Shown here piece by piece: positions 1-64,000 of a stretch of DNA of 64,000 nt. Source of the stretch: an uncultured Acholeplasmataceae bacterium. GTDB taxonomy: Bacteria; Bacillota_I; Bacilli_A; RF39; UBA660. The translations under genes were made by a program, and so were the position numbers. The stretch lies in contig CAJKWD010000001.1 in the NCBI GenBank assembly GCA_905203475.1, positions 15,599 through 79,598 on the forward strand, written 5' to 3'. Positions within the stretch are counted from its first letter, which is position 1. Every line of letters starts with the position of its first letter. The notes below the pieces were generated by a model. It searched no databases. It saw only the letters and a program-made list of their open reading frames with translations, and was not told where the DNA came from.

Positions 1-493
1 ACTGTGGAAAATATTCCAACATAGTATTCATATTATCATAAGAAACATATACATGATGACGGAATTTTTTCATTTTTACACGACGAAAAAACTTTTTCAT
101 CTCACGGACATTGCCGTTATAAAGCTGATAATAATTATTATGAATCCACAATGCATTTTCCTTTGATGCATTTAAAGCGAGATGTGCTCCAGGAATAGAA
201 TATGTAGCAAATGAAATCGCAAAATCATATTTGTTCTTATGTTCCATTTTCCATTTTATTAAATGAAGACGATTTTTTATCTTTCTTACCAGGACATTTT
301 TAGAATGATTCAATGGATATTCAATCACATGAATATGTTTTGGTAATTGTTCTAGAAAGATACCTTCCTTTTTTTCTAAAACTAATGTAATCTCATATTT
401 ATCTTGATCTAATACATGTAATAAATTCACTAATGCTTTTTCAATTCCACCTAAAGAAAGAGAATAAGCAGTAAAAAATATCTTCTTTTTCAT
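1..493 (-). CDS. Glycosyltransferase, GT4-like N-terminal domain. Partial: the ATG is at 491-493 and the 3' end lies beyond the window start.
   Basis: I translated the minus strand by hand: MKKKIFFTAYSLSLGGIEKALVNLLHVLDQDKYEITLVLEKK..., an open frame running to position 2. The GG-IEKA motif is typical of the GT4 N-domain. The start overlaps the stop of the upstream gene (ATGA). Confidence 0.55.
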   Translation of the reverse strand, partial: MKKKIFFTAYSLSLGGIEKALVNLLHVLDQDKYEITLVLEKKEGIFLEQLPKHIHVIEYPLNHSKNVLVRKIKNRLHLIKWKMEHKNKYDFAISFATYSIPGAHLALNASKENALWIHNNYYQLYNGNVREMKKFFRRVKMKKFRHHVYVSYDNMNTMLEYFPQ

Positions 494-1401
494 TTACCAT
501 CACCAAATCTTTTCTTAGAAGCAATTTTACCAGGAATATAAAGACAAGTAAATAAAAATTGATTGAAACCAGAAATATATTTTGAAGCTTCTCGAAAAGT
601 ACGTTTTGTTAAATAAGTAAATAAGATATAATGCTTAATAAGGTATAATCTCCTATTAAAACGTACACCTCTCATATTATAATTTAGTGCTTCTTTAAAA
701 AATTCAAAATATCCATAAGGATTATTCTTAAATATTTTTTGTAATCCTTTTGTATAGCCTGTATCCTGGTACTCGCAAATCATAATCGGTGTAGTATGAA
801 TTAACAAACCATCTTTTTTCTCATCCATTTGATAGTACATACGCGCTTCTGTACTAAATCTTTCACCATGTTCTAAACGATATTCAAATTGCTTACGGTA
901 ATCAGCTTTAAAGGTTAATACCATATCAAAGTCAGCATTTTCTCGATAATGTAAATCATATAGTTTTCTGACCTTACCATTTAATCTATCAGGAATTTTT
1001 TGATTATGCTCTGTTAATTCTTTTTCATAAATAACACCATATATTTGATCATTGTCTTTAATTTTCTCATAATCTTCTACTATCATGTGAAAGATATGAG
1101 GCATAAAATAATCATCGTCATCCATTTCAATGACAATATCACCTGAAATATTGGGAATTAAATGGTTCAAAGCAGCCATTTTTCCTTGATTTTTCTGTGT
1201 ATAAAAATAAATTGGAAAATTTGCTTCTTTCTGCCATGTTTCCACCATATCTCTTACAGAAATAGGAGACCCATCATCCATAATCAACCATTCAATATCA
1301 GAATAATCTTTGGCATTTTCAAAAATACTATTCTTTAAACGAGGTAATAAATCTCTTCTATTATAAGTAGAAGTAACGATTGATATTTTCATATTACTCA
1401 C
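490..1401 (-). CDS. Family 2 glycosyltransferase
   Basis: N-terminus reads ISIVTSTYNRRDLLPRLKNSI...WLIMDDGS, a GT-A fold DxD-type signature. The gene overlaps its neighbours by 4-8 nt, which indicates an operon. Confidence 0.8.
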   Translation of the reverse strand: MSNMKISIVTSTYNRRDLLPRLKNSIFENAKDYSDIEWLIMDDGSPISVRDMVETWQKEANFPIYFYTQKNQGKMAALNHLIPNISGDIVIEMDDDDYFMPHIFHMIVEDYEKIKDNDQIYGVIYEKELTEHNQKIPDRLNGKVRKLYDLHYRENADFDMVLTFKADYRKQFEYRLEHGERFSTEARMYYQMDEKKDGLLIHTTPIMICEYQDTGYTKGLQKIFKNNPYGYFEFFKEALNYNMRGVRFNRRLYLIKHYILFTYLTKRTFREASKYISGFNQFLFTCLYIPGKIASKKRFGDGK

Positions 1402-2485
1402 CTAACAATTCTTTTAACTCTTCTAAAATAGAGGAATTGGAAAATGACTGTGTAACTTCCGCTCCATCTTTTTTTTCTATCATCTTCTCGATTCCTTCCA
1501 TAATACCATTTTCTGTATTTTCTACAACCATTCCTTTATCATAATTTACTAATACTTCTTTCGCTGCACTATCTGTAATTAATATATCTTTATTTAATAC
1601 TTTAGCTTCTAATAGCACCATAGGATAACCCTCGTAATAAGAAGCTAGTAAAAAAGTATCAGCATATTTCATATAAGGATAAGGGTTTTCTTTTTGTCCT
1701 AATAAAACAAAGGTATCTTCTAATCCATAGTCTTTTATTTTTTGTTGTAGCTCTGAGTGTAATGGTCCATCACCAATGATATAAATACGGTGCAATATGT
1801 TGTTTTGAATAAGTTGACGATGGACTTCTAATAATCTTAATACTGCTTTTTGTTCTGTCAAACGAGATACTTGTAAAAAATTTGGTAAATCATGTTTTAT
1901 TTCGGAAACAGTAAAGGCGTTGGCTTTTTCTGTAACAACGTGTTCATCGATATAATTGTAAATGACTTGTTTTGGAATTTGATTATGAGGAAAGATTTGT
2001 TCAAATTTTTGTAAATTATCTTGTGATACAAAAATTAATTTTTGATATTGTTGATAAGCATGTTCACTTAATTTCCTTTTCAAATAATGATGGTTATAAA
2101 CACAAATTAAATCATTATGAATCCATGCATATTTGATCGTTTGAGATTTACAACTCATAAGCCAAGTCATTGGTCCTTCCAAGAAGGCAATTTCTAAGTC
2201 GTATTTATTTTTTATATATTTTTTATAAATGTGATGGCGAAAAAATGGAAGTACAAACTGAAGAGAAAACCATATCTTTTTCCATTTTGGATAACTATCA
2301 TATGTATGTGGATAAAGAGATTGAAAATGAATTTTCTCATCTAATTGTTTTTCAAATTCTCCATCGCCATAGATTGAAAAAATAGTAATATCATAATCAT
2401 TTTTAAAATGATTTACGATATCAATTAAAACTCGTTCAGCGCCACCTGGTCTTAAACTCGTAATTCCGAATACTATTTTTTTCAT
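1394..2485 (-). CDS. GT4/GT1-family glycosyltransferase
   Basis: C-terminal EX7E-type motif YYEGYPMVLLEAKVLNKDILITD. Size is 363 aa. Confidence 0.75.
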   Translation of the reverse strand: MKKIVFGITSLRPGGAERVLIDIVNHFKNDYDITIFSIYGDGEFEKQLDEKIHFQSLYPHTYDSYPKWKKIWFSLQFVLPFFRHHIYKKYIKNKYDLEIAFLEGPMTWLMSCKSQTIKYAWIHNDLICVYNHHYLKRKLSEHAYQQYQKLIFVSQDNLQKFEQIFPHNQIPKQVIYNYIDEHVVTEKANAFTVSEIKHDLPNFLQVSRLTEQKAVLRLLEVHRQLIQNNILHRIYIIGDGPLHSELQQKIKDYGLEDTFVLLGQKENPYPYMKYADTFLLASYYEGYPMVLLEAKVLNKDILITDSAAKEVLVNYDKGMVVENTENGIMEGIEKMIEKKDGAEVTQSFSNSSILEELKELLGE

Positions 2486-3885
2486 GCAACCAACTCTTTT
2501 CTTTTTTCATTTAATAATAGAAATAAAATAGCAATGATAACCATGCATGAAACATGGAAGAATGTATAACCTGCCATCATGGATAATCCAAATGTTAAGA
2601 GTGTTCCAAACAAGTAAAAAGCATAAGTAGGAGTCACTTTTTTAAAATAACGGAAAAAGTCAATACAAGATAAAATAAATATGGCCATATAAACACCCAT
2701 GTACAAAATAAAGCCTAATATTCCAAAGTTATATAACATAGCAGGAACTTCCATTTCTAATGTCATTTCACTGTAATTTGCTAAATAGCCATTACCAAAT
2801 AATATACGTAATGGATTATGTTGCTCTTTTACTAAATATGTATGATATAAAAGTTGTTGAACTCTACGATTGGAATTGCTTAAATTCCATTGATTAGCAG
2901 TATGATACATATCTAGTAATGCCTGCTGTTGAGCATGATCCATAAAATGTTCATCCATTAATCCGTCCTCAATTTGATGAACATAATCTAAAGCATCACC
3001 AGTAATATGAGATTCTTCTTTGGTTGTTGTATCTACCACTTGGTTACTTTCTTCTTCTAAGTGTTTTTGGCGTTCTAATGTATTAGAGCCAAAAATAAAT
3101 ACGCCAATCCCAATAACAGCAATACAAACCATGGCGATTACTATCACTTTCTTTGAAATTTTCTGTCGCTTTTTAGAAAATAGAAGCATGCATAAAATAA
3201 AAGCAACAATCACAAGTGGAAAACCTAATAGTCCTACTCTTGTACCCAATAAACACATTAAATAAATACCTACTAATAAAGTAAGAAAAATTTGATGCTT
3301 CTTTTTTTCTTTCATAAATAGAGGTAATACAATGACTAAACATAATAATAAGATAGAGCCAACTGCGTTTCCTGATGAATTCCAACCTTTATAGCCAATT
3401 CCATCAATATAAGTGTGTGATGATGTTCCACTTAATACAGATACATATATAAGAGCAATATATCCCCATAAGAAATAAGAAACATATCGTGGAATATCAT
3501 TTAATTTTTTTTCTTGACGAAAGCGATACAAAAGGTAAAAGATAACCATCATATAAGTATAATTTAATAAATACTGTATTTCATGAAAAATGGAACCATA
3601 TGCACTATTTGTATGATAAACATAATAACAAATAGCATGACCCAGAGCATATAAGAAATAAATGAGGCCTAGCACAATCATTTTAATACGGTTTTGTTTT
3701 TCATGAAGAAATAAATAGACAAATAGAATGGTTGGAATTACTAATCTTAATAATACTGTAGGTGATACTGCTATATCTGGAAACCAATTGTGAAGTAGGA
3801 AACTAAAAGAGTCTAAAAAAGGAGATATGATTAAAAAAAGATAAAATAAATACTCTATTTTCCAATTTTCTTTTATCTTTTTCAT
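2482..3885 (-). CDS. Polytopic membrane protein, O-antigen ligase / Wzy-like polymerase candidate
   Basis: 467 aa with 10 or more hydrophobic helices and a large hydrophilic loop near the C-terminus. It is embedded between glycosyltransferase genes. Confidence 0.5.
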   Translation of the reverse strand: MKKIKENWKIEYLFYLFLIISPFLDSFSFLLHNWFPDIAVSPTVLLRLVIPTILFVYLFLHEKQNRIKMIVLGLIYFLYALGHAICYYVYHTNSAYGSIFHEIQYLLNYTYMMVIFYLLYRFRQEKKLNDIPRYVSYFLWGYIALIYVSVLSGTSSHTYIDGIGYKGWNSSGNAVGSILLLCLVIVLPLFMKEKKKHQIFLTLLVGIYLMCLLGTRVGLLGFPLVIVAFILCMLLFSKKRQKISKKVIVIAMVCIAVIGIGVFIFGSNTLERQKHLEEESNQVVDTTTKEESHITGDALDYVHQIEDGLMDEHFMDHAQQQALLDMYHTANQWNLSNSNRRVQQLLYHTYLVKEQHNPLRILFGNGYLANYSEMTLEMEVPAMLYNFGILGFILYMGVYMAIFILSCIDFFRYFKKVTPTYAFYLFGTLLTFGLSMMAGYTFFHVSCMVIIAILFLLLNEKRKELVA

Positions 3886-3888
3886 AAC

Positions 3889-4866
3889 TTACCTCCAACT
3901 CTTAGGAATGCGAAGAATGAGTTTTCCAAATGTGTGAAATAACTTCGCTGATAGATAATAAAAAGTACGATTCATATGTCTATAATAGCAATTACGAATG
4001 CCTTTTTTTGTCTTTAAAAATTTATTTTTCTTCCAATGAGGAAATTTCTCGTTTAATAAATCATAGCCTTCTTTTAAATATTGATTTCGTAACTCTTTAT
4101 CTTCTAAACTAGAAATACGATAAAAACTTCTTCCAAATATATAACGAACAAATACATATTCTATTTCGTCATGATATTTAGGAAGTAATTTATGTTGTTG
4201 ATAATATTCTAGTACGATATTTAAAATATCATATAGTTCTCTTACTCGTACATCTTGGGTATTAGCAATTGAATCATCTCTTTGAATATAGTGATAAAGT
4301 GGTTCTCTAACATAACCAATATTTTCTGTCCATGGTAATATTTCGTAACAAAAAGCAATATCTTCATAATGAAGTCCTACAGGAAACTGTAACTTTTTTT
4401 CTTTTACAAGCTCAGTTTTATATAGCTTATTCCATGCTGGTACACGAATATCGGTAAAATAATTGTCTTCGACATTAGAATGATCAATTACTTTACGATC
4501 AGGATATTCCCATATATAATCACATTCTACCATATCGTACTTTCCACGAATGGCTTCTTGATACATTTTCTCATACATAGTTGTCTCCACATAGTCATCG
4601 CTATCTACAAAAGCAATATATTCTCCTTTTACATGTGGCAAAGCATAGTTTCTCGCATCTGATAATCCTCCGTTTTTCTTTTTAAAAGGAATAACTCTTG
4701 AATCCATTTTCGCATACTTATCAATGATTTTCTGACTATTATCTTTTGTTCCATCATTCACAACAAGGATCTCAATATCATGTAATGTTTGATTAACTAA
4801 ACTCTCTAAACAACGTTCTAAATACTTTTCCACATTATATACAGGAACAATAATACTTACTTTCAT
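3889..4866 (-). CDS. Family 2 glycosyltransferase
   Basis: MKVSIIVPVYNVEKYLERCLESLVNQT...VVNDGTKDNS, a canonical GT2 N-terminus. Confidence 0.8.
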   Translation of the reverse strand: MKVSIIVPVYNVEKYLERCLESLVNQTLHDIEILVVNDGTKDNSQKIIDKYAKMDSRVIPFKKKNGGLSDARNYALPHVKGEYIAFVDSDDYVETTMYEKMYQEAIRGKYDMVECDYIWEYPDRKVIDHSNVEDNYFTDIRVPAWNKLYKTELVKEKKLQFPVGLHYEDIAFCYEILPWTENIGYVREPLYHYIQRDDSIANTQDVRVRELYDILNIVLEYYQQHKLLPKYHDEIEYVFVRYIFGRSFYRISSLEDKELRNQYLKEGYDLLNEKFPHWKKNKFLKTKKGIRNCYYRHMNRTFYYLSAKLFHTFGKLILRIPKSWR

Positions 4867-4879
4867 ATAATCATCCTAT

Positions 4880-5824
4880 CTATTTTGCAACTCGTTTCAT
4901 ATAAAAACATAAGTGATGTTTTACAAGATATCTTTTTATTTTACGTATGAGATTATCGTTTCTTAAATACTTCCATACTTCTCTTTTTTTCAATTCATCG
5001 GCAAACTCTTTTAAAGGTTGATTAGAAAGAGATTTTCCCTTAATGAATAAAGTATTTGTTAAATAACTCATAACATATTGTTTTTCTTCCATACTCAATG
5101 TTTTTAATTCTGTAATTTGTCTTTTTAAGACATCATACTGTTCTAATGTATCATTTGCTTTTTTAAGCAATTTTACATCATCATTCGAAGTCATAATACT
5201 ATTACTACGAACAATATAATAATATAGACAATCGGGAATCGATGATACTGTTTTTGCACATAATACAACATATGGCGTCAATCCATAATCTTCATGATAT
5301 TTGCCTTTTTGATATTGAAATTGATGTTCTAACCAGAATTCACGACGATAAGCATAAGACCAAGCAGTAACAAAATAAGAATCGGAAGATAATGTATAAA
5401 AGGCTTGCATACCTGTTTGCTTTGAAAAATTAGGCGCTTTCATCATCGTATCTTTTTCTTCTTGTAATATAAAACCAAAGTGAATCATATCTGGTTTGCT
5501 ATCAATCATAATTGTTTCTTCAATTGATTTTAAATAATCAGGAGAAACATAATCGTCACCATCAACAAATAATAGATAATCACCCGTTGCTTTACTTACA
5601 CCATAATTTCTCGCATCTGATAGTCCTCCATTTTCTTTTTGATATCCAAAAAAACGAGAATCTTTTTTTACAAACTCATCAATAATTTCTTGACTTTGAT
5701 CAGGACTACCATCATTGACAACAATCACTTCAAAATTTTCATATACTTGTTTTTGTAAACTATTTAAACACTGTCTTAAATATTTTTCCACGTTATATAC
5801 AGGAATTATTATACTAAATTTCAT
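4880..5824 (-). CDS. Family 2 glycosyltransferase, first gene of the glycan operon
   Basis: MKFSIIIPVYNVEKYLRQCLNSLQKQ...VVNDGSPDQS. It is paralogous to the 3889..4866 product. Confidence 0.8.
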   Translation of the reverse strand: MKFSIIIPVYNVEKYLRQCLNSLQKQVYENFEVIVVNDGSPDQSQEIIDEFVKKDSRFFGYQKENGGLSDARNYGVSKATGDYLLFVDGDDYVSPDYLKSIEETIMIDSKPDMIHFGFILQEEKDTMMKAPNFSKQTGMQAFYTLSSDSYFVTAWSYAYRREFWLEHQFQYQKGKYHEDYGLTPYVVLCAKTVSSIPDCLYYYIVRSNSIMTSNDDVKLLKKANDTLEQYDVLKRQITELKTLSMEEKQYVMSYLTNTLFIKGKSLSNQPLKEFADELKKREVWKYLRNDNLIRKIKRYLVKHHLCFYMKRVAK

Positions 5825-5851
5825 AGCATCACCTACGATTAATCCATGTTC

Positions 5852-5880
5852 ATTATATCAAATGTATAAAAGAGAAGCAA
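5852..5880 (-). promoter_or_regulatory. Sigma-A-type promoter for the glycosyltransferase operon
   Basis: On the minus strand: TTGCTT, 17-nt spacer, TATAAT. An AGGTGA RBS sits before the ATG at 5824. Confidence 0.45.
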
Positions 5881-5887
5881 GAAATGA

Positions 5888-5911
5888 AAATAGTCACTAA
5901 AAAGTGACTAT
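5888..5911 (-). terminator. Rho-independent terminator downstream of the XRE-membrane gene
   Basis: 9-bp inverted repeat aatagtcac/gtgactatt overlapping the stop codon, followed by a U-rich tract on the minus strand. Confidence 0.45.
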
Positions 5912-7446
5912 TCCTGTAATAATGATTCTAAATTTTGTTTATAACTATTCAACTTATCTTGGTATTCTGTTACTTTAGATTCTAATTCACTATTTTGTTC
6001 TTCTAATTTTGTATTTTCTTCTGTAACTTGATCTAATTGTTCCTGTAAAGATTCAATCTCTGACTGTTCTTCTACTTCCATTTCACGTTTGATTGAATTA
6101 TGATAATGATCTAATAAACGATTTATATTTTCTTCACTAGCATACACTGTTACATGATATTGATATAACTCTGAATAATTATATAAATGTTTTTCTTTTA
6201 AACCATCTATGAATAGAGATACTGCTTTTGAAACAAATACATTTTCTGGATTTTCTTCGCGAACAAAAACAAATCCATTATCATGAGATACGATATCTAC
6301 ACTTAAATATTCTGGGAAGTATTTAACCACAATTTTAACTTCATCACCAAGCGTATTATCTACCTTCATATCATAAAAATCTAGAGAATCAATTACCAAA
6401 GAATCAGACATTGCAATTTTCTTTTCAATTGTTTTTGCTTTTTCAGTAATTGGTGCTTTATCAGTATATGTAGTATTTACAAATTCTAACATAGTGATTC
6501 CAAAAGAAATTCCTAGGCCAATTAAAGATACGATTGTCAAAATAACTGTTCTTTTGATTGGTGTTTTACGATTAAATAGAAAGTTAAATAATAATTCTAG
6601 AATGAGTATGTGAAGAATTATAGCAAAAATAATTCCCAATAATATTCCAAAGTGAAATACTCCTTGGAATAATAAAATAAACATGACAATAAATGCTGCC
6701 GAGAATAGAAATAGAGAAAGGGCAAATGGACATATTAAAATAAAGAAAACCATGATTTTTATAAAGAAAATAGCAATTTTACCAAGAGCTTCAAAAAAGG
6801 CATAGCTTTTTTCCGGTCTTATTTCTTTCATGACCTTTTGCTCTGGTATCAGTTCTACATCCTTACTATTTTTTTCTGTACTAGTTGATACAGATTGAAA
6901 ATCATAGCGATCTAAATACATCATTTTAAATAAATAAACTAATAATATGATATATAAGATAAAGAAACTACCATTTAATAATAATTCAATTAAGCCTATT
7001 ACAAAATAGATAAATTGATTGCTTCCTAAAGTAAGAATTAAATTAGTTAAACGATTACTTAAAAAGTCAAATGGAATATATCCTATCTGTAGTATGATAG
7101 CAACAACAAACATCACAAAAAGACATTTTATGCTCTTTTTTAATCCCATTGTATGAAACATATGATAAGTCTTGTTCACAAGATCTAACATGCTATCAAT
7201 TAAGTTATTGATACTATTCTTTTTCTTTTCTCCTATTTTAATATCTGTAATCTCATCGTTTGTTAAATCATCTAGGCTGCATTTAAATATCTTACACATA
7301 GCAAGTAATTTATCCATTTCAGGATATGTTTGACCAGACTCCCATTTCGATACAGACTGTCTTGTCACATCTAATAAGTCAGCAAGTTTTTCTTGTGACA
7401 TCTTATTTGCTTTTCTCAAAGCTTGTAGTTTTTCACTAAAACTCAT
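5908..7446 (-). CDS. XRE-family HTH transcription regulator fused to a polytopic membrane domain and a C-terminal coiled-coil
   Basis: N-terminus LQALRKANKMSQEKLADLLDVTRQSVSKWESGQTYP is a Cro/C1-type HTH. It is followed by about 8 hydrophobic helices. The C-terminal 60 aa are heptad-like and E/Q/L-rich. Confidence 0.6.
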   Translation of the reverse strand: MSFSEKLQALRKANKMSQEKLADLLDVTRQSVSKWESGQTYPEMDKLLAMCKIFKCSLDDLTNDEITDIKIGEKKKNSINNLIDSMLDLVNKTYHMFHTMGLKKSIKCLFVMFVVAIILQIGYIPFDFLSNRLTNLILTLGSNQFIYFVIGLIELLLNGSFFILYIILLVYLFKMMYLDRYDFQSVSTSTEKNSKDVELIPEQKVMKEIRPEKSYAFFEALGKIAIFFIKIMVFFILICPFALSLFLFSAAFIVMFILLFQGVFHFGILLGIIFAIILHILILELLFNFLFNRKTPIKRTVILTIVSLIGLGISFGITMLEFVNTTYTDKAPITEKAKTIEKKIAMSDSLVIDSLDFYDMKVDNTLGDEVKIVVKYFPEYLSVDIVSHDNGFVFVREENPENVFVSKAVSLFIDGLKEKHLYNYSELYQYHVTVYASEENINRLLDHYHNSIKREMEVEEQSEIESLQEQLDQVTEENTKLEEQNSELESKVTEYQDKLNSYKQNLESLLQE

Positions 7447-7539
7447 TTTATCACCTCGTGATCATTTTATAATGTAACTCTGGTTGCATACTACCAATTT
7501 TCAGTTGTTTTTTGTTACTTTTTAGTTGCGATTTTATTT

Positions 7540-7577
7540 TTTAAAAGAAAAAGTGAATTTTAAATTGAAAATTCACT
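7540..7577 (-). terminator. Rho-independent terminator of the five-gene operon ending in the RluA gene
   Basis: 10-bp perfect stem agtgaatttt/aaaattcact overlapping the stop at 7560, followed on the minus strand by UUUUUCUUUU. Confidence 0.55.
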
Positions 7578-8240
7578 CCAAGGATAACGTTTCGGAAGTG
7601 GTAATGAAAAATACATCATTTCTTTTGTCGTTGGATGTTGAAATGTAATAGCATGTGAGAATAGAGCTATCTGTTGTCCTGGCTTAGCTTGTTTAGAATA
7701 TTTTTGATCACCAAATAAAGGATAACCATGATGAGAAAATTGAACACGAATTTGATGAGAGCGACCTGTTTTTAATTGGATTTTTACAAGACTCATATCT
7801 TTTTTATATTGTAAACATATAAAATCTAATATAGCCTGTTTTCCCTGTGGATGAACAGTTACAATGTTTCTTTTCTCATTCTTTAATAAATAATCTTCTA
7901 AGTGTCCTTGTTTTTCTATATTTCCTAAAACAACTGCATAATATTCTTTTTTAAACTGATGTGTTCTTACTTGTTCACTAAGACGGCTGGCTGCTTTAGA
8001 AGTTTTTGCAAATACCATTACTCCTCCAACTGGTCTATCTAAACGATGTACAAGCCCTAAATATACATTTCCTGGCTTCTGATATCTCTTTTTTAAATCA
8101 GCTTTTAACATCGTTAATAAATCTAAATCATGACTCTCATCAGCTTGGACTGGTATATTAATTGGCTTTTCAACAACTAATAAATGATTATCTTCATAAA
8201 TAACATTAATCTTTTGATTCATAACGTCCATATATACCAC
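7560..8240 (-). CDS. RluA-family pseudouridine synthase (no S4 domain)
   Basis: HRLDRPVGGVMVFAKT catalytic-Asp motif. Size is 226 aa. Alternative ATG starts exist at M4 and M7. The gene overlaps the upstream gene by 17-35 nt. Confidence 0.8.
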   Translation of the reverse strand: MVYMDVMNQKINVIYEDNHLLVVEKPINIPVQADESHDLDLLTMLKADLKKRYQKPGNVYLGLVHRLDRPVGGVMVFAKTSKAASRLSEQVRTHQFKKEYYAVVLGNIEKQGHLEDYLLKNEKRNIVTVHPQGKQAILDFICLQYKKDMSLVKIQLKTGRSHQIRVQFSHHGYPLFGDQKYSKQAKPGQQIALFSHAITFQHPTTKEMMYFSLPLPKRYPWSEFSI

Positions 8241-9078
8241 AAGGTAATACCAAATGATTTGTTTCTATTGGTAAACCTACTTCTCCTGTATCAATGATAC
8301 CTTCAGGATATTTCTTTAAAATAGTTGTTTTCAAAATATTTTCTAATACAGTACTACTAATACCAGTTGTATAAGAATTGATAAGCACAAACAAAGGTTT
8401 ATCAGATAATATCTTCATACATGCTTCAATTAAAACATAAATATTATCCTCAAACTTCCATACTTCTCCGTTTGGTCCTCTTCCATAACTTGGAGGATCC
8501 ATAATAATAACGTCATATTTACGTCCCCTTCGTGCTTCTCTTTCCACAAATTTTAAACAATCATCTACAATATAGCGAATATGATGATTTTCTAACCCTG
8601 ATAATTTGGCATTTTCTTTTGCCCATTGTACCATACCTTTAGCTGCATCTACGTGTACGACTTCTTCAGCACCGGCATAAGAACAAGCAATGGTTGCTCC
8701 TCCTGTATAGGCAAATAAATTTAATACTTTAATAGGACGATTAGCACGTTGAATCTTTTGAATCATATAATCCCAGTTGGTTGCTTGTTCCGGAAATAAA
8801 CCAGTATGTTTAAAATTAGTAGGGGTTACTTTAAATGATAAATCTTTATAATGAATCACCCAATAGTCGGGTAATTTACGATAAAACTTCCATTCTCCTC
8901 CACCTTTATGACTACGGTAATATCTTCCATCAACTCGATTCCATTTTTCATCTTTTTCTGTCTTCCATATTGCCTGAGGATCAGGTCTTCTCAGAACGAT
9001 ATCTCCCCATCTTTCTAATTTTTCTCCATTTCCGGCATCAATACAAACATAATCTTTCCATTCATTACTTACTCTCAT
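8206..9078 (-). CDS. Class I SAM-dependent RNA methyltransferase (COG1092 / RlmI-like, lacking PUA)
   Basis: FAYTGGATIACSYAGA SAM-binding motif I, and IIMDPPSYGRG motif IV. Size is 290 aa. Confidence 0.7.
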   Translation of the reverse strand: MRVSNEWKDYVCIDAGNGEKLERWGDIVLRRPDPQAIWKTEKDEKWNRVDGRYYRSHKGGGEWKFYRKLPDYWVIHYKDLSFKVTPTNFKHTGLFPEQATNWDYMIQKIQRANRPIKVLNLFAYTGGATIACSYAGAEEVVHVDAAKGMVQWAKENAKLSGLENHHIRYIVDDCLKFVEREARRGRKYDVIIMDPPSYGRGPNGEVWKFEDNIYVLIEACMKILSDKPLFVLINSYTTGISSTVLENILKTTILKKYPEGIIDTGEVGLPIETNHLVLPCGIYGRYESKD

Positions 9079-9085
9079 ATAATCC

Positions 9086-9454
9086 CTACGCTTTCTGAAA
9101 TTCTTTCTGTAATACCTCTAAATTTTCTTTGATAGTAGAAACTGCCAGTTCTCCTTTTAAAGTATCTGGAATTTCTGTCAATAAAGAATATTCTTCTAAC
9201 ATTTCTTTTTGCACTTCTTTTAAATCATGATGCAATAATTTTTCTTTTAATTGTTTCATATCATGCATCATAAATAAAAAATAACTCGCACAGATAAATT
9301 CTAATCTTTCTTGTTTTGTAATATCTTCAATTAATTCATAAGATTTATCAATCATATCAGAAAGTGCTTTTTCTTTTAATAGGGCACTTCCTTTATCTTC
9401 ATCGTGAATTAAATATTCTTTTAATTCTACTAAAATTGTCTCATTTTCTGTCAT
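9086..9454 (-). CDS. Hypothetical acidic helical protein, 122 aa
   Basis: Open frame with an AGGAG RBS 6 nt upstream. It starts 4 nt after the stop of the upstream gene. No recognisable motif. Confidence 0.5.
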   Translation of the reverse strand: MTENETILVELKEYLIHDEDKGSALLKEKALSDMIDKSYELIEDITKQERLEFICASYFLFMMHDMKQLKEKLLHHDLKEVQKEMLEEYSLLTEIPDTLKGELAVSTIKENLEVLQKEFQKA

Positions 9455-9457
9455 ATT

Positions 9458-10264
9458 TTACTCCTTTACTATATGTTTTATTTTTTGCTTCTTCTTAGTT
9501 AAACGATATGCTTGTTCTTCTATTCCCTGTTCTACAAATTGATTGATTAAAACATCATTGCTGCTATTATATTTTAACCATTGATAATACTGCATCTTCT
9601 CATGTTGTAAGCGTTTTGGTGTAACGACTGCCCAATAAGCAGAGCTCATACAAGTCACATCATGGTGAAACATTCCAAATAAATAAGATAGTTTTTCACG
9701 ATTATATAACTTTTTTTCATGCATTTCATAATCCATGTTATCGTAGAAAATCTCGTTTGGTAGTTGTGGATAATAACGTATTAAAAACATAAAATCAGCA
9801 AAAATTTCATCCTCTTTTTGATAATATTCTGGATACGCTCCTACCATTTCTTCCACCATAAATTCAACATATAATTCTTGTACTCTAGAAAGATATGTAT
9901 CGAGAACAGTTTCTGTATTTAATGTAGGTGATATGACCAAATTACGATTTTGATACATCCAATTATATGCATCATAATAAGAACTAGAAACCAACTGTGT
10001 TTCGTAAACATACCATAAATTATCCCCACTAAGAAAACCATAAACAGATTCAAAATAAGTATTAAAATCAGCAGTTGGATAATATTCGATTGCTTTAAAA
10101 AAATACTCTTTTAAAACATAACAAAATTCCTCTTGATACTGACATGTAGCGTTCATTACAAATTGTTTTTGCAATTGTAACCAATATTGATATAAATCTT
10201 CTTTACGATTTTGTGATAAAGAAACATTTAAACCATTTAATTCTTCCAAAAATTCTTGTCTCAT
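9458..10264 (-). CDS. Hypothetical soluble protein, 268 aa, rich in aromatic and acidic residues
   Basis: Its start ATG overlaps the stop of the AbiEi-like gene (ATGA). A GGAGG RBS is present. There is no nucleotidyltransferase GS..D.D motif and no HEPN Rx4-6H motif. Confidence 0.5.
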   Translation of the reverse strand: MRQEFLEELNGLNVSLSQNRKEDLYQYWLQLQKQFVMNATCQYQEEFCYVLKEYFFKAIEYYPTADFNTYFESVYGFLSGDNLWYVYETQLVSSSYYDAYNWMYQNRNLVISPTLNTETVLDTYLSRVQELYVEFMVEEMVGAYPEYYQKEDEIFADFMFLIRYYPQLPNEIFYDNMDYEMHEKKLYNREKLSYLFGMFHHDVTCMSSAYWAVVTPKRLQHEKMQYYQWLKYNSSNDVLINQFVEQGIEEQAYRLTKKKQKIKHIVKE

Positions 10265-10803
10265 AAAACCTCCGTCAAAATAACCTCCGTTATTTTCTTT
10301 TTACTCACAAATTGATTTAAATACCCCTTTAACTTTCTCATATCTATTATTTCAGGATGACGATGGTAATAGTTTTTTATTTCTTGATAATACTCTGGAT
10401 CTAACTTTTTACGATATCGAACTAATTCAATTAACATTCTTTCTTTATCATAAATAGGAATCCATGTATTATTGACTTGAATTTTAGTCACACCAATATC
10501 ATAAATAGCTGCATCCATAAAATATTGTTTAATCTGTGGATCGACAATGCGCCATGCCGGTTTTTTTGTCACAACAACATATTTATCAGGTCTTTTACTG
10601 GTCATTCCATGATAGAAAAAAGCACTTTCCAATGTAAAAATAACATTAGGATGTTTTACTAGAAAAGTAGATAACTCTGTTACATTACGGCGATTTGAAT
10701 AAACTCCTTTTTCAATTTTAAACATAATTCGCTGATCAACTAATCGTTCAATATCTTTATGAGCATAACCCTTTTTTTTCAAATCTGAATATTTATAAAG
10801 CAT
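10261..10803 (-). CDS. AbiEi-like antitoxin-family protein: N-terminal wHTH plus an AbiEi_3-like C-terminal domain
   Basis: YSDLKKKGYAHKDIERLVDQRIMFKIEKGVYSN resembles the AbiEi N-terminal wHTH, which ends in a GxY. IFTLESAFFYHGMTSKRPDKYVVV resembles the AbiEi C-domain. A strong AAAGGAGGGG RBS is present. Confidence 0.45.
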   Translation of the reverse strand: MLYKYSDLKKKGYAHKDIERLVDQRIMFKIEKGVYSNRRNVTELSTFLVKHPNVIFTLESAFFYHGMTSKRPDKYVVVTKKPAWRIVDPQIKQYFMDAAIYDIGVTKIQVNNTWIPIYDKERMLIELVRYRKKLDPEYYQEIKNYYHRHPEIIDMRKLKGYLNQFVSKKKITEVILTEVL

Positions 10804-10825
10804 ACCACCCCTCCTTTACACTTTT

Positions 10826-10854
10826 ATTATAACATAATTTAAAAATAAGTATAG
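10826..10854 (-). promoter_or_regulatory. Putative extended -10 promoter (TGtTATAAT) for the AbiEi-like operon
   Basis: On the minus strand: ctatac, 17 nt, TGtTATAAT, then a strong RBS. Divergent from the tgt promoter. Confidence 0.4.
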
Positions 10855-10873
10855 GTTTAGTTTAAAAGAAATT

Positions 10874-10902
10874 TCGACAAAATATTTATAATATGTTATA
10901 AT
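10874..10902 (+). promoter_or_regulatory. Putative sigma-A promoter of tgt
   Basis: TCGACA, 17 nt, TGtTATAAT. Confidence 0.45.
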
Positions 10903-10914
10903 GTACCAGTATTT

Positions 10915-12147
10915 ATGGGAGGGCATATGGCAGATTATAAAAATAACAACCAATTTTATTTTGAAGTAAAAAACAAAATACCAGGGAAACTAGGCCGTAC
11001 GGGGATTATTCATACCCCACATGGTGATATTGAGACACCAGCATTTATTGCCGTTGGAACAAGAGGAGAAGTACGTTTTGTGTCAATGAATGAACTAAAA
11101 GAAATACAAGCACAAGCAATGCTAAGTAATGGCTATCATCTTCGTAATGAATGCGAAAATATTAAAGAACATGGTGGTCTAGCAACTTGGTCTGGATGGA
11201 ATGGTCCCACTATAACAGATTCTGGAGGATTTCAAGTTATGTCTTTAGGATCAGGACTTGGTAAAGTAGTTAGTATGGATCGTGAACAAGAAGTTATTAA
11301 CACTGATCCAAAAGATAGATTAGCACGTGTTACAGAAGATGGTGTTTACTTCTATGATCCAATTTTACAAAAAGATGATTTTATTGGACCAGAAGAATCT
11401 ATGAAAATTCAATGTAATATTGGAGCAGATATTCACATGGCATTTGATGAATTAACGTCTCTTGCTGATAGCTATGAATATAATGTAGAAGCTTTAAAAA
11501 GAACAGAACGATGGGCTAAAAGAAGCTTAGAAGAACATAAAAAGCATTGTAACGATTTAGGATACCATCAAGCACTATATGGTGTTTTACAAGGTGGTAG
11601 ATGGGAAGATTTAAGACGTTCTACAGCCAAACATTTATCCAAAATGGATTTTGATGGATATGGACTAGGTGGAGCCTTCTTAAAAGAGGACCTAGGCGAA
11701 ATATTGAGATGGTGTTGTGAAGAATTACCAGAGAATAAACCTCGTCACTTATTAGGATTATCTAGACCAGATGATATTTTAATTGGTGCCGAAATGGGGG
11801 CAGATACATTTGATTGTGTAGCTCCAACAAGAGAAGCTAGACATGGACGAATCTATACAAAATATGGTAATATTAGGCTAGCAAAATATAAAGATAGTCT
11901 AGAAGTATTAGATAATCATTGTGATTGTCCTACTTGTAAAAGTGGAATTACGAGAAAAGAATTATGTCATTTGTATAAATCACATGACCCAGAAGAAAAA
12001 AGAAAATATTATAAACTAGCATCGATTCACAATTTACGATTCATATTAAGATTAACAGAAGAAATTAGAGATGCGATTAATAACAATTGTTTTGAAGAAT
12101 ATAAAAATAATTTTTTAAAAGATTATTATCATACAGACAAAAAATAA
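10915..12147 (+). CDS. tgt: Queuine tRNA-ribosyltransferase
   Basis: GRTGIIHTPHGDIETPAFIAVGT and the CDCPTCKSG...H zinc site. The start may be the second ATG at 10927, which has a GGAGGG RBS. Confidence 0.9.
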   Translation: MGGHMADYKNNNQFYFEVKNKIPGKLGRTGIIHTPHGDIETPAFIAVGTRGEVRFVSMNELKEIQAQAMLSNGYHLRNECENIKEHGGLATWSGWNGPTITDSGGFQVMSLGSGLGKVVSMDREQEVINTDPKDRLARVTEDGVYFYDPILQKDDFIGPEESMKIQCNIGADIHMAFDELTSLADSYEYNVEALKRTERWAKRSLEEHKKHCNDLGYHQALYGVLQGGRWEDLRRSTAKHLSKMDFDGYGLGGAFLKEDLGEILRWCCEELPENKPRHLLGLSRPDDILIGAEMGADTFDCVAPTREARHGRIYTKYGNIRLAKYKDSLEVLDNHCDCPTCKSGITRKELCHLYKSHDPEEKRKYYKLASIHNLRFILRLTEEIRDAINNNCFEEYKNNFLKDYYHTDKK

Positions 12148-12204
12148 GTATATATCCATTCGATATATACTTTTTTATAAGAAAAAAACTCCAATAAGAG
12201 TTTT
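12148..12204. terminator. Convergent terminator region between tgt(+) and rpsI(-)
   Basis: gtatatatc-cattc-gatatatac followed by T6 for tgt. aaaactc-caataa-gagtttt lies against the rpsI stop. Confidence 0.45.
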
Positions 12205-12620
12205 TAACGTTTACTGAATTGTGGAGCACGGCGTGCAGCTTTTAATCCTGGTTTCTTTCTTTCTTTTACTCTTGCATCACGAGTAATGAATCCAGCTTTC
12301 TTTAAAATTGCACGGTAGCTTGTTTCACTACCTTCATTAGCTTTATCGTATTCAAGTAAAGCACGAGCAATTCCTAAACGAATAGCGCCAGCTTGACCAT
12401 TGAATCCTCCACCATTTACTTTAGCTTCAACATCAAATGTTTCTTCTGTACTTGTTGCAACAAGAGGTTGTTTTAAATCCATAACGTTTGTTTCATAAGG
12501 AAAGAATTCTCTTACATCAACACCATTAACAGTAATATTTCCTTTTCCAGGTCTTAAAATTACTTGTGCAACTGAAGATTTTCTTCTACCTGTTCCAATA
12601 AATTTCTTATCTTTTGCCAT
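12204..12620 (-). CDS. rpsI: 30S ribosomal protein S9
   Basis: [19 protein letters not shown]...[11 protein letters not shown]...[11 protein letters not shown]. Confidence 0.95.
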
Positions 12621-12631
12621 TTAAAACCCTC

Positions 12632-13069
12632 CTATTTACTTTCCTTTAATTCTACTGGTTTTTGAGCTTGATGTGGATGTTCATTACCAGCATATACAAA
12701 TAATTTCTTATACATTTGACGTCCTAATCTTCCTTTTGGAAGCATTCCTTTAACTGCTCTTTCAATCATCTCTTCCGGATAATTTTCTTTCATAGTACGA
12801 GCAGTTCTTTCTCTTAATCCTCCTGGATAACCACTGTGGTTATAATAAACTTTTGCATCTAACTTATTTCCAGTAAGATTAACTTTTGATGCATTGACAA
12901 CAATTACATAATCTCCACAATCAACATGTGGTGTAAAAGTTGGTTTGTGTTTACCACGTAAAATAGTAGCAACTTTAGCAGCTAAACGACCTAAAGTCAT
13001 ATCTGTTGCATCAATTACATACCAATTACGAGATACTTCTTCTTTTTTTTGCATGTAAGTATTTTTCAT
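12632..13069 (-). CDS. rplM: 50S ribosomal protein L13
   Basis: [35 protein letters not shown]. The start is placed at M17 of the listed ORF, which has an AAGGG RBS. The longer listed ORF has no RBS. Confidence 0.85.
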
Positions 13070-13235
13070 AATTATCTTTTCCCTTTCCAAATTTTTTTGT
13101 CTCATAAGCTGTCCCACGGCTCATGAATGGGATATAAAATGTACCAATTAAAATTGTACTAAAGAAAGCTTGAAATGTCAATAAAAATATATGTTTTTTA
13201 TAATAAAATAGAACAAAATTAGCAATTTTATCATA

Positions 13236-13262
13236 ATAATTAAAAAACTTGGAATATACCAA
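13236..13262 (-). terminator. Putative terminator after truA
   Basis: cttgg-aatata-ccaag hairpin followed by a U-rich tract on the minus strand. Confidence 0.4.
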
Positions 13263-13264
13263 GT

Positions 13265-14005
13265 TTAATAAAAAACATCTTTTAAATATAAACCCTCTGG
13301 ATTTGCGGTAAATCCAGCTTTTCTTCTATCTTTTGCATCTAATATTTCTATAATATCTTCGCTTTTCTTTTTTCCCTCTCCAATTTCAATTAAGGTTCCA
13401 ACAATATTGCGAACCATATATCTTAAAAAACCAGTTCCAAGAAAACTAATTGTAATTTTATTCACATTTTTAGAATCTCTTACAATACTTGTTTGAACAA
13501 TACGACGGACATAATCTTCGTGTTCATCATCAGCTTTAGTAAAAGATTTAAAATCATGTTCACCTTCTAGATATTTTAATGCTCTTTCCATCTCCACAAC
13601 ATCTAATCGTTTGTTGTACTGGAATACATAATTTCTTTCAATTGGATCATATTCACCTAAATTTATACGATAAATATATTCTTTTGCTTTAACATGATAT
13701 CTAGCATGAAAAGTGTCTGATACCGGAACGATTTCTTTCACGTAAATATCTCCTGGTAATAAAGAATTCATTGAATGTTTTAATTTATCGCAATCAATTT
13801 TTTCTGGAAGATCAAAATGTGCTTTTTGAGCTAAAGCATGGACATGAGCATCTGTTCTTCCACTCGCATGAATATCAATCTTTTTTTCTCCATTTACTTT
13901 TCCAAGTACTTTTTCAACTTCACCTTGTATTGTTTTTCCTCTAGGTTGTTTTTGATACCCTTTATAATTTGTTCCATCATAGGAAAAAGTCATTAAATAT
14001 CTCAC
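13265..14005 (-). CDS. truA: tRNA pseudouridine(38-40) synthase
   Basis: MRYLMTFSYDGTNYKGYQKQP...ASGRTDAHVHA. Confidence 0.9.
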   Translation of the reverse strand: MRYLMTFSYDGTNYKGYQKQPRGKTIQGEVEKVLGKVNGEKKIDIHASGRTDAHVHALAQKAHFDLPEKIDCDKLKHSMNSLLPGDIYVKEIVPVSDTFHARYHVKAKEYIYRINLGEYDPIERNYVFQYNKRLDVVEMERALKYLEGEHDFKSFTKADDEHEDYVRRIVQTSIVRDSKNVNKITISFLGTGFLRYMVRNIVGTLIEIGEGKKKSEDIIEILDAKDRRKAGFTANPEGLYLKDVFY

Positions 14006-14763
14006 AATATCGTCTCCTTTAATACTAATAATATAAGTACACTTAAAATAGATAAAATAAATAATCCATCATAACATGTAAATCGCATTTTCTGATAATA
14101 TGTTTTATGCGCTTTTGTAGAATATAATCTTATTTCCATCATATGAGATAACTGTTCCATTTTAGAAATAGTTTTATAAAAAGCATTTTTTAATAATATT
14201 CTTATTTGTCGCAAATGGAATTGAAAAGAAATTTGTTTATTACTCTTTCTTAATTTCATCAATTGTTTTATGTGATATAATTCATCTAAATACATAGGAA
14301 TAAATTGCAAGCCTAATAAAATAGAAAAAGCAATTGATTTCGTATCAACATAAATAAATGACAGCGGTTTTAATATCCATTCTAATCCATACATAAGTTC
14401 CCGATGGGAAGTTGTAAATACAAATAAAAATATTAGTACTACAAAAAATACAATTCTTAAAACCATTATAACACTATTTAATGGGTTTATGCCACATAAT
14501 AGGTAAATTCCATATAAAACAATGTAAAACCATTTTCCTTGCCATAATAAGCGTAAATACAATGAAATAGGAATATTAGATAAAAAAATTAAAAAGATAA
14601 GCACTAATAAATAAAAGAGTAAGGAAATATAACTTCTTACGAAAAACAAAGATATAAATAAAATAATCATGGCAATTACTTTAGATATTGCATGACGACG
14701 ATTTAAAAAAGAATGAGAATCATATAAGTCTAATAATACATCATTTAACATAACGATACACAT
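14002..14763 (-). CDS. ecfT: Energy-coupling-factor transporter transmembrane component
   Basis: 253-aa polytopic membrane protein immediately downstream of the two ECF ATPase genes. The ecfA-ecfA'-ecfT-truA-rplM-rpsI order is conserved in Bacillota. Confidence 0.75.
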   Translation of the reverse strand: MCIVMLNDVLLDLYDSHSFLNRRHAISKVIAMIILFISLFFVRSYISLLFYLLVLIFLIFLSNIPISLYLRLLWQGKWFYIVLYGIYLLCGINPLNSVIMVLRIVFFVVLIFLFVFTTSHRELMYGLEWILKPLSFIYVDTKSIAFSILLGLQFIPMYLDELYHIKQLMKLRKSNKQISFQFHLRQIRILLKNAFYKTISKMEQLSHMMEIRLYSTKAHKTYYQKMRFTCYDGLFILSILSVLILLVLKETIL

Positions 14764-15559
14764 CCTTTATTAAATCATTGATATCATCTCGATATCCCAA
14801 ACGTATTTTTGTTCGTTTATAAACTAAATTAGAAAAAGATATCATTTGAGGAACTCTTATACGAATCTTTTTTAATTGTTCTTCTTTTGCAAAAACATCA
14901 TATTTATCCCCCTCTAAAAAGATTGTACCTTGATAAAGTACACAAATATGATCACAAACCGCATGCATAAATTCAACATCATGACCAGCGATAATAATCA
15001 ATTTATGATACTTATTTTTTAATCGTTTAAATAGACGAATGAGTTCCTTTTTATCTTTTGGCGATAACCCTAATGTTGGTTCGTCTAATAACAGAATTTT
15101 AGGGTTATAAACAAGAATGCTGGCAAGTCCTATCTTTCTTTTTTCTCCATGGCTTAATGTTTCAATTTTTCTGTTTAAATAACTATCATTTAAACCCACC
15201 ATGATTAATACTTCTTTCATTCTCTTATTTTTTTCTTTCAGACGATAAGAAAACGATTCTAATAAATAGTCTAATTCTTCTTCTACAGTTAAACCGATAA
15301 ATTGATGTTCTAAATTTTGATGTAAGTAACCAATATTTCTAGATGGTGATACTTGTTTACCTGTTCCTATTTGGATAGTCCCACTACTTGGTATTTTTTC
15401 TTTTGAAAGAAGTTCTAATAAAGTTGTTTTCCCACTTCCACTTGGACCAACAATCCCATAAATATGATCATTTTGGAAAATATATGTGATATCTAATATA
15501 GAATCGTGATAGTCAAATAATGGATCTTGATAAGTAATATTTTTGCATTTTATTTCCAT
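14741..15559 (-). CDS. ecfA2: ECF transporter ATPase subunit A2
   Basis: GPSGSGKTT Walker A, LSHGEKRK signature, LLLDEPT Walker B. Confidence 0.85.
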   Translation of the reverse strand: MEIKCKNITYQDPLFDYHDSILDITYIFQNDHIYGIVGPSGSGKTTLLELLSKEKIPSSGTIQIGTGKQVSPSRNIGYLHQNLEHQFIGLTVEEELDYLLESFSYRLKEKNKRMKEVLIMVGLNDSYLNRKIETLSHGEKRKIGLASILVYNPKILLLDEPTLGLSPKDKKELIRLFKRLKNKYHKLIIIAGHDVEFMHAVCDHICVLYQGTIFLEGDKYDVFAKEEQLKKIRIRVPQMISFSNLVYKRTKIRLGYRDDINDLIKDVYRYVK

Positions 15560-16371
15560 AGATGTTTCACCATCCTAATCATATTATATATTGGCTTATC
15601 AACAAGTCCGTAATAAGATAATTTATGAGATAAGTCAGCCATAAAAGGGAGTTCTAGAGAAGCTTGTTTTAATTTCTTTTCTTCTTGTATAACATCTTGT
15701 TTTTTTCCATCGAGAAATACTTTTCCATTTTTTAAAACAACTATTTCTTTTCCATATAGACTATATTCAACATGAGAGGTAGCACATATAATTGTTACAT
15801 CTTGTTCGCGATTTATTTTTTTTAAAATACGGAATACTTTTTCTATATCATATGGGTTCATACCATCAAATGCTTCATCCAATAATAAGATTTTAGGATG
15901 GTGGACAAGAGCTGAAGCAAAGGCAACTATTTGCTTTTCTGAACAATTTAAAGCTTGTGGTGATGCTTCTAATAAATCATCAATGCCAAATAATATAGCC
16001 ATTTCAGTAATTCTTTCTTTCATTTCTTGTTTTGGATAACACAAATTTTCTAATACAAAAGCAAGTTCTGAAGCCACGGTATTAGCTGTAAAATACTGAC
16101 TAGATAAGTCACATACAAAGCCAATCATACTGCGTATTTCTTTCATATGTTGTGTATCTAACAAATCATTTTCTACGAATATCTTTCCTTCTTGGGGATG
16201 TTTCATTCCTAATAATAATTGTAATAACGTTGTCTTTCCACTTCCGCTTGGACCTAATACTGTTAAGAAAGTTCCTTTTGGAATTGTTAAATTTAATTTT
16301 TTTAGAATTGTTTGATCTCCATAATGAAATGTTATATTCTCCAACTTAATAATATCCATATATCTCACCAC
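15550..16371 (-). CDS. ecfA1: ECF transporter ATPase subunit A1
   Basis: GPSGSGKTT Walker A, LLLDEAF Walker B. Confidence 0.85.
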   Translation of the reverse strand: MVRYMDIIKLENITFHYGDQTILKKLNLTIPKGTFLTVLGPSGSGKTTLLQLLLGMKHPQEGKIFVENDLLDTQHMKEIRSMIGFVCDLSSQYFTANTVASELAFVLENLCYPKQEMKERITEMAILFGIDDLLEASPQALNCSEKQIVAFASALVHHPKILLLDEAFDGMNPYDIEKVFRILKKINREQDVTIICATSHVEYSLYGKEIVVLKNGKVFLDGKKQDVIQEEKKLKQASLELPFMADLSHKLSYYGLVDKPIYNMIRMVKHLWK

Positions 16372-16383
16372 TTATAAGTTATT

Positions 16384-16412
16384 ATTATAATATAGTTTTA
16401 TCTTCTTGACAA
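16384..16412 (-). promoter_or_regulatory. Strong sigma-A promoter of the ecfA operon
   Basis: On the minus strand: TTGTCA, 17 nt, TATAAT. A GGTGA RBS is present. Confidence 0.55.
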
Positions 16413-16440
16413 CCAAAAGAAAAAAGAGACTTAATCTCTT
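16413..16440 (-). terminator. Putative terminator after the SDR gene
   Basis: aagag-acttaat-ctctt hairpin overlapping the stop, followed by a U-run. Confidence 0.4.
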
Positions 16441-17183
16441 TTCTTACTTTGTATGCGATATGCGACTTTTAATAACAACTGATCAGAAGCAAAACGCGTT
16501 AAAAATTTACTTACTTTCATTGTTATTCCTGGAATAATAATCATCTTTTTATGGAGCATCTTTTTAATTGCATACTCAGCAACTTCTCTACTTTCTAATC
16601 CATTGAGTGCAAAAGATACTTTTGCAACTTTATTAAATTCGGTATTCACCGGTCCAGGACATAAAGCACCAATATAAACATGACTTTTACCTTTTCTTAG
16701 TTCTTCATGGATGGCCTCTGTAAATCTAAATACATATGCTTTCGTTGCATAATAAGTTGCCATAAGAGGTCCCGGTAAGAAAGCTGCCGATGAAGCAACA
16801 TTTAAAATATAACCTTTATCCTTCTTTTTAAAATCTTTTAAAAATAATTTTGTTAATGTATGAACAGATTTAATATTTAAATCAATCATATCTAATTCTT
16901 TATCTAAGTTTGTATCACTAAATTCTCCAAATAATCCAAAACCTGCGTTGTTAATTACAATATCAATATCTTTATCTTTTACTTCTTGATATAATTCCAT
17001 ACAATTAAATGTCGTAGATATATCCATAACAATACATTCTACATTGGTATTTAATTCTTTTTTTAAAGCTTGTAATTTGGTTTTTCTTCTTGCAACTAAA
17101 ATCAAATCATAGCCCATTTCACTTAAGACACGAGCCATATCTCTTCCAATGCCAGAACTGGCACCAGTTATTAATGCTAACAT
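16431..17183 (-). CDS. Short-chain dehydrogenase/reductase (SDR)
   Basis: MLALITGASSGIGRD Rossmann motif, NNAG, and the YYATKAYV catalytic YxxxK. The start is placed at the internal ATG at 17183, which has a perfect upstream promoter and a GGTGA RBS. The long N-terminal extension in the listed ORF is unlikely. Confidence 0.8.
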   Translation of the reverse strand: MLALITGASSGIGRDMARVLSEMGYDLILVARRKTKLQALKKELNTNVECIVMDISTTFNCMELYQEVKDKDIDIVINNAGFGLFGEFSDTNLDKELDMIDLNIKSVHTLTKLFLKDFKKKDKGYILNVASSAAFLPGPLMATYYATKAYVFRFTEAIHEELRKGKSHVYIGALCPGPVNTEFNKVAKVSFALNGLESREVAEYAIKKMLHKKMIIIPGITMKVSKFLTRFASDQLLLKVAYRIQSKKRD

Positions 17184-17238
17184 AGTATCACCATACTCAT
17201 TATATAATATTTTCTTAGGATATTCAACGAAAAAAAGG
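17184..17238 (-). promoter_or_regulatory. Terminator hairpin (aaaaaggc-tatt-gccttttt) plus a TTGAAT-17-TATAAT promoter for the SDR gene
   Basis: Read on the minus strand. The hairpin with its U-run follows the DUF2207 stop. A consensus -35/-10 precedes the SDR start. Confidence 0.5.
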
Positions 17239-19056
17239 CTATTTGCCTTTTTCACGATCTCTTTTTTCTTTTTGTATTTTAGATGTAGCATCTGCAATTT
17301 TAGTTTCTTCTTCAAAGTTTTTTTTCTTTTGATTTTGCTGTGATGGTTTACGGTGTTGATATTTTGGCATTTTATTCTCAGGAATCATAGATAATACTGT
17401 ATTAATAACTTCCATATAATATTCAAATAGTTTAGCAAACGATGATAATTCAATCTCATGATTAATCCATGTAGGTAAAACGATTTGATTATCTTGATTA
17501 TGACGAATCCACTGTTTTGAAACACCTAATACGTAAGCGTATGGTAAATATCCATAAAATTGTTCACTTGTTTTAGCTTGAGACTCTTTTAAATATCTAC
17601 GGAATCCTTCAATTTTACGGACAATATAAGAATGTTCTTGAAATCTTTTTTGAATTTCTTTTCCAAGGAATAACATGACTAACATCATAATAATACATAC
17701 TACATAAAACCAATTATATCGTAAGTCAGTAAAAGAATATAATACCATAATAGTAAGAGGTATAAATACTAGTATATAAGCAATCTGTTTTAAATATGGG
17801 ACAGAATGTTTGATAGTAAATAATAGGCAAATGATTGCGAAAAGTGTAAATAAAACACAGATAATGGAATCAGATAAAATTCCTATTACACTAAAGCAAA
17901 AACAAAGTTCTAAAGATAAAAACGCAAATAAAGTTAAACCATAAATTAAATAAAGAAGAAAGTAAGATTTCTTATCATATACTCTATCTTCTAAAGAACG
18001 ATTGTTTAATTGCTTTTTAGCATATGCTAATTTCGCATAAAATTTTCCTTTTAAGGAATCAATCATAACATGGTCTGATTTAGAAAATAATTGTTCGAAA
18101 ACATATAACTCAACATCGTCATCACTTACCATATTTTTTAGTTTTCGTAATTGAAATACTTTGCTATGATCTTTTTTAGTAATTTCTTCTATTTTTAGAA
18201 ATCCTCTGATAGCAAATGAAACAATATAAGAAGTTATTTCTTTATCTCCTGCCTCTCCTTTATAAATAAGACCTATTTCTGCCGGTGTTAAATCTCCTGG
18301 AGGGGTTTTTACATAAGGAGGACGTTTTACCTTTCTCTTAGCCATTAGATAGAGAATAAAGGCTATAATTAACATAAATCCAGTAAATAAGAAGAATAAA
18401 AGTGCATTAGTATGATAATTATTATGATCTTGATAAAAATAATGATTAGGAATTTCTGCGACAAAAGATAAATCAGATTGATTTTTAAACGTAGAAATAC
18501 TTCCCGTAATATGACCACCAGAAACATGATAGTCTATCATATTATCAGCAATCGACTCTTGATCAAACAACCATTGAAATTGATCTAAAGTTTTTAAATC
18601 TTCAAATTTAATATCAAAAGATAATAACTCAATATTTGCATAATCTTCTTTTTGCAATAATGGAATATATACAGTATTTCCTACTCCTTCAATACTAGAA
18701 AAACCGTAAACATAAGATAGCGTATAGGTTTGCTTTTTATCATTTATTTTTGCTTGTAAATACATTGCATCGCCAAAATTAGAATAACGGAAAGAAAGTG
18801 CACTTCCCTCAACGTCACTAATTTTAGCAAGTCTCTTATCACCAGACTGTGTTATAAAATAAAATGGTAATCTTCTAACAACAACACTTTCTCCCTGTCC
18901 ACTAACTTCTCCTGTTTCTACAACATATGCTCTACTGTCTTTCGTAATCTTTATTTGCAATGAAATATGTTTGTAATTAATATTAGAGTCTGCCTTTACT
19001 GATAGTGGAAACAAAAGACAAATACATAATAATACAATAACCCATCCCTTTTTCAT
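17239..19056 (-). CDS. DUF2207-type membrane protein: signal peptide, an extracellular domain, and a multi-TM C-terminal half
   Basis: MKKGWVIVLLCICLLFPLSVKA signal peptide. A TPPGDLTPAEIGLIY motif follows the first TM, as in DUF2207. Four or more further TM helices. K/E-rich tail. Confidence 0.55.
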   Translation of the reverse strand: MKKGWVIVLLCICLLFPLSVKADSNINYKHISLQIKITKDSRAYVVETGEVSGQGESVVVRRLPFYFITQSGDKRLAKISDVEGSALSFRYSNFGDAMYLQAKINDKKQTYTLSYVYGFSSIEGVGNTVYIPLLQKEDYANIELLSFDIKFEDLKTLDQFQWLFDQESIADNMIDYHVSGGHITGSISTFKNQSDLSFVAEIPNHYFYQDHNNYHTNALLFFLFTGFMLIIAFILYLMAKRKVKRPPYVKTPPGDLTPAEIGLIYKGEAGDKEITSYIVSFAIRGFLKIEEITKKDHSKVFQLRKLKNMVSDDDVELYVFEQLFSKSDHVMIDSLKGKFYAKLAYAKKQLNNRSLEDRVYDKKSYFLLYLIYGLTLFAFLSLELCFCFSVIGILSDSIICVLFTLFAIICLLFTIKHSVPYLKQIAYILVFIPLTIMVLYSFTDLRYNWFYVVCIIMMLVMLFLGKEIQKRFQEHSYIVRKIEGFRRYLKESQAKTSEQFYGYLPYAYVLGVSKQWIRHNQDNQIVLPTWINHEIELSSFAKLFEYYMEVINTVLSMIPENKMPKYQHRKPSQQNQKKKNFEEETKIADATSKIQKEKRDREKGK

Positions 19057-19075
19057 ATCTTCACCTACTAATAAT

Positions 19076-19104
19076 AGTATACAACAAAAACGAATGTTCT
19101 TGAA
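19076..19104 (-). promoter_or_regulatory. Putative promoter of the DUF2207 gene
   Basis: TTCAAG, 17 nt, TATACT. An AGGTGAAG RBS is present. Confidence 0.4.
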
Positions 19105-19109
19105 ATAAA

Positions 19110-19149
19110 AAATTAATTTAAAAAAAGAGTTATGACTTTTTCATAACTC
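19110..19149 (-). terminator. Rho-independent terminator after the 259-aa orphan gene
   Basis: 8-bp stem gagttatg/cataactc overlapping the stop, followed by U7. Confidence 0.55.
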
Positions 19150-19909
19150 CATTCATCACTTCATCCCATATATCAACATCTATTGGAACTAAAATATTCT
19201 CATTTAAAATATTTAAATTTTCATCTACATTTTCTTTCGTTGTGGTAAAAAGTTTTTCACCTTCTAATTGATCATACAGTTTTCTAATATATACTTTATT
19301 ATCGATGACATTTACAAATTCATAATTTGGACAATCAATATGAATATTAAAATCATCATCGCAGACAATACTACTTTCTAAAGATTGATGTAAAAAAGGA
19401 AGAGAACGTGTGGCATATCCGTTGTATATTTCTTTTTTCATACATTTTCCATTTTCATAAAATTCTAAATTATCTTTTTCTGCTTCTATATATCTAAATA
19501 AAAAACCTGGATATGTCTTTGTTTCATCATCATGAAATGTTTGTCTCTGCATTTCAACGTGTAATTTTTGGTCTTGATTACAATAACATTGAATCATTTT
19601 CGTATTTAAAACCGAATGTCTTTGATTGTCTTCATCCATAATTTTCTTAGTTACTCCATAATATAATTGACACTGCTCTTGATTAACTACATTGAACTTC
19701 AGATAGTAAAAACTATTATTATGATATGGTTGTCGGTTTGCTAAATTATCTTTTTGAAGTATATAAGTATTGTTAGTACATTCCATTTTTATATCTCCTG
19801 GAGCAAAAAAGAAGTTATGAATTTCCGTACATAATAAATTAAAAATTCTTAAGTTTGTTTGAATCACTGCTGGTATTTTTGAGATCAAAGTTTGTTCTAC
19901 GTCAGTCAC
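19130..19909 (-). CDS. Hypothetical cytoplasmic protein with no recognisable domain
   Basis: The open frame is listed from a TTG at 19924. A GTG at 19909 is the better start, with a GGGAGG RBS 7 nt upstream. The gene has its own promoter (TTGTAA-17-TATCAT) and terminator. It contains several Cys and His residues. Confidence 0.45.
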   Translation of the reverse strand: MTDVEQTLISKIPAVIQTNLRIFNLLCTEIHNFFFAPGDIKMECTNNTYILQKDNLANRQPYHNNSFYYLKFNVVNQEQCQLYYGVTKKIMDEDNQRHSVLNTKMIQCYCNQDQKLHVEMQRQTFHDDETKTYPGFLFRYIEAEKDNLEFYENGKCMKKEIYNGYATRSLPFLHQSLESSIVCDDDFNIHIDCPNYEFVNVIDNKVYIRKLYDQLEGEKLFTTTKENVDENLNILNENILVPIDVDIWDEVMNGVMKKS

Positions 19910-19969
19910 ATGAATACCTCCCAACGGTCAACATGATACTATAACAAGATAAATTTTACAAGTCTTTTC

Positions 19970-19995
19970 ACAAAAAAAAGAAGCAATTATGCTTC
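19970..19995 (-). terminator. Rho-independent terminator of the alpha operon, after rplQ
   Basis: gaagc-aattat-gcttc hairpin overlapping the rplQ stop, followed by U8. Confidence 0.5.
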
Positions 19996-20337
19996 TTCTA
20001 CTAATTCTAAGATGACCATAAGTGCATCGTCACCTTTTCTTTCATCTAATTTTAAGATTCTAGTATACCCTCCATTACGAGTTGCATAACGAGGTGCTAA
20101 TTCATCAAATACTTTCTTAACAGCAACTTTATCGTTATGTAAGAAAGCTAATGCTTTTCTTCTTGCTACTAAAGATCCATCTTTTCCGTATGAAATCATC
20201 TTATCAACAAACTTACGAACTTCTTTTGCTCTTGTTTCTGTTGTTTGAATTCTTCCATTCATGATGACATCTTTTGTTAGGTTAGCAAGCATACTTCTTC
20301 TATGTTTGTTTGTACGTCCTAATTTTCTATAAGCCAT
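19987..20337 (-). CDS. rplQ: 50S ribosomal protein L17
   Basis: [20 protein letters not shown]. Confidence 0.95.
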
Positions 20338-20352
20338 TATATTCCCTCCTAA

Positions 20353-21303
20353 CTAGTCTTCATCACGGAATTTAAGTCCCATATCTTTAATTTTATCAAT
20401 TACTTCTTTTAAAGATTTTTTACCTAAATTACGAATTTTCATCATTTCCATTTCTGATTTTTCTGTTAAATCTCCAAGAGTATTAATTCCTGCTCTTTTT
20501 AAGCAATTATATGCACGAACAGAGAAGTCTAAGTCATCAATGGATGTTTCTAATTTCTTCATTTTACTATCTTCTTGTTTTGCATTCATAATACCTGTTG
20601 TATCAGCAATTTCACTTAAATTTGTAATAATATTTAAGTGTTCAATTAAGATTTTTGCTCCTAAGGCCATTACTTCTTCTGGACGAAGAGAACCATTTGT
20701 TTGAACATTCATAGTTAATTTATCATAACTTGCATCTTGTCCAACACGAGCATTTGTAACATCATAACTAATTCTCTCAATTGGAGAATACAATGCATCA
20801 ATTGGAATAAATCCAATTTTTTTATTTTCTAATAATTTTTTATTTTCATTAGATGGAACATATCCACGACCATTACTTACGATAAATTCCATATCTAATT
20901 TACCACCTTTTGAAACAGTTGCAATCACTTGATCTTTATTGATAATTTCAACATCAGCATCTGTTTCAATATCAGCAGCAGTTACCGTTTTTTCAGTATC
21001 TACATATAAATGCATTGTTTTATCTTCATCAGAATGATTTTTTACAACAATATTTTTTAAGTTCAAAATAATGGTTGTAACATCTTCTACAATACCTTCA
21101 ATTGTCTGGAATTCATGTGCAACTCCATCAATTTTTACGGCTACGATTGCACTTCCTGGCATACTTGATAGCATAACTCTTCTAAGTGCATTTCCGATTG
21201 TTGTTCCGAATCCTCTTTCAAGAGGTTCTAATTCGAATTTTCCATAATTATTATTTTCTACATAATCTGTTATTTTATAAATAGGTTTTTCAAAATTTAA
21301 CAC
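20353..21303 (-). CDS. rpoA: DNA-directed RNA polymerase alpha subunit
   Basis: 316 aa. RGFGTTIGNALRRVMLSS. Confidence 0.95.
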   Translation of the reverse strand: MLNFEKPIYKITDYVENNNYGKFELEPLERGFGTTIGNALRRVMLSSMPGSAIVAVKIDGVAHEFQTIEGIVEDVTTIILNLKNIVVKNHSDEDKTMHLYVDTEKTVTAADIETDADVEIINKDQVIATVSKGGKLDMEFIVSNGRGYVPSNENKKLLENKKIGFIPIDALYSPIERISYDVTNARVGQDASYDKLTMNVQTNGSLRPEEVMALGAKILIEHLNIITNLSEIADTTGIMNAKQEDSKMKKLETSIDDLDFSVRAYNCLKRAGINTLGDLTEKSEMEMMKIRNLGKKSLKEVIDKIKDMGLKFRDED

Positions 21304-21324
21304 TATTCCACACTCCTTTTCTTA

Positions 21325-21714
21325 TTATCCACGTGGACGTTTTGGTGGACGGCATCCATTATGTGGTATAGGTGTAACGTCAGTGATTGCAGTAATCTCA
21401 AGTCCAGCAGTTTGTAATGAACGAACAGCAGTTTCACGTCCAGAACCAATTCCTTTTACAAAAACTTCAACTTTTTTCATACCCATACCTGCAGCTGCTT
21501 TTCCTGCTGCTTCTGCTGCTTGACCTGCAGCAAATGGAGTTGATTTTTTACTTCCTTTAAATCCTAAAGTACCAGCTGAAGCCCAACTAATTGCATTTCC
21601 ATCTTTATCACTAATTGTTACAATTGTGTTATTAAATGTAGAATGAATATAAGCCTTACCTTCAGGTACATTCTTCTTCACTTTACGTTTTCTTGGTTTA
21701 TAAGCCATTTTCAT
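21325..21714 (-). CDS. rpsK: 30S ribosomal protein S11
   Basis: Position and sequence match S11. Confidence 0.95.
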
Positions 21715-21732
21715 AACCTCCTTTAACGTTTA

Positions 21733-22098
21733 TTATTTCTTTTTATTTGCTACAACTTTTCCTCTACCTTTACGAGTTCTAGCATTACGGTTAGTTCTTT
21801 GACCTCTTACAGGTAAACCTTTTTTATGACGAGTACCTTGGTAAGAATTAATTTCCATTTTTGTTTTAATATTCATGTTGATTTCACGACGTAAATCTCC
21901 TTCAGTTGTGTATTTGTTTACTTCATCACGAATACGAACTAACTCTTCTTGAGTTAAGTCTTTTGCTTTTGTGTTTACATTTACGTTTGCATCATTACAA
22001 ATTCTAGTAGCAAGACTTCTTCCAATACCATAGATGTAAGTTAATGCGATTTCAATTCTCTTGTTATTTGGCAAATCAATACCTTTAATACGTGCCAT
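21733..22098 (-). CDS. rpsM: 30S ribosomal protein S13
   Basis: [26 protein letters not shown]. Confidence 0.95.
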
Positions 22099-22115
22099 TA
22101 AAACACCTCCTATTT

Positions 22116-22229
22116 TTAACCTTGTCTTTGTTTGTGTTTAGGGTTTTCACAAATTACCATAACCCTACCTTTACGTTTGATTACACGACATTTGTCGCAA
22201 ATTGGTTTTACCGATGGTCTTACCTTCAT
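22116..22229 (-). CDS. rpmJ: 50S ribosomal protein L36
   Basis: Not in the ORF track because it is only 37 aa. My hand translation reads [37 protein letters not shown]. Confidence 0.85.
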
Positions 22230-22243
22230 ATAAATCCCTCCTA

Positions 22244-22459
22244 TTATTTTCTATAGGTTATACGCCCGCGTGTTAAGTCATACGTTGAAACTTCTACGGT
22301 CACTCTATCACCTGGTAAAATGCGAATATAGTGCATTCGGATTTTACCAGAAACGCCGGCTATAATCGTGTGTCCGTTTTCAAGTTCTACTTTAAAATTA
22401 GCATTTGGTAAAGTTTCAACAACTTTCCCTTCTAATTCAATTACATCTTCTTTTGCCAT
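22244..22459 (-). CDS. infA: Translation initiation factor IF-1
   Basis: [30 protein letters not shown]. Confidence 0.95.
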
Positions 22460-22463
22460 TTTC

Positions 22464-23210
22464 TCACCTCTTCGTTAAAATTTCATAACCATCTTCTGTT
22501 ACTAGAACAGTATGTTCAAAGTGAGCAGATGGTTTTAAATCAGCAGTTACAATTGTCCAATCATCATCTAATTCATAGATATCAGCAGTACCTCTATTTA
22601 ACATTGGTTCTACTGCAATGACCATTCCTTTCTTTAGAAGTGGCCCTGTATTTGGTTTTCCATAATTTGGTACATCTGGCATTTCATGTACTTCACTTCC
22701 AACACCGTGTCCCACAAGTTCTTTTACAACTCCTAGATGATATTTATTTGCACACTTACTTACCATATATCCGATATCGCCAACTCTTGCCCCATCATGA
22801 ATAGCAGATAAACCTTCAAACAAAGCTTCTTCCGTATGTTTTAGAAGTTCTTCATTTTCATGACTTACCTTTCCCACTGGATAACTCCAAGCGGAATCTC
22901 CATGATATCCTTTATAGCAAGCTCCAATATCAATGGATACGATATCTCCTTCTTTTAATTTACGATTTGATGGAATTCCATGTACTACTTCTTCATTCAC
23001 TGAAATACAACAAGCATTTGGAAATCCATATAATCCTTTAAATGATGGAGTAGCTCCACATTTTCTTATATATGCTTCTGCAAGTTGATCTAGTTCCATT
23101 GTGGTGATACCCGGTTTTATATATGGTTTAATATATTTATGAGTATCACCGACAATTTTACCAGCAATTCTTAAAAGTTCAATTTCCCTATCTGATTTAA
23201 TACTAATCAT
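22464..23210 (-). CDS. map: Methionine aminopeptidase type I
   Basis: 248 aa. Has the metal-binding D/H/E pattern. Confidence 0.9.
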
Positions 23211-23871
23211 GAGAAACGCCTCTTTCTAGTACCTCTACAATATGATTAAATACTTCACTTGTAGATTTTGTACTATCAACATGGTATAAATTACCATGAT
23301 TTTTATAGTAATCTAAAAGTGGAAGGGTATTATCTAGATATGCTTGATAACGAGCTTCGAATGTCTGTTCATTATCATCGCTACGAACAGTTAATTCTGA
23401 GCCACATTTATCACATATATTTTCTACTTTTGATTCCATACCAGCGATTAGGTCATTGTAAATTGCTCCACATTTTGGACATGATTTACGACCCAATATA
23501 CGGTTTTTACAAAGTTCTTTTGGAACATCCAAATAAATCACAATTCCATGTTCAAGATGCATCTCATCAAGCATTTGTTCATAAGCTGCTGCTTGTGAAA
23601 CATTGCGAGGAAATCCATCCAAGATATATCCATTTCTACAATCCTCTTGATTCAAACGATTTTGCAACAATTTTAATACAATATCGTCTGAAATCAAAGA
23701 ACCAGATTCCATCAATTTCTTGATTTTGATATCTAATTCGCTATCTCCTTTTGTAGCAGCTCTAAGTAGATCTCCTGTAGAGATATGAGGCAAATGATAT
23801 TTTTCTTCAATTAATTTTGATTGTGTTCCCTTTCCTGCAGCAGGAGGGGCTATGAAAATAATACTTTTCAT
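23203..23871 (-). CDS. adk: Adenylate kinase
   Basis: IAPPAAGKGTQ P-loop, and a CPKCG...CDKCG zinc lid. Confidence 0.9.
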   Translation of the reverse strand: MKSIIFIAPPAAGKGTQSKLIEEKYHLPHISTGDLLRAATKGDSELDIKIKKLMESGSLISDDIVLKLLQNRLNQEDCRNGYILDGFPRNVSQAAAYEQMLDEMHLEHGIVIYLDVPKELCKNRILGRKSCPKCGAIYNDLIAGMESKVENICDKCGSELTVRSDDNEQTFEARYQAYLDNTLPLLDYYKNHGNLYHVDSTKSTSEVFNHIVEVLERGVSHD

Positions 23872-25148
23872 CTTCTTCGTCTTCTTCCTCTTGAACTTGT
23901 ATAATTTCTACTAATTAATTTACTTTCTACTTGTCTGTAAGTTTCAAGTGCAACCCCAACAACAATTAGAAGTCCTGTACCACCAATTGATACACTGGTA
24001 GGTAAATTAGAAAACATTCCGAATACAATTGGAAGTCCAGCAATTACAGCAAGACAGATTGCTCCAACTAACGTAATACGGTTTAATGTTTTTGAAATAT
24101 ATTTTACAGTATCATCACCTGGATGTACTCCTGGAATATATCCACCATTTTTTTGTAAATTTTCAGCAAGTTCTTTTGGTTTTAATTGTAAATATGTATA
24201 AAAATAAGTAAATGCGATAATTAATACAATGTATAATACAAAACCTGTTCCTGTCTGAAAAGATAACCATTTTTGTACAAATAATGTCATTGATTCATTT
24301 TTAATGAGTTGAGCAATTAATCCTGGAACAGAAATAATTGCAGATGCGAAAATGACTGGGATAACAGAAGCAGAGTTTAATTTAAATGGAATATAACTTT
24401 TATTTCCACCAATTCCTGCTCCAGATTGGTTAGCATATTGAATTGGAATACGACGTTCTGCAGATTGTTCAAAAACAACTGCAATAACAATCGCAAGATA
24501 CATAACAACAAACAAGATGAATTTAGTAATTCCAAATAATGTTTGTTGTAAATCTCCTCCCGTTACAAATCCGTTATAAGCATCGACAAACATACTTGGC
24601 ATAGTAGCAATAATACCGGCCATAATGATTAATGAGGTACCATTTCCTACTCCTTTCTTTGTGATCTGATCTCCAATCCAAAGTAAGAATGCAGTACCTG
24701 CTGTTAAAATCAATGCGAATTCCATGTATTGTAATGAAGTTCCATTTTGAATAAATGCAAATGAGAATAAATATCCTTGAATAAATGCAAGAATAATACC
24801 AGTTACACGTGTAATCTGATTAATCTTGTTTCTACCTACTTGACCTTGTTTTGAAAGTTCAGTAAGGTATGGAACAATATCCATCTGTAGTAACTGAATG
24901 ATGATAGATGCCGTAATATATGGCATAACACCAAGTGCGAAAACAGAGAATTTCTCTAACGCACCTCCACCCATTGCATTAATTAACTCTAAAAATCCTA
25001 AATTAGATCCCAATAATTTTGAATCAACTCCAGGAACAATAATTGTTGTTCCTAGCTTAAAAATGAATAAGCAGAATAAAGTGAAGTAGATTCTTTTTCT
25101 TAAGTCCTTATTTTCAGGCTTAAATATTTGCTTCATAGTCGCAAACAT
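23868..25148 (-). CDS. secY: Preprotein translocase SecY
   Basis: 426-aa polytopic protein in the canonical position. It has an RGRRRRR C-terminal tail. Confidence 0.95.
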   Translation of the reverse strand: MFATMKQIFKPENKDLRKRIYFTLFCLFIFKLGTTIIVPGVDSKLLGSNLGFLELINAMGGGALEKFSVFALGVMPYITASIIIQLLQMDIVPYLTELSKQGQVGRNKINQITRVTGIILAFIQGYLFSFAFIQNGTSLQYMEFALILTAGTAFLLWIGDQITKKGVGNGTSLIIMAGIIATMPSMFVDAYNGFVTGGDLQQTLFGITKFILFVVMYLAIVIAVVFEQSAERRIPIQYANQSGAGIGGNKSYIPFKLNSASVIPVIFASAIISVPGLIAQLIKNESMTLFVQKWLSFQTGTGFVLYIVLIIAFTYFYTYLQLKPKELAENLQKNGGYIPGVHPGDDTVKYISKTLNRITLVGAICLAVIAGLPIVFGMFSNLPTSVSIGGTGLLIVVGVALETYRQVESKLISRNYTSSRGRRRRR

Positions 25149-25149
25149 A

Positions 25150-25593
25150 CTAGATCACCTCAGCTTTTCCACCTAATTTTTCTATTTGTTCTTTTGCTGT
25201 TTTTGAAAATTTACTAGCTTTTACAACTAATTTCTTTTCTAAAACACCGTTTCCTAAAACTTTAATTCCACATAATTGTTTTTTCACAAGTCCCATTTCT
25301 TTTAAAAGTTCTGGAGTTACTTCTACACCGTCATCAAATTTATTTAAATCACTTAAATTGATAGTTGCATATTCTTTTTTGAATTTTGCATTTGTGAAAC
25401 CTCTTTTTGGAAGTTTTCTATATAGTGGGAATTGTCCACCTTCGAACCATCCTGGAACTCCTCCACCACTTCTTGCGTTTTGACCTTTTTGTCCGCGTCC
25501 TGAAGTTTTTCCAAGACCACTACCAACACCACGTCCAACGCGCTTTTTCGTAGTTGTAGCTCCAACACCTGGTTTTAATTCATGTAGTTTCAT
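25150..25593 (-). CDS. rplO: 50S ribosomal protein L15
   Basis: [34 protein letters not shown]. Confidence 0.95.
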
Positions 25594-26180
25594 TATCTAA
25601 TTTCCTCTACTTTCTTTCCACGTAATGCTGCAACTTTTTCAATTGTTCTTTGTGATTTTAATGCTTCTAATGTAGCGTAAGCCATATTTACTTTTGTATT
25701 AGAACCTAGTGATTTTGAAAGAATGTTCTTGACACCAGCAAGTTCAAGTACACTACGAACTGGTCCTCCAGCTTTTACTCCTGTACCTTTACTAGCAGGC
25801 TTTAACATAACTTTACTAGCTCCTCTTCTTCCAATAGCTTCATGTGGAATTGTATCATCAACGATAGATACACGAACGATATTTTTTGTAGCAGCTTGCA
25901 CAGCTTTTTTAATTGCATCTGGAACTTCGTTTGCTTTTCCAGAACCAATTCCTACTTTACCTTTTCTATCTCCAACTGCTACAACAGCTGAGAAACGGAA
26001 ATGACGTCCACCCTTTGTAACTTTTGTTACACGAGTAATTGTAATAACTTCTTCATCATATAACTTTGGTTGTCTTTCTCTTCTTCTACGTTGTGGTCTT
26101 GATGAATTCTTCTTGTTATTTTTGTCAAAAGATTTTTGTTCTTTTTGAACTGGGTTTTGGTTCATATCCTTATTATCCAT
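25593..26180 (-). CDS. rpsE: 30S ribosomal protein S5 with a basic N-terminal extension of about 40 aa
   Basis: The core reads [24 protein letters not shown]. The ATG at 26180 has an AAGGAGGG RBS, so the extension is likely real. No L30 gene lies between rpsE and rplO. Confidence 0.9.
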
Positions 26181-26197
26181 AACTAACCCTCCTTATA

Positions 26198-26560
26198 TTA
26201 GAATTCTAATCCATTTTCACGTGCAGCTTCAGCTAAAGCTTTTACACGTCCATGATATAGGTATCCACCTCTATCAAATTTAACATTTTTAATTTTTGCT
26301 TTTAATGCTCTCTTAGCGATTAATTCTCCTACTTTTTTAGCAGCATCGATGTTGCTTCCGTTTTCTAATTTTAATTCTTTATCAATAGAAGAAGCACTCA
26401 CAAGTGTAGCATTTGTTTCATCATCTATGATTTGCGCAAAAATATTTTTATTTGATCTAAACACATTAAGTCTTGGACATTCTTTTGTTCCAACAACTTT
26501 TTCTCTTACACGAGCGTGTCTAGCTTTTCTCATTTCATTACGAGATTCTTTCTTTATCAT
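26198..26560 (-). CDS. rplR: 50S ribosomal protein L18
   Basis: Position and sequence match L18. Confidence 0.9.
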
Positions 26561-26587
26561 AGTAAACGCTCCTTTGCTAATATTTAA

Positions 26588-27118
26588 CTATGCTGCTTTT
26601 TTACCTTCCTTACGACGTACATGTTCATCCGCATAACGGATTCCCTTTCCTTTGTAAGGTTCTGGTCTTCTAATGTCACGGACATTAGCAGCAAAATTTC
26701 CAACTAATTGTCTGTCGATTCCTCTTACAAACAATTCAGTATTGCTTGGTGATTCTAATTGAATACCAGCTGGAATTTCCATTTCTACTGGATGTGAGTA
26801 TCCAGCACTAACAACTAGTGTATTTCCCTTTACTTGAAAACGGTATCCTACACCAACTGCTTCTAATTTCTTTTCGAAACCTTTTGTTACTCCAGTAATC
26901 ATATTTGCAATATTTGCATTTGCTGTTCCATGGTATGCTTTAAAATTATCATTTTTTCTTTCTACTGATAATTTATCTCCATCCACTTTTACAGTAATAT
27001 TTCTATTTACTTCAGTAGAAAGATTACCTTTAGGACCAGTTACACGAACAATATTACCATCTACTTCTACAGTAACTCCTTCAGGAATCGATAAAATTCT
27101 GTTTCCAATTCGACTCAT
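26588..27118 (-). CDS. rplF: 50S ribosomal protein L6
   Basis: MSRIGNRILSIPEGVTVE. The start is trimmed to the ATG that has an AAAGGAAG RBS. Confidence 0.9.
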   Translation of the reverse strand: MSRIGNRILSIPEGVTVEVDGNIVRVTGPKGNLSTEVNRNITVKVDGDKLSVERKNDNFKAYHGTANANIANMITGVTKGFEKKLEAVGVGYRFQVKGNTLVVSAGYSHPVEMEIPAGIQLESPSNTELFVRGIDRQLVGNFAANVRDIRRPEPYKGKGIRYADEHVRRKEGKKAA

Positions 27119-27131
27119 ATTATCTTCCTTT

Positions 27132-27527
27132 CTACCAAATGTATGCAAGTACTTCTCCACCAAGAGAATTTTCACGTGCGTGTTTATCTGTCATAATTCC
27201 TTTTGACGTAGAAATAATTGCGATTCCAAGACCGTTTAATACACGTGGTACATCTTGTGCCTTAGCATATACACGTAATCCTGGCTTTGAAATTCTTTTT
27301 AATCCTGTAATAACACGTTCTTTTTTATTTCCATATTTTAATGTAAGAACAATAACATCTTGTACTTTTCCTTTTTTTGTTGTGTAATCACTAATGAATC
27401 CTTCTTCTTTTAAGATTCTTGCGATTTCTAATTTCATTTTTGAAGCGGGTACTTCAACTTCTGTGTATCGCATTTGGTTTGCATTACGAATTCTTGTAAG
27501 CATATCTGCGATTGGATCTGTTACCAT
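27132..27527 (-). CDS. rpsH: 30S ribosomal protein S8
   Basis: [17 protein letters not shown]. Confidence 0.95.
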
Positions 27528-27545
27528 AATTATCCTCCCTTCTTA

Positions 27546-27731
27546 CTACCAGCTTGATTTTTTCATTCCTGGTATTTGTCCTTTATAAGCTAGTTCTCTG
27601 AAACAAATACGGCAAATTCCATATTTCTTAAGAACTGCATGAGGTCTTCCACATCTTGAACAACGTGTATATTCACGTACTTTAAATTTCTGTGGTCGAC
27701 TTGCTTTTACTTTCATACTAGTTTTAGCCAT
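27546..27731 (-). CDS. rpsZ: 30S ribosomal protein S14, type Z (zinc-binding)
   Basis: 61 aa with a CxxC...CxxC pattern. Confidence 0.9.
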
Positions 27732-27753
27732 AATATTCCTCCTAATTCATTTA

Positions 27754-28293
27754 TTAGTTCTTAAAAGGCATTCCGAAACCTTTTAATAAGTCATACGCTT
27801 CGTCGTTTGTTTTTGCTGTAGTAACGAAAACAATGTCCATACCACGTACTTTAACAACGTTATCATAATCTATTTCTGAGAAAATTAGTTGTTCAGTTAA
27901 TCCTAATGTATAGTTTCCTCTTCCATCAAATGAACGATGTGAAACTCCTCTAAAGTCACGTACACGAGGTAATGTAATACTAATTAATTTATCTAAGAAG
28001 TTATACATATTTTCTCCACGTAATGTTACTTTACATCCAATAGGTTGACCTTCTCTTACTTTAAATCCTGCAATTGCTTTTTTTGCTTTTGTTACAACAG
28101 GTTTTTGTCCAGTAATTTGAGCAAGATCGGAAACTGCAGCATCTAATAACTTAGAATTTGTTGTTGCGTCTCCAACACCCATATTCACAACAATTTTATC
28201 AAGAGCTGGAACTTCCATAATACTCTTGTAATTATATTTTTCTCTTAAGCTAGGTACGATTTCCTTATTATACTTTTCTTTTAGGCGGTTCAT
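27754..28293 (-). CDS. rplE: 50S ribosomal protein L5
   Basis: Position and sequence match L5. Confidence 0.95.
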
Positions 28294-28311
28294 AATTTAC
28301 CCTCCTTCCAA

Positions 28312-28620
28312 TTAGTCAAGATTTGAATTAGATTTTTTAGTACATCTAACTTTTTTTCCTTTTTTATCAGTTGTATGTCCGATTCTAGTTCTTTTCTTTG
28401 TCTTAGGGTCTAAAATCATAACATTTGAAGCATGAATTGGAGCATTCATTTCAACAATGCTTCCAGCCCCTTGTCCAGATGGTTTTACATGTTTTTTAAC
28501 AACATTTACACCCTCTACAACAACACGGTTTTCACTTCTAAGTACTTTTGTGATGATTCCTTCTTTTCCCTTATCTTTTCCGGCAATAACAACTACTTTA
28601 TCTCCAGACTTTAAGTTCAT
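28312..28620 (-). CDS. rplX: 50S ribosomal protein L24
   Basis: MNLKSGDKVVVIAGKDKGK. The start is trimmed to the ATG that lies 6 nt after an AAGGAGG. Confidence 0.9.
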   Translation of the reverse strand: MNLKSGDKVVVIAGKDKGKEGIITKVLRSENRVVVEGVNVVKKHVKPSGQGAGSIVEMNAPIHASNVMILDPKTKKRTRIGHTTDKKGKKVRCTKKSNSNLD

Positions 28621-28642
28621 GTTCATCCTCCTTATTATGAGA

Positions 28643-29038
28643 CTATAACACTTCTTTTGCAAGTGAAACAATCTTCATAAAATTTTTGTCACGTAATTCA
28701 CGTGCTACTGGTCCAAATACACGAGTTCCAACTGGAGTTCCATCATCTTTAATAATAACGCATGCATTATCGTCAAATTTGATGTATGATCCATCTTCAC
28801 GTCTTAAACCAGATTTACTTCTAACGATTACCGCTTTCACAACTTTTCCTTTTGCAACAGTTCCGTTTGGAGTTGCTTTTTTAACAGTTGCGACAACGAT
28901 ATCACCAATATTTCCCGTTTTTACTTTACTTCCCCCAAGCACACGAATAATTGATACTTCACGTGCTCCAGAGTTATCAGCTACTTTTAAACGAGTTTCT
29001 TGTTGTACCATGTTTTTATCCTCCTTTTCGAGCAGCAA
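28643..29038 (-). CDS. rplN: 50S ribosomal protein L14
   Basis: [19 protein letters not shown]. The listed ORF has an N-terminal extension. Confidence 0.9.
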
Positions 29039-29296
29039 TTATAAAACGATTGCTTTTTCTACTACTTCGACTAAACGGAAATGTTTGTTTTTAGAGATTG
29101 GACGAGTTTCTACAATACGAACGATATCTCCAACATTTGCAACATTCTTTTCATCGTGGGCAGTATATTTTTTTGAGTATTTTGCACGTTTTTTATAAAT
29201 TGGGTTTACCTTGTAAGTTTCAACTAATACTGTAATTGTTTTATCAGCTTTATTACTTACAACTTTTCCCACTAATTCATGAGTTTTCTTTTCCAT
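29039..29296 (-). CDS. rpsQ: 30S ribosomal protein S17
   Basis: Position and sequence match S17. Confidence 0.9.
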
Positions 29297-29305
29297 AATG
29301 CCCTC

Positions 29306-29503
29306 CTAGTTCTTTTCTAGCTCACGTTCACGTAAAATTGTTTTCATACGTGCAACAAGCTTTCTAAGTTCTTTAATTCTTGAAGGTTTTTCAAGATTTC
29401 CAGTGGCAGCATTAAAACGTAAGTTAAATAGTTCTTCTTTACATTCGTCAATTTTCTTCATGATTTCTTCATTTGATAATTGTCTAATTTCACTATTTGT
29501 CAT
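29306..29503 (-). CDS. rpmC: 50S ribosomal protein L29
   Basis: Position and sequence match L29. Confidence 0.9.
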
Positions 29504-29925
29504 TACTTCTCACCACTTTCTTTTTTAACAAATTTACATCTCATTGGAAGTTTATGCATTGCAAGTCTTAAAGCTTCACGTGCAGTTGCTTCATCAACTC
29601 CTCCAACTTCGAACATAATTTTACCTTTTTTAACAACGGCTACCCATACTTCTGGGTCTCCTTTACCTTTACCTTGACGAGTTTCAAGAGGTTTTTTCGT
29701 TAATGATAAGTGTGGGAAAATATTAATCCATACTTTACCACCACGTTTCATAAAACGTGTCATAGCAACACGGGCTGCTTCAATTTGTTGTTGACTAACC
29801 CATGCACCATCAAGTGCCATTAAACCATATTCACCAAAGTGTAGTTCTGTATTTCCTTTTGCTACACCATCATATCTTAAACGGTGAGGTCTACGATATT
29901 TAGTTCTTTTTGGAATGACTGCCAT
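29503..29925 (-). CDS. rplP: 50S ribosomal protein L16
   Basis: [15 protein letters not shown]. The start is trimmed to the ATG that lies 8 nt after a GGGAGG. The longer listed ORF overlaps rpsC. Confidence 0.9.
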
Positions 29926-30580
29926 TTTCATTACCTCCCTTATTTTTCTTGGAAGGAAGGATTTCTCCTTTGTAGATCCATACTTTAACACCAATTTTTC
30001 CATATGTTGTATTAGCTTCTTTAATAGCGTAATCAACATCAGCTCTTAAAGTATGAAGTGGAATCATACCTTCAGTATATCCTTCAGTACGAGCCATATC
30101 TACGCCACCTAAACGACCAGATACTGAAGTTTTAATTCCTTTTGCTCCTGCCTTCATAGTATTTCTAATTGCTTTTTTCTGTGCAATTCTAAATGATACA
30201 CGATTTTCGATTTGGTGTGCAATATTTTCTGCAACCAAAGCAGCATCTAAATCAGGATTTTTTACTTCCATAATAGAAATTTGTACATCTTCATTTACTA
30301 ATTTAGAAAGTTCTTTTCTGATTTTTTCAATTTCATCTCCACCGTGACCGATTACAACACCTGGTTTTGCAGTGTTGATAATAACATCGGTTTTCTTAGC
30401 GGTTCTCTCGATAAGAATACTTGAAACTGCTGCGTCTTTTAATTTCTTTTCTAAAAACTTACGAATCTTTACGTCATTTTCTAAGAATCTAGCTGTATCT
30501 TTTCTATCAGCAAACCATCTAGATTCCCAGTCTTTATTGATTCCAATTCTAAGACCAATTGGACTAACTTTTTGACCCAT
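29900..30580 (-). CDS. rpsC: 30S ribosomal protein S3
   Basis: [13 protein letters not shown]. The start is placed at the ATG with an AGGAGG RBS. Confidence 0.9.
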
Positions 30581-30596
30581 CAGTTTACCTCCTTTA

Positions 30597-30932
30597 TTAG
30601 TTTCTCTCACTTACAACAATTGTAATGTGACTTGTTCTTTTCTTAATTGGATCTGCATGACCACGTGATCCACAACGCATTCTTTTTAATGGTTTTCCTT
30701 CGTTTACAAAAGCTTCTTTTACAAATAAGTTATCTTTATTTAAATTTAAATTATTTGTCGCATTTGCAACAGCGGAAGTTAAAACCTTATGAATTGCTCT
30801 AGAAGCATCACGATTCATATTTGATAAAATCTGATCAGCTTCTACAACACTTTTTCCACGAATTAAATCTATAACTAAACGAGCTTTACGAGGTGTAAGT
30901 CTTACACCATAAGCAAGTGCTTTCGCTTCCAT
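30597..30932 (-). CDS. rplV: 50S ribosomal protein L22
   Basis: [20 protein letters not shown]. Confidence 0.95.
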
Positions 30933-30956
30933 TTTAGTCCTCCTTCCAGTTACTTA

Positions 30957-31223
30957 TTATTTCTTGTCAGCACCATGTCCACCGAATTTACGAGTAAGTG
31001 CGAATTCTCCTAATTTATGTCCTACCATATCTTCAGTTACATAAACAGGAATATGTTCTTTTCCATTGTGAACTCCAAATGTAAGTCCTACAAATTCTGG
31101 ATAAATCGTTGAACGGCGTGACCAAGTCTTAATGACTTCTTTTTTACCACTCTTGTTGACTTCTTCTACTTTTTTCATTAAAGATGCATCAACAAATGGT
31201 CCTTTTTTCAAACTTCTAGCCAT
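30957..31223 (-). CDS. rpsS: 30S ribosomal protein S19
   Basis: [12 protein letters not shown]. Confidence 0.95.
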
Positions 31224-31242
31224 TATATCTCAATCCTTTCTC

Positions 31243-32073
31243 TTATTTTTTACGACGGCGAACAATTAGCTTGTTTGAAGCTTTTTTCGTTCCACGAGTT
31301 TTTAAACCAAGTGCAGGTTTACCCCAAGGAGTAACTGGTGCTTTTCTACCAATAGGAGCACGTCCTTCTCCTCCACCATGTGGGTGATCATTAGGGTTCA
31401 TAACAGAACCACGAACTGTTGGACGAATTCCCATATGTCTCTTACGTCCAGCTTTTCCTAAGCTTACTAATTCATGATCTTCGTTTCCTACTTCTCCAAC
31501 AGTAGCACGACAAGTATTTAATACTTTACGAACTTCTCCACTAGATAAACGAATTAATGTATATTTTCCTTCACGTCCTAAAATTTGAGCACTGTTTCCA
31601 GCAGAACGAGCAATTTGACCACCTTTTCCAGGTTTTAACTCAATATTATGAACTAATGTTCCTTCTGGAATATTTCCAATTGGAAGTGTGTTACCAACTT
31701 TAATATCAGCATTTTCACCACTTTCAATCTTCATTCCAACTTTTAATCCTTTTGGAGCAAGAATATATCTCTTTTCTCCATCTACATATTTAATCAAAGC
31801 AATATTAGATGATCTGTTTGGATCGTATTCAATAGAAGCAACTGTTCCTTCTACATTATCTTTGTCTCTTTTAAAATCAATGATACGGTATTTTCTTTTT
31901 GCTCCTCCACCACGATGTCTTACTGTGATGCGACCAGAGTTATTACGACCACCATTTTTCTTAAGAGTTACAAGTAATGATTTTTCAGGAGTTGTTGTAG
32001 TGATTTCATCATTTGTTAATGTTGATTTACCACGTTGACCATTTGTCATTGCTTTGTATGTCTTAATTGCCAT
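31243..32073 (-). CDS. rplB: 50S ribosomal protein L2
   Basis: 276 aa. [16 protein letters not shown]. Confidence 0.95.
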
Positions 32074-32090
32074 AATTTCCCTCCTTTAGA

Positions 32091-32372
32091 TTAGTTTAGT
32101 TCGATTGAACTTCCTTCTTGTAATTTCACAATTGCTTTTTTTACTCTTCTTGTTTTACCAACGTAACGTCCCATACGTTTTTTTCTAGGTTTTACGTTGA
32201 TTGTATTTACGCTTTCAACTTTTACATTAAAAATTGCTTCGATTGCTTGTTTAATTTGTGTTTTGTTTGCACGAGGGTCTACACGGAATGTGTATTTATT
32301 CTCATTTTGTGCAAGATAAGCACTTTTTTCTGTAACAACTGGTGCTTTAATAATATCTCTATAGTTACTCAT
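32091..32372 (-). CDS. rplW: 50S ribosomal protein L23
   Basis: Position and sequence match L23. Confidence 0.9.
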
Positions 32373-33001
32373 TAACCAAGCACCTCCTCTAATTTTTTAA
32401 CAGCATTTTCTGTAATTACCATGCGATTTACACTAACAACATCTAATGTATTTACTTCATCAGTTTCAAGTAATAATACATTATCTAAATTACGAGTTGC
32501 TAAAATAACTTCATCTGTTAATTCATCAACAACAATCATTGTTTTTTCGTTGTTTACTTTTAAGTTTGTTAATGCTTCTTTTGCTGTTTTTGTTTTTCCA
32601 TCAGCAAGGTTGAAATTATCAACGATTACTAATTCATTATCTTTATATTTGTAAGATAAAGCTGATTTTAAAGCTAATCTTCTTTCCTTACGATTCATTT
32701 TTAATTTGTAATTCTTTTGTGGTGTTGGACCAAATACAACTCCACCACCAACCCAATGTGGTGCACGAATACTTCCTTGACGAGCATTACCAGTTCCTTT
32801 TTGTCTCCAAGGTTTTCTTCCTCCACCGCTTACTTCACTACGTGTTTTCGTACTTGCAGTACTTTGTCTTTGGGCATTTCTTGTTAAACGAATTGCATCG
32901 TATAAAACTGTATCGTTTGGAGTAATTCCAAATACATTTTCATTTAATGTAATATCGCTTACTTTTTCACCCTTTATATTTAATACAGGTAATTTTTTCA
33001 T
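32372..33001 (-). CDS. rplD: 50S ribosomal protein L4
   Basis: Position and sequence match L4. Confidence 0.95.
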
Positions 33002-33019
33002 ACTCTATTTGCCTCCCTA

Positions 33020-33763
33020 CTAATTTTCTTCTGTAACAGTTTCTTCTGTTACTTCTTCAGTAGTTTCTTCCACTGGTGTTTCTAGAGGTTTTTCTTCGTA
33101 TGAAACAAGTTCATCCATCTCTACTTTTTTACCTGGATTTTTTACAGAAGTCTTAATTGTAACAAGTGATTTCTTAGCTCCTGGTACATTTCCACTTACT
33201 AAGATAACATTGTTTTCAGTATCAACTGCAACAATTGTTAAATTTTGAATTGTAACAGTTTCAACTCCCATATGTCCTGGCAAGTTTTTACCTTTAAAAA
33301 CACGCATTGGTCTCATAGTTCCCATTGAACCTGGTCTTCTATGATAATGAGATCCATGTCCCATAGGTCCACGATTTTGTCCATGACGTTTAATAACGCC
33401 TTGGAATCCGTGACCTTTTGTTACTCCAGTAACATCTACTACTTCTCCTGGTTCAAAAATATCAACTTTAATTTCTTGACCTAAAGAATAGTTATTTACA
33501 TCTACACCACGAATCTCTTTAAAGAAGCGCTTAGGTGTAGTGTTTGCTTTATTGGTATGACCAATAGAAGCTTTTGTCGCTAGTTTTTCTCTTTTTGTTT
33601 CAAAACCTAGTTGAATTGCTTCATAACCGTCGTTTTCTTTTGTCTTAATTTGTGTTACCACATTTGGTTCAACAGAAATAACAGTTACAGGAATCAATTT
33701 TCCAGATTTTGTAAATACTTGAGTCATTCCAATCTTACGACCTAAGATTCCTTTCATTTCCAT
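33020..33763 (-). CDS. rplC: 50S ribosomal protein L3 with an acidic C-terminal extension of about 35 aa
   Basis: [15 protein letters not shown]. The tail reads [25 protein letters not shown]. Confidence 0.95.
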
Positions 33764-33778
33764 ATTTCTTTCCTCCTA

Positions 33779-34087
33779 TTATAATTTGATTTTAATATCT
33801 ACACCACTTGGGATATCTAAATGAGTTAGTGCCTCAATCGTCTCCTTACTTGGGTTTACGATATCAATAAGTCTTTTGTGTGTTCTTCTTTCAAATTGCT
33901 CACGTGAATCTTTATATTTGTGAACAGCTCTTAAGATAGTGATTTTTTCAATTTCAGTTGGTAGTGGAATTGGTCCACATACTTCTCCACCTGTTCTTTT
34001 TACTGTTTCCACAATTTTCGCACAAGCGTTATCTAAACTCTTGTGTTCGTAAGCTTTTAATTTGATACGAACTTTCGTTTTAGACAT
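33779..34087 (-). CDS. rpsJ: 30S ribosomal protein S10
   Basis: [15 protein letters not shown]. Confidence 0.95.
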
Positions 34088-34249
34088 ATTGTATCCTCCT
34101 TTCGCCTATATCCAGTATAGACTTGCTCCGTTAGGAAAACCTGATAACCGGTTATTTTTATTTACAACTTAACCTGGTGTATCAGCAACCTCCCACATCA
34201 ACGCATGCCACACATTCAAAATTATACATGATAATTATATGAAAATCAA
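34088..34249 (-). promoter_or_regulatory. S10-operon promoter (TTGATT-17-TATAAT, at 34221..34249) and a 5' leader of about 125 nt
   Basis: Consensus sigma-A hexamers on the minus strand. The leader contains a GC-richer, structured segment. Confidence 0.55.
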
Positions 34250-34342
34250 GAGAAAATTTTCATTTTTTTACAAAATTTTGACATATTGTGAATTTTTCAC
34301 AACCTAAAAAAAACATTGAACTGTCAAATCAAATAATTGTCA

Positions 34343-34371
34343 TTTTCATTCCGGAAAAAATATGTTATAAT
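34343..34371 (+). promoter_or_regulatory. Putative extended -10 promoter (TGtTATAAT) for the K-rich membrane-protein gene
   Basis: The -10 lies about 22 nt upstream of a GGGGTGA RBS. Confidence 0.35.
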
Positions 34372-34393
34372 GGAGAAAATATGGGGTGAAAAT

Positions 34394-35308
34394 ATGAGTG
34401 AGAAAAATAAAGAAATAGCAAAGAAAAAAACGGATGCGAAAAAAAATACAAAAAGCGTTAAAAAAGCGGATAAAAAAAAGAAAGTTGCGACAACTAAAAA
34501 AGAGGTAAAACCCACAAAAAAAGTTGTAAAAATGGCAGATAAGAAAAAAAATACAAAAAGAAAAACTGATACTAAAAAAGCAACCACAAAGAAAAAAAGT
34601 ATATTTAGAAAAAAACGTGAAGCAAAATTAGTAATTCCGCAATTAGAACCATCTAAAGAAGTAGATTTTGATAAATACGAAGATTATATCGGTATCAAAA
34701 CACCTGATTGGCAAGAAAAGAAAGTTCAATTATTACAAGAACACGAATTACGTTTACAAGGAAAAGAAATCAGTGAAGAAATTGAAGATTCTAAAAGAGA
34801 TTCAAATCTTGCTTTGATTTTACTGGTTGCAATTGCCATTATTATATTATCATTTACTTTTGTAACCAACTTATATCGCAAAGAATTACAACGTCAAAAG
34901 AAAGAAACACAAGCATTGAATGAATTACAAGATACTACAAATGACGATGAAGAAATAGAAGAAGAGATTAAAACGCAGACAATGACGTGTACCACAACAC
35001 CAACACAAATCGAAAATTATCAAAGTTCTGTTTTATCTATTTCTACATTCGAAAACAATAACTTAGTTACTTACGAATACATTGTGACTAAAAAATATGC
35101 AGATCAAGGAAGTTATGACAGTGCAAAATTAGCAAGTCAAAATCAAAATGATATTATCTTTGATAACAATCAATTAACAATCAAAACATACTTTGGAAAT
35201 GGACATATAGAAAGTGTTCCTCAAGAAACAACTTATCTTGGTAAAACAGTTCAAGAGGTAAAAGCCCAAGAAGAAGCTGCTGGAGCAATTTGTACATTAA
35301 GTGAATAA
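34394..35308 (+). CDS. Lysine-rich (histone-H1-like KKxx repeats) single-pass membrane protein with a C-terminal extracytoplasmic domain of about 145 aa
   Basis: MSEKNKEIAKKKTDAKKNTKSVKKADKKKK... followed by the TM helix LALILLVAIAIIILSFTFV and a Q/N/T-rich C-terminal domain. The listed ORF starts at 34337, but the ATG at 34394 has an RBS. Confidence 0.6.
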   Translation: MSEKNKEIAKKKTDAKKNTKSVKKADKKKKVATTKKEVKPTKKVVKMADKKKNTKRKTDTKKATTKKKSIFRKKREAKLVIPQLEPSKEVDFDKYEDYIGIKTPDWQEKKVQLLQEHELRLQGKEISEEIEDSKRDSNLALILLVAIAIIILSFTFVTNLYRKELQRQKKETQALNELQDTTNDDEEIEEEIKTQTMTCTTTPTQIENYQSSVLSISTFENNNLVTYEYIVTKKYADQGSYDSAKLASQNQNDIIFDNNQLTIKTYFGNGHIESVPQETTYLGKTVQEVKAQEEAAGAICTLSE

Positions 35309-35363
35309 AGACTACATATTAATGTAGTTTTTTTATGCAAAAAAAATAACAACATAATAGTTG

Positions 35364-35579
35364 TTATTTAACAAATGGAATTAATGCCATAAAACGAGCT
35401 TTTTTAATTTCATTTGCAATATGTCTTTGATGTAATTTACAATTTCCATTCATTCTTGTAGATGTAATTGCACCATTTGGTTTAATATATTTCTTAATTA
35501 CGTCTACATCTTTATAATTTACATCTTTACCAGCACACATTTGGCAAATTTTCTTTCTTTTTCTAAATCCTTCAGCCAT
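35364..35579 (-). CDS. rpsR: 30S ribosomal protein S18
   Basis: Position and sequence match S18. Confidence 0.9.
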   Translation of the reverse strand: MAEGFRKRKKICQMCAGKDVNYKDVDVIKKYIKPNGAITSTRMNGNCKLHQRHIANEIKKARFMALIPFVK

Positions 35580-35596
35580 GATTACGCATCCTTTCT

Positions 35597-36070
35597 TTAG
35601 TCTAGGAAATCATCACTAATAGATACACTATCACCAAAATCAGCAAATGGATCATCTTCTACATTTACATCATTTGTATAACTTCCTGTTTGATTATTTG
35701 ATGGTTGTTGATAATCATATGGACTTGCTTCATTAGCACGATTACTACGTTGTCCTTTACTCTCTAAAAATTGTACAGAATCAGCAACTACTTCCATAGA
35801 ATATCTCTTATTTCCATCTTTATCTTCGTAATTATTAGTTTGAAGTCTACCTTCAACAGAAACTAAACTTCCCTTATCTAAATAATTACATACATTTTCA
35901 GCTTGTTTTCTCCATACTACGACATTGATAAAATCAGTTTCCCTTTCACCATCACGATTACTAAATGTACGATTTACCGCAACAGAGAAGCGTGTAAATG
36001 GTAAGTTAGAAGCTGTATAACGTAGTTCTGGTTTCGCTGTTAATCTTCCGATTAATAATACTCGATTCAT
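35597..36070 (-). CDS. ssb: Single-stranded DNA-binding protein
   Basis: [21 protein letters not shown]-fold, and an acidic DDFLD tail. Confidence 0.9.
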
Positions 36071-36084
36071 AAAACGTATCTCCT

Positions 36085-36375
36085 TTATTTTTCAATTTTT
36101 GTGATTAAATGACGAATTACATCATTGCTAATTAAAGCTAAACGATCAAATTCTTTGATTGCTGCATCATCATTTGCACTTAAAGTTAATACGTAATAGT
36201 ATCCACTTTTACATTTTTTGATTTCGTAAGCTAATTCTCTTTGCCCCATATCTGTTTCACCAGTAATTGTAGCTCCATGATTTGTTAAAACATTTTTGAA
36301 GTTTTCAATCACTTTTTTTGTGTCTTCTTCAGATAATGTAGGTCTTACGATAAACATGATTTCGTATTCTCTCAT
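36085..36375 (-). CDS. rpsF: 30S ribosomal protein S6
   Basis: [12 protein letters not shown]. The start is placed at the ATG with a CAAGGAGG RBS. Confidence 0.9.
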
Positions 36376-36430
36376 TTTTACACCTCCTTGTGGTCTAAGT
36401 GGCTTTTGATAACTCAAAAGCAAGGAGTAA
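36376..36430 (-). promoter_or_regulatory. rpsF 5' leader with an SD-sequestering stem, a candidate S6:S18 autoregulatory element
   Basis: ACUCCUUG ... hairpin cuuuuga-guua-ucaaaag ... CAAGGAGG pairing occludes the RBS. Confidence 0.35.
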
Positions 36431-36587
36431 ATTCATACTCGCTTAAGATTATAACAAATAATATGTAAATTGTAAACAAATTTTTCCTACATTCCTATTA
36501 TAAGCATAAAAATAATTGACATTTTTAAGTATATGTTTAGTTTTTTTGCTAAAAAATAAAAAATTATTATAGAATTTTCTATAATAA

Positions 36588-37685
36588 TTATACATTAAAA
36601 CGAAATAAACAAATATCCCCATCTTGCATAACATAGTCTTTTCCTTCAAGACGAAGTTTACCCGCTTCTCTAACTGCTTTTTCTGATTTCAATTCAGCAA
36701 AATCCTCATAACTCATAACTTCTGCTTTAATAAAACCTTTTTCGAAATCAGTATGAATAATACCAGCGCATTCAGGTGCCTTCATTCCTTTTTTAAAAGT
36801 CCATGCACGAACTTCATCTGTTCCCTCTGTAAAATAAGTCGCAAGTCCTAATAGAGAATATGTTGCACGTATTAGTTGATCAAGTCCACTTTCTTGTAAC
36901 CCTAGATCTTGTAGGAACAAGTTTTTATCTTCCTCTTCTAGTTCACTTAACTCTTCTTCTATCTTTGCACATACAACAATTACTTCTGCCTTTTCTTTTT
37001 TTGCATATTCTTTTACTTGTTTCACATATTCATTTTCTTCTAATATTTCCATTTCCTTGACATTAGAAACGTATATGATTGGTTTCATGGTTAATAAATT
37101 AAATGACTTTAATAATTTTAACTCATCTTCTGTATATTCTAACGCACGAGCTGGAATATTTTTTTCTAAGCTTTCTTTTATTTTTTTCATTAGATTCACT
37201 TCTAATAAAGTTGCTTTATCTTTCGTCATTTCTGCTTTTTTACCAAGGCGACCAAGTCTTGCATCAATCACTTCTAAGTCTGCTAAAATTAATTCTACAT
37301 GAATGATTTCAATATCACGTATAGGATCGATTTTTCCCTCGACATGGGTAATATTCCCATCTTCAAAACATCTTACTACTTCTACAATTGCATCGACTTC
37401 ACGAATGTGACTTAAAAATTTATTCCCAAGCCCTTCCCCTGTCGAAGCACCTTTTACAAGACCAGCAATGTCAGTAAATTCAAAAGTAGTTGGAATCGTT
37501 CTTGCTGGATGTACTAAATCTGTTAAAACATCTAAACGATGATCAGGAACTGTTACCACTCCGACATTTGGCTCTATTGTAGCAAATGGATAGTTGGCTG
37601 CTAGAATATGTTTTTTTGTAATTGCGTTAAATAAAGTAGACTTTCCAACGTTTGGAAGGCCCACAATTCCGGCTGTTAAACTCAT
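36588..37685 (-). CDS. ychF: Ribosome-binding ATPase YchF
   Basis: [18 protein letters not shown], and a TGS C-terminal domain. Confidence 0.95.
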
Positions 37686-37697
37686 ATTGATTCCCCC

Positions 37698-39224
37698 TTA
37701 TAATGTTGGCATTGTATTCATTCCCAGTGGTAATCCCACCAAATACCAACCTATTATAATCAATATCCATACAATTGTAAACAATAAAATGGATGGAAAT
37801 AAAATCTTTAACGTTCCAAATAATGTAATTTCTTCTTTTCTTTCCGCATTATATTTCTGTAAGAAACCTACCATAATAATGAAATAAACGAAGAAAAGAG
37901 AAATACTCTTACCAATTCCATCAGCTGCTTTAAATAAGAACTGAGTGAAGTCTGGAGTGATGTTTGCACGCATAAATAATGGAATTACAATTGGAGATAA
38001 TAATGTCCATTTTTCGATATTTCCAGGAATTAAAATACTAGCAATAACAATAATCACAAATACAGCCAAAATTAATGGCATTCCAGAAATTTGTAATGTA
38101 CTAATAAAATCAACCAATCTTGTTGTGATAACACTACCTAAATTGGTCCAATTTAAGATGGCTAACATATTAGAAACAAAGAATAATAAAACGAATAAGT
38201 AACCTACATTCTTAAATTCCTTTGATAACCCTAATCCACAATCTTCTGTAGATTTTAAATTACCAGATATAATTCCATATATAAATGAACATAAGACTAA
38301 GATAATTGTAATAAATAAGATAATACCTGTATGAAATGGAGCATTCGAACTAAATAATTGTGCGATATATTCTGTTTCATTATGATCTAACAAAGCCCCT
38401 GAACCAGGTAATCCTGGGATAATCATATAGCCAATCACTAAGGCTATTAAAATAAATAAAACACCACTAATACGAGCTGCAACTTTTGAATCATTATATA
38501 CTACTTCATCATCAATATGACATTTCTTAGGTAGTTTTGGAGCTAAAAATTTAGTAATAATAATCGTACCAAGAAAAGCTAAAACCAAAGTTGATACCGG
38601 TCCAATAATACTTGTTGATAATAAATGAAAAACATAGTTTTCATCAACTGTAGCATTCGCAGCCACTTGTGTTAGCATTCCTAAAGTATAATCATCATAA
38701 GTAAAGATAACATTTGTTCCATAGCCAATACTTGTTCCTAAAAAAGCTGTCATAATTCCTAACATCGGATTCTTACCGGCATATTGATACATGACACCTG
38801 CTAGTGGAATTAATAACATAAAACTATATTCACCAATAATATTAGAAATAATCGATACCAAAAGTAATACAAAAGTTAAAACACTTAAACGAAGTTTCTT
38901 TAATGGTGAGAATAATTTTTGAAATAGACCACTCGCTGAGCCAATACTAATACCAATTAAAGATAATACTAAATAAGCAAGCGGTTCAAATGTAGTAAAT
39001 GAGTTTACAATACTACCAAATAAGAAATGAATACCATCTAGTGAAAAGATATTTTTAACAGTTGTTAAAGATGATTCCAAACTATCGTTTACTATTGTAC
39101 TTTTATGCCCTTCAATTCCTAAAACAGAGAATAGAAGACTTACAATCATAATGATAAAAGTCAAAATAACAATTGTAAAAATTGGATTCAAACTTTTTTG
39201 TTTTTTTCTCTTATTTAATTTCAT
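37698..39224 (-). CDS. AbgT-family transporter
   Basis: About 508-aa polytopic protein. The start is placed at the ATG with an AGGAGG RBS. Confidence 0.6.
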   Translation of the reverse strand: MKLNKRKKQKSLNPIFTIVILTFIIMIVSLLFSVLGIEGHKSTIVNDSLESSLTTVKNIFSLDGIHFLFGSIVNSFTTFEPLAYLVLSLIGISIGSASGLFQKLFSPLKKLRLSVLTFVLLLVSIISNIIGEYSFMLLIPLAGVMYQYAGKNPMLGIMTAFLGTSIGYGTNVIFTYDDYTLGMLTQVAANATVDENYVFHLLSTSIIGPVSTLVLAFLGTIIITKFLAPKLPKKCHIDDEVVYNDSKVAARISGVLFILIALVIGYMIIPGLPGSGALLDHNETEYIAQLFSSNAPFHTGIILFITIILVLCSFIYGIISGNLKSTEDCGLGLSKEFKNVGYLFVLLFFVSNMLAILNWTNLGSVITTRLVDFISTLQISGMPLILAVFVIIVIASILIPGNIEKWTLLSPIVIPLFMRANITPDFTQFLFKAADGIGKSISLFFVYFIIMVGFLQKYNAERKEEITLFGTLKILFPSILLFTIVWILIIIGWYLVGLPLGMNTMPTL

Positions 39225-39235
39225 ATAGCCTCCTA

Positions 39236-39418
39236 TCATTGCAATACTTTCTTCAATTTTCGGTTAAATTCAATACGAGGCATCATAATTGTTCTTCCAC
39301 ATTTACGACATTTGATTTTAATATCTGCTCCTACTCGTATAATCTCCCACTCATTTGTTCCGCAAGGATGCTCCTTTTTCATTGTTACAATACTTCCTAA
39401 TTTATATTCTTTTTCCAT
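39236..39418 (-). CDS. DUF951-family small protein (yyzM-like)
   Basis: 60 aa with four Cys arranged as CxxC...CxxC. A gene of this kind sits near ychF in Bacillus. Confidence 0.6.
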   Translation of the reverse strand: MEKEYKLGSIVTMKKEHPCGTNEWEIIRVGADIKIKCRKCGRTIMMPRIEFNRKLKKVLQ

Positions 39419-40241
39419 TATGTACCACCACCTGTGGATATCCCATTTGAATTTTATTTTGATCTAATACTTGTTTTACCTGTTTTCTAATCTCTCTTTG
39501 TACACCAAAATGTTCTGTTGGAACAGTGTCCACTGTAATACGATATACAAGCCCTTTATCGTTATATTCATTAATACCAAGTAAAGTAACTGTCCCCCTA
39601 ATTTTATCTAATGTATCAGTTAACTTTACACACAAATCTTTTAATACTTGTTCTGCTTTTTCATAATCTTCTTCATATGGAATCGGTATATCAACAATCG
39701 CAAGAGTATTTGATAAATTATAATTAATTACTTCAGTAACAGTACGATTAGAAATAATCTTAACTTCTCCTGTATAAGCACGAATTTGCGTTGTTTTTAA
39801 ACCAATATTGATAACTTCTCCCTCAAAATCACCAACTTCAATCCAATCACCCATACGATATAAGTTGTCTGTAATTATGAAAAATCCAGATACAAAATCT
39901 TTCAATGTATCTTGTAAAGCGAGTCCTAAAACAACTCCAACAGCACCTAAAGAAGCAATAATGGAAGCAGTTGGAATTCCATAAATACCTAAAATAATAA
40001 TGACATCAATTAAAATAATTACATATTTAATAATATTTGTAATCAATGAGACAACTGTAACCGTTCTCTTTTCTTCTTTGGTTTTTAATTTTTTCTTATC
40101 AATGTGAAAGAAACGATGAACAAAATTCTTGATAATTCCATTTAATAAGATAGAAATACAAACAACTAAAATTGGGCCGACAATTTCTTTTACCATTACC
40201 TTTTCTGAGATTGCATTTAATACATTTAAAATACCTTCCAT
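39402..40241 (-). CDS. MscS-family mechanosensitive channel
   Basis: Three TM helices followed by a beta-rich domain. 279 aa. Confidence 0.75.
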   Translation of the reverse strand: MEGILNVLNAISEKVMVKEIVGPILVVCISILLNGIIKNFVHRFFHIDKKKLKTKEEKRTVTVVSLITNIIKYVIILIDVIIILGIYGIPTASIIASLGAVGVVLGLALQDTLKDFVSGFFIITDNLYRMGDWIEVGDFEGEVINIGLKTTQIRAYTGEVKIISNRTVTEVINYNLSNTLAIVDIPIPYEEDYEKAEQVLKDLCVKLTDTLDKIRGTVTLLGINEYNDKGLVYRITVDTVPTEHFGVQREIRKQVKQVLDQNKIQMGYPQVVVHNGKRI

Positions 40242-40244
40242 AGA

Positions 40245-41138
40245 TTATGACTCCTTTACTTGAATAATTTCTAAAATTCGATTTAAATCTGCAACATTCG
40301 TAAAATGAATTTCGATCTTTTTATCACGTATACGAACTTTTGTGTCTAATTTATCACGTAATAAATCTTCTGCATATTTATAATCTGACTTCTTTGGAGT
40401 CTCACGACGGTGTATTTTTACTTTTTTCTCAAAAGTTCCTTCTTGAATTTTTTCTTCTACAGCACGTACAGGTAATTTCTTTTCTGTAATTTCATGAGCC
40501 ATCTCTAATATTTGAGACTCATCTTCTAATTTACTTAACGCTCTAGCATGTCCCATCGATAATTTTTCATCATTTACTAAATTTTGAACTTCGTTTGGCA
40601 AACGTAAAAGTCCTAACATATTTGTCAAATGACTTCTGCTTTTTCCTACTTTTTTTGATAATTCATCTTGTGTTAGATGAAGATGATCAATCATACTCTG
40701 GTATGCTTTTGCTTCTTCAATTGGACTTAAATTTTCACGCTGTAAATTTTCTAAGAGCGCAATTTCCATCATTTGACTATCAGTAAATGTTCTAATAATA
40801 GCTGGAATCTTAGTCAATCCTGCCATTTTACTAGCACGATAACGACGTTCACCAGCAATAATATCATACCCTTTAATACTTTTCTTTACAATAATTGGTT
40901 GAAATACACCATGTTCTTTAATAGAAGATGCAAGTTCTTGTAAATGTTCTTCATTAAATACAGTACGAGGTTGATATGGATTTGGTCTTAATTCATCAAT
41001 ATCAAGTTCTACAATTTCTTCTTTGGGCGTTGTCTCATAAATCTGTTTTTCTAGTTCATTCACATCAATTGCTTCAGAATTAAACAATTGTTCTAAACCC
41101 TTTCCTAGCGCTCTTTTTCTAGTTTCCATTTCTTTCAA
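40245..41138 (-). CDS. parB: Chromosome partitioning protein ParB/Spo0J
   Basis: IIAGERRYRASKMAGL, and an HTH. Confidence 0.9.
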   Translation of the reverse strand: MKEMETRKRALGKGLEQLFNSEAIDVNELEKQIYETTPKEEIVELDIDELRPNPYQPRTVFNEEHLQELASSIKEHGVFQPIIVKKSIKGYDIIAGERRYRASKMAGLTKIPAIIRTFTDSQMMEIALLENLQRENLSPIEEAKAYQSMIDHLHLTQDELSKKVGKSRSHLTNMLGLLRLPNEVQNLVNDEKLSMGHARALSKLEDESQILEMAHEITEKKLPVRAVEEKIQEGTFEKKVKIHRRETPKKSDYKYAEDLLRDKLDTKVRIRDKKIEIHFTNVADLNRILEIIQVKES

Positions 41139-41904
41139 TCACTTCCTTTGCAAGATTTAAATAAGCTTCTGTACCTCTACTTTGTGGATCATATACTAAA
41201 ATCGGTTCTCCATGACTTGGTGCTTCTGATAAACGAACTAATCTCGGAATGATTGTATCATAAACACGTTCTTTAAAATAACTTTTAATATCTTCAACAA
41301 CTTCTAATCCTAAATTGGTTCTAGAGTCTAACATTGTCAGTAATACCCCTTCAATCGTTAAGTTTGGATTTAAATTCTTTTGTGCTAACATAATTGTATT
41401 TAATAATTGCATAATTCCTTCCAACGCAAAAAATTCACATTGAACTGGAATAATTACACTATCAGATGCAGTTAAAGCATTCGTTGTCAAAATACCTAAA
41501 GAAGGCGGACAATCAATAATAATAAAATCAAATACATCTCTAATTTCATCAATATGTTTTTTTAACTGTGCTCCTTTTACAAAAGTCGGATCCATTTTAC
41601 TCTTATCAATCAGTTCGATATCAGCACCTGCTAAATTGATGGTAGCTGGGATTACATACAAATTTTTAAACTTTGTTTTTACGATAACCTCATCTAATGT
41701 TGCCTCATCAATTATCAAATCATAAATGCTTTTATTAATATCTGCTTTATTAATACCCACTCCTGTTGTTGTGTTTCCCTGGGGGTCTAAATCAATTAAT
41801 AATACTTTCTTTTTTAATACTCCAAGGGATGCAGCTAAATTAATACTTGAAGTTGTTTTTCCAACTCCGCCTTTTTGATTTACAAGCGAAATTACCTTTC
41901 CCAT
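41119..41904 (-). CDS. parA: Chromosome partitioning ATPase ParA/Soj
   Basis: NQKGGVGKTT deviant Walker A. Confidence 0.9.
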   Translation of the reverse strand: MGKVISLVNQKGGVGKTTSSINLAASLGVLKKKVLLIDLDPQGNTTTGVGINKADINKSIYDLIIDEATLDEVIVKTKFKNLYVIPATINLAGADIELIDKSKMDPTFVKGAQLKKHIDEIRDVFDFIIIDCPPSLGILTTNALTASDSVIIPVQCEFFALEGIMQLLNTIMLAQKNLNPNLTIEGVLLTMLDSRTNLGLEVVEDIKSYFKERVYDTIIPRLVRLSEAPSHGEPILVYDPQSRGTEAYLNLAKEVIERNGN

Positions 41905-41969
41905 AATACCACCATTTTCTAATCATATCTAACTTATATTGTATCAAAGTTTCTAATCATTGTCCATGT

Positions 41970-41999
41970 TTCAAATAAAAAAGCAAGAACTTATCTTGC
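41970..41999 (-). terminator. Terminator after the lipoprotein gene
   Basis: gcaag-aacttat-cttgc hairpin followed by a U-run. Confidence 0.4.
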
Positions 42000-42410
42000 A
42001 ATTTTATATTCTACTTTTTTAGCACTCCTTAAATCTTCTGTTACATCTGAAATAATTTGTTTATTATCACCCGGTTCAATACTATCTCCAATATAACCAA
42101 GCGTTTCAATTAACAACTTATTATCTTTGTCATACAGGTTTATTCCAATATTAGTAAGAGTAATTGTCTGGTCTGTTGTATTTTCTACATTGGCAACAAT
42201 TTTACTAATACCATCCTTATATGTAATACTAAAACCAGAAATTTTTAATCCCTCTACTGTTTGATCATCTAATGTTGTTACCTTAGACTCTACTGTTTTA
42301 TTTTTTTCTTTTGCCGCTTCTTTCTTGTCACAACCACAACCTGTTACAACAAATAAAAGTGCCAATAGACAAACAAATAATTTTGAAAATTTTTCAACGC
42401 TTTTCCTCAT
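41991..42410 (-). CDS. Lipoprotein with no assignable domain
   Basis: The signal peptide ends in VVTGC, a lipobox. Confidence 0.65.
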   Translation of the reverse strand: MRKSVEKFSKLFVCLLALLFVVTGCGCDKKEAAKEKNKTVESKVTTLDDQTVEGLKISGFSITYKDGISKIVANVENTTDQTITLTNIGINLYDKDNKLLIETLGYIGDSIEPGDNKQIISDVTEDLRSAKKVEYKIAR

Positions 42411-42502
42411 GATAGAAACCCTCTTTCTATTATATGTACATTATATCTCATTTGTCTTCTAATAGTCAATAATTGTTTCTATATTTAAAAAGAAAAGAGG
42501 AT

Positions 42503-44542
42503 TTATTCATCCTCTTTATCATCTTCTTGTAATAACTTAACTAATGTTTCTTTATCCATATCTTTACTTGCTTCAATATTTCTTTCTTGACATAGCTCAT
42601 AAAGAAGTTCTTTACTTAAATCTTGATAAGAAAGTTCTTCAAAGTCAGAAGTCATTGTATCATCATGATTTGGATTTTCATCACCATGATTTTCTTCTTT
42701 TTCTTCTTCTGGCATTTTTCCATGTTCTACTAAATAATCAATTTGTTCTTTTGTAAGCGTTTCATTTTCCAGTAGAGCATTAGCAATTAAATCAAGTAAT
42801 TTACGATTTTCTTTAATGACTTTTTTAGCTTTTTCATAACATTCATTAATAATTTTACGTTGTTCTTGATCGATTTCAAATGCTACTTGGCCTGAAAAAT
42901 TACGACTCTTGTTATAATCTCTACCTAAGAAGACACTACTTTCTTGATGTTCAAATTGAACTGGTCCTAAATCACTCATACCATATTCTGTTACCATAGC
43001 ACGAGCAATTTTTGTGGCTTGTTCAAAATCATTATGAGCTCCTGTTGTTACTTCGTTAAATACGATTTCCTCAGCAACACGGCCACCAAGAAGACCCATA
43101 ATACGTTCTAATAGTTCTTGCTTTGTAGATAAGTATGTTTCTTCTTTTGGAAGCATTAAATTATATCCACCAGCATTTCCTCTTGGAACAATTGTAATTT
43201 TTTGAACTTCGTTGGCATTATCTAATTTAATACCTAATACCGCATGACCAGCTTCGTGGTATGCAACAGTACGTTTTTCTTTTTCCGTGTATTTATGACT
43301 CTTTTTAGCAGGTCCCATCATAACACGGTCATGAGCTTCATCAATTTCAGACATTGTAATTTGATTTTTATTACGTCTTACTGCTAAGAGTGCAGCTTCG
43401 TTTAATAAGTTTTCCAAGTCAGCTCCACTAAATCCAACTGTTCTTTTAGCAATATTAGCAAGAGAAACATTTGGAGAGAATGTTTTACCTCTTGCATGTA
43501 CTTTTAAGATTTCTTCTCTACCTTTTACATCAGGTAAATTAACTGTTACTTGGCGATCAAAACGTCCAGGGCGAAGTAAAGCAGGGTCTAAAACATCGGG
43601 ACGGTTTGTTGCAGCAATGATAATGATTCCTTCATTAGAACCAAACCCATCCATTTCTGTTAATAATTGGTTTAATGTTTGTTCACGTTCATCGTGACCT
43701 CCACCTAAACCTGCACCTCTTTGACGTCCTACAGCATCGATTTCATCGATAAAAATCAAACATGGTGCATTGTGTTTTGCTTGTTTAAACATATCTCTAA
43801 CACGACTTGCTCCGACTCCGACAAATAATTCAACGAATTCAGAACCACTGATATAATAAAATGGAACATTGGCTTCTCCAGCAACTGCTCGCGCAAGTAA
43901 TGTTTTACCTGTTCCTGGAGGACCAACCAATAATACTCCTTTTGGAATACGTGCACCTAAACGTTGGAATTTTTTAGGGCTTTTTAAGAAATCAATTAGT
44001 TCAGCTACTTCTTCTTTTTCTTCATCTAAACCTGCAACATCTTTAAATGTCACCTTCTTATTATCTTCATTTAAACGAGCACGACTACGTCCAAAATCCA
44101 TAGACTTATTAGCGCTACCCATTTGTCTTGTAATTAAGAAAAATGCACCACCTACTAAAATAACCATTGGAAGAACATTTACTAAAAATAATAGAAAAGT
44201 ACTAGACTCTGGATCAGAAGATGTATCTAATGTAAATCCTTCTTCTTTTTGAATATTTAAAATTTGTGACATGACATCACTATCTAATGGTACTCTCAAA
44301 AAGAATGATTCATTTTCTTTATATCCTTTCATTGTACCAGAAATTTCATAAACACTTGCACGAGAACGTGGTGTTACTAAAACTTCTTCTACTTTACCTT
44401 TATTTGCTTGTTCCATAAATTTGTCATACGTTAATACATTCACCTTACGGTTCATTGTATTAAAAAAGTATAGAATTGCAAACATAATAATTAATAATAT
44501 AACATATGGAAATATTCCTTTTTTTATGGCTTTTTTATTCAT
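42503..44542 (-). CDS. ftsH: ATP-dependent zinc metalloprotease FtsH
   Basis: [11 protein letters not shown] motif, the HEAGHA zinc site, and a long acidic C-terminal tail. Confidence 0.95.
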
Positions 44543-45890
44543 CCAAACCCTCCTTCTTCAAAGAATACCTTAGTATTATATCATACTTTCCATTTTTTGT
44601 TCTATCAAATTTCGTTTTTTTTAGGCCTGGTAACCAAAGTATTTTGCCAGTGGCATCGGTCACAATCGGCCATGTATCACGGAATGATTTTTCAATTTTC
44701 TCATCTGTAAAAATATCATTTATTTTCTTAGTACCAGATAGACCCTTCACCGTCATGCGATCCCCCGACTTTCTCGTACGCACATAAAGAGGAAGTTCTA
44801 TTTCACTCGTATCTAATCGACAAGTAAAATTATCATCTTTCTCTGTTGATTTTACCTTTTCAATCGTATTTCCATTCGGCAACCACAATTGATCATATAG
44901 TACAAACTGATACGCTTTAAAAGATGGCATCGTATCCGTGAAATATGCTCGTTGATATTCTTTTACCAAAACAATATGTTCTGGCAAAGCAATATGTGAA
45001 TTATTAGTACCATTTAATAAAAAATCAATAATATTGTGTACATGTCTACTTTGGATATGATTTAATCTTCCTTGATAGACTCTTTCTAATAAATATTGAA
45101 TGATTTGTTCTTGCATAAAAGGATCTTCCTTATTCCATAAATTTAAAAACAAAGTACGATCCTGAAATACAGTTCCTTCTTTATTTTGAACCAAATTTCT
45201 AACATAATGACTACATTCTAATAAAGTCGTACTAAAACTTAAAAATTTCTTATGAACTTGAGGATTTTCTTCTTTTAATTTAGGGACAATATATTTACGA
45301 TATCGATTTCTCGTATAATTATCTTTATAATTACTCATATCTGTAACATAAGAAATTTGATACTGATCAATGTATTTCATTATATCTTCCCTCGTCACAG
45401 TAATCAAAGGGCGTACTAACACATAATCGCGGATGTTTGTCACCCTTGAAAACCCATGATACCCATATAAAGATGAACCTCTCACGAGTCTCATTAAAAT
45501 TGTTTCAATGAGGTCATCACCATGATGTGCAGTCATAAGATAACTAGCATTATATTTATGAATAACTTGTTCAAAAAACTGGTAGCGAATCGTACGGGCT
45601 TCTTGGTGAAAATTAGTATGGTGATATTCTGCAATTTTTAGATATTCAAAAATGATTTGATGTTCTTTACAGTAGGATTCTACAAACTCTTTTTCTTGAT
45701 CACTTTCTACACGAATATTATGATGGACATGAGCACATACAATATTTATATCTTTTTCCTCTTTTAATTTAAGTAATAGATGAAGTAAAGTCATAGAATC
45801 AGGTCCTCCTGATACTGCTACAACAACAGTGTCATGAGGTTTTAATGGTAATGACTGTAAAAATCTTAATACTTCTTTCATAATTACCAC
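44535..45890 (-). CDS. tilS: tRNA(Ile)-lysidine synthetase
   Basis: VAVSGGPDSMTLLHLL PP-loop. Confidence 0.9.
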   Translation of the reverse strand: MVIMKEVLRFLQSLPLKPHDTVVVAVSGGPDSMTLLHLLLKLKEEKDINIVCAHVHHNIRVESDQEKEFVESYCKEHQIIFEYLKIAEYHHTNFHQEARTIRYQFFEQVIHKYNASYLMTAHHGDDLIETILMRLVRGSSLYGYHGFSRVTNIRDYVLVRPLITVTREDIMKYIDQYQISYVTDMSNYKDNYTRNRYRKYIVPKLKEENPQVHKKFLSFSTTLLECSHYVRNLVQNKEGTVFQDRTLFLNLWNKEDPFMQEQIIQYLLERVYQGRLNHIQSRHVHNIIDFLLNGTNNSHIALPEHIVLVKEYQRAYFTDTMPSFKAYQFVLYDQLWLPNGNTIEKVKSTEKDDNFTCRLDTSEIELPLYVRTRKSGDRMTVKGLSGTKKINDIFTDEKIEKSFRDTWPIVTDATGKILWLPGLKKTKFDRTKNGKYDIILRYSLKKEGLDE

Positions 45891-46534
45891 TGAATCTCTT
45901 TCTCGCCATTTTCCTTTAAATAATGATTAATTTTAGAAAATGGTTTGCTTCCAAAAAAACCACGATATGCAGATAAAGGAGAAGGATGCACACTCTCTAT
46001 AATTTTATGTTGTGGATTGGTAATTAGTACTTTCTTACTGCGCGCATAGCTACCCCAAAAAACAAAAATCACAGGCTTTTCTCGTTCGTTTAATTTAGAA
46101 ATAATTGCATCTGTAAATTGTTCCCAACCATGATTTTGATGAGATAAAGGACGATCCATTTGTACAGACATAATAGAGTTTAACAAAAGAACTCCTTGTT
46201 GTGCCCAATCAGTTAAATCATTGTTTTCACGATGAATATGTAAGTCACTTTCTAGTTCTTTAAATATATTATCTAAAGAAGGTGGTCTTTTACACCCTTC
46301 TTGTACAGAAAAAGAAAGGCCATGTGCTTCTCCAATACCATGATAAGGATCTTGTCCTAAAATGACAACCTTTACTTCATCATAATCGGTATAACGTAAT
46401 GCATTAAAAATATTTTTATATTCTGGAAAACATCTTTTTGTCGCATATTCATGCTTTACAAATGTTCCAAGTTTACGAAAATAATCTTTTTTCATTTCAT
46501 CTTTTAAAATAATATCCCACTTCTTGTTAATCAT
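45884..46534 (-). CDS. ung: Uracil-DNA glycosylase
   Basis: VVILGQDPYHG...GLSFSV. Confidence 0.9.
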   Translation of the reverse strand: MINKKWDIILKDEMKKDYFRKLGTFVKHEYATKRCFPEYKNIFNALRYTDYDEVKVVILGQDPYHGIGEAHGLSFSVQEGCKRPPSLDNIFKELESDLHIHRENNDLTDWAQQGVLLLNSIMSVQMDRPLSHQNHGWEQFTDAIISKLNEREKPVIFVFWGSYARSKKVLITNPQHKIIESVHPSPLSAYRGFFGSKPFSKINHYLKENGEKEIQW

Positions 46535-46634
46535 ATATCAAAATTCCTTTCAGATATATGATAACACAAAGTAATGGATGGGTGCAAAAAAAGAGAAAAA
46601 AGTAAACATATACTTTAATTTATGTCTATTTGTG

Positions 46635-46661
46635 TCAAAAAAAAGAGACTACTTGTCTCTT
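46635..46661 (-). terminator. Terminator after the GNAT gene
   Basis: agagac-tactt-gtctct hairpin followed by U8. Confidence 0.5.
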
Positions 46662-47659
46662 TCCTTGTTTGATTGTTTTTTAGAAGTTACTTTCTTCTTA
46701 GTATTTGCTTTCTTACGAACTACAACAGGTGTATGAAGTTTTTCTTGTGTACATACCATTAAATAACAATCATGATGAATTCCTTCGTGAAAACGGTGAT
46801 GAGGAAGTACGCGGTATATTTCAAAACCGCATTTTTCAAAACATGCGACATCCCGTTTATTCTCAATTAAAGGATCTACCACCAACGAATCTACATTGTG
46901 TGATAATAAATAATCACGAATCATAACCATAAACTGTACATCGTAATGTTTTCTAAAATATTTAGGAATACCAATAAAATAATCAATTCCATATACAATC
47001 GTATCAATTCCAAAATCGTATTTACTTAATTCTTCTTGTGTTAATGGGTAATATTGGAAATATCCAACTTTTTCGTTTTCTTTTTCTAAAATAAAACGCG
47101 CAACATTTCTTTGATTATAATATTGTTTTTGGATTAAAGCTTCATCGTATTTTACATCACGTCCATCGTGATATTCTAATACTTTTTCATCTGTTAACCA
47201 CTGTAATAAATCATCTTTATCCTCTTCTGTAAGAGGGCGAATTTTAAAACCATTTTCTGCTATTTCAATTTTATCATTTCTTACATTAGGTCCATCTGGG
47301 ACTAAAAAGGGCTTTGTAGATTGCTTTTGCATTTTTCCCAGAATGATAAATACCATGATCATGATAGATATTACTACAAATATCAAATATAATGGAAGAA
47401 AATAATATTGGAAAAATGTAGCTATTTTCTCTCCCAGATATGTTGATTCAAAAAATACAATCACTTCTTGATGAGATAATATTTTAGCAATACAATAAGT
47501 TCCTAAAAATGGAAAAACAATTGTAAAAAAGATAATTAGTAAACAAGTGATTGTTTTAAAGAATGATTTCAAATATAAAATATCTAATGATTTTAATAAT
47601 ACTATAAAACAAATAAATAATAAAATTAAAAACAATACAAAATAAATAATACTAATCAT
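46649..47659 (-). CDS. Membrane-anchored GNAT-family N-acetyltransferase with a K-rich C-terminal tail
   Basis: About 3 N-terminal TM helices, then a GNAT fold (FEKCGFE). The tail reads KKANTKKKVTSKKQSNKERDK. Confidence 0.55.
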   Translation of the reverse strand: MISIIYFVLFLILLFICFIVLLKSLDILYLKSFFKTITCLLIIFFTIVFPFLGTYCIAKILSHQEVIVFFESTYLGEKIATFFQYYFLPLYLIFVVISIMIMVFIILGKMQKQSTKPFLVPDGPNVRNDKIEIAENGFKIRPLTEEDKDDLLQWLTDEKVLEYHDGRDVKYDEALIQKQYYNQRNVARFILEKENEKVGYFQYYPLTQEELSKYDFGIDTIVYGIDYFIGIPKYFRKHYDVQFMVMIRDYLLSHNVDSLVVDPLIENKRDVACFEKCGFEIYRVLPHHRFHEGIHHDCYLMVCTQEKLHTPVVVRKKANTKKKVTSKKQSNKERDK

Positions 47660-47660
47660 C

Positions 47661-48503
47661 TTATTTCCTTCTTTCTATATATTCATTCACTACAGATACA
47701 AAAACCTCTAAAGGGATTTTTTCTGCTCGATCTTGTAAACTATATCCATGAGACTGAAATAATCGTTCTAAAATATCTAAATCGTACATTTTTAAGTTAT
47801 TACGGAGTGTTTTTCGCTTTTGTTTAAAACAATCTCTTACAAATTGAAAGAAAAAAGTATCATCTAATAATGGGAGTTGTTCCTTTTTTCTCGTGAATTC
47901 AACTACAATACTATCAACATTCGGTTTCGGTAAAAATACATTGCGGCTTACATCTAAAAGTTTATGGACATCAAAATAATAATCTAAAAACACAGTAAAA
48001 GAACCATAGTCTCTCGTTCCCGGTTTAGCTCTAAAGCGATCTCCTACTTCTTTTTGTACCATAATGACAATTTTATCTACTGGTAAGTGATCCTCTATTA
48101 CCTTCATAATAATAGGAGTTGTAATGTAATATGGTAAATTTCCAATTACATATAATTTAGAATACTGATATTTTTTAATATCTTCAATGGGAGAACTTTT
48201 TAAGAAATCACCATAAATAATATCGATATTTTGATATGGTTTTAAATTATCTTCTAATACTGGTTTTAATGTAGTATCAATTTCATAACAGAGAATTTGT
48301 TTTGCATAACGAGCAAGTCCCACAGTTAAAGAACCAGCACCTGGGCCGATTTCGATCACAAGTGTATTGTCATCAATTTGGCAAGATGTAACTATTTTTT
48401 CAATGATATTGCGATCAATAATAAAATTTTGCCCATAATTCTTTTTAAAATGAAATTGATGGGAATTTAAATTTTGTTGCATTTTATTTGGTGAATACTC
48501 CAT
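47661..48503 (-). CDS. rsmA: 16S rRNA (adenine1518/1519-N6)-dimethyltransferase
   Basis: GQNFIID...VIEIGPGAGSLT. The start is placed at the ATG with an AAGAGGAGA RBS. Confidence 0.9.
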   Translation of the reverse strand: MEYSPNKMQQNLNSHQFHFKKNYGQNFIIDRNIIEKIVTSCQIDDNTLVIEIGPGAGSLTVGLARYAKQILCYEIDTTLKPVLEDNLKPYQNIDIIYGDFLKSSPIEDIKKYQYSKLYVIGNLPYYITTPIIMKVIEDHLPVDKIVIMVQKEVGDRFRAKPGTRDYGSFTVFLDYYFDVHKLLDVSRNVFLPKPNVDSIVVEFTRKKEQLPLLDDTFFFQFVRDCFKQKRKTLRNNLKMYDLDILERLFQSHGYSLQDRAEKIPLEVFVSVVNEYIERRK

Positions 48504-48586
48504 ACTATATCTCCTCTTGATTTTTATTATAACGGAATTAACAAATAGATACAATAAATTTTCAAAAGAAAAAGAGCAAATTGCTC

Positions 48587-49294
48587 TTAAAATCCATAAC
48601 GTTTTACAGTAAATTGTATTCCATTTCCGCCAGGTGTTGTTGTATTTCTAGCATCACTTTGTGTTGCGTATGCTAAATCAATCCAAACTGTTCTACTACT
48701 ATTCCAAGCTTTTTGCATACTACTACCACTATCTAACACAACACCTAAGAAAGGTGGATTTATTCCATTATTGATTTCTATAATCGTTCCACATGGAAAT
48801 ACCGTTTTAGCAGCTGCTAAAATTCTTACATTTCCATATTCTTCATCTTGATAATAAATACCATCATAAATTAAACTATGTTTTCCTCCATTTTTAGTAT
48901 GACAAGAAACATTCCCTGTTTTACTACATCCAGGACAATCAGGACCATACCCTGACATTTTTCCAACATAGCTTTCTTTTCCTCCATTACCTACTTGTAC
49001 TACTGCAGGTATCATTTCTTGAATAACAGATGTCGATCCATCTATCTGAGGAATAATTAAGCCATCTTGACCTTCGGTAATAACTTTTGTCACACCGTTT
49101 GGTAATCTTTTTGTATATATTGTTTGCGTTTCATGAGCAATCACTTGATTTTCAACATTTAAATTCATATTCTTTGTCGGATTGTCAATCTTTACTTTAT
49201 GAGTTTGAAATCCAATATTATGAAATAATGATAATGCTGCGATCATAATTAAACTAAGCCATTTACCCAATAATTGCAGTAAATATACATTCAT
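48587..49294 (-). CDS. YabE-like cell-wall-binding protein with a G5-like domain and a 3D domain
   Basis: N-terminal TM helix. The C-terminal 3D domain has conserved Asp residues. The position between tatD and rsmA matches B. subtilis yabE. Confidence 0.6.
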   Translation of the reverse strand: MNVYLLQLLGKWLSLIMIAALSLFHNIGFQTHKVKIDNPTKNMNLNVENQVIAHETQTIYTKRLPNGVTKVITEGQDGLIIPQIDGSTSVIQEMIPAVVQVGNGGKESYVGKMSGYGPDCPGCSKTGNVSCHTKNGGKHSLIYDGIYYQDEEYGNVRILAAAKTVFPCGTIIEINNGINPPFLGVVLDSGSSMQKAWNSSRTVWIDLAYATQSDARNTTTPGGNGIQFTVKRYGF

Positions 49295-49342
49295 AACATG
49301 TCACCTCAAGATTATTTATAGACTAGTTAAAGTATAGCAAAA

Positions 49343-50107
49343 TTACCTTTTCAAGTCAAATTGATTAATTGCGGTATTTGTCGTTATTTCTAATACCTTT
49401 TCTAAACTTACATTTTTAATTTGCGCAATTTTTGAAGCAATATGTATAATTCGTACTGGTTCATTTTCTTGACCACGATATGGTTCGGGAGATAAATATG
49501 GGCTATCTGTCTCCAATAGCAAATGATCCAAAGGCATTTCTTTTACTACTTCAACTAATTTGACACCATTCTTGAAAGTAACAACCCCTCCTATTCCAAA
49601 ATAAACACCGAGTTTTAAAAACTCACGAGCCATTTCTACAGAATATCCATAACAATGTAAAATGACTGGAAAACTTCCATCTATCACCCTCTTTAATATA
49701 TTATATGTATCTTGTGCAGCATCTCTACTGTGTATTACACAAGGTAGGTGATATTTTTTAGCAAGTGATAATTGCTTTTTAAATAATTCTATTTGTTTCT
49801 CTCTATTTTCCTTCGTATAATGATAATCTAGTCCAATTTCTCCTATGCCTACGATTTTATCATCGTGAAGATGAGATTCTAAAATTTTCAAATTTTCTTC
49901 TGTACCTTCCTCTACTTCTTCTGGATGAATCCCAATCACACCATATACATTTGTATATTTTTTTACTATATTTAATGTTTCTATCATATTTTCCATGTTT
50001 GTCGCACTTGTAATCATCAAATGATTTTCCATATGAGAAATAACTTCTTGTAAGTGTTCTTCTGTCTGATACTCTTCTAATAATAAATGACAATGTGTAT
50101 CTACCAT
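49343..50107 (-). CDS. tatD: TatD-family metal-dependent DNase/hydrolase
   Basis: MVDTHCHL...GEIGLDYHY. Confidence 0.85.
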   Translation of the reverse strand: MVDTHCHLLLEEYQTEEHLQEVISHMENHLMITSATNMENMIETLNIVKKYTNVYGVIGIHPEEVEEGTEENLKILESHLHDDKIVGIGEIGLDYHYTKENREKQIELFKKQLSLAKKYHLPCVIHSRDAAQDTYNILKRVIDGSFPVILHCYGYSVEMAREFLKLGVYFGIGGVVTFKNGVKLVEVVKEMPLDHLLLETDSPYLSPEPYRGQENEPVRIIHIASKIAQIKNVSLEKVLEITTNTAINQFDLKR

Positions 50108-50158
50108 AATCTCACTCCTAAAAAAAATATACCATAAAATGGCATATTTTCATACTAT

Positions 50159-50329
50159 TTACTGATGTGTCTTAATATAAATGTATCTGCAAATTGTATA
50201 AATAATTGCAATTAAATAAAGAATATCTATGATGTTAAATTCCACAATCACACTACCTAAAACTAAGAATCCAAGAAAGCCTAATATCAATAAAACTGAT
50301 CTCGTTTCCTTATTTTTTAGAATTGACAT
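50159..50329 (-). CDS. Candidate small hydrophobic protein of 56 aa, not in the ORF track
   Basis: My hand translation reads MSILKNKETRSVLLILGFLGFLVLGSVIVEFNIIDILYLIAIIYTICRYIYIKTHQ. A GAAGGAGAG RBS lies 6 nt upstream. Confidence 0.35.
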   Translation of the reverse strand: MSILKNKETRSVLLILGFLGFLVLGSVIVEFNIIDILYLIAIIYTICRYIYIKTHQ

Positions 50330-50459
50330 GATTTCTCTCCTTCATTTTTTACAACCTATAATTAACTATACAGGAAATTCCTTGCAATTTCAAATAATTA
50401 CGATATTTTTCATCATACAATTTACAACATTTTACAAAGTTTTTCTACAATTTTTGTCA

Positions 50460-50494
50460 TTTATCAAAAAAATACCAATATTATTTGGTATTTT
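50460..50494 (-). terminator. Terminator of metG
   Basis: aataccaa-tatta-ttggtatt hairpin overlapping the stop, followed by a U-run. Confidence 0.5.
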
Positions 50495-52052
50495 GATGAA
50501 TTTCTTCTAACTTCTTTTCTTTATCAATACGTGCAAACAATGGATGAGCCTCTCCTACAGTGATTGATTCTCCTAAACCATCAAATTGATCTAATGATGT
50601 AAAAGAAGTATTTGTTGTATTTAATTGTTCAAAAATAGATTGTGCAGTATCAGGTAAGAAAGCTTGTAATAATACCGCTCCATGACGAATTCCTTCTAAC
50701 AATAGATATAAAACATTATTCAATCTTTCCTTTTGTGATTCATCTTTTGCTAAAGTCCATGGGGTTGTCTCATCAATAAATTTATTACAACGTCTAAATA
50801 AATTAAATATTGCTTCTATAGCGTCGGCAACACGTAATTCATCCATTTTAGCAATCACTTCTTGTTTTGTATCTAAAATCGTTTTCTTAAATGATTCATC
50901 TAGTTCTGTATATTCTGTTGGAACAGTCACCGTTCCTTGAAAATATTTATGTGCCATACTTATTGTACGATTTACTAGATTACCTAATACATTTGCTAAA
51001 TCAGAATTAATTCTTTCTATTAACAATTCATAAGTAATAGTTCCATCACTTGCAAATGGAATTTCGTGTAATAAATAATAACGTACGGCATCTACTCCAA
51101 AATAACGCACTAAATCATCAGCATACATGATATTTCCTTTAGACTTACTCATCTTATCTTCACCCACTAAAATCCATGGATGGCCAAATATTTTCTTTGG
51201 TAGTGGTAAATCTAGAGCCATTAACATAATCGGCCAATAAATTGTATGAAATCTTAGAATATCTTTTCCAATTAAATGAACATCAGCTGGCCAATATTTT
51301 TTAAATTTCTCATCGTGATTTCCATGAATATCATACCCTAAAAAAGTGATATAATTACTTAATGCATCAATCCAAACATATACAACATGCTTTTTATCGA
51401 ATGTAACTGGTACTCCCCAGTCAAATGATGTTCTTGAAACACATAAATCTTGTAATCCAGGTTTTATAAAATTATTCATAATTTCATTTTTTCGTGCTTC
51501 TGGTTGTATAAAATCAGGATGTGTTTCAATATACTCTTCTAAACGCTTGGCATACTTGTCTAAACGAAAGAAATATGCTTCTTCACTTGCTTTTTTTACT
51601 TCACGACCACAATCCGGGCATTTCCCATCTACTAATTGTGATTCAGTAAAGAATGATTCACATGGGGTACAGTATAACCCTTCATATACCCCCTTATAGA
51701 TATCGCCTTGTTGATATAATCTCTCAAATATCTCAGATACTTTTTTCATATGTTCTTTGTCTGTTGTACGAACAAACTTATCATAACTCGTATTCATACA
51801 ATCCCAAATTTGGTGTACTTCTGAAGCAATTTCATCAACAAACTCCTGTGGATTTTTACCTGCTTCTTTCGCTTTTAATTCAATTTTTTCACCATGTTCA
51901 TCTGTTCCTGTTTGAAAATATACGTCATATCCTTCCAAACGTTTAAATCTTGCAATCGCATCTGCTAATACAATTTCATAAGTATTTCCAATATGTGGTT
52001 TTGCAGAAGTATATGCGATTGCTGTTGATATATAATATTTTTTCTTTTCCAT
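50481..52052 (-). CDS. metG: Methionine--tRNA ligase (short form)
   Basis: TAIAYTSAKPHIGNTYE HIGH region, KMSKS. The start is placed at the ATG with a GGAGTGAG RBS. The longer listed ORF would overlap dut by 62 nt. Confidence 0.9.
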   Translation of the reverse strand: MEKKKYYISTAIAYTSAKPHIGNTYEIVLADAIARFKRLEGYDVYFQTGTDEHGEKIELKAKEAGKNPQEFVDEIASEVHQIWDCMNTSYDKFVRTTDKEHMKKVSEIFERLYQQGDIYKGVYEGLYCTPCESFFTESQLVDGKCPDCGREVKKASEEAYFFRLDKYAKRLEEYIETHPDFIQPEARKNEIMNNFIKPGLQDLCVSRTSFDWGVPVTFDKKHVVYVWIDALSNYITFLGYDIHGNHDEKFKKYWPADVHLIGKDILRFHTIYWPIMLMALDLPLPKKIFGHPWILVGEDKMSKSKGNIMYADDLVRYFGVDAVRYYLLHEIPFASDGTITYELLIERINSDLANVLGNLVNRTISMAHKYFQGTVTVPTEYTELDESFKKTILDTKQEVIAKMDELRVADAIEAIFNLFRRCNKFIDETTPWTLAKDESQKERLNNVLYLLLEGIRHGAVLLQAFLPDTAQSIFEQLNTTNTSFTSLDQFDGLGESITVGEAHPLFARIDKEKKLEEIHQNTK

Positions 52053-52056
52053 ATTC

Positions 52057-52539
52057 TCACTCCTTATTCGTTGAACCAAATCCATAGGTTCTTTCTCTTT
52101 GAATTTCTTGTTCATCATTAACGGTTAAAAACTTTTGAAAAATACCTTGTCCAAAAGCTTCTCCCTTTTTTACAGTATATGTTTTATTACTAGTATTGTA
52201 TAGTGTAATTGAAAAATGGCCTTCATTTGTAGGGTTATTATAAAAATCACTATCAATAATTCCTACTCCATTAGACATCCGTACACCATGTTTAATTCCC
52301 ATACTACTACGAACATATAACATAAGAACTTCATCTGTTTCCATCTGTGCTTTCACACCTGTAAAAATTCTTTTTTGTTCCCCAGGTTCAATGGAAAAAT
52401 CATAGATAGCTTTAAAGTCATAACCAGCACTGTGCTTTGTACTTCTTGTTGGTAATTCATATATTTGATATGTTTCTTTATCATCTTTAAAATCTTTTTT
52501 AAATTGCTCAAAACTAATTTTTTCAAAACATCTTCCCAT
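52057..52539 (-). CDS. dut: dUTP diphosphatase
   Basis: SAGYDF motif I, VRSSMGIKHG motif II, GIIDSDF motif III. Confidence 0.75.
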   Translation of the reverse strand: MGRCFEKISFEQFKKDFKDDKETYQIYELPTRSTKHSAGYDFKAIYDFSIEPGEQKRIFTGVKAQMETDEVLMLYVRSSMGIKHGVRMSNGVGIIDSDFYNNPTNEGHFSITLYNTSNKTYTVKKGEAFGQGIFQKFLTVNDEQEIQRERTYGFGSTNKE

Positions 52540-52544
52540 AATTA

Positions 52545-52771
52545 CCTCCTAAAAAAAATCACATCCTAATATAAGGACGTGAAATACGTGGTACCACCTT
52601 AATTCATAGTCGAAACTACCTCTAGTTGTTAACAGGCACTACCCGTATCATCCTACTTATCGAATCATCAACTCCAGAACCATTTCCAGCTATTTCCTTT
52701 TATTCATTTCCACCATACATGAACTCTCTTTAAAAAATACTTTAGCCTTTCTTTCTTTCAACGTTTTTACA
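52545..52771 (-). ncRNA. T-box riboswitch leader, Met-specific, upstream of dut-metG
   Basis: The minus-strand RNA contains an AGAGAG element and a candidate specifier loop GGAAAUGAAU with an AUG codon. It has the conserved T-box sequence AAUUAAGGUGGUACCACG. A terminator hairpin cacgucc-uuauauua-ggaugug is followed by U8. Confidence 0.75.
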
Positions 52772-52777
52772 TGACTG

Positions 52778-52806
52778 ATTATATCACATCATTTCTTATT
52801 TGCCAA
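52778..52806 (-). promoter_or_regulatory. Sigma-A promoter driving the T-box leader
   Basis: TTGGCA, 17 nt, TATAAT on the minus strand. Confidence 0.6.
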
Positions 52807-52810
52807 GAAT

Positions 52811-53341
52811 TTAATTTTCTAATTGTTTCGATAAAACTTGTGCCGTTAATTCTACAATGTTTCGATCTAATTCATCCATATGATCATTTCCATATGTAAA
52901 TACTAACCCTGCCGCATCACCATTAGCAATAATTGTGGCATAGGAAAAGCATACTTCCATTTCTTGATTTTCTACTAACTGTATCTTTTTTTTGCTTTTT
53001 TCTAACATCTTATCACGACGAGAAATAATATCTTTTAATTGTTCACTAATTGGTTTTTGCACTAGTATTTCTTTATCAACACCTGCCATAGCAATTACTT
53101 TATCAGTATCAGTAATCATAACACTATGTCTGGTTAAATGTGATATAGCATCAACAAATGCTTGTGCTTCTTCTTCAAAATGATTCATTGCAAAGTATTT
53201 TTTTAGAACAATATTTTCTTGGTTATCTAAAAATATTTCTAAGCTTTCACCTTCTCTAATTCGCAATGTTTTTCTAATTTCTTTAGGAATTACAATTCGA
53301 CCTAATTCATCAATTCTTCTTACAACTCCAGTTGCTTTCAT
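52811..53341 (-). CDS. spoVT: Stage V sporulation protein T-like regulator (AbrB-N domain plus GAF domain)
   Basis: MKATGVVRRIDELGRIVIPKEIRKTLRIREGESLEIF is nearly identical in pattern to B. subtilis SpoVT. The 176-aa length and the position next to mfd match. Confidence 0.8.
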   Translation of the reverse strand: MKATGVVRRIDELGRIVIPKEIRKTLRIREGESLEIFLDNQENIVLKKYFAMNHFEEEAQAFVDAISHLTRHSVMITDTDKVIAMAGVDKEILVQKPISEQLKDIISRRDKMLEKSKKKIQLVENQEMEVCFSYATIIANGDAAGLVFTYGNDHMDELDRNIVELTAQVLSKQLEN

Positions 53342-53392
53342 AACTTCCTCGCTTTCTAATGTATAGAATGTGTTAAAATTAACAATTTATAC

Positions 53393-53421
53393 TTATCACA
53401 ACAAAATATTTGTGCTATAAT
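53393..53421 (+). promoter_or_regulatory. Putative promoter for the CBS-PPase gene
   Basis: TTATCA, 17 nt, TGcTATAAT. An AAAGGAGG RBS is present. Confidence 0.5.
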
Positions 53422-53458
53422 AAATAAACCACTTTTGGCGTAAAAAAGGAGGAAAATT

Positions 53459-55075
53459 ATGAATCAAACATTTATTTTTGGACATAAAAAACCAGATACT
53501 GATAGTGTTACAGCATCGATCACTTTGTCTTATTTAAAAAACCAACTCGGATATCATACAGAACCACGTGTTTTAGGAGATATCAATAATGAATCTAAAT
53601 TTGTACTAAAATATTTTAACGAAAAACAACCGAAATATTTAAATGATGTAAAATTACAAATTAAAGACTTTGACTATCAAAAAGATAATTTTATTTTTCA
53701 CAATGAATCAATTTATGCATCTTTTTTCCATATGTTAAAAAGTCAAGCAACAACACTACCTATAGTAGATGATAAGAAAAAACTACTAGGAATTGTATCT
53801 ATGAAAAGTATTGCTGCTGAACAAATTGTTGGTGATTTAGCACACTTAGAAACTTCATATCAAAATATTCAATCAATTTTAAATGGAGAACAAATTTTAA
53901 ATTTTGATGAGGAAATTAGTGGGAACACATTAATTGCTTCTTATCGTAGTACCACCTTTTTGGAAAATATTGATATTCAAAGTGATACCATTTTAATAGT
54001 TGGAGATAGACATAGTATTATAGAACACGCAGTTATAAATCATGCAAAATTAATTATTATTACGGGAAATGGATTAATTAAAGAAGAACATTTAGCAATC
54101 GCTAAACAAAATCATGTTAATATTATTCGTACAAGTATGGATACATTTAGTGTCGCTAAAGTAATAGGACTCAGTAATTACGTATCAACAATTGTTCACT
54201 CAGACAGTGTCATTGCAGTAAATGAAAATGATTATGTAAATGATATTACCGAATTATCTAAAAAACATCGTTATAGCAATTATCCAGTTATAGATAATAA
54301 TGGTGTATGTCTTGGATTATTCCGTTTAGCAGATATGAATGATAAAAAGCCAAAGCAAGTTATCTTAGTAGATCATAATGAAGCTGAACAATCAGTAGAT
54401 GGTTTAGAAGAAGCCGAAATTTTAGAAATTGTCGATCATCATAAAATAGGTACTATTGGGACATCTATGCCCATTAACTTTAGAAATATGCCAGTAGGTA
54501 GTTCTAATACAATTATTTATTTAATGTATCGTGAAAATCATATAGAAATACCAAAAAATATTGCTGGATTAATGGTTTCAGGAATTATATCAGATACTTT
54601 ACTTATGAAGTCTCCGACAACTACAGAATTAGATAAAAGAGCAATTGAAGAACTTTCAAAAATAGCGGAAATTAATGCATCAGATTATGCTTATGAAATG
54701 TTTAAAGCAGGTTCTTCTATTAAGGGAATGACAGAAGAAGAAATTCTATATAATGATTTTAAAAACTTTAAAATTGACAATGCTAAAATAGGAATTGGTC
54801 AAATTTTTACATTAAATATTGAAGAAATTAAAAAGAATGAACAAAAGTTTATTGATCTGATCGAAAGAGTATCAACGCATAATGATTATGCAGTTGTTGG
54901 ACTGTTTGTCACTGATATTATGAAAAACGGATCTTATATTTACTTTAACTCTAAAGCACAAGATATTTTCAAAGATGCATTCTATTTAAATGAGATCAAA
55001 CAAGGGGAATATCTAGACCATATTATATCTAGAAAAAAACAAATTATTCCAAATATTATGAGAGTCATGGATTAA
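53459..55075 (+). CDS. CBS-domain-containing family II (DHH-DHHA2) inorganic pyrophosphatase
   Basis: FGHKKPDTDSVTASI DHH motif, a central CBS pair, and a C-terminal DHHA2. 538 aa. Confidence 0.75.
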   Translation: MNQTFIFGHKKPDTDSVTASITLSYLKNQLGYHTEPRVLGDINNESKFVLKYFNEKQPKYLNDVKLQIKDFDYQKDNFIFHNESIYASFFHMLKSQATTLPIVDDKKKLLGIVSMKSIAAEQIVGDLAHLETSYQNIQSILNGEQILNFDEEISGNTLIASYRSTTFLENIDIQSDTILIVGDRHSIIEHAVINHAKLIIITGNGLIKEEHLAIAKQNHVNIIRTSMDTFSVAKVIGLSNYVSTIVHSDSVIAVNENDYVNDITELSKKHRYSNYPVIDNNGVCLGLFRLADMNDKKPKQVILVDHNEAEQSVDGLEEAEILEIVDHHKIGTIGTSMPINFRNMPVGSSNTIIYLMYRENHIEIPKNIAGLMVSGIISDTLLMKSPTTTELDKRAIEELSKIAEINASDYAYEMFKAGSSIKGMTEEEILYNDFKNFKIDNAKIGIGQIFTLNIEEIKKNEQKFIDLIERVSTHNDYAVVGLFVTDIMKNGSYIYFNSKAQDIFKDAFYLNEIKQGEYLDHIISRKKQIIPNIMRVMD

Positions 55076-55085
55076 TTCTATGACT

Positions 55086-55137
55086 TTTTTTATTTCCCAG
55101 GAAATAAAAAAACACACAATTATTGTGTGTTTTTATT
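55086..55137. terminator. Two tandem bidirectional hairpins between convergent genes
   Basis: atttcc-ca-ggaaat and acacacaa-tt-attgtgtgt, flanked by A and T runs. Confidence 0.5.
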
Positions 55138-58100
55138 CACCTGTTCTTGAATGACTTTTAACATTTCTATTAAATAATAAATAAAATGTTTTTCTAACTT
55201 AACGGTATCCAATGTAATCATTAAATTTTTACCTCGCATTGCAAAGCGAAACATTTTAGAAATATTACTAATTCCAAAGAACAATTGATCTCCCTTTAAC
55301 TTTGATAGTAATATTGCGGGAATTGTTATTTCTATAAAGTTTTTCGTCTGTCGAACTTGTTTAATTCCTAAATTTGATGCAATTTTCTCAAACCATTCTT
55401 CATACATATAAATTAACATATCATCTGTAATATGACCAAATCGATCTTCCAAGTCGGCTCTAACTTCTTTTAATTTATCATATGAATCTATGGTATTAAT
55501 TTGTTTATGAATCTCTATCTTTAACTCTTCTTCCTCTACATAATTATCACTAATCGTTGTAGATACATCTAATAATGGTTGAGTTACTTGTTCCTCTTCA
55601 TCATGAGTAACTGTTTTACCCTGTAATTTTTGAATTTCATCGTTCAACATTTTTAAGAACAATTCAATTCCAATTGTATCAATAAAACCTGCCTGTTCAC
55701 TCCCTAAAATATCACCTGCTCCACGAATAGATAAATCTCTCATTGCTATAGAAAAACCACTTCCTAATTCTGTAAACTCTTTAATCACATTAAGTCGTTT
55801 CTTCGCCGTTTCTGATAAGACACGAGAAGCATTATACATTAAATAACAATAAGCAATCTTATCACTACGACCTACTCTTCCACGAATCTGATATAGTTGA
55901 GACAATCCAAAATGATCAGCACCCATAATGATTAAAGTATTTACGTTAGGAATATCTATTCCTGTTTCAATAATGGTAGTACAAACTAATATGTCGTATT
56001 CGTGATCGACAAATTTCTGCATAACATTTTCTAATTCGTGTTTATCCATTCTACCATGAGCAGATATAACCTTTGCATCAGGTGCTAATCTTTCTATTTC
56101 AGCCACTTTCGCATGCATATCATCTATATGATTATATAAAATAAATACTTGTCCATTACGTGATAATTCCTTATATATCGCATCTTTTAACAACGGTTTG
56201 TTATAACCAACAACATATGTTTGAACAGGATAACGATTCACTGGTGGTGTTTCAATTAATGATAAACTACGTACTCCAGCCATTGAAAGTTGCAATGTTC
56301 GAGGAATTGGGGTTGCAGATAGAGTTAAAACATCAATTGTATTACGATATTGTTTAATCTTCTCTTTATGTTTAACTCCAAAACGCTGTTCTTCATCAAT
56401 TACCAACAAACCTAAATCTTTAAATTTGACATCATCACTTAATATTCTATGTGTACCAATTAAAATATCTACTTTTCCTTCTCTTAAATCATTCAAAATT
56501 TGTTTTGCTTCCTTATTTGATACAAAACGATTCAATAGTACAATACGCACAGGAAAATTAGAAAAACGATTAATTGCATTTTGATAATGTTGTTTTGACA
56601 AAATTGTAGTTGGGCATAAAAATGCTACTTGCTTTCCACTTAGAACTGCTTTAAACATTGCACGAAAAGCAACTTCTGTCTTACCAAACCCAACATCTCC
56701 ACAAAGTAATCGATCCATAGGATGAGGAGATTCCATATCTTTTTTTATTTCTTCTGATACTTTTAATTGATCTGTTGTCTCTTCATATGGAAAATCTTTT
56801 TCAAAAGCAATTTGATCTTCATCATCTGGAAGAAATGCAAATCCTGGTTTTGCTTCACGTAAGGCATACATTTCCAATAATTGACCAGCAATATTTTCTA
56901 TCTTTTTTCGTACACGTAGTTTCGTTTTGGCCCATTCACTTCCACCTAACTTATTTAAGCGCGGAATACTGCCTTCACTAGATGAATACTTACTGATAGA
57001 ATCAATTTTTTCTACAGGAATATATAACTTATCTTGATCTTTATATTCAACCATTAAGTAATCTTTTTTTAATCCGTTTTTTAAAAGCGTTTTTAATCCA
57101 ATATATCTTCCTATACCATGAACATTATGAACAATATAATCTCCTATTTGTAACTTATTAATATCACGTATTTTCGTTCCAAACTTAAAATTTGTTTTAT
57201 ATTTTACCCGATCTATTTTTTTATGAAACAATTCATGTTCTGTTAAAACAATCAAATCTTTGATTTGGAATCCTTTGGTAAGTGGGAAAATAATAGCGTT
57301 GATTTTACCATTTACGATATGTTTATCATCCACAAATAAAATATCATTTTCACCCAGTGATTCAATAACATGATTTACCTGATAACGGTCTTTTAAAGCT
57401 AAAACAACTGTCATTTTCTGTTTCTTCTTCTCTAAAAGAAATAACCTAATATCTTCCATTTTACTAGGTAACATTGAAATATCCTTGGTATCAAATTGTT
57501 GTAATAATCTCTTATCAGAAACATTTTCTACACCTAAATAATAAAAATGATGTTTTATTTTTCTATCTAAGTCGTAAAAATCATGCATATATTTTGTATT
57601 ACCATCAAGTTCCATACTAATATTGTAGTGATAAATTTCATCTAATAAATTTTCATAACTAACTTTTAATTGTTGGTAATCTGCATAAACAACCATACAA
57701 TCTTTTAGATAATCACAAATTGCACTTACATTTCCATATTCAGGTAATAATCTTTGATGAACATTTTCTATATTTACAGTATTTGAAGTTAAAAATTCTG
57801 TATTTGGATAAATTGTTACTTTCTCATATGTTTTCAATGTATGTTGACTATCTACTTCAAAAGTACGAATAGAATCGACTGTATCGCCCCAAAATTCAAT
57901 ACGAATTGGATGATTCATTCCCATCGGAAAAACGTCTATCACAAATCCACGTACAGCCATTTCACCTGTTTTATTGACTAAAGTTTCCCTTTGATAACCC
58001 ATTTGATATAACTTTTCGATTAAAGCATTCATTTGATAATCACAATTTTGCTGAATTGTTAAAAAATGATTTTTATATACACTAGTAGTTGGTAAATATC

Positions 58101-58434
58101 TTAAATACCCCATTAAGTTTGTAACAACTATCTTAGGACTATCTGATAAGGCACTTAGCATAGTTTCTAAACGTGTAATTTTAAATTCTGGAGAAATTGC
58201 TAATGCCTCACTTGTTAAAAAATCATCCATGGGAAACAGATAAACATGATCTGTATAATCAGATATCATTTGATAATATTTATTGGCTTCAAATAAAGAA
58301 CTAGTAACTAATAAAATATTTCTATTTTTCTGTTTTAATACTGCAGATAAATAATAACAAAATAATTCATCTGTCAAGCCTGTCACGCCATCTACGTGTT
58401 CATCAATAGATATATATTTTTCTAAATACTTCAT
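55120..58434 (-). CDS. mfd: Transcription-repair coupling factor
   Basis: 1104 aa. GDVGFGKTEVA, DEEQRFGV. Confidence 0.95.
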   Translation of the reverse strand: MKYLEKYISIDEHVDGVTGLTDELFCYYLSAVLKQKNRNILLVTSSLFEANKYYQMISDYTDHVYLFPMDDFLTSEALAISPEFKITRLETMLSALSDSPKIVVTNLMGYLRYLPTTSVYKNHFLTIQQNCDYQMNALIEKLYQMGYQRETLVNKTGEMAVRGFVIDVFPMGMNHPIRIEFWGDTVDSIRTFEVDSQHTLKTYEKVTIYPNTEFLTSNTVNIENVHQRLLPEYGNVSAICDYLKDCMVVYADYQQLKVSYENLLDEIYHYNISMELDGNTKYMHDFYDLDRKIKHHFYYLGVENVSDKRLLQQFDTKDISMLPSKMEDIRLFLLEKKKQKMTVVLALKDRYQVNHVIESLGENDILFVDDKHIVNGKINAIIFPLTKGFQIKDLIVLTEHELFHKKIDRVKYKTNFKFGTKIRDINKLQIGDYIVHNVHGIGRYIGLKTLLKNGLKKDYLMVEYKDQDKLYIPVEKIDSISKYSSSEGSIPRLNKLGGSEWAKTKLRVRKKIENIAGQLLEMYALREAKPGFAFLPDDEDQIAFEKDFPYEETTDQLKVSEEIKKDMESPHPMDRLLCGDVGFGKTEVAFRAMFKAVLSGKQVAFLCPTTILSKQHYQNAINRFSNFPVRIVLLNRFVSNKEAKQILNDLREGKVDILIGTHRILSDDVKFKDLGLLVIDEEQRFGVKHKEKIKQYRNTIDVLTLSATPIPRTLQLSMAGVRSLSLIETPPVNRYPVQTYVVGYNKPLLKDAIYKELSRNGQVFILYNHIDDMHAKVAEIERLAPDAKVISAHGRMDKHELENVMQKFVDHEYDILVCTTIIETGIDIPNVNTLIIMGADHFGLSQLYQIRGRVGRSDKIAYCYLMYNASRVLSETAKKRLNVIKEFTELGSGFSIAMRDLSIRGAGDILGSEQAGFIDTIGIELFLKMLNDEIQKLQGKTVTHDEEEQVTQPLLDVSTTISDNYVEEEELKIEIHKQINTIDSYDKLKEVRADLEDRFGHITDDMLIYMYEEWFEKIASNLGIKQVRQTKNFIEITIPAILLSKLKGDQLFFGISNISKMFRFAMRGKNLMITLDTVKLEKHFIYYLIEMLKVIQEQVNKNTQ

Positions 58435-58483
58435 AATATTTCACCTCCTAAACACGGAAAAAAGGACACATTTTTGTATCCGA

Positions 58484-59044
58484 CTACTTTTTATTATACT
58501 TATTCATTAAATTATCAAATGACAATACAAAATAATCATTTAATAACTGAATACCTTGTTCCATGACAAGTTGGATTTGTTCTTGCTCTTCCTTTGCCAA
58601 CTTGCCTAACACATAATCTTTACCATCTATCCTTTTATTATTAGAAATACCAATCTTATAACGATTATATTCATTGGTATGAAGATGGAATTCAATATTT
58701 TTTAATCCATTATGTCCTCCAGAACTCCCTTTTTTCTTTAGTTTTATTTTTCCCACTGGAGTATCTAAATCATCACAAATAACTAGTAAATTAGAAATAG
58801 GAATTTTATAAAAATTTATAAATTTTTGAATAACTTCTCCCGATAAATTCATATAGCTTTGTGGTTTTAATAAAATTACTTTTTCTTGATGAATGAATAA
58901 TTCACAATACTTACCACCAAACTTTTCTCGATCCAATGAAACATGATGAGAAGAAGCAAATAAATCGATTTGATCAAATCCCATATTATGTCTTGTATGT
59001 TCATATTCTTTTCCCGGATTTCCTAATCCCACAATTAGTCGCAT
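58484..59044 (-). CDS. pth: Peptidyl-tRNA hydrolase
   Basis: MRLIVGLGNPGKEYEHTRHNMGF. Confidence 0.95.
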   Translation of the reverse strand: MRLIVGLGNPGKEYEHTRHNMGFDQIDLFASSHHVSLDREKFGGKYCELFIHQEKVILLKPQSYMNLSGEVIQKFINFYKIPISNLLVICDDLDTPVGKIKLKKKGSSGGHNGLKNIEFHLHTNEYNRYKIGISNNKRIDGKDYVLGKLAKEEQEQIQLVMEQGIQLLNDYFVLSFDNLMNKYNKK

Positions 59045-59907
59045 GTATGATCCTCCTTCCCCTTTTCATTGTGATAAACCTGATATACCTCTTTCTTACT
59101 CATACCACGCTCTTTACTCACTTTTTTAATTGCATCCATTGTTGCTAATCCTTCTTTCATGTATAAATTAACATGCTCTATAATGCCAATTGCAAATGTA
59201 GTATCCGGATTTTTATTTCCCTCTACCAATAACACAATTTCACCTTTCATATCTTTGACATATGTTAAAATTTCTGAAATTGTACCACGATAAACAGTCT
59301 CAAATTTTTTACTTATTTCACGGGCAATACAAATATGACGATCGCCTAATATTTCATACATTTGTTGTAATGTTTTAGCAATACGGTGTGGAGCCTCATA
59401 AAAGATCATAGTATGTGGAAAATTCTTTAATTGTCTTATTTCTTCTTTTCTTTTACTATCTTTGTTGTGCAAAAAACCATAAAAATAAAAGGGTTGTGGT
59501 TCTAAACCAGACATAATTAAAGCAGGAACAAAGGCAGTTGGTCCAGGTAACCCGACAACAGCATATCCATGCTTAATTGCCGTTTGAGCTAAAAAATACC
59601 CCGGATCACTAATAATAGGAGTTCCACGATCACTGACAATTCCAATACTCTTTCCTTCTTCTAAATAAGAAAGAAACTTGCTTTCATTCTTTTCTTCGTT
59701 AAATTTATGACTAGAATACAATTTCTTTTTCAAATTGAAATGATTCAAAAGTAATGATGTTACTCTTGTATCTTCACAAAAAATAACATCTACTTTTTTT
59801 AGTACTTCCATAGCACGAATTGTAATATCATCTAAATTACCAATTGGCGTTGGAATTAAATATACAATTGCTTCACTTTGATAACTATTTTGTATCATAC
59901 ACATCAT
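59035..59907 (-). CDS. rsmI: 16S rRNA (cytidine1402-2'-O)-methyltransferase
   Basis: IPTPIGNLDDIT...FCEDTR. Confidence 0.85.
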   Translation of the reverse strand: MMCMIQNSYQSEAIVYLIPTPIGNLDDITIRAMEVLKKVDVIFCEDTRVTSLLLNHFNLKKKLYSSHKFNEEKNESKFLSYLEEGKSIGIVSDRGTPIISDPGYFLAQTAIKHGYAVVGLPGPTAFVPALIMSGLEPQPFYFYGFLHNKDSKRKEEIRQLKNFPHTMIFYEAPHRIAKTLQQMYEILGDRHICIAREISKKFETVYRGTISEILTYVKDMKGEIVLLVEGNKNPDTTFAIGIIEHVNLYMKEGLATMDAIKKVSKERGMSKKEVYQVYHNEKGKEDHTCD

Positions 59908-60635
59908 CCATTCATACGTAAAAATTTCTTTAACTCATCGGAATATTCATGATTTTCATTATGAGAATAGATTGGATTTAATATTTTTAATCCCGGTTTT
60001 CCATTCTTCATACCTTCTATTAACAATATATTTGCATCTTTTCCTCTTTTAGGGTAAATAAGAAGCATTTTCTTTGGCTCAATATTATTTTTTCTCATCA
60101 TTGTAATAATATCTACTAAACGCTCTGGTCTTTGCACAAGAGCTAGTATACCATTATTTTTTAATAATTTTCTACTAATTTTCATAACATCTTCCATTTT
60201 TAACATTTTATCATGACGAGCAATTGTCTTTTGTTGATCTTCATTTACAATAGACGAATCATGATATTCAAAATATGGAGGATTACAAGTAATCACATCA
60301 TATTCCTCGTGATCGAATAATGTAGCATAATGATGTATATCGTCATGAATAACCTGAATTTGGTCTTCTTTATGATTTAATTGAACACTCTTTTTAGCCA
60401 TTTGATATGCTTCTTCCTGTATTTCTACACCATCTATATGAGCTTTACTACGTTCTGACAAAATCAAAGGAATAGGCGCATTTCCACAACCAATATCCAA
60501 TATTTTCTTTGTTCTTAAATTCAATGTCACAAAATTGGGTAATAACATAGAATCAAGGGAAAATGAAAAACATTTGTTATTTTGAACAATTTTTAAATTT
60601 TCTCTTCCAACTAAATAATGTATTTCTTCTTTCAT
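59904..60635 (-). CDS. tRNA1(Val) (adenine37-N6)-methyltransferase-like protein, YabB/TrmN6 family
   Basis: LDIGCGNAPIPL and the CNPPYF motif. Confidence 0.75.
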   Translation of the reverse strand: MKEEIHYLVGRENLKIVQNNKCFSFSLDSMLLPNFVTLNLRTKKILDIGCGNAPIPLILSERSKAHIDGVEIQEEAYQMAKKSVQLNHKEDQIQVIHDDIHHYATLFDHEEYDVITCNPPYFEYHDSSIVNEDQQKTIARHDKMLKMEDVMKISRKLLKNNGILALVQRPERLVDIITMMRKNNIEPKKMLLIYPKRGKDANILLIEGMKNGKPGLKILNPIYSHNENHEYSDELKKFLRMNG

Positions 60636-61417
60636 TGTGAAGTTACCTCAACAAGTCCTTTCGCCGGAATATCTACCTTATAAGAGCGTTTTAAAATATC
60701 AATTTCTTTCACTACTCCTGTGCCGTATTCTGTTTTAACAGTTTGACCTACTTTTGGTAAATCTTTACGACACTCTTTATAGCATTCATTTTCATAATTT
60801 AAACAACATAATAATCTTCCACACAATCCATTGATTTTAGATGGATTTAATGAAATATTTTGATTTTTTGCCATATTAATTGAAACAGATTCGAACTCTG
60901 TTAAAAACGTAGAACAACATAATCCTCGTCCACACATTCCAATTCCACCAATTTCTTTCGCCTTATCTCTAACACCAACTTGACGCAATTCAATTCTCGT
61001 ATGATAAATAGATGCTAATTCTTTAGCAAGAGCTCTAAAATCAACGCGACTATCAGAAAGAAAATAAAAGAATAATTGATCACGGTCAAATGTAAATACT
61101 GCATCTAAAATTCTCATATTTAACTCATACTTTTGTGCTAATTCACGACATTTCTTTAAAGCAAATTTGGCTTCTGTTTCATTTTTTTCATGACGACGAG
61201 CGTCTTTTCGAGAAGCAATACGTACAATATCTGTTATAGGCACTTGAATCTGCTCATCAGGAATTTCTAGAATATCTGATACAGTTGTTCCAAATTGTAA
61301 TCCTTTCTCCGTTTCTACAATTACAGAAGTATTACGTTTTAAAGGCAAACCATGAGTTGCAAAATAGTGTGGTAATCCATTCTTTTTTAACACTACTTTA
61401 ATTATTTTCATACACAC
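60632..61417 (-). CDS. ricT: PSP1-domain protein YaaT/RicT
   Basis: GMCGRGLCCSTFL...LCGRLLCCLNYE. Confidence 0.8.
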   Translation of the reverse strand: MCMKIIKVVLKKNGLPHYFATHGLPLKRNTSVIVETEKGLQFGTTVSDILEIPDEQIQVPITDIVRIASRKDARRHEKNETEAKFALKKCRELAQKYELNMRILDAVFTFDRDQLFFYFLSDSRVDFRALAKELASIYHTRIELRQVGVRDKAKEIGGIGMCGRGLCCSTFLTEFESVSINMAKNQNISLNPSKINGLCGRLLCCLNYENECYKECRKDLPKVGQTVKTEYGTGVVKEIDILKRSYKVDIPAKGLVEVTSQ

Positions 61418-62385
61418 ACCTCCTGAAATGATAAAATTAATTGATCAATTAACAAATTATTATTTGCATTGACACGTAAGTGATTTTTTAATTCAATTAA
61501 CATTTCTATTTTTTTACATATTTGTTTCATAGTATTTTTTTCTACCAGCTGTTTTAAAATTTCTATGTAGTCATCCATAAATTCAATTGGTAATCCAACT
61601 TTTTGATTAATCATATCTTTATAAAATAGCAACATAATTTCTAATCCAAAATCATTTTGTTCTTTGTCTCGAAATATGCTTGTCCAAAGTTTATTTTCTT
61701 TTAAAATTGCTTCCGTACCGTTAATTTCTAATTCTCGAATAAACTGAACAACATGATTAATTTGGTCTTTTTTGTCATCACTGTTAACAAAGTTTTGGTA
61801 GTCATCTCCCGTCTTTGATAAAAAGAAACCAATCTTTTCTAATGTAGTAACTGAAGATGAATTTTTTCTATCACTTTGTTTTATCTTAGCTAGAGAAATT
61901 ACCTGACATCTTGAAATAATCGTATCTAACAATTGGTACATATTATCGGTAATTAAAATAGCAATAATTCCAGGTTCTGGTTCTTCCAAAAATTTTAAAA
62001 TAGAATTTGCGGCAGATGCATTCATTTTTTCTGCATCATTGATTATATATATTTTATTTTTTGATTCGATTGCTTTAGTCGAAAACTGTTTTTGTAATTC
62101 TTCTAACTGTTCTTTTTTTATCCAAGAACCATCTGGAGAAATAATTTTTAATTCTGTAAAATTACCATCGTCAATTCTTTGACATTGAGAACATAAACCA
62201 CATTTTTCGCTATTAGAATAATGATGTGGACATAGAATAAATTTTGCTAGAGCAATTGCAAATTCTAATTTCCTTGGATAATGATTCGCATCAATTAAAT
62301 AGGCATGAGAAAATTTTTGCTTTTTTCCAGCATTTTGAAGCATTTGATATACTACTTTTTGACTACTCTGAAATTCATCAAGCAT
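61408..62385 (-). CDS. holB: DNA polymerase III delta-prime subunit
   Basis: 325 aa. FSHAYLI, and a zinc-module Cys cluster. Confidence 0.8.
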   Translation of the reverse strand: MLDEFQSSQKVVYQMLQNAGKKQKFSHAYLIDANHYPRKLEFAIALAKFILCPHHYSNSEKCGLCSQCQRIDDGNFTELKIISPDGSWIKKEQLEELQKQFSTKAIESKNKIYIINDAEKMNASAANSILKFLEEPEPGIIAILITDNMYQLLDTIISRCQVISLAKIKQSDRKNSSSVTTLEKIGFFLSKTGDDYQNFVNSDDKKDQINHVVQFIRELEINGTEAILKENKLWTSIFRDKEQNDFGLEIMLLFYKDMINQKVGLPIEFMDDYIEILKQLVEKNTMKQICKKIEMLIELKNHLRVNANNNLLIDQLILSFQEVCV

Positions 62386-62395
62386 ATTTTACCTC

Positions 62396-62599
62396 CTAGT
62401 ATATAAACAGTAATATTACTAAAAACGATAATAAAGCAGGAAACCCTAATACTGTAATTCCTACTACTGTAATCATATTAATTGGAATCATAATCTCCAA
62501 GGGAGACATCACTAAATTAAAACTATATAGCAAAAAAACACTAATTATAATACGCTTTAAGATTTCATAAATTCTTTTTAAAATGAACATAAACATCAC
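62396..62599 (-). CDS. Small hydrophobic protein of 67 aa with two TM helices
   Basis: Open frame only, with no motif. Confidence 0.35.
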   Translation of the reverse strand: MMFMFILKRIYEILKRIIISVFLLYSFNLVMSPLEIMIPINMITVVGITVLGFPALLSFLVILLFIY

Positions 62600-62626
62600 C
62601 TAAAAAAAACTTATGAAACGATCTAT

Positions 62627-63229
62627 TTAATTATGTATTTGTTGTCTGTTTTCTAGTGAAACTTCTAATGTAGATGCATCAATATACCCCATATCAGCAC
62701 CTAAAGGAATTCCATAAGCTATCTTACTTACCTTGACATTTTTATCTTCTAACTTTTTGGCAATATACATTGCTGTAGTTTCTCCCTCTACACAAGCTTT
62801 TACAGCAATGATTACCTCTTTAATATCTTCTTTTTCAACACGTTCTAGTAAGGATGCAATATTAATATTTTCAGGGCGAATTCCTTCTAATGGAGAAATT
62901 AAACCATCTAGGACATGGTAAGTTCCAAGATATGTGCCTGCTTTTTCGAACGAAAAAACATTCTTTGGTTCTTCCACAACACAAATTGTAGAATGATCAC
63001 GGGTTGTATCTTTACATATATCGCAGATTTCTTCTTCAGAAAGATTATGACATATTTTACAGCGAACAATTTTCTGTTTCAGATGTTTTAAATGATCAGC
63101 AAAATCGCTTAATGCTTCATCATCCATATCTAACAAAGATAATACATATCTTTCTGCAGTTTTTTCTCCTACTCCAGGAATTTTTTTAAAACAATCAATT
63201 AAATTTTGAATAATTTTTGGATAATTCAT
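62627..63229 (-). CDS. recR: Recombination protein RecR
   Basis: GVGEKTAERYV HhH, a C4 zinc finger, and a Toprim domain. Confidence 0.9.
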   Translation of the reverse strand: MNYPKIIQNLIDCFKKIPGVGEKTAERYVLSLLDMDDEALSDFADHLKHLKQKIVRCKICHNLSEEEICDICKDTTRDHSTICVVEEPKNVFSFEKAGTYLGTYHVLDGLISPLEGIRPENINIASLLERVEKEDIKEVIIAVKACVEGETTAMYIAKKLEDKNVKVSKIAYGIPLGADMGYIDASTLEVSLENRQQIHN

Positions 63230-63232
63230 ATT

Positions 63233-63529
63233 TTAAAATAACCCTGGCATTCCTTGTGTGTATTTCCCCATTTTATTTTCTATTTCTTGATCTACTTGTT
63301 TCATTGCATCATTCACTGCAATCATAATCATATCTTCTAACATTTCAATATCGTCACCATCAAATTGATTACTATCGATTGTTACTTTTGTTATTTCTTT
63401 CTTACCATTAGCCGTAACAGTTACAATTGATGATTTACCTGTAAATTCCATTTCATCAATTTTACTTTTTGTTTCTGTCATTTCCTTTTGTAATTTTTGT
63501 GCTTGTTTCATCATTGCTTGTATATTCAT
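63233..63529 (-). CDS. ybaB: Nucleoid-associated protein YbaB/EbfC
   Basis: MNIQAMMKQAQKLQKEM. Confidence 0.9.
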   Translation of the reverse strand: MNIQAMMKQAQKLQKEMTETKSKIDEMEFTGKSSIVTVTANGKKEITKVTIDSNQFDGDDIEMLEDMIMIAVNDAMKQVDQEIENKMGKYTQGMPGLF

Positions 63530-63543
63530 CTTATCCCTCTTTC

Positions 63544-64000
63544 TTAATTATATTCTACAATATTTCCAAACAATTGTTCCATTTCTGATTTTGACTCCAG
63601 ATCATTTTCAGAATTGGAATTAAAAAAATTAGTATCTTCCTCTTTTTCTTGTTGATATTCAAATTTTCTAGTTTTATGGTTAAAATCATTCTTTATTGGT
63701 TCCCATTCTTGAGAACTTAGAGAAATGATTTTATATGGTTGATGATAAACTTCTGAAATAACTTGTTCAATTTGTCTAAGATTTTGATTAAACAAATCAC
63801 TCATTTTTAAATCATCAAATACAACTATTAAATATTCATCACTAGCAGCCTTAAGTATTCCATCCATTAACAAAGATACAATATGACTAAATTCTGGATC
63901 TAATAAATAAGTTCTCATTTCATCTTCAATTGTATTTCTAAAATGAAGTAATTGTTTTTTATTAAATTTGGATAAAGTATTATTCACACGAATCATTTTT
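63544..64000 (-). CDS. dnaX: Probable 3' portion of dnaX (DNA polymerase III tau/gamma), running off the window end
   Basis: Acidic C-terminal region lying upstream of ybaB-recR, as in the conserved dnaX-ybaB-recR order. No diagnostic motif is present in this part. Confidence 0.4.
   Translation of the reverse strand, partial: KMIRVNNTLSKFNKKQLLHFRNTIEDEMRTYLLDPEFSHIVSLLMDGILKAASDEYLIVVFDDLKMSDLFNQNLRQIEQVISEVYHQPYKIISLSSQEWEPIKNDFNHKTRKFEYQQEKEEDTNFFNSNSENDLESKSEMEQLFGNIVEYN

Follow-up and report, generated by a model that had tools for sequence, protein, structure and literature searches.

A full-length AbiEi gene without AbiEii upstream of a methyltransferase–rluA pair in a clade of uncultured gut Bacilli

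Gene content and transcription signals of the locus

We analysed a 64-kb stretch of DNA (64,000 nucleotides; hereafter the window) from an uncultured Acholeplasmataceae bacterium. Five co-directional open reading frames (ORFs) occupy its minus strand from 10803 to 7560 (Table 1), and every junction between them is an overlap or a gap of 7 nt or less. As read off the sequence, abiEi and u268 share an ATGA overlap. The gene u122 follows u268 after 3 nt, with its ribosome-binding site (RBS) AAGGAG lying within the 3′ end of u268; 7 nt separate u122 from the methyltransferase (MTase) gene, which overlaps rluA by 26 nt. For rluA we adopted the start given by gene callers on identical metagenome contigs (223 aa), as the GTG at 8240 merely opens the longest ORF. 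A scan detected no terminator-like site within the five genes, and their arrangement suggests that they are co-transcribed, with an internal promoter in u268 or u122 as a possible alternative source of downstream transcription. The preliminary description of five tightly packed genes headed by a promoter near 10830, with an AbiEi-like protein in the triplet, a COG1092-type methyltransferase and an RluA-family synthase as the last two products and tgt in divergent orientation (PF01702, 2e-108), agrees with our analysis in all these points.

Table 1. Features of the five-gene unit and its surroundings (positions in the window)
Feature	Position	Strand	Evidence or remark
abiEi-like gene, 180 aa, pI 9.7, winged helix-turn-helix (wHTH) + C-terminal domain	10261..10803	-	PADLOC, Pfam, PDB
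u268, 268 aa, acidic (pI 4.9), Tyr-rich, orphan	9458..10264	-	predicted all-alpha
u122, 122 aa, acidic (pI 4.7), helical bundle	9086..9454	-	conserved in clade
MTase, COG1092-type class I SAM methyltransferase, 290 aa, 2IGT-like	8206..9078	-	PF10672, 9.5e-18
rluA, RluA-family pseudouridine synthase, 223 aa	7560..8231	-	PF00849, 3.2e-33
Extended -10 TGTTATAAT of the five-gene unit	10826..10834	-	read from sequence
RBS GGAGG ahead of abiEi	10814-10810	-	conserved in nine lineages
17-nt cis-element AAAC(C/A)TATACTT(A/C)TTTT, -35/operator position of the abiEi promoter	10842..10858	-	conserved
Weak intrinsic-terminator-like element	7543..7579	-	12-bp AT-rich hairpin across rluA stop, then UUCUUUU
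tgt, 406 aa	10927..12147	+	TIGR00430, 343.9 bits (cut-off 306.75)

The extended -10 of the unit is conserved in nine lineages, with TATAATA invariant in all of them, and is part of one arm of an inverted repeat of 21 nt that it shares with the tgt -10 region. A generic promoter scan misses it because a -35 hexamer is absent, and reports here only another, weak minus-strand site (10877-10848); across the whole region, promoter-like matches occur at chance level (40 found versus 43 expected). At the -35 position lies a cis-element in which the nine lineages agree at 15 of 17 positions, compared with 1 of 37 four-fold degenerate sites of abiEi, and we infer that it acts as an operator or as a -35 substitute. 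A search for paired inverted repeats of ~23 bp, as known from AbiEi operators, gave no clear case and yielded only weak palindromes rich in A+T.

At the other end of the unit, the terminator previously placed at 7540 is retained in a weaker form. None is called by a scan that requires G+C pairs, but a hairpin at 7579-7550 (MFE -9.9 kcal/mol, z = -2.8) is followed by the U-rich run at 7549-7543. The element is kept in the close lineages W, L105 and L106 and deleted in L099 and L101; because of this folding and pattern of conservation we regard it as a plausible yet weak terminator.

The divergent tgt has a promoter matching 11 of 12 positions (10874-10902), with a -35 at 10874-10879 and a TG-extended -10 at 10897-10902. 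Its adjacency to abiEi is kept in most clade members; in L099, the deepest-branching lineage, it does not lie upstream of abiEi, and it was found near the MTase gene in 0 of 75 loci outside the clade. The proposed clustering of RNA-modification enzymes is therefore largely a lineage-specific accident, and we treat tgt as a neighbour of the five-gene unit and its membership as putative.

The five gene products and their known relatives

The first product is AbiEi over its full length (PADLOC AbiEi, 5e-50 over residues 1-180 of 180; Pfam AbiEi_1, 4.6e-5; PDB 6Y8Q, 5e-11 across residues 7-174). AbiE, a type IV and recently proposed type VII toxin-antitoxin (TA) system of AbiEi and AbiEii, is known from Streptococcus agalactiae and Lactococcus lactis (PMC3985639; bioRxiv 10.64898/2026.01.19.700257). 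Like it, the locus encodes a COG5340 AbiEi with a wHTH, a C-terminal domain and a conserved ERMLIEL core, its abiEi lies next to the promoter, with translational coupling to the following gene (~265 aa), and a conserved cis-element overlaps the promoter. Unlike AbiE, it has three genes instead of two, followed by two housekeeping-type enzymes, and lacks the DUF1814/COG2253 nucleotidyltransferase (NTase): Pfam, PADLOC and further searches found no AbiEii after abiEi in the operon, nor was a trans-acting AbiEii found in the 64-kb window. Each AbiEi context examined outside the clade carries an AbiEii (271 aa in L013, 267 aa in L109) or a remnant of one (a 95-aa fragment in L103; 170 aa with a weak N-terminal match in L016).

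The AbiEi loop residues D85/E86/I87 are required for AbiEii binding and antitoxicity (bioRxiv 10.64898/2026.01.19.700257). In the aligned column, the toxin-binding loop here reads T-S-K-R-P, and the clade members carry T[SD]KRP in 8 of 8 cases, (S/D)KR in place of DEI; outside the clade, [TS]D-x-[IV]P is found in all 20 sequences (19 homologues and S. agalactiae AbiEi). Given the missing AbiEii and the change of the loop from D-x-I to (S/D)-K-R, a canonical AbiE pair was rejected. AbiEi is under very strong purifying selection (dN/dS 0.004-0.09), lineages without u268 included; two comparisons of usable divergence within the u268-less clade gave 0.017-0.028. Alternatively, these low values could stem from AbiEi serving as an essential antitoxin, with u122 or an unlinked toxin as its target.

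The second protein, u268, has no match in Pfam, NCBIfam, PADLOC, PHROGs or PDB sequences, an exhaustive HMMER profile search recovered its own family alone, and no relatives occur in IMG/VR, phage or plasmid records. It is hypervariable, with an identity series of 72/47/44/23% against 100/95/87/85% for AbiEi, at a dN/dS of 0.18-0.26 with no gene window above 0.4. Its invariant residues are nearly all aromatic or hydrophobic and form no conserved catalytic-looking motif, and the AF2 model is all-helical at low confidence (pLDDT 53). No relationship to AbiEii was found for u268 or u122; in contrast to AbiEii, u268 is predicted all-alpha and has no NTase motifs.

The third protein, u122, belongs to a family of 58 protein clusters at identities of at least 49%, none of them named. 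It lies directly upstream of the MTase gene in all of the ~20 contexts seen (7-nt gap or ATGA overlap, the latter in L099), is found wherever the K-R-loop AbiEi occurs, and evolves at a dN/dS of 0.04-0.12, similar to RluA. Its AF2 model (pLDDT 87, pTM 0.78) comprises seven helices, and Foldseek searches of PDB and BFVD retrieved nothing similar. In one metagenome strain u122 is frameshifted, most likely through an assembly error, since one base within a T6 homopolymer accounts for it and the contig is otherwise 99.75% identical.

The MTase matches PDB 2IGT, an uncharacterised Agrobacterium protein, over nearly its full length (5.5e-64, residues 8-289), and 576 relatives were confirmed in the genome collection. 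It shares the PF10672 class I SAM core with the COG1092 rRNA methyltransferases RlmI (m5C1962), RlmK (m7G2069) and RlmQ/YwbD (m7G2574) (PMC3367195, PMC10798245). It differs from RlmI and RlmQ in having no PUA/EEHEE N-terminal region, and it is constantly paired with an RluA-family synthase, a partnership undescribed for the characterised members; scores against the NCBIfam RlmK/L, RlmI and related equivalogs were far under the cut-offs. The protein belongs to a 2IGT-like COG1092 branch. The synthase consists of the catalytic domain alone, sharing PF00849 and the HRLD motif with RluA, RluC, RluD and TruC, and resembles RluA and TruC in length and in the absence of an S4 domain. Its best PDB matches are the catalytic domains of RluD and RluC. 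It scores 186.4 bits against TIGR00005 (cut-off 192.7) and, unlike the characterised RluA-family enzymes, is not their equivalog (77-119 bits versus cut-offs of 286-378).

Distribution and history of the operon

The comparative genomics of methyltransferase–rluA neighbourhoods that had been suggested earlier separates the two parts of the operon. Across 80 MTase-anchored loci, rluA lies immediately downstream of the MTase gene in 58, and these adjacent pairs occur without the triplet in Erysipelotrichaceae, Paenibacillaceae and Clostridia. Outside the clade, the pair usually begins its own transcription unit, with heterogeneous upstream neighbours and intergenic regions of typically 80-150 nt; none of the 75 out-of-clade loci holds a u122- or u268-like gene or a recurrent small upstream gene. 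The pair is an old, autonomous unit across Bacillota.

The abiEi of this operon and u122 are confined to one genus-level clade, where the five-gene order is identical even between lineages at dS values reaching about 1.3. The module is inherited vertically at one fixed core-genome site beside ribosomal protein operons, unlike AbiE loci on mobile DNA or in defence islands. In the nearest synteny-conserving relatives, L020 and L021, the slot between rpsI and the MTase gene is variable and carries other genes upstream of the MTase gene (DUF3800 in L020), and tgt is absent. A recent insertion was rejected, as the operon genes have co-diverged (dS 0.4-0.9) and their composition is ameliorated.

The triplet does not vary as a block. 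In four lineages (L011, L012, L019 and L108) u268 is missing, but abiEi and u122 stay, and abiEi-u122-MTase-rluA remain next to tgt; absence of the triplet beside a tgt-linked pair is therefore found for u268 and not for the other two genes. The gene u268 is dispensable in one sub-clade, and a rooting in which it was lost has a bootstrap support of 66%.

Origin and possible role of the operon

We consider it somewhat probable that an AbiE-derived module was captured upstream of the old MTase-rluA pair and that AbiEi is now a domesticated regulator of the operon. Of the two readings offered before, the closer one has a TA-like module inserting into a modification operon, in line with an old pair and a clade-bound triplet, but the insertion is not recent and the module is not a canonical TA. 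The operon would be a chimera of two parts of unequal age. Its younger part would go back to the AbiE abortive-infection/TA system and would have arrived directly upstream of the pair in the common ancestor of a single genus-level clade of uncultured gut Bacilli with low G+C, displacing the upstream region of the pair, so that the abiEi promoter would now serve the enzymes. That the module came to the pair, and not the pair to the module, is suggested by distribution.

Within this capture scenario, AbiEi would have retained its DNA-binding winged helix and C-terminal domain without an AbiEii nucleotidyltransferase to neutralise, its toxin-contact loop rebuilt from acidic/hydrophobic to basic; we favour reading AbiEi as a domesticated transcription factor. 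AbiEi proteins are known to act on repeats in their promoters as autorepressors (PMC3985639, PMC7319586); by analogy, this AbiEi most likely represses its own promoter via the invariant 17-nt block beside the -10, and we propose that it would therefore set the levels of u122, MTase and RluA. The COG5340/DUF1814 systems Rv2827c-Rv2826c and MenA-MenT of Mycobacterium tuberculosis (PMC7319586) have in common with the operon a two-domain AbiEi-fold regulator and an autoregulation through repeats overlapping the promoter, which is only presumed here, but they keep the NTase toxin and clear 23-bp inverted-repeat operators, neither of which was found here.

Retention of an AbiEi that appears to matter independently of AbiEii has parallels in MMSYN1_0730 of JCVI-syn3.0, still quasi-essential once its AbiEii was deleted (PMC13621843), and in Mesorhizobium huakuii AbiEi, a broader regulator (PMC8436566). 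The likeness extends to a small-genome, low-G+C lineage and possibly to an action via downstream genes or wider regulation. In both cases an AbiEii is, or used to be, the neighbour, and replacement partners have not been described, whereas here two clade-specific genes stand in the AbiEii position and the loop is remodelled. Of these two, u268 fills the AbiEii position and size slot as a fast-evolving, non-enzymatic-looking protein whose loss leaves the other genes unaffected; u122 is more likely the functional partner of AbiEi, or possibly that of the translationally coupled MTase.

The triplet could instead be a working, non-canonical three-gene AbiE-like TA/Abi system, with AbiEi as antitoxin and repressor, u268 (or u122) as a new effector replacing AbiEii, the other protein as adaptor or sensor and the enzymes as passengers. 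This we think unlikely, although u268 lies in the AbiEii position at a matching size (263-268 versus 267-271 aa) with the same ATGA coupling, varies in presence and by far outpaces the neighbouring genes in its rate of change, a frequent trait of conflict genes; a basic AbiEi loop together with acidic u268 and u122 would fit a re-targeted interface, and the slot in relatives holds defence-associated genes such as DUF3800. However, AbiEi is strongly constrained even where u268 is gone, so it is not merely an antidote to u268, which itself has neither a catalytic-looking motif, nor a window with dN/dS above 0.4, nor relatives in defence or mobile-element collections. The small acidic helical bundle of u122 shows no toxin-like feature, and vertical inheritance at a fixed core site differs from the mobile, patchy AbiE loci.

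A still less probable reading makes u122, perhaps with u268, a clade-specific cofactor, chaperone or specificity subunit of the MTase and/or RluA, with AbiEi simply as regulator. The invariable position of u122 before the MTase gene and its RluA-like constraint would suit such a role, and an acidic u122 could pair with basic enzymes. Yet the pair does without such a partner in hundreds of genomes (0 of 75 out-of-clade loci), the length and domains of the clade enzymes are not obviously altered, u122 co-occurs equally strictly with the K-R-loop AbiEi, and u268 is dispensable. No sequence or fold ties u122 or u268 to RNA-binding or modification factors; with adjacency as the sole support and no family, fold or wider co-occurrence link, the earlier view of the unknown proteins as RNA-modification or ribosome-associated factors is not upheld. 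That the adjacency is meaningless and the triplet what is left of a defence locus in decay, its unknown ORFs neither real nor functional, is very improbable: the orphan status of u268, its low-confidence model and clean loss in one clade, and the frameshifted u122 would accord with decay, but that frameshift is most likely artefactual, promoter and RBS elements are conserved, and the three ORFs stay intact across lineages with saturated synonymous sites at dN/dS values of 0.004-0.26, well under 1.

Under the capture of an AbiE-derived module, the locus would be a known system in a domesticated version and not a new RNA-modification pathway.

Layout and transcription signals of the five-gene locus

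The window is low in G+C (about 28-30%) and covers a ribosomal-protein, ecf and truA-rplM-rpsI region in which nearly all genes lie on the minus strand. The preliminary description had placed five packed, co-directional minus-strand genes here, opposite a divergent tgt, and the open reading frames, junctions and promoter read from the sequence bear this out. The first three (abiEi, u268 and u122, hereafter the triplet) are followed by genes for a methyltransferase (MTase) and an RluA-family synthase (rluA).

Genes and sequence elements of the locus, in window coordinates
Feature	Position	Strand	Length	Remark
abiEi	10803-10261	-	180 aa	
u268	10264-9458	-	268 aa	
u122	9454-9086	-	122 aa	
MTase	9078-8206	-	290 aa	
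RluA-family synthase (rluA)	8231-7560	-	223 aa	Length per gene calls on identical metagenome contigs
tgt	10927-12147	+		Divergent; near-consensus promoter of its own
hthTM	5908-7446	-		Next gene downstream of rluA
Extended -10 element, TGTTATAAT	10834-10826			Upstream of abiEi
Conserved block	10858-10842		17 nt	
Inverted repeat	10826-10846 / 10882-10902		21 nt	86% complementary
Hairpin and U-tract	7579-7543			Contains rluA stop codon
Terminator with G+C pairs	5914-5887			Beyond hthTM
hthTM upstream block	about 7455-7535			
RT-6 RNA match	12862-12935	-		rplM leader/5' region

In gene order, abiEi and u268 overlap by ATGA, 3 nt separate u268 from u122, whose ribosome-binding site (RBS) lies within u268, 7 nt separate u122 from the MTase gene, and the latter overlaps rluA by 26 nt. 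Both the extended -10 element and a strong RBS lie upstream of abiEi, and a terminator scan found no terminator-like site inside the five genes. From the shared strand, the short or overlapping junctions, the one upstream promoter and the absence of internal terminators, together with an arrangement and coupling kept across lineages, we infer that the five genes are co-transcribed as a single unit.

The terminator previously proposed at 7540 is plausible but weak: the end of rluA can form an AT-rich hairpin of 12 bp with a U-tract behind it (-9.9 kcal/mol, z = -2.8), but a scan requiring G+C pairs missed it and placed its sole terminator beyond the next gene, hthTM. The highly conserved block upstream of hthTM itself supports a unit boundary that would fall after rluA. 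This block comprises GCAAC/GTAAC/CAAC repeats and TTGGTAGTATGCAACC, and is nearly invariant even in the comparison contigs L099 and L101, where the hthTM protein is 47% identical, which suggests a separate promoter and operator for hthTM. This gene, which L010 and L011 lack, codes for an XRE-type HTH joined to a multi-pass membrane region, with a coiled coil at the C terminus.

Between the back-to-back abiEi and tgt promoters, adjoining the abiEi -10 at the -35/operator position, lies the 17-nt block AAAC(C/A)TATACTT(A/C)TTTT. Across nine lineages, 15 of its 17 positions and the whole of TATAATA are invariant; among the four-fold degenerate sites of abiEi, 1 of 37 is invariant across the same nine. 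The block thus appears to be a constrained candidate cis-element. Paired inverted repeats of about 23 bp resembling AbiEi operators could not be demonstrated at the abiEi promoter, where weak AT-rich palindromes were seen.

A 21-nt inverted repeat spans the abiEi and tgt -10 elements and could be a shared operator or merely two similar TG-extended -10 promoters; its extension past the -10 is only partly conserved in L011. The longest tgt ORF opens at 10915, and since the RBS GGGAGGG follows that ATG and precedes the one at 10927, the 406-aa Tgt called on other contigs starts at the latter; Tgt scores above its equivalog cut-off. Rfam searches (E ≤ 1) returned no riboswitch or leader RNA in the region, and the single sub-threshold match, to RT-6 RNA outside the locus (24.8 bits, gathering score 46.7, E = 0.056), is most likely a chance hit.

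The MTase-rluA pair and its upstream slot

The MTase matches PF10672 (64.9 bits, cut-off 27) and 2IGT, an uncharacterised Agrobacterium protein (5.5e-64), and belongs to the class I SAM-dependent methyltransferases of the PF10672 family. Its equivalog scores are 89.6 for RlmK/L (cut-off 466) and 56.1 for RlmI (cut-off 712). RlmI and RlmQ carry a PUA/EEHEE N-terminal region, whereas the window MTase matches RlmI/RlmK-type enzymes over the catalytic core alone, RlmI-type structures covering residues 90-200; it appears not to be orthologous to the characterised RlmI, RlmK or RlmQ. COG1092 includes several branches with unknown target (PMC3367195). The synthase matches the full PF00849 model (115.5 bits), carries the catalytic HRLD aspartate motif (VHRLDRPVGG in translation) and lacks an S4 domain. 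Against TIGR00005 it scores 186.4 (cut-off 192.7); assignment to RluA, RluC, RluD or TruC failed, all equivalog scores being far under their cut-offs.

A scan of genome collections anchored on the MTase confirmed 576 relatives, and the window proteins were mapped onto the best 80 loci. In 58 of these 80, rluA directly follows the MTase gene (Erysipelotrichaceae, Paenibacillaceae, Bacillaceae and Clostridia), and the genes upstream of the pair vary, including a divergent PcrA/UvrD helicase, OmpR-type regulators, GNAT and DegV. The intergenic region upstream is typically 80-150 nt, indicating that the pair normally heads its own unit. Among the best 80 loci, abiEi and u122 are confined to the closest relatives (L011, L012 and L019). 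The pair thus appears, from its distribution, to be old and autonomous.

The proposed clustering of RNA-modification genes with tgt is lineage-specific: among the best 80 loci, tgt lies within 7 kb of the MTase gene only in the abiEi/u122 clade, and in L099 a co-directional 77-aa ORF stands upstream of abiEi instead.

In L020 and L021, whose MTases are 77% and 73% identical to that of the window, the truA-rplM-rpsI synteny is kept, and the slot that runs from rpsI to the MTase gene is taken by other genes: a DUF3800 protein and a coiled-coil/2-TM protein with a faint SLATT-like match in L020 (1772-3449), and two small membrane proteins in L021 (6048-6932). None resembles u122 or u268. The region upstream of the pair is therefore variable, and the slot resembles a minor hot spot for integration next to ribosomal protein operons.

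Several further observations concern the surroundings of the pair. An uncharacterised opposite-strand ORF of 171-173 aa that sister lineages carry between truA and rplM (L009, 739-1260, minus strand; L011, 4904-5419, minus strand) is missing from the window, another small indel in an otherwise conserved core region. L011, a sister species without u268, carries an Abi_2 (PF07751) abortive-infection-type gene at 13560-14576, some 3 kb beyond rluA and within a group of cell-wall genes; the window counterpart of this region has no such gene. In many Erysipelotrichaceae, a divergent PcrA/UvrD-type helicase adjoins the pair. The combination of a 2IGT-like COG1092 MTase and an S4-less RluA-family synthase is a widely conserved adjacent pair across Bacillota (MTase-anchored loci L022-L098), and to our knowledge the RNA targets of the two enzymes are uncharacterised.

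AbiEi, the AbiEii toxin and the two clade-restricted proteins

AbiE is a bicistronic system of AbiEi and AbiEii, a DUF1814 nucleotidyltransferase (NTase), in which paired inverted repeats allow AbiEi to repress the promoter of its own operon (PMC3985639, PMC7319586). The first gene of the locus matches PADLOC model PDLC02238 (5.3e-50 over 1-180/180), Pfam AbiEi_1 (24.1 bits, cut-off 22.2) and the Streptococcus agalactiae AbiEi 6Y8Q (phmmer, 5e-11 over residues 7-174), and encodes a full-length COG5340 AbiEi with an N-terminal winged HTH (wHTH) and a C-terminal domain. AbiEi functions beyond toxin neutralisation have been described for MMSYN1_0730 of JCVI-syn3.0 (PMC13621843) and in M. huakuii (PMC8436566).

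In AbiE, AbiEii lies directly downstream of AbiEi, whereas the clade locus has no AbiEii there. Neither u268 nor u122 matched PF08843 or the PADLOC AbiEii models; comparison with AbiEii sequences and profile by BLASTP and hhalign gave probabilities of 0.14% or less, and a search across all 64 kb of the window gave no AbiEii-like sequence. NTase motifs I and II of AbiEii read hG[G/S]x15DhD (PMC3985639), and in our AbiEii alignment (A13) KGG...RATxDxDxDF is invariant; a motif of this type is missing from the u268 family alignment (A10). At the level of sequence, we rejected u268 as a diverged AbiEii on the negative BLASTP and hhalign (profile-sequence and profile-profile) results, the missing motif and an all-alpha model; divergence past the reach of such comparisons keeps a formal chance. 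AbiE is also typically patchy and found in mobile elements or defence islands, whereas this locus is fixed beside truA-rplM-rpsI and ribosomal protein operons. It thus appears to hold an AbiEi without the canonical AbiE pairing.

Clade members keep the wHTH and, in the C-terminal domain, the ERMLIEL core. According to a recent preprint, AbiEi requires its loop residues D85/E86/I87 to bind AbiEii stably and to be fully antitoxic (bioRxiv 10.64898/2026.01.19.700257). In alignment A11, the loop reads [TS]D-x-[IV]P in 20/20 out-of-clade sequences (19 homologues plus S. agalactiae AbiEi) and T(S/D)KRP in all eight clade members: TSKRP in the window, L106 and P0006, TDKRP in L107 and P0007-P0010. 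As aligned, the loop appears to have turned basic in exactly the lineage without the toxin. The nearest out-of-clade homologues, each about 180 aa long and 35-45% identical, have AbiEii or an AbiEii remnant behind them and adjoin recombinases, restriction-modification genes, helicases, plasmids and phages; plasmid and phage relatives carry the same AbiEii-type annotation.

About ten lineages of the clade could be compared, drawn from metagenome contigs and from MAGs that bear the label "uncultured Bacilli bacterium" or "Firmicutes bacterium".

Identity (%) to the window in lineages carrying the triplet or part of it
Lineage	AbiEi	u268	u122	MTase	RluA
L105	100	72	94	98	93
L106	95	47	81	94	85
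L107	87	44	80	89	79
L099	85	23	70	84	69
L011/L019/L108	86-87	absent	78-79	88	73

Among close lineages, dS is similar for all genes (0.4-0.9), and dN/dS is 0.004 for AbiEi, 0.015-0.04 for MTase, 0.04-0.09 for RluA, 0.04-0.12 for u122 and 0.18-0.26 for u268, which diverges several-fold faster than everything around it. The similar dS and low dN/dS indicate that the triplet co-diverged with its neighbours and that all three genes are real and constrained. A recent horizontal insertion was rejected: the flanking genes show the same dS, and the triplet has native G+C, GC3 and codon usage. In L011, L019 and L108, u122 starts 12 nt after abiEi with no u268 remnant between them. In 66% of bootstraps of the MTase+RluA tree, rooted on L021, L099/L101 with their divergent u268 branch outside all the others, favouring a single, clean loss of u268. 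AbiEi remains strongly constrained where u268 is absent (dN/dS 0.017-0.028 in the two comparisons with usable divergence).

The u268 protein is acidic (pI 4.9), rich in tyrosine (11.6%) and without TM segments; in its eight-sequence alignment the invariant residues are nearly all aromatic or hydrophobic. Its dN/dS falls from 0.25-0.39 in the N-terminal two-thirds to 0.05-0.15 in the C-terminal third. Positive selection was rejected because no sliding window exceeded 0.4, so its fast change may reflect relaxed constraint, or selection too local for this analysis. The AF2 model is all-helical, with no beta-strand, and its low confidence (pLDDT 53) makes a Foldseek search with it uninformative. 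A word-indexed search of 5.8 billion proteins and an exhaustive HMMER profile search of 1.84 billion representatives returned only its own family and fragments; members at 44-47% and about 20% identity were found only via synteny, indicating that the libraries searched are incomplete for this clade. All family members at permissive thresholds gave nothing recurrent in Pfam, NCBIfam, PADLOC or PHROGs.

u122 likewise had no match in Pfam, NCBIfam, PADLOC, PHROGs or PDB sequences, and has a confident helical-bundle model without detectable relative. PDB sequence-profile searches with either protein gave no match, nor did IMG/VR scans and tblastn of phage and plasmid records. Permissive scans of all u122 members gave only sub-threshold HMG-box-like matches, confined to closely related members, and we judged these compositional. 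In L099, u122 overlaps the MTase start by ATGA. In the near-identical strain L002 (10805-11185; window about 9281), u122 is broken into two 61-aa ORFs by the loss of one T from a T6 run; we rejected pseudogenisation, this being probably an assembly error, although it could be a strain-level frameshift. P0111 (142 aa) follows the family consensus for the first 30 or so residues and is unrelated thereafter, probably reflecting a frameshifted or chimeric short contig.

Origin and possible roles of the locus

On balance, and with moderate confidence, we read the locus as a chimeric operon. An AbiE-derived module would have lost its AbiEii toxin and become fixed, in one genus-level clade, upstream of the old MTase-rluA unit, for which it may now supply the promoter; AbiEi would act as a domesticated wHTH regulator, u122 as a conserved new partner and u268 as a dispensable, rapidly changing protein in the place once taken by the toxin. 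The anatomy, gene families, distribution, selection, loop change and cis-block were observed directly; co-transcription, AbiEi autoregulation and the partner roles of u122 and u268 are what we infer.

The preliminary description had offered a TA-like (toxin-antitoxin-like) module inserted in a modification operon, which is partly supported as an account of origin but not of present nature, AbiEii being absent and the loop changed. That the triplet works as a non-canonical TA/Abi system, its effector being u268 or u122, has a small but real chance. The other suggestion, that the unknown proteins are RNA-modification factors, found no support, u268 and u122 matching nothing in family or PDB-sequence searches; that one or both serve as cofactors of the MTase/RluA enzymes, with which they share the predicted transcript, is unlikely. 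Still less probable is a three-component AbiE descendant in which a hypervariable, non-enzymatic u268 and a new-fold, acidic, helical u122 replaced the toxin, the loop was re-targeted from acidic to basic to bind both, and an infection or stress signal is coupled to MTase/RluA expression or activity, defence acting through re-tuned modification of the translation apparatus. Meaningless decay is very unlikely, given the constraint on all three genes.

Annotation almost always labels AbiEi as the AbiEii antitoxin, and defence-finders score it so automatically. Under the chimeric-operon reading, this locus is a clean natural case in which AbiEi outlived the toxin, had its loop rebuilt and gained new partners under very strong purifying selection, and is now the promoter-proximal gene of a housekeeping-type operon. 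AbiE itself is already known; the novelty lies in a toxin-less, re-partnered AbiEi and in two clade-restricted proteins without known relatives. A lone AbiEi match would be insufficient for calling a defence system, and the case is relevant to the minimal cell JCVI-syn3.0, where a toxin-less AbiEi is quasi-essential for reasons yet to be explained. The analysis also defines a widely conserved, uncharacterised MTase-RluA pair whose RNA target is worth finding. The main interest of the locus lies in what it offers on the domestication of antitoxin-type regulators, on this enzyme pair and on the two clade-restricted proteins.

Follow-up and report, generated by a model that had tools for sequence, protein, structure and literature searches.

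The locus described here very probably represents an AbiE-derived, partner-swapped module that has become vertically fixed in the chromosome of one clade of gut bacteria. On sequence grounds, the product of its first gene is a bona fide two-domain AbiEi protein, but the DUF1814/AbiEii nucleotidyltransferase (NTase) expected to follow is absent, and two unrelated acidic proteins, p268 and p122, are encoded instead. We regard the locus as an unusual variant of a known toxin–antitoxin (TA) and phage-defence module, with a putative function. The features discussed below are collected in Table 1.

Table 1. Features of the AbiEi locus and its flanks. Positions are those of the window, i.e. the whole 64-kb stretch of DNA analysed.
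Feature	Position	Strand	Evidence
AbiEi-family protein, 180 aa, N-terminal wHTH and AbiEi C-terminal domain	10261..10803	-	PADLOC, Pfam and structure profile
p268, clade-restricted, acidic, predicted all-helical (268 aa)	9458..10264	-	ATGA overlap with the AbiEi stop; AbiEii slot of relatives
p122, clade-restricted, acidic six-helix protein (122 aa)	9086..9454	-	Invariant motifs; accompanies AbiEi
Conserved promoter block, candidate AbiEi operator	10826..10864	-	Near-invariant in nine orthologous loci
Class I SAM-dependent (RlmI/RlmK-like) RNA methyltransferase, 290 aa	8206..9078	-	Pfam Methyltrans_SAM 9.5e-18
RluA-family pseudouridine synthase, last co-oriented gene	7560..8240	-	Pfam PseudoU_synth_2 3.2e-33; NCBIfam rluA_subfam 7e-55
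tgt (queuine tRNA-ribosyltransferase), divergent	10915..12147	+	NCBIfam Tgt equivalog 343.9 bits (cut-off 306.75)

The sequence-only reading of this DNA had assigned an AbiEi architecture to the 180-aa protein, and it had envisaged that the protein might instead fail to match models of that family. Such matches were obtained. The PADLOC model PDLC02238 covers the full length of the protein (residues 1-180 of 180) with an E value of 5.3e-50, Pfam AbiEi_1 is barely over its gathering score (24.1 bits versus 22.2), and the profile of the family matches the AbiEi structures of Streptococcus agalactiae (6Y8Q/9HLO; 4e-20, residues 17-192). Both motifs on which that assignment was based, GVY (within KGVYS) and FFYHGMTS, are present. 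In the S. agalactiae protein, the loop residues D85, E86 and I87 are required for AbiEii binding and antitoxicity (bioRxiv 10.64898/2026.01.19.700257). Within the 180-aa subfamily, the equivalent loop reads D-x-[I/V]-P in 32 of 32 outgroup AbiEi proteins, whereas it is [S/D]-K-R-P in six of six clade members, including the window protein (TSKRP, with K and R at residues 70-71). The clade proteins are also more basic, with net charges of +8 to +16 as compared with an outgroup median of +2, and the shift affects both domains; the window AbiEi has a pI of 9.7.

The tight coupling and strong ribosome-binding sites proposed earlier for the three genes were both found. The AbiEi stop and the p268 start form an ATGA overlap (10264-10261). 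The p268/p122 junction reads TAA (9460-9458)-AAT-ATG (9454), leaving a gap of 3 nt, so that the p122 gene begins at the fourth nucleotide past the p268 stop, as had been read before. GGAGG or AAGGAG sequences precede all three genes. The coupling extends further downstream, with 7 nt between the p122 stop and the start of the methyltransferase gene, whose 3' end is in turn overlapped by the start of the rluA gene; in two other lineages (L015 and L101), the p122 gene overlaps the methyltransferase start by 4 nt. The methyltransferase also has partial NCBIfam matches to RlmK/L and RlmI. No terminator-like sites were detected between positions 7400 and 11000. The array comprises at least three cistrons, or five with the methyltransferase and rluA genes, and the methyltransferase gene is probably co-transcribed with the trio. 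The trio was seen again with intact ORFs in at least eight independent orthologous contigs, and each of its genes has a dN/dS below 1. The missing AbiEii toxin was confirmed in that tblastn searches of the whole window with the AbiEii partners of related AbiEi proteins yielded nothing below E = 1.

Upstream of the AbiEi gene, the conserved promoter block holds an extended -10 element, TGTTATAAT (TATAAT at 10831-10826), with AAACTAAACCTATACTTATTTTT before it. The nine loci in which it is near-invariant include the L101 lineage, which is devoid of the divergent tgt gene. We infer that AbiEi binds this 39-nt block, a candidate operator. A 21-nt inverted repeat (10826-10846 and 10882-10902, 86% complementary) links the block with the -10 region of tgt, but it overlies the -10 boxes of both divergent promoters and is therefore not independent evidence for an operator. 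In AbiE operons, which are bicistronic, AbiEi exerts negative autoregulation by binding inverted repeats located over the promoter. The tgt gene and the AbiEi operon diverge from a common 111-nt intergenic region, which also contains a promoter-like sequence for tgt (TCGACA-17-TATAAT with TG, 10874-10902). At the corresponding position, tgt is missing in L101 and in the outgroups, and it did not belong to the original insertion.

The description of p268 as an aromatic and acidic protein was borne out, with 19% F, W and Y residues, a pI of 4.9 and net charges of -13 to -19 in the clade. No significant match to p268 was found in Pfam, NCBIfam, PADLOC or PHROGs, including the PF08843 and PADLOC AbiEii models, and Pfam searches with all 11 orthologues were also negative. 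Inspection of the sequence revealed neither GS..D.D nor the HEPN-type R-x4-6-H motif, in agreement with what had been claimed. A word-indexed search returned four related proteins, and when 1.84 billion representatives were searched exhaustively with an HMM, only p268's own 50%-identity cluster and fragments were retrieved. Fold searches gave generic helical matches only. The AF2 model contains only helices and is of low confidence overall (mean pLDDT 54), with a confident helical region in the N-terminal 80 residues (pLDDT 81-91). The alignment has 13 invariant residues, mostly aromatic, with no clear catalytic signature.

p122, previously read as acidic and helical, has a pI of 4.7, net charges of -7 to -12 in the clade and six predicted helices. 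It is well conserved, with 48 invariant positions, a dN/dS of 0.04-0.29 and the invariant motifs ER.EF.C.SYFLF.MHD and EIPDT.K. Pfam, NCBIfam, PADLOC and PHROGs gave nothing significant for it and no AbiEii match, and fold searches again returned generic helical matches only. No clear catalytic signature was noted, yet C55, H64 and D65 are invariant polar residues. A metagenome scan with the p122 profile identified four loci only. The possibility that p122 is a paralogue of the N-terminus of p268 was examined with hhalign, with a negative result. In every clade locus examined, across dS values above 1, p122 accompanies AbiEi.

Both p268 and p122 are confined to one clade of uncultured human-gut Bacilli, in which the chromosomal site is identical in all members and the gene trees are congruent with that of the methyltransferase. 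The site is a variable slot between rpsI and the rRNA-methyltransferase/rluA pair. It had been considered that the trio might be conserved next to rluA in related genomes as core genes with an assigned function. Conservation beside rluA holds for the close relatives, but the next-closest genomes carry unrelated cargo in the slot and do not have the trio, to which no function is assigned. Judging from these comparisons, the block is a lineage-specific insertion that has been inherited vertically. No mobile-element context was found at the locus, and neither p268 nor p122 has relatives among IMG/VR viral contigs or PLSDB plasmids, in which AbiEi has only distant matches (32% identity or less). 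Outgroup AbiEi genes adjoin restriction-modification systems, recombinases and helicases. The nearest AbiEi proteins outside the clade are 33-45% identical, and their genes are followed by AbiEii in the corresponding overlapping slot, which indicates that the toxin was replaced in this clade. Full-length PF08843 proteins are encoded beside related 180-aa AbiEi in L004/L005/L006 and L010, and truncated ones in L007 and L104.

AbiEi and p268 evolve at different rates. Both domains of AbiEi are under housekeeping-like constraint, with dN/dS values of 0.004-0.09, at the level of tgt and the methyltransferase. In contrast, p268 has approximately 10 times the dN of the neighbouring genes for the same dS, and its orthologues are 73, 44 and 20% identical where the methyltransferases are 97, 89 and 86% identical. 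No robust signal of positive selection was detected in p268: sliding-window dN/dS values range from 0.03 to 1.1 and are mostly below 1, with noisy peaks, and the value of 0.76 obtained against L015 is unreliable, as the alignment is saturated, with an identity of 20%. The p268 ORF is kept at ~266 residues over dS above 1, and its C-terminal third is constrained (dN/dS 0.03-0.14).

p268 is dispensable. It is deleted in L017 and L100, two lineages that branch within the p268-bearing clade, and it seems to be split in some strains into products of 99 and 160 aa. The contigs concerned are up to 23 kb long, and their cluster and contig statistics fit an intact 180-aa AbiEi and a 122-aa p122. All loci seen have an intact AbiEi, which shows no acceleration on the branch after p268 loss, although L017 and L100 have diverged too little from each other for constraint to be tested strongly. 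This indicates that AbiEi has a function independent of p268. Most of the differences between L017 and L100 fall in one 200-nt tract, which may be a recombination patch.

How the three proteins might work together is a guess, and the TA-like mechanism that we propose, in which AbiEi and p268/p122 form an effector/neutralizer set, is put forward with reserve. AbiEi would repress its own operon at the conserved promoter block with the extended -10 element. The strongly basic AbiEi surface and the remodelled loop (T[S/D]KRP, not TDx[I/V]P) would bind the acidic partner or partners, not an NTase. p268 would hold the toxin/effector position, any action being by stoichiometric binding and not by catalysis, and would be free to evolve fast and be lost without harm, whereas p122 would be the partner that is always present and on whose account AbiEi is kept under selection. 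The retention of intact AbiEi where p268 is deleted or split counts for such a mechanism, this asymmetry in decay being typical of a toxin and its antitoxin. Other observations count against it. Acidic helical proteins such as p268 and p122 resemble inhibitors or antitoxins more than they resemble toxins, the locus has no mobile-element context, and a slowly evolving AbiEi with strictly vertical descent over dS above 1 is unusual for conflict modules. Moreover, a tight interface is hard to picture between a fast-evolving p268 and a nearly frozen AbiEi. A classical, mobile TA or abortive infection (Abi) system is a weakened reading because the locus is inherited vertically at one chromosomal site in the whole clade, AbiEi is constrained at a housekeeping level, p268 is dispensable, p268 and p122 have no clear catalytic signature, and the operon continues into RNA-modification genes. 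A non-canonical TA/Abi function, or one as a regulator with its effectors, is possible for the trio.

Alternatively, AbiEi may have been exapted as an ordinary transcription factor for p268, p122, the methyltransferase and rluA genes, and possibly for tgt, with no TA or defence activity left; the acidic helical proteins would then be non-toxic co-factors, titrating the basic AbiEi, for instance, as anti-repressors or DNA mimics. We consider this somewhat unlikely, but much of the evidence is compatible with it: the constraint on both AbiEi domains and the basic shift in both, the strictly vertical descent at one locus in small genomes, the continuation of the array into RNA-modification genes with no terminator-like sites, with the 4-nt p122/methyltransferase overlap of L015 and L101, the retention of AbiEi and p122 once p268 is lost, the lack of toxin-like features in p268 and p122, and the maintenance of the promoter block across lineages. 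On the other hand, the methyltransferase-rluA pair of the sister genomes functions without AbiEi, so that an ancestral need for such a regulator is not apparent. Orphan status, fast evolution and recurrent loss, as in p268, are more typical of conflict genes, and every examined relative in this AbiEi subfamily is a TA component.

A more far-reaching version of the partner-swap reading is that the C-terminal domain of AbiEi was re-targeted, through its K-R loop and basic surface, from the DUF1814 NTase to a set of new, non-enzymatic partners, founding an undescribed AbiE-derived TA/defence family. p122 would be its conserved effector or partner, and p268 an expendable, fast-changing sensor or specificity subunit in an arms race. 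As a whole, this version must be considered unlikely.

Could p268 be an in situ descendant of AbiEii, a pseudo-NTase that no longer has the catalytic motifs and has changed beyond recognition? The two proteins share the slot, the 4-nt overlap with AbiEi and a near-equal length (266-268 aa for p268 orthologues, 270-271 aa for the AbiEii of relatives), and truncated or decaying AbiEii genes are common beside related AbiEi genes. With p268 orthologues down to 20% identity within the clade, where the methyltransferase is still at 86%, homology to AbiEii could have been erased. However, BLASTP comparison with two cognate-type AbiEii proteins gave E values above 1, hhalign of the 11-sequence p268 profile with AbiEii gave a probability of 0.05%, and the PDB sequence profile was negative, as were the Pfam searches mentioned above. 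These results agree with the earlier statement that the 268-aa partner is not a DUF1814 NTase. The GG...DxD motif of AbiEii falls within its first 70 residues, as read from the sequence, in what is the β-containing core of polymerase β-type NTases; in contrast, AF2 predicts only helices in p268, confidently so for its first 80 residues, and the 13 invariant residues show no remnants of NTase motifs I-III. This origin is thus improbable.

It is just as hard to accept that there is no functional module, with p268 and p122 being young orphans under weak selection between an orphaned AbiEi gene and the methyltransferase operon and their coupling reflecting genome compaction: the genome is AT-rich and compact, nearly all adjacent genes of the window abut or overlap, the slot takes unrelated cargo in sister genomes and p268 is dispensable, but the conservation of p122 and its constant association with AbiEi, the maintenance of the p268 ORF with its constrained C-terminal third, and the clade-specific changes in the contact loop and charge of AbiEi all argue against it.

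The closest known system is AbiE, a type IV and recently proposed type VII TA/abortive infection system of, for instance, Lactococcus pNP40 and S. agalactiae (PMC3985639, Dy et al. 2014; bioRxiv 10.64898/2026.01.19.700257). In AbiE, the toxin arrests growth and is neutralized by AbiEi, and phage resistance or the stabilization of mobile elements results. The present locus resembles AbiE by its full-length AbiEi gene in first position, the 4-nt overlap with the downstream gene and the conserved promoter region that may be an operator. It differs by its partner proteins, by the loop and charge of AbiEi, and by having three or five cistrons where two are typical. AbiE systems typically have a patchy distribution, on mobile elements or in defence islands, whereas this locus is chromosomal, vertical and slow-evolving. 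The MenA/MenT systems of Mycobacterium tuberculosis (COG5340-like and DUF1814 proteins) follow the same pairing logic as AbiE and also persist as chromosomal copies in their lineage. However, the MenT toxins have NTase activity, with which they modify the acceptor stems of tRNAs (PMC7450476, PMC11375011), and nothing NTase-like is encoded at our locus.

The array is also reminiscent of three-component systems by its coupled genes, its DNA-binding protein in first position and its small acidic helical protein. TA operons with a separate regulator include omega-epsilon-zeta of pSM19035 and PaaR-PaaA-ParE. Their gene order and sizes are different, there is no match in sequence or fold, and no zeta kinase, ParE/RelE or HigB fold, nor a TAC chaperone, was detectable in the trio. 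CbtA/YeeV are non-enzymatic type IV toxins. If p268 binds a cellular target, they would be the nearest functional analogy, with no relation in sequence or structure.

AbiEi antitoxins are regarded as dedicated to DUF1814 NTase toxins. In the literature searched, no AbiEi with non-AbiEii partners was found, and COG5340 proteins were paired only with DUF1814 toxins. Here, AbiEi has outlived its toxin over the long term, with a housekeeping level of constraint, a rewritten contact loop and two orphan acidic partners. Since the module is found in one clade of uncultured Bacilli only, its general impact is limited. If the partners are toxic or defensive, the AbiE/MenAT superfamily would gain a new class of effectors, and the locus would be an instance of partner swapping by a type IV/VII antitoxin. 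Otherwise, it would be a clean natural case of an antitoxin domesticated as a chromosomal regulator in the reduced genomes of gut commensals.

The locus is very probably an AbiE-derived operon, in which the antitoxin and repressor AbiEi has been kept, the nucleotidyltransferase (NTase) toxin AbiEii has been replaced by orphan helical proteins, and the whole, joined to an RNA-modification operon, has been vertically fixed in a single clade of gut Bacilli. The 180-aa protein is a genuine AbiEi, as the sequence-only reading had proposed. It barely passes the threshold of Pfam AbiEi_1 (24.1 bits, threshold 22.2), and it matches the PADLOC AbiEi model PDLC02238 over its full length (5.3e-50). A profile of its subfamily also matches the solved AbiEi of S. 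agalactiae (6Y8Q/9HLO; residues 17-192, 4e-20). Some 38 relatives outside the clade, also of 180 aa, are 33-45% identical to it.

The positions first read for the AbiEi gene and those of its 268-aa and 122-aa partners (p268 and p122) stand unchanged, and the ATGA stop/start overlap and GGAGG-type ribosome-binding sites upstream of each of the three genes are visible in the sequence. The p268/p122 junction reads TAA-AAT-ATG. The coupling extends beyond p122: the gene of a SAM-dependent RNA methyltransferase (290 aa) begins 7 nt past the p122 stop and its end is overlapped by the RluA-family pseudouridine synthase gene, with no terminator-like sites found in 7400-11000. The three ORFs are real genes, since eight or more independent orthologous contigs show their arrangement with intact ORFs, and dN/dS stays below 1 in all three. 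The window covers a core region on the leading strand, with ribosomal protein genes, truA, rplM and rpsI, and nearly all its genes lie on the minus strand. Its sole Rfam gathering-level match is a T-box leader (RF00230, 108 bits) upstream of other minus-strand genes.

Features of the locus, its neighbours and related loci (window positions unless a locus is named)
Feature	Position	Strand	Remark
AbiEi gene	10803..10261	minus	180 aa
p268 gene	10264..9458	minus	268 aa
p122 gene	9454..9086	minus	122 aa
AbiEi/p268 overlap	10264-10261	minus	ATGA
tgt	10915-12147	plus	over NCBIfam Tgt equivalog cut-off
512-aa protein gene	5908-7446	minus	directly downstream of rluA
T-box leader	52570-52770	minus	RF00230
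Genes below T-box	52539-50481	minus	
77-aa ORF	L101:145-378		between rpsI terminus and AbiEi promoter
AbiEi tract, L017 vs L100	L017:7301-7500		11 differences in 200 nt

No AbiEii, the DUF1814 (PF08843) toxin of AbiE systems, was found anywhere in the 64-kb window, and p268 has no similarity to it, comparison with AbiEii giving E >1 by BLASTP and a profile-profile probability of 0.05%; the absence first noted thus holds. In all four of the outside-clade AbiEi neighbourhoods that we inspected, the overlapping downstream slot holds AbiEii, either as a full-length PF08843 protein of 270-271 aa (L004-6 and L010) or in truncated form (L007 and L104). The surroundings of these outside-clade loci are typical of defence or mobile regions (type I RM, helicase, serine recombinase). 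Because related AbiEi genes carry AbiEii in that slot, p268 occupies the AbiEii position, with the length of AbiEii and its 4-nt overlap with AbiEi, and the toxin has here either been replaced or diverged past all recognition. The literature that we searched for partners of AbiEi/COG5340 reports pairing only with DUF1814 toxins.

p268 and p122 are unrelated to each other, and neither occurs in the viral contigs and plasmids searched. Across 11 orthologues of p268, only 13 residues are invariant, mainly aromatic ones, which speaks for a role in binding or scaffolding and against an enzyme. In p122, Cys55, His64 and Asp65 are invariant, as is an EIPDT.K loop at residues 94-100, where model confidence is lower; a site for a metal or ligand is one possible role, interaction with a partner another.

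A methyltransferase-based scan of species-representative genomes returned 80 loci; of these, just one, L017 ("uncultured Bacilli bacterium"), carries AbiEi and p122. In the next-closest genomes, whose methyltransferases are 73-78% identical, rpsI is followed by the methyltransferase-rluA pair, and the interval is empty (L018) or holds unrelated cargo: proteins of 251-260 aa with coiled-coil and TM segments (L019, L021, L023 and L025), GDPD-like enzymes (L020, L026 and L030), an LDH-like enzyme (L028) or small membrane proteins (L024 and L029). This comparison covers the 9079-12203 region of the window and L018-L030 around coordinates 6500-8000, from related uncultured Bacilli. In most cases, no more than 10 nt separate the end of the cargo gene from the methyltransferase start (no more than ~85 nt in L030). 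The rpsI-methyltransferase interval is thus a variable slot, in which the AbiEi block is a lineage-specific insertion. Inside the clade, whose sequences derive from human-gut metagenomes and from MAGs that carry the label Bacilli or Firmicutes, the block is invariably at this site.

The tgt gene, among the very few plus-strand genes of the window, lies outside the original insertion. In the deeper lineage L101, the order is rpsI, a 77-aa ORF, AbiEi, p263, p126 and methyltransferase, without tgt. As tgt is missing from this position in that lineage and in every outgroup, it was translocated beside AbiEi within the clade. In all lineages, the tgt-less ones too, the sequence upstream of AbiEi hardly varies; the conserved block reads AAACTAAACCTATACTTATTTTTAAATTATGTTATAAT, includes an extended -10 and is followed by AAAGGAGG. 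AbiEi and tgt share a 111-nt divergent promoter region, in which both genes have an identical -10 box (TGTTATAAT) and a 21-nt inverted repeat joins the two -10 regions. In the canonical case, AbiEi binds 23-bp inverted repeats that span its own promoter (PMC3985639). The repeat seen here may be no more than the result of two divergent promoters being alike.

We compared the window with three orthologous loci, progressively more distant. Amino acid identities are 97, 89 and 86% for the methyltransferase, 97, 87 and 85% for AbiEi (the 85% value coming from a separate computation), 87, 80 and 66% for p122, and 73, 44 and 20% for p268. Over all orthologous loci compared, dN/dS is 0.015-0.07, 0.004-0.09, 0.04-0.29 and, for alignable pairs only, 0.22-0.45, respectively. 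Since dS is alike among the four genes, p268 changes about 10 times faster in situ, and its import as an allele is ruled out. Even at 20% identity, its orthologues remain collinear homologues (E = 8e-8). Constraint is strongest in its C-terminal third (dN/dS 0.03-0.14, vs 0.2-1.0 for the remainder), and dN/dS along the gene gave no robust signal of positive selection.

A second fast-evolving and variably present neighbour of the locus encodes a 512-aa protein with an N-terminal XRE-type HTH, a C-terminal coiled coil and, by eye, a hydrophobic middle resembling several membrane segments. Its identity is 87% in L097 and 77% in L098 and falls to 46% in L015/L101, and it is missing in L011/L013.

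p268 is dispensable. The loci L017 and L100 lack it, and there p122 begins 12 nt past the AbiEi stop; as both loci are nested among p268 carriers, this is a secondary deletion. In another strain lineage, gene callers give p268 as products of 99 aa (residues 7-104) and 160 aa (residues 109-268) on contigs of up to 23 kb, the disruption being read from protein calls; cluster and contig statistics suggest that these contigs also bear intact AbiEi and p122. Truncated or split forms are called in several strain lineages (P0112/P0113/P0115/P0116, P0050 and P0051; 99 + 160 aa, 147 aa and a frameshifted 69 aa, some on ~23 kb contigs), and such calls suggest recurrent pseudogenization. AbiEi and p122 are intact at every locus seen. 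On the branch to the p268-less lineage, AbiEi shows no acceleration (dN ~0.033, vs 0.033-0.043 on sister branches). The L017-L100 comparison of AbiEi is shallow and dominated by one 200-nt tract of nearly all synonymous differences; elsewhere these almost identical loci show 0-3 mismatches per 200 nt, and the tract looks like a short patch of recombination.

The D85-E86-I87 loop of S. agalactiae AbiEi is collectively needed for stable AbiEii binding and antitoxicity (bioRxiv 10.64898/2026.01.19.700257). By alignment to 9HLO, it corresponds to the "TDEIP" segment, which reads D-x-[I/V]-P in all 32 outgroup members of the subfamily captured by the loop pattern search and [S/D]-K-R-P in six of six clade members (TSKRP in the window). 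Both domains of clade AbiEi gained positive charge, its net charge being +8 to +16 vs an outgroup median of +2; AbiEii (-4) is far less acidic than either p268 (-13 to -19) or p122 (-7 to -12). These changes, specific to the clade, accompany the partner swap and are consistent with a re-targeting of AbiEi to acidic partners.

Tentatively, we favour a toxin-antitoxin-like module of AbiEi with acidic partners. AbiEi would autorepress its promoter and engage these proteins, with p268 in the toxin slot, presumably non-catalytic and expendable, and p122 as the constant partner. The repeated loss of p268, and never of AbiEi, mirrors the asymmetry between toxin and antitoxin. The main rival, which we consider somewhat less likely, is that AbiEi was domesticated as an ordinary regulator with the acidic proteins as non-toxic modulators; housekeeping-level constraint and vertical inheritance speak for it, toxin-like features are lacking, and AbiEi and p122 persist where p268 is gone. 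It is improbable that p268 is an unrecognizable AbiEii relic. That the genes have no common function seems just as doubtful.

The locus has the AbiEi of AbiE systems, and its likeness to them in operation is limited to an AbiEi-headed, tightly coupled operon; it should not be classed among them because AbiEii and the mobile context are lacking and the contact loop differs. PADLOC-type rules that need both genes would not be expected to call AbiE here. Taxonomically, the reach of the finding is narrow; a re-targeted antitoxin, if shown, would be of greater interest.

Follow-up and report, generated by a model that had tools for sequence, protein, structure and literature searches.

In the window, by which we mean the whole 64-kb stretch of DNA analysed here, the S10 operon and the rpsR-ssb-rpsF genes are separated by a gene on the opposite strand, referred to below as the lysine-tail gene. 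Its start codon is the ATG at 34394 and its stop codon occupies 35306-35308 (ORF inspection). Between about 12.2 and 36.4 kb there is no other credible gene on the plus strand, as an earlier sequence-only reading had said of the ribosomal block; the remaining plus-strand open reading frames (ORFs) there overlap ribosomal protein genes. According to GC skew the gene lies head-on to replication, and its neighbours are co-directional. The neighbourhood includes parAB and ychF-rpsF-ssb-rpsR; a small predicted lipoprotein of 139 aa (41991..42410, minus strand; lipobox VVTGC, no Pfam match) adjoins parA. The GC content of the genome is 30%. The gene and its expression signals are as follows:

34343..34371, plus strand: promoter-like site, TTTTCA, 17-nt spacer and TG-n-TATAAT (extended -10), scoring 10/12 with TG in a consensus scan
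34383..34389, plus strand: Shine-Dalgarno (SD) sequence GGGGTGA, about 4-5 nt 5' of the ATG, kept at orthologous loci
34394..35308, plus strand: coding sequence of 304 aa plus stop, with 15 orthologs and dN/dS <1 in every segment
35307..35339, plus strand: terminator-like hairpin (11 bp) followed by U7, with dG -9.6 kcal/mol and z -4.8 (0/200 shuffles fold as well)

The extended -10 element (ATGxTATAAT) is kept in five of the six aligned lineages and also in L010. The terminator hairpin was missed by the consensus scan because its stem is AT-rich, and rpsR has its own terminator beside it. The lysine-tail gene is thus a real, self-contained, monocistronic unit with its own promoter, SD sequence and terminator.

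On the opposite strand, the promoter region faces the signals that precede rpsJ:

34221..34249, minus strand: rpsJ promoter-like site, TTGATT, 17-nt spacer and TATAAT, nearly invariant across lineages
34102..34209, minus strand: rpsJ 5' leader, matching the S10-Clostridia leader of Rfam (RF03136) with 32.9 bits (gathering threshold 35.1) and E 4e-5

The rpsJ leader is nearly invariant across the aligned lineages as well. Both promoters stand back to back, with about 95 nt between the -35 boxes, and the DNA between them is poorly conserved, so that no shared operator is evident. Of the divergent control region that the gene had been proposed to share with rpsJ, the divergent arrangement is real, but the sharing of an operator is not evident.

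The order rpsJ, opposite-strand lysine-tail gene, rpsR-ssb-rpsF is found at every ortholog with enough flanking sequence, down to 39% identity. In L022, whose contig has the rpsR side only, an extra HTH_3 gene is located between the lysine-tail gene and rpsR. Three sister lineages, with uL3 proteins 81-88% identical, carry unrelated, unannotated small genes in the slot between rpsR and rpsJ:

L013:3008-3352 and L014:3136-3444, minus strand: related proteins of 102-114 aa (SAIxxGYxL...TPAEQNxLGxWFMLxGQ...)
L015:2652-3275, plus strand: signal-anchored protein of 207 aa

Between the two conserved operons the slot itself is variable, and any argument from position to function is weakened accordingly. 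The location upstream of rpsJ, previously described as conspicuous, is maintained among orthologs, but not beyond them. The lysine-tail gene also forms the divergence trough of the locus, with 27-59% nucleotide identity over the promoter, the tail and the transmembrane (TM) region. The S10 operon is 97-100% nucleotide-identical between the lineages represented by metagenome-assembled genomes (MAGs; about 28.5-34.2 kb, compared with L001, L008 and L019), and the dS values of rpsJ, rplC and rplD between these lineages are 0.015-0.15. This low divergence could be due to codon-bias constraint or recombinational homogenisation. Identity on the other flank (35.3-41 kb; rpsR, ssb, ychF, parB) is 81-94% with dS 0.2-0.7, and the divergence of the extracytoplasmic domain of the lysine-tail protein exceeds that of the genome background only slightly. 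A hypervariable surface antigen in a recombination slot was considered and rejected, since the S10 baseline is abnormally low and dN/dS is below 1; for these reasons, and because the domain is near background, we claim only that the protein is fast-evolving. A second divergence trough (36350..36650, 58-62% identity with gaps) lies 5' of rpsF, between rpsF and ychF, and at that site sister lineages contain extra genes, e.g., Bax1-I, HTH_3 and NTP_transferase. The rplC gene (33020..33763, minus strand) encodes a uL3 of 247 aa with an acidic, disordered-looking C-terminal extension of ~35 aa. The acidic extension is also present in L010, L013-L015 and L019, and sister lineages commonly have uL3 forms of 239-260 aa. 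A strict co-occurrence of the extension with the lysine tail was dropped as a candidate, as sister lineages have the extension without the gene.

The encoded protein can be divided into six segments:

34394..34627, plus strand: disordered lysine-rich cytoplasmic tail, residues 1-78, with 41% K, net charge +28 over residues 1-80 and pLDDT about 30
34634..34669, plus strand: short cytoplasmic motif I-P-x-L-E-P-S-x-x-V-D-F (LEPS motif), residues 81-92, from the ortholog alignment
34703..34786, plus strand: charged cytoplasmic helix, residues 104-131, AlphaFold2 (AF2) model with pLDDT 63-70
34808..34867, plus strand: TM helix, residues 139-158, the sole hydrophobic segment (Kyte-Doolittle mean 3.1)
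34868..34972, plus strand: extracytoplasmic helical stalk, residues 159-180 (YRKELQRQKKETQALNELQ), and acidic/T-rich linker, residues 181-193, from the sequence and the AF2 model
34973..35305, plus strand: compact alpha/beta ectodomain, residues 194-304, bracketed by C199 and C300, from the AF2 model and conservation

There is exactly one strong hydrophobic helix, as had been noted from the sequence, and in the AF2 model it is part of a continuous helix of residues 137-180. A cytoplasmic tail, a membrane helix and an external domain had been read from the sequence in this order, and the total charge of the two sides (N side +21, C side -12) agrees with it, as do the signal-anchored distant relatives. 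A 138-residue N-terminus with 40 lysines is an implausible translocated segment in N-tail translocation. The predicted N-in/C-out topology (type II, single-pass) is well supported, albeit not proven, by the overall charge, the length of the tail and the architecture seen in relatives; the local flanks run contrary. In the window protein the charges next to the TM helix are reversed relative to the positive-inside rule (N flank -3, C flank +3), whereas the local flanks of more distant orthologs follow this rule. Neither the charge balance nor the architecture of the relatives places the lysine-rich tail outside the cell.

The N-terminus is extremely basic, as the sequence-only reading had stated: the first 70 residues contain 30 K and carry a net charge of +24. 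The best 70-aa segment of the protein has 31 K, compared to a median of 10 and a next-best value of 15 among the 84 ORFs in the window, in which the background K frequency is 9.3%. The basic part is shorter than the 125 aa or so that had been proposed, as it ends at about residue 78 and is followed by a conserved module (residues 79-138) that is net-acidic (about -7). In the full-length AF2 model residues 1-83 are disordered (pLDDT about 30). The KKxx and TKK repeats that had been described do not amount to true repeats: a tandem-repeat search of the tail (TRF) gave only 2.4 copies of a 12-nt unit, so that the tail is a low-complexity sequence. Tail length ranges from 30 to 80 aa across orthologs, whose tails do not allow residue-by-residue alignment and have 27-44% K and a net charge of +7 to +28. 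In nine lineages Ala accounts for 0-9%, Pro for 0-3% and Thr for 4-25% of tail residues, and S/TPxK motifs ([ST]Px[KR]) are absent from the tails. In pairwise NG86 estimates among close lineages, from which all dN/dS values per segment were taken, the tail is the least constrained and fastest-evolving segment (0.2-0.7). The codons of the tail also show a pattern: there are ten A-runs of 6-8 nt, AAG makes up 4 of the 33 lysine codons and is placed such that A-runs stay at or below 8 nt (permutation p=0.0006), and the same upper limit of 8 applies in all eight lineages examined. Since long A-runs make ribosomes slide (PMC4363877), this limit fits selection on a translated poly-lysine tract, against such sliding. 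Selection thus appears to act on the tail in such a way that charge is kept while sequence turns over, and the gene offers a small, clean example of selection on an intrinsically disordered polylysine tract.

The remainder of the cytoplasmic part and the ectodomain are much more constrained. Among close lineages dN/dS is 0-0.12 for residues 79-135, which comprise the LEPS motif and the helix, and 0.05-0.09 for the ectodomain. In the 15 sequences, which go down to 39% identity, no change is seen at P82, L84, E85, P86, S87, D91 and F92 of the motif, and the tail is always accompanied by this motif among orthologs. In one lineage a tandem paralog is encoded directly 3' of the ortholog (L007:1088..1714 and L019:3179..3799); it has the charged helix (DWEKRKKELLDEYH...), the TM helix and the Cys-bracketed domain, and is devoid of both the lysine-rich tail and the LEPS motif. 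As the paralog retains the rest without either of them, tail and motif together appear to be an accessory cytoplasmic module of the orthologs and not part of the family core.

The C-terminal 139 residues are rich in T, E, Q and N and carry a net charge of -13. The Q/N/T-rich composition of the external part had been recognized correctly, but the proposed single domain of about 145 aa consists of the stalk, the linker and a 110-aa domain. Modeled by itself from a 19-sequence alignment, this domain yields seven strands and three helices (pLDDT 96.1, pTM 0.85). Across 19 sequences with identities as low as 23%, C199, K290 and C300 never vary, and a putative C199-C300 disulfide may connect the first and last strands. 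Many Tyr, Asn, Gln, Asp and His residues are invariant in the 15 aligned homologs, and the conserved surface that they form may suit a putative glycan ligand. A Foldseek search with the full-length model gave 2mvb (Streptococcus pneumoniae NP_344732) and 2joe (Escherichia coli YehR) as best matches. These are small extracytoplasmic alpha/beta domains that likewise start near a cysteine, and their final helix and strand take up corresponding relative positions in the alignment. However, the YehR/DUF1307 proteins are lipoproteins, whereas the lysine-tail protein lacks a lipobox (C199 is preceded by T-M-T, 40 residues past the TM helix and 198 residues from the N-terminus) and is anchored by the TM helix 40 residues upstream. 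With the confident domain-only model the matches to these two structures were non-significant (E 0.88 and 6.5, TM 0.45-0.46), hhalign against E. coli YehR gave a probability of 0.2, and Pfam found no DUF1307 match in any of nine members at E<=10; the YehR/DUF1307 lead was not borne out by these comparisons. The N-terminal domain of MltC (DUF3393) was the best match in a PDB profile search (E 0.085 over 32 residues), and hhalign gave a sub-significant probability of 40% over 37 columns. This suggestive likeness spans 32-37 residues over a helix and hairpin ('FDDxxLTIxTxxG'), stays below significance and is limited to one third of the ectodomain; MltC structures are absent from the top 50 Foldseek matches of the domain model. 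Fold searches of the domain against the PDB and against the viral BFVD gave no significant match, and the C-terminus (...AAGAICTLSE) has neither an LPXTG motif nor a hydrophobic segment. The ectodomain is an unclassified small extracytoplasmic module of a small unnamed family, with no name and no solved or annotated relative, and hence a reasonable candidate for a new Pfam entry.

Fifteen homologs align over their full length, all unnamed and all from metagenomes or MAGs. When 1.84 billion cluster representatives were scanned exhaustively with an HMM, only 18 proteins were recovered; a second word-indexed profile search added no further members, and none of the cluster members carries a name. 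Scans with Pfam, NCBIfam, PHROGs and PADLOC gave no family match; weak Pfam matches (DUF4179 and others) cover the TM segment only, and anti-sigma domains (zf-HC2, RsgI_N) are without a Pfam match. Copies on phages or plasmids were not found, the PHROGs and PADLOC scans being likewise blank. Distant relatives (23-31% identity) have only the Cys-to-Cys domain in common with the lysine-tail protein. Their domain always follows a low-complexity linker and stands behind a 12-residue N-terminus with a signal anchor, a signal peptide or a multi-TM module; the signal-anchor and signal-peptide N-termini argue that the Cys-bracketed domain is outside the cell. No common theme emerges from their neighbours, among them a CHAP/dockerin protein, an HTH_3 regulator and ftsY/ylxM. 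One candidate relative, the 4372-aa DUF11 repeat protein P0019, was rejected as a spurious repeat match, and P0025 is a copy of an ortholog that is either frameshifted or chimeric. The lysine-tail gene is carried by uncultured 'Tenericutes/Mycoplasmatota/Bacilli' MAGs, one of them a closed chromosome of 1.26 Mb in which the copy (L008) is about 95 kb from the start of the record, and the metagenome copies from the contig scan come from human-gut assemblies. The protein, which is fast-evolving, was found only in a few uncultured gut bacteria with small genomes.

We tentatively regard the lysine-tail protein as a lineage-restricted, bitopic protein that acts as scaffold or sensor in the envelope and bears a generic polycationic tail, and assign this reading a probability of roughly 0.45. 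Its architecture and conservation pattern are observed, and the constrained core would consist of the IPxLEPSxxVDF motif and helix, the TM helix and the 110-aa ectodomain; ligand, partner and tail target we infer. The outside domain would bind an envelope or environmental ligand, and the conserved inside motif would recruit a cytoplasmic partner. The lysine tail is a disordered polycation in which charge, not sequence, is probably under selection. Most likely it secures the N-in orientation, and by non-specific electrostatics it would keep the docking motif at anionic surfaces such as inner-leaflet lipids and possibly RNA. The tail would be an accessory of the orthologs and not a specific DNA-binding module of the H1/HU type. 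Non-specific binding of polyanions by a tail with a charge of +28 is physically plausible. Several observations run against a scaffold or sensor: the ectodomain has no family or fold match that assigns a function, the immediate TM flanks of the window protein are contrary to the positive-inside rule, and the synteny with ribosomal operons in all orthologs could point to a translation-related role.

An architecture of this kind is familiar from MapZ (LocZ) of streptococci. There, a single TM helix connects an ectodomain with a disordered cytoplasmic region, and the latter includes membrane-binding segments and a conserved stretch to which a partner binds (PMC7055233, PMC4931243). Both proteins are bitopic with N-in/C-out orientation and have a long disordered cytoplasmic region with one short conserved stretch, a stalk and a small extracellular domain. 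They differ in that there is no Pfam, NCBIfam or sequence relation and no MapZ structure among the Foldseek matches, and the cytoplasmic region of MapZ is not polylysine. The likeness is an analogy of architecture only, with no implication of FtsZ or peptidoglycan binding. The architecture is thus familiar, the family and the ectodomain are unnamed, and the combination of polylysine and LEPS module is specific to a small clade. If the reading as an envelope scaffold or sensor is true, the protein is one more lineage-specific envelope protein of uncultured but widespread gut bacteria.

Among the alternatives, the one that survives best, though we consider it unlikely, is a tail with no function beyond topology: a slippage-prone, AAA-rich expansion that serves as a positive-inside determinant, while all of the biology is in the ectodomain. 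In a genome with 30% GC, the ten A-runs of 6-8 nt, the rapid turnover of tail length and sequence and a paralog that does without a tail are all in line with such an origin. Mere expansion fits less well with a lysine content of 27-44% in every ortholog, compared to a background of 9%, or with the constant pairing of tail and LEPS motif and the non-random codon placement, and 30-80 aa far exceeds what topology needs.

Less probable still is that the tail tethers ribosomes or RNA to the membrane by binding rRNA or an acidic ribosomal surface, such as the uL3 extension encoded two genes away. There are precedents: the basic tails of Alb3, YidC and Oxa1 bind ribosomes, with Alb3 binding to an acidic extension of uL4c (PMC8733628), and YqjD-type proteins tether 50S subunits to membranes (bioRxiv 10.1101/2024.08.16.608256). 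A net charge of +28, the ~35-aa acidic extension of uL3 and a gene that is always wedged between the S10 operon and rpsF-ssb-rpsR speak in favour of such a tether. However, the extension is equally present in sister lineages with unrelated slot genes, so that there is no co-variation, and the supposed binding element is the least constrained segment of the protein and absent from the paralog. The gene is also divergent, on the lagging strand, and not co-transcribed with the ribosomal protein genes. YidC2, Oxa1 and Alb3, as well as YqjD, ElaB and YgaM, have in common with the lysine-tail protein a disordered, positive cytoplasmic extension on a membrane protein (PMC8733628; bioRxiv 10.1101/2024.08.16.608256). 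Unlike the former it has no insertase core, and unlike the latter it has no DUF883 and a TM helix that is central (139-158 of 304) instead of C-terminal, with a C-terminal part of 146 aa that is an ectodomain; Pfam gave no match to DUF883 or the YidC family. Little is known of proteins outside the YidC and YqjD families that tether ribosomes to membranes. A more elaborate version, which we think improbable, would make the protein a membrane-anchored factor of a new kind, a ribosome tether or hibernation-like, in gut Bacilli with reduced genomes: the tail would capture ribosomes, perhaps via the uL3 extension, the LEPS motif would contact a ribosomal or translocon partner, and the ectodomain would report the state of the envelope or environment, thereby coupling surface conditions to local translation. 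This function would then be the reason why the gene keeps its place at the head of the S10 operon.

Very improbable, in our estimate, is a nucleoid-membrane tether, in which the tail would bind DNA like the C-terminal domain of histone H1 and anchor the origin-proximal part of the chromosome. The neighbourhood with parAB and ychF-rpsF-ssb-rpsR is of an origin-proximal type, the L008 copy is about 95 kb from the start of the closed 1.26 Mb record, and the lysine density is high. The C-terminal domains of H1 have a composition dominated by Lys, Ala and Pro. The resemblance to these domains and to bacterial H1-like or HU-tail proteins, as put forward in the sequence-only reading, comes down to disorder and a lysine content of about 40%: the tails are without S/TPxK motifs, poor in Ala (0-9%) and Pro (0-3%), Thr-rich and membrane-anchored, and there is no HU fold. 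HU/IHF domains (Bac_DNA_binding) gave no match in Pfam or NCBIfam even at E<=10, nor was any other DNA-binding domain found, and the tail is not conserved in sequence, varies from 30 to 80 aa in length and is missing in the paralog. The proposal that the protein tethers nucleic acid found no positive support, its tail being the fastest-evolving segment and absent from the paralog. Tethering of ribosomes or DNA by the lysine tail is a possible but improbable role that no evidence gathered favours; if the tail did tether ribosomes or the nucleoid, the protein would matter much more. A chance ORF in AT-rich intergenic DNA, suggested by nothing but the low-complexity 5' part, is refuted by a reading frame that is kept through indels in orthologs down to 39% identity, a domain dN/dS of about 0.05, an AF2 domain model with pLDDT 96 and the gene's own promoter, SD sequence and terminator.

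Elsewhere in the window, two regions on the minus strand encode proteins with little or no family assignment: 5908..7446 a 512-aa protein with only an N-terminal XRE-type HTH and about 450 unassigned residues, and 9458..10264 a 268-aa aromatic-rich protein without family match. The rplQ gene is separated from the ecfA genes by three non-ribosomal genes (16431..19924, minus strand), whose products are a 264-aa protein without family match, a DUF2207 membrane protein of 605 aa and a short-chain dehydrogenase. A surface-polysaccharide cluster at 490..5824 (minus strand) encodes a membrane protein resembling Wzy/O-antigen ligases along with four glycosyltransferases. A T-box leader (RF00230, 108 bits) is present at 52570..52770 (minus strand), 5' of the methionyl-tRNA synthetase gene at 50481..52118.
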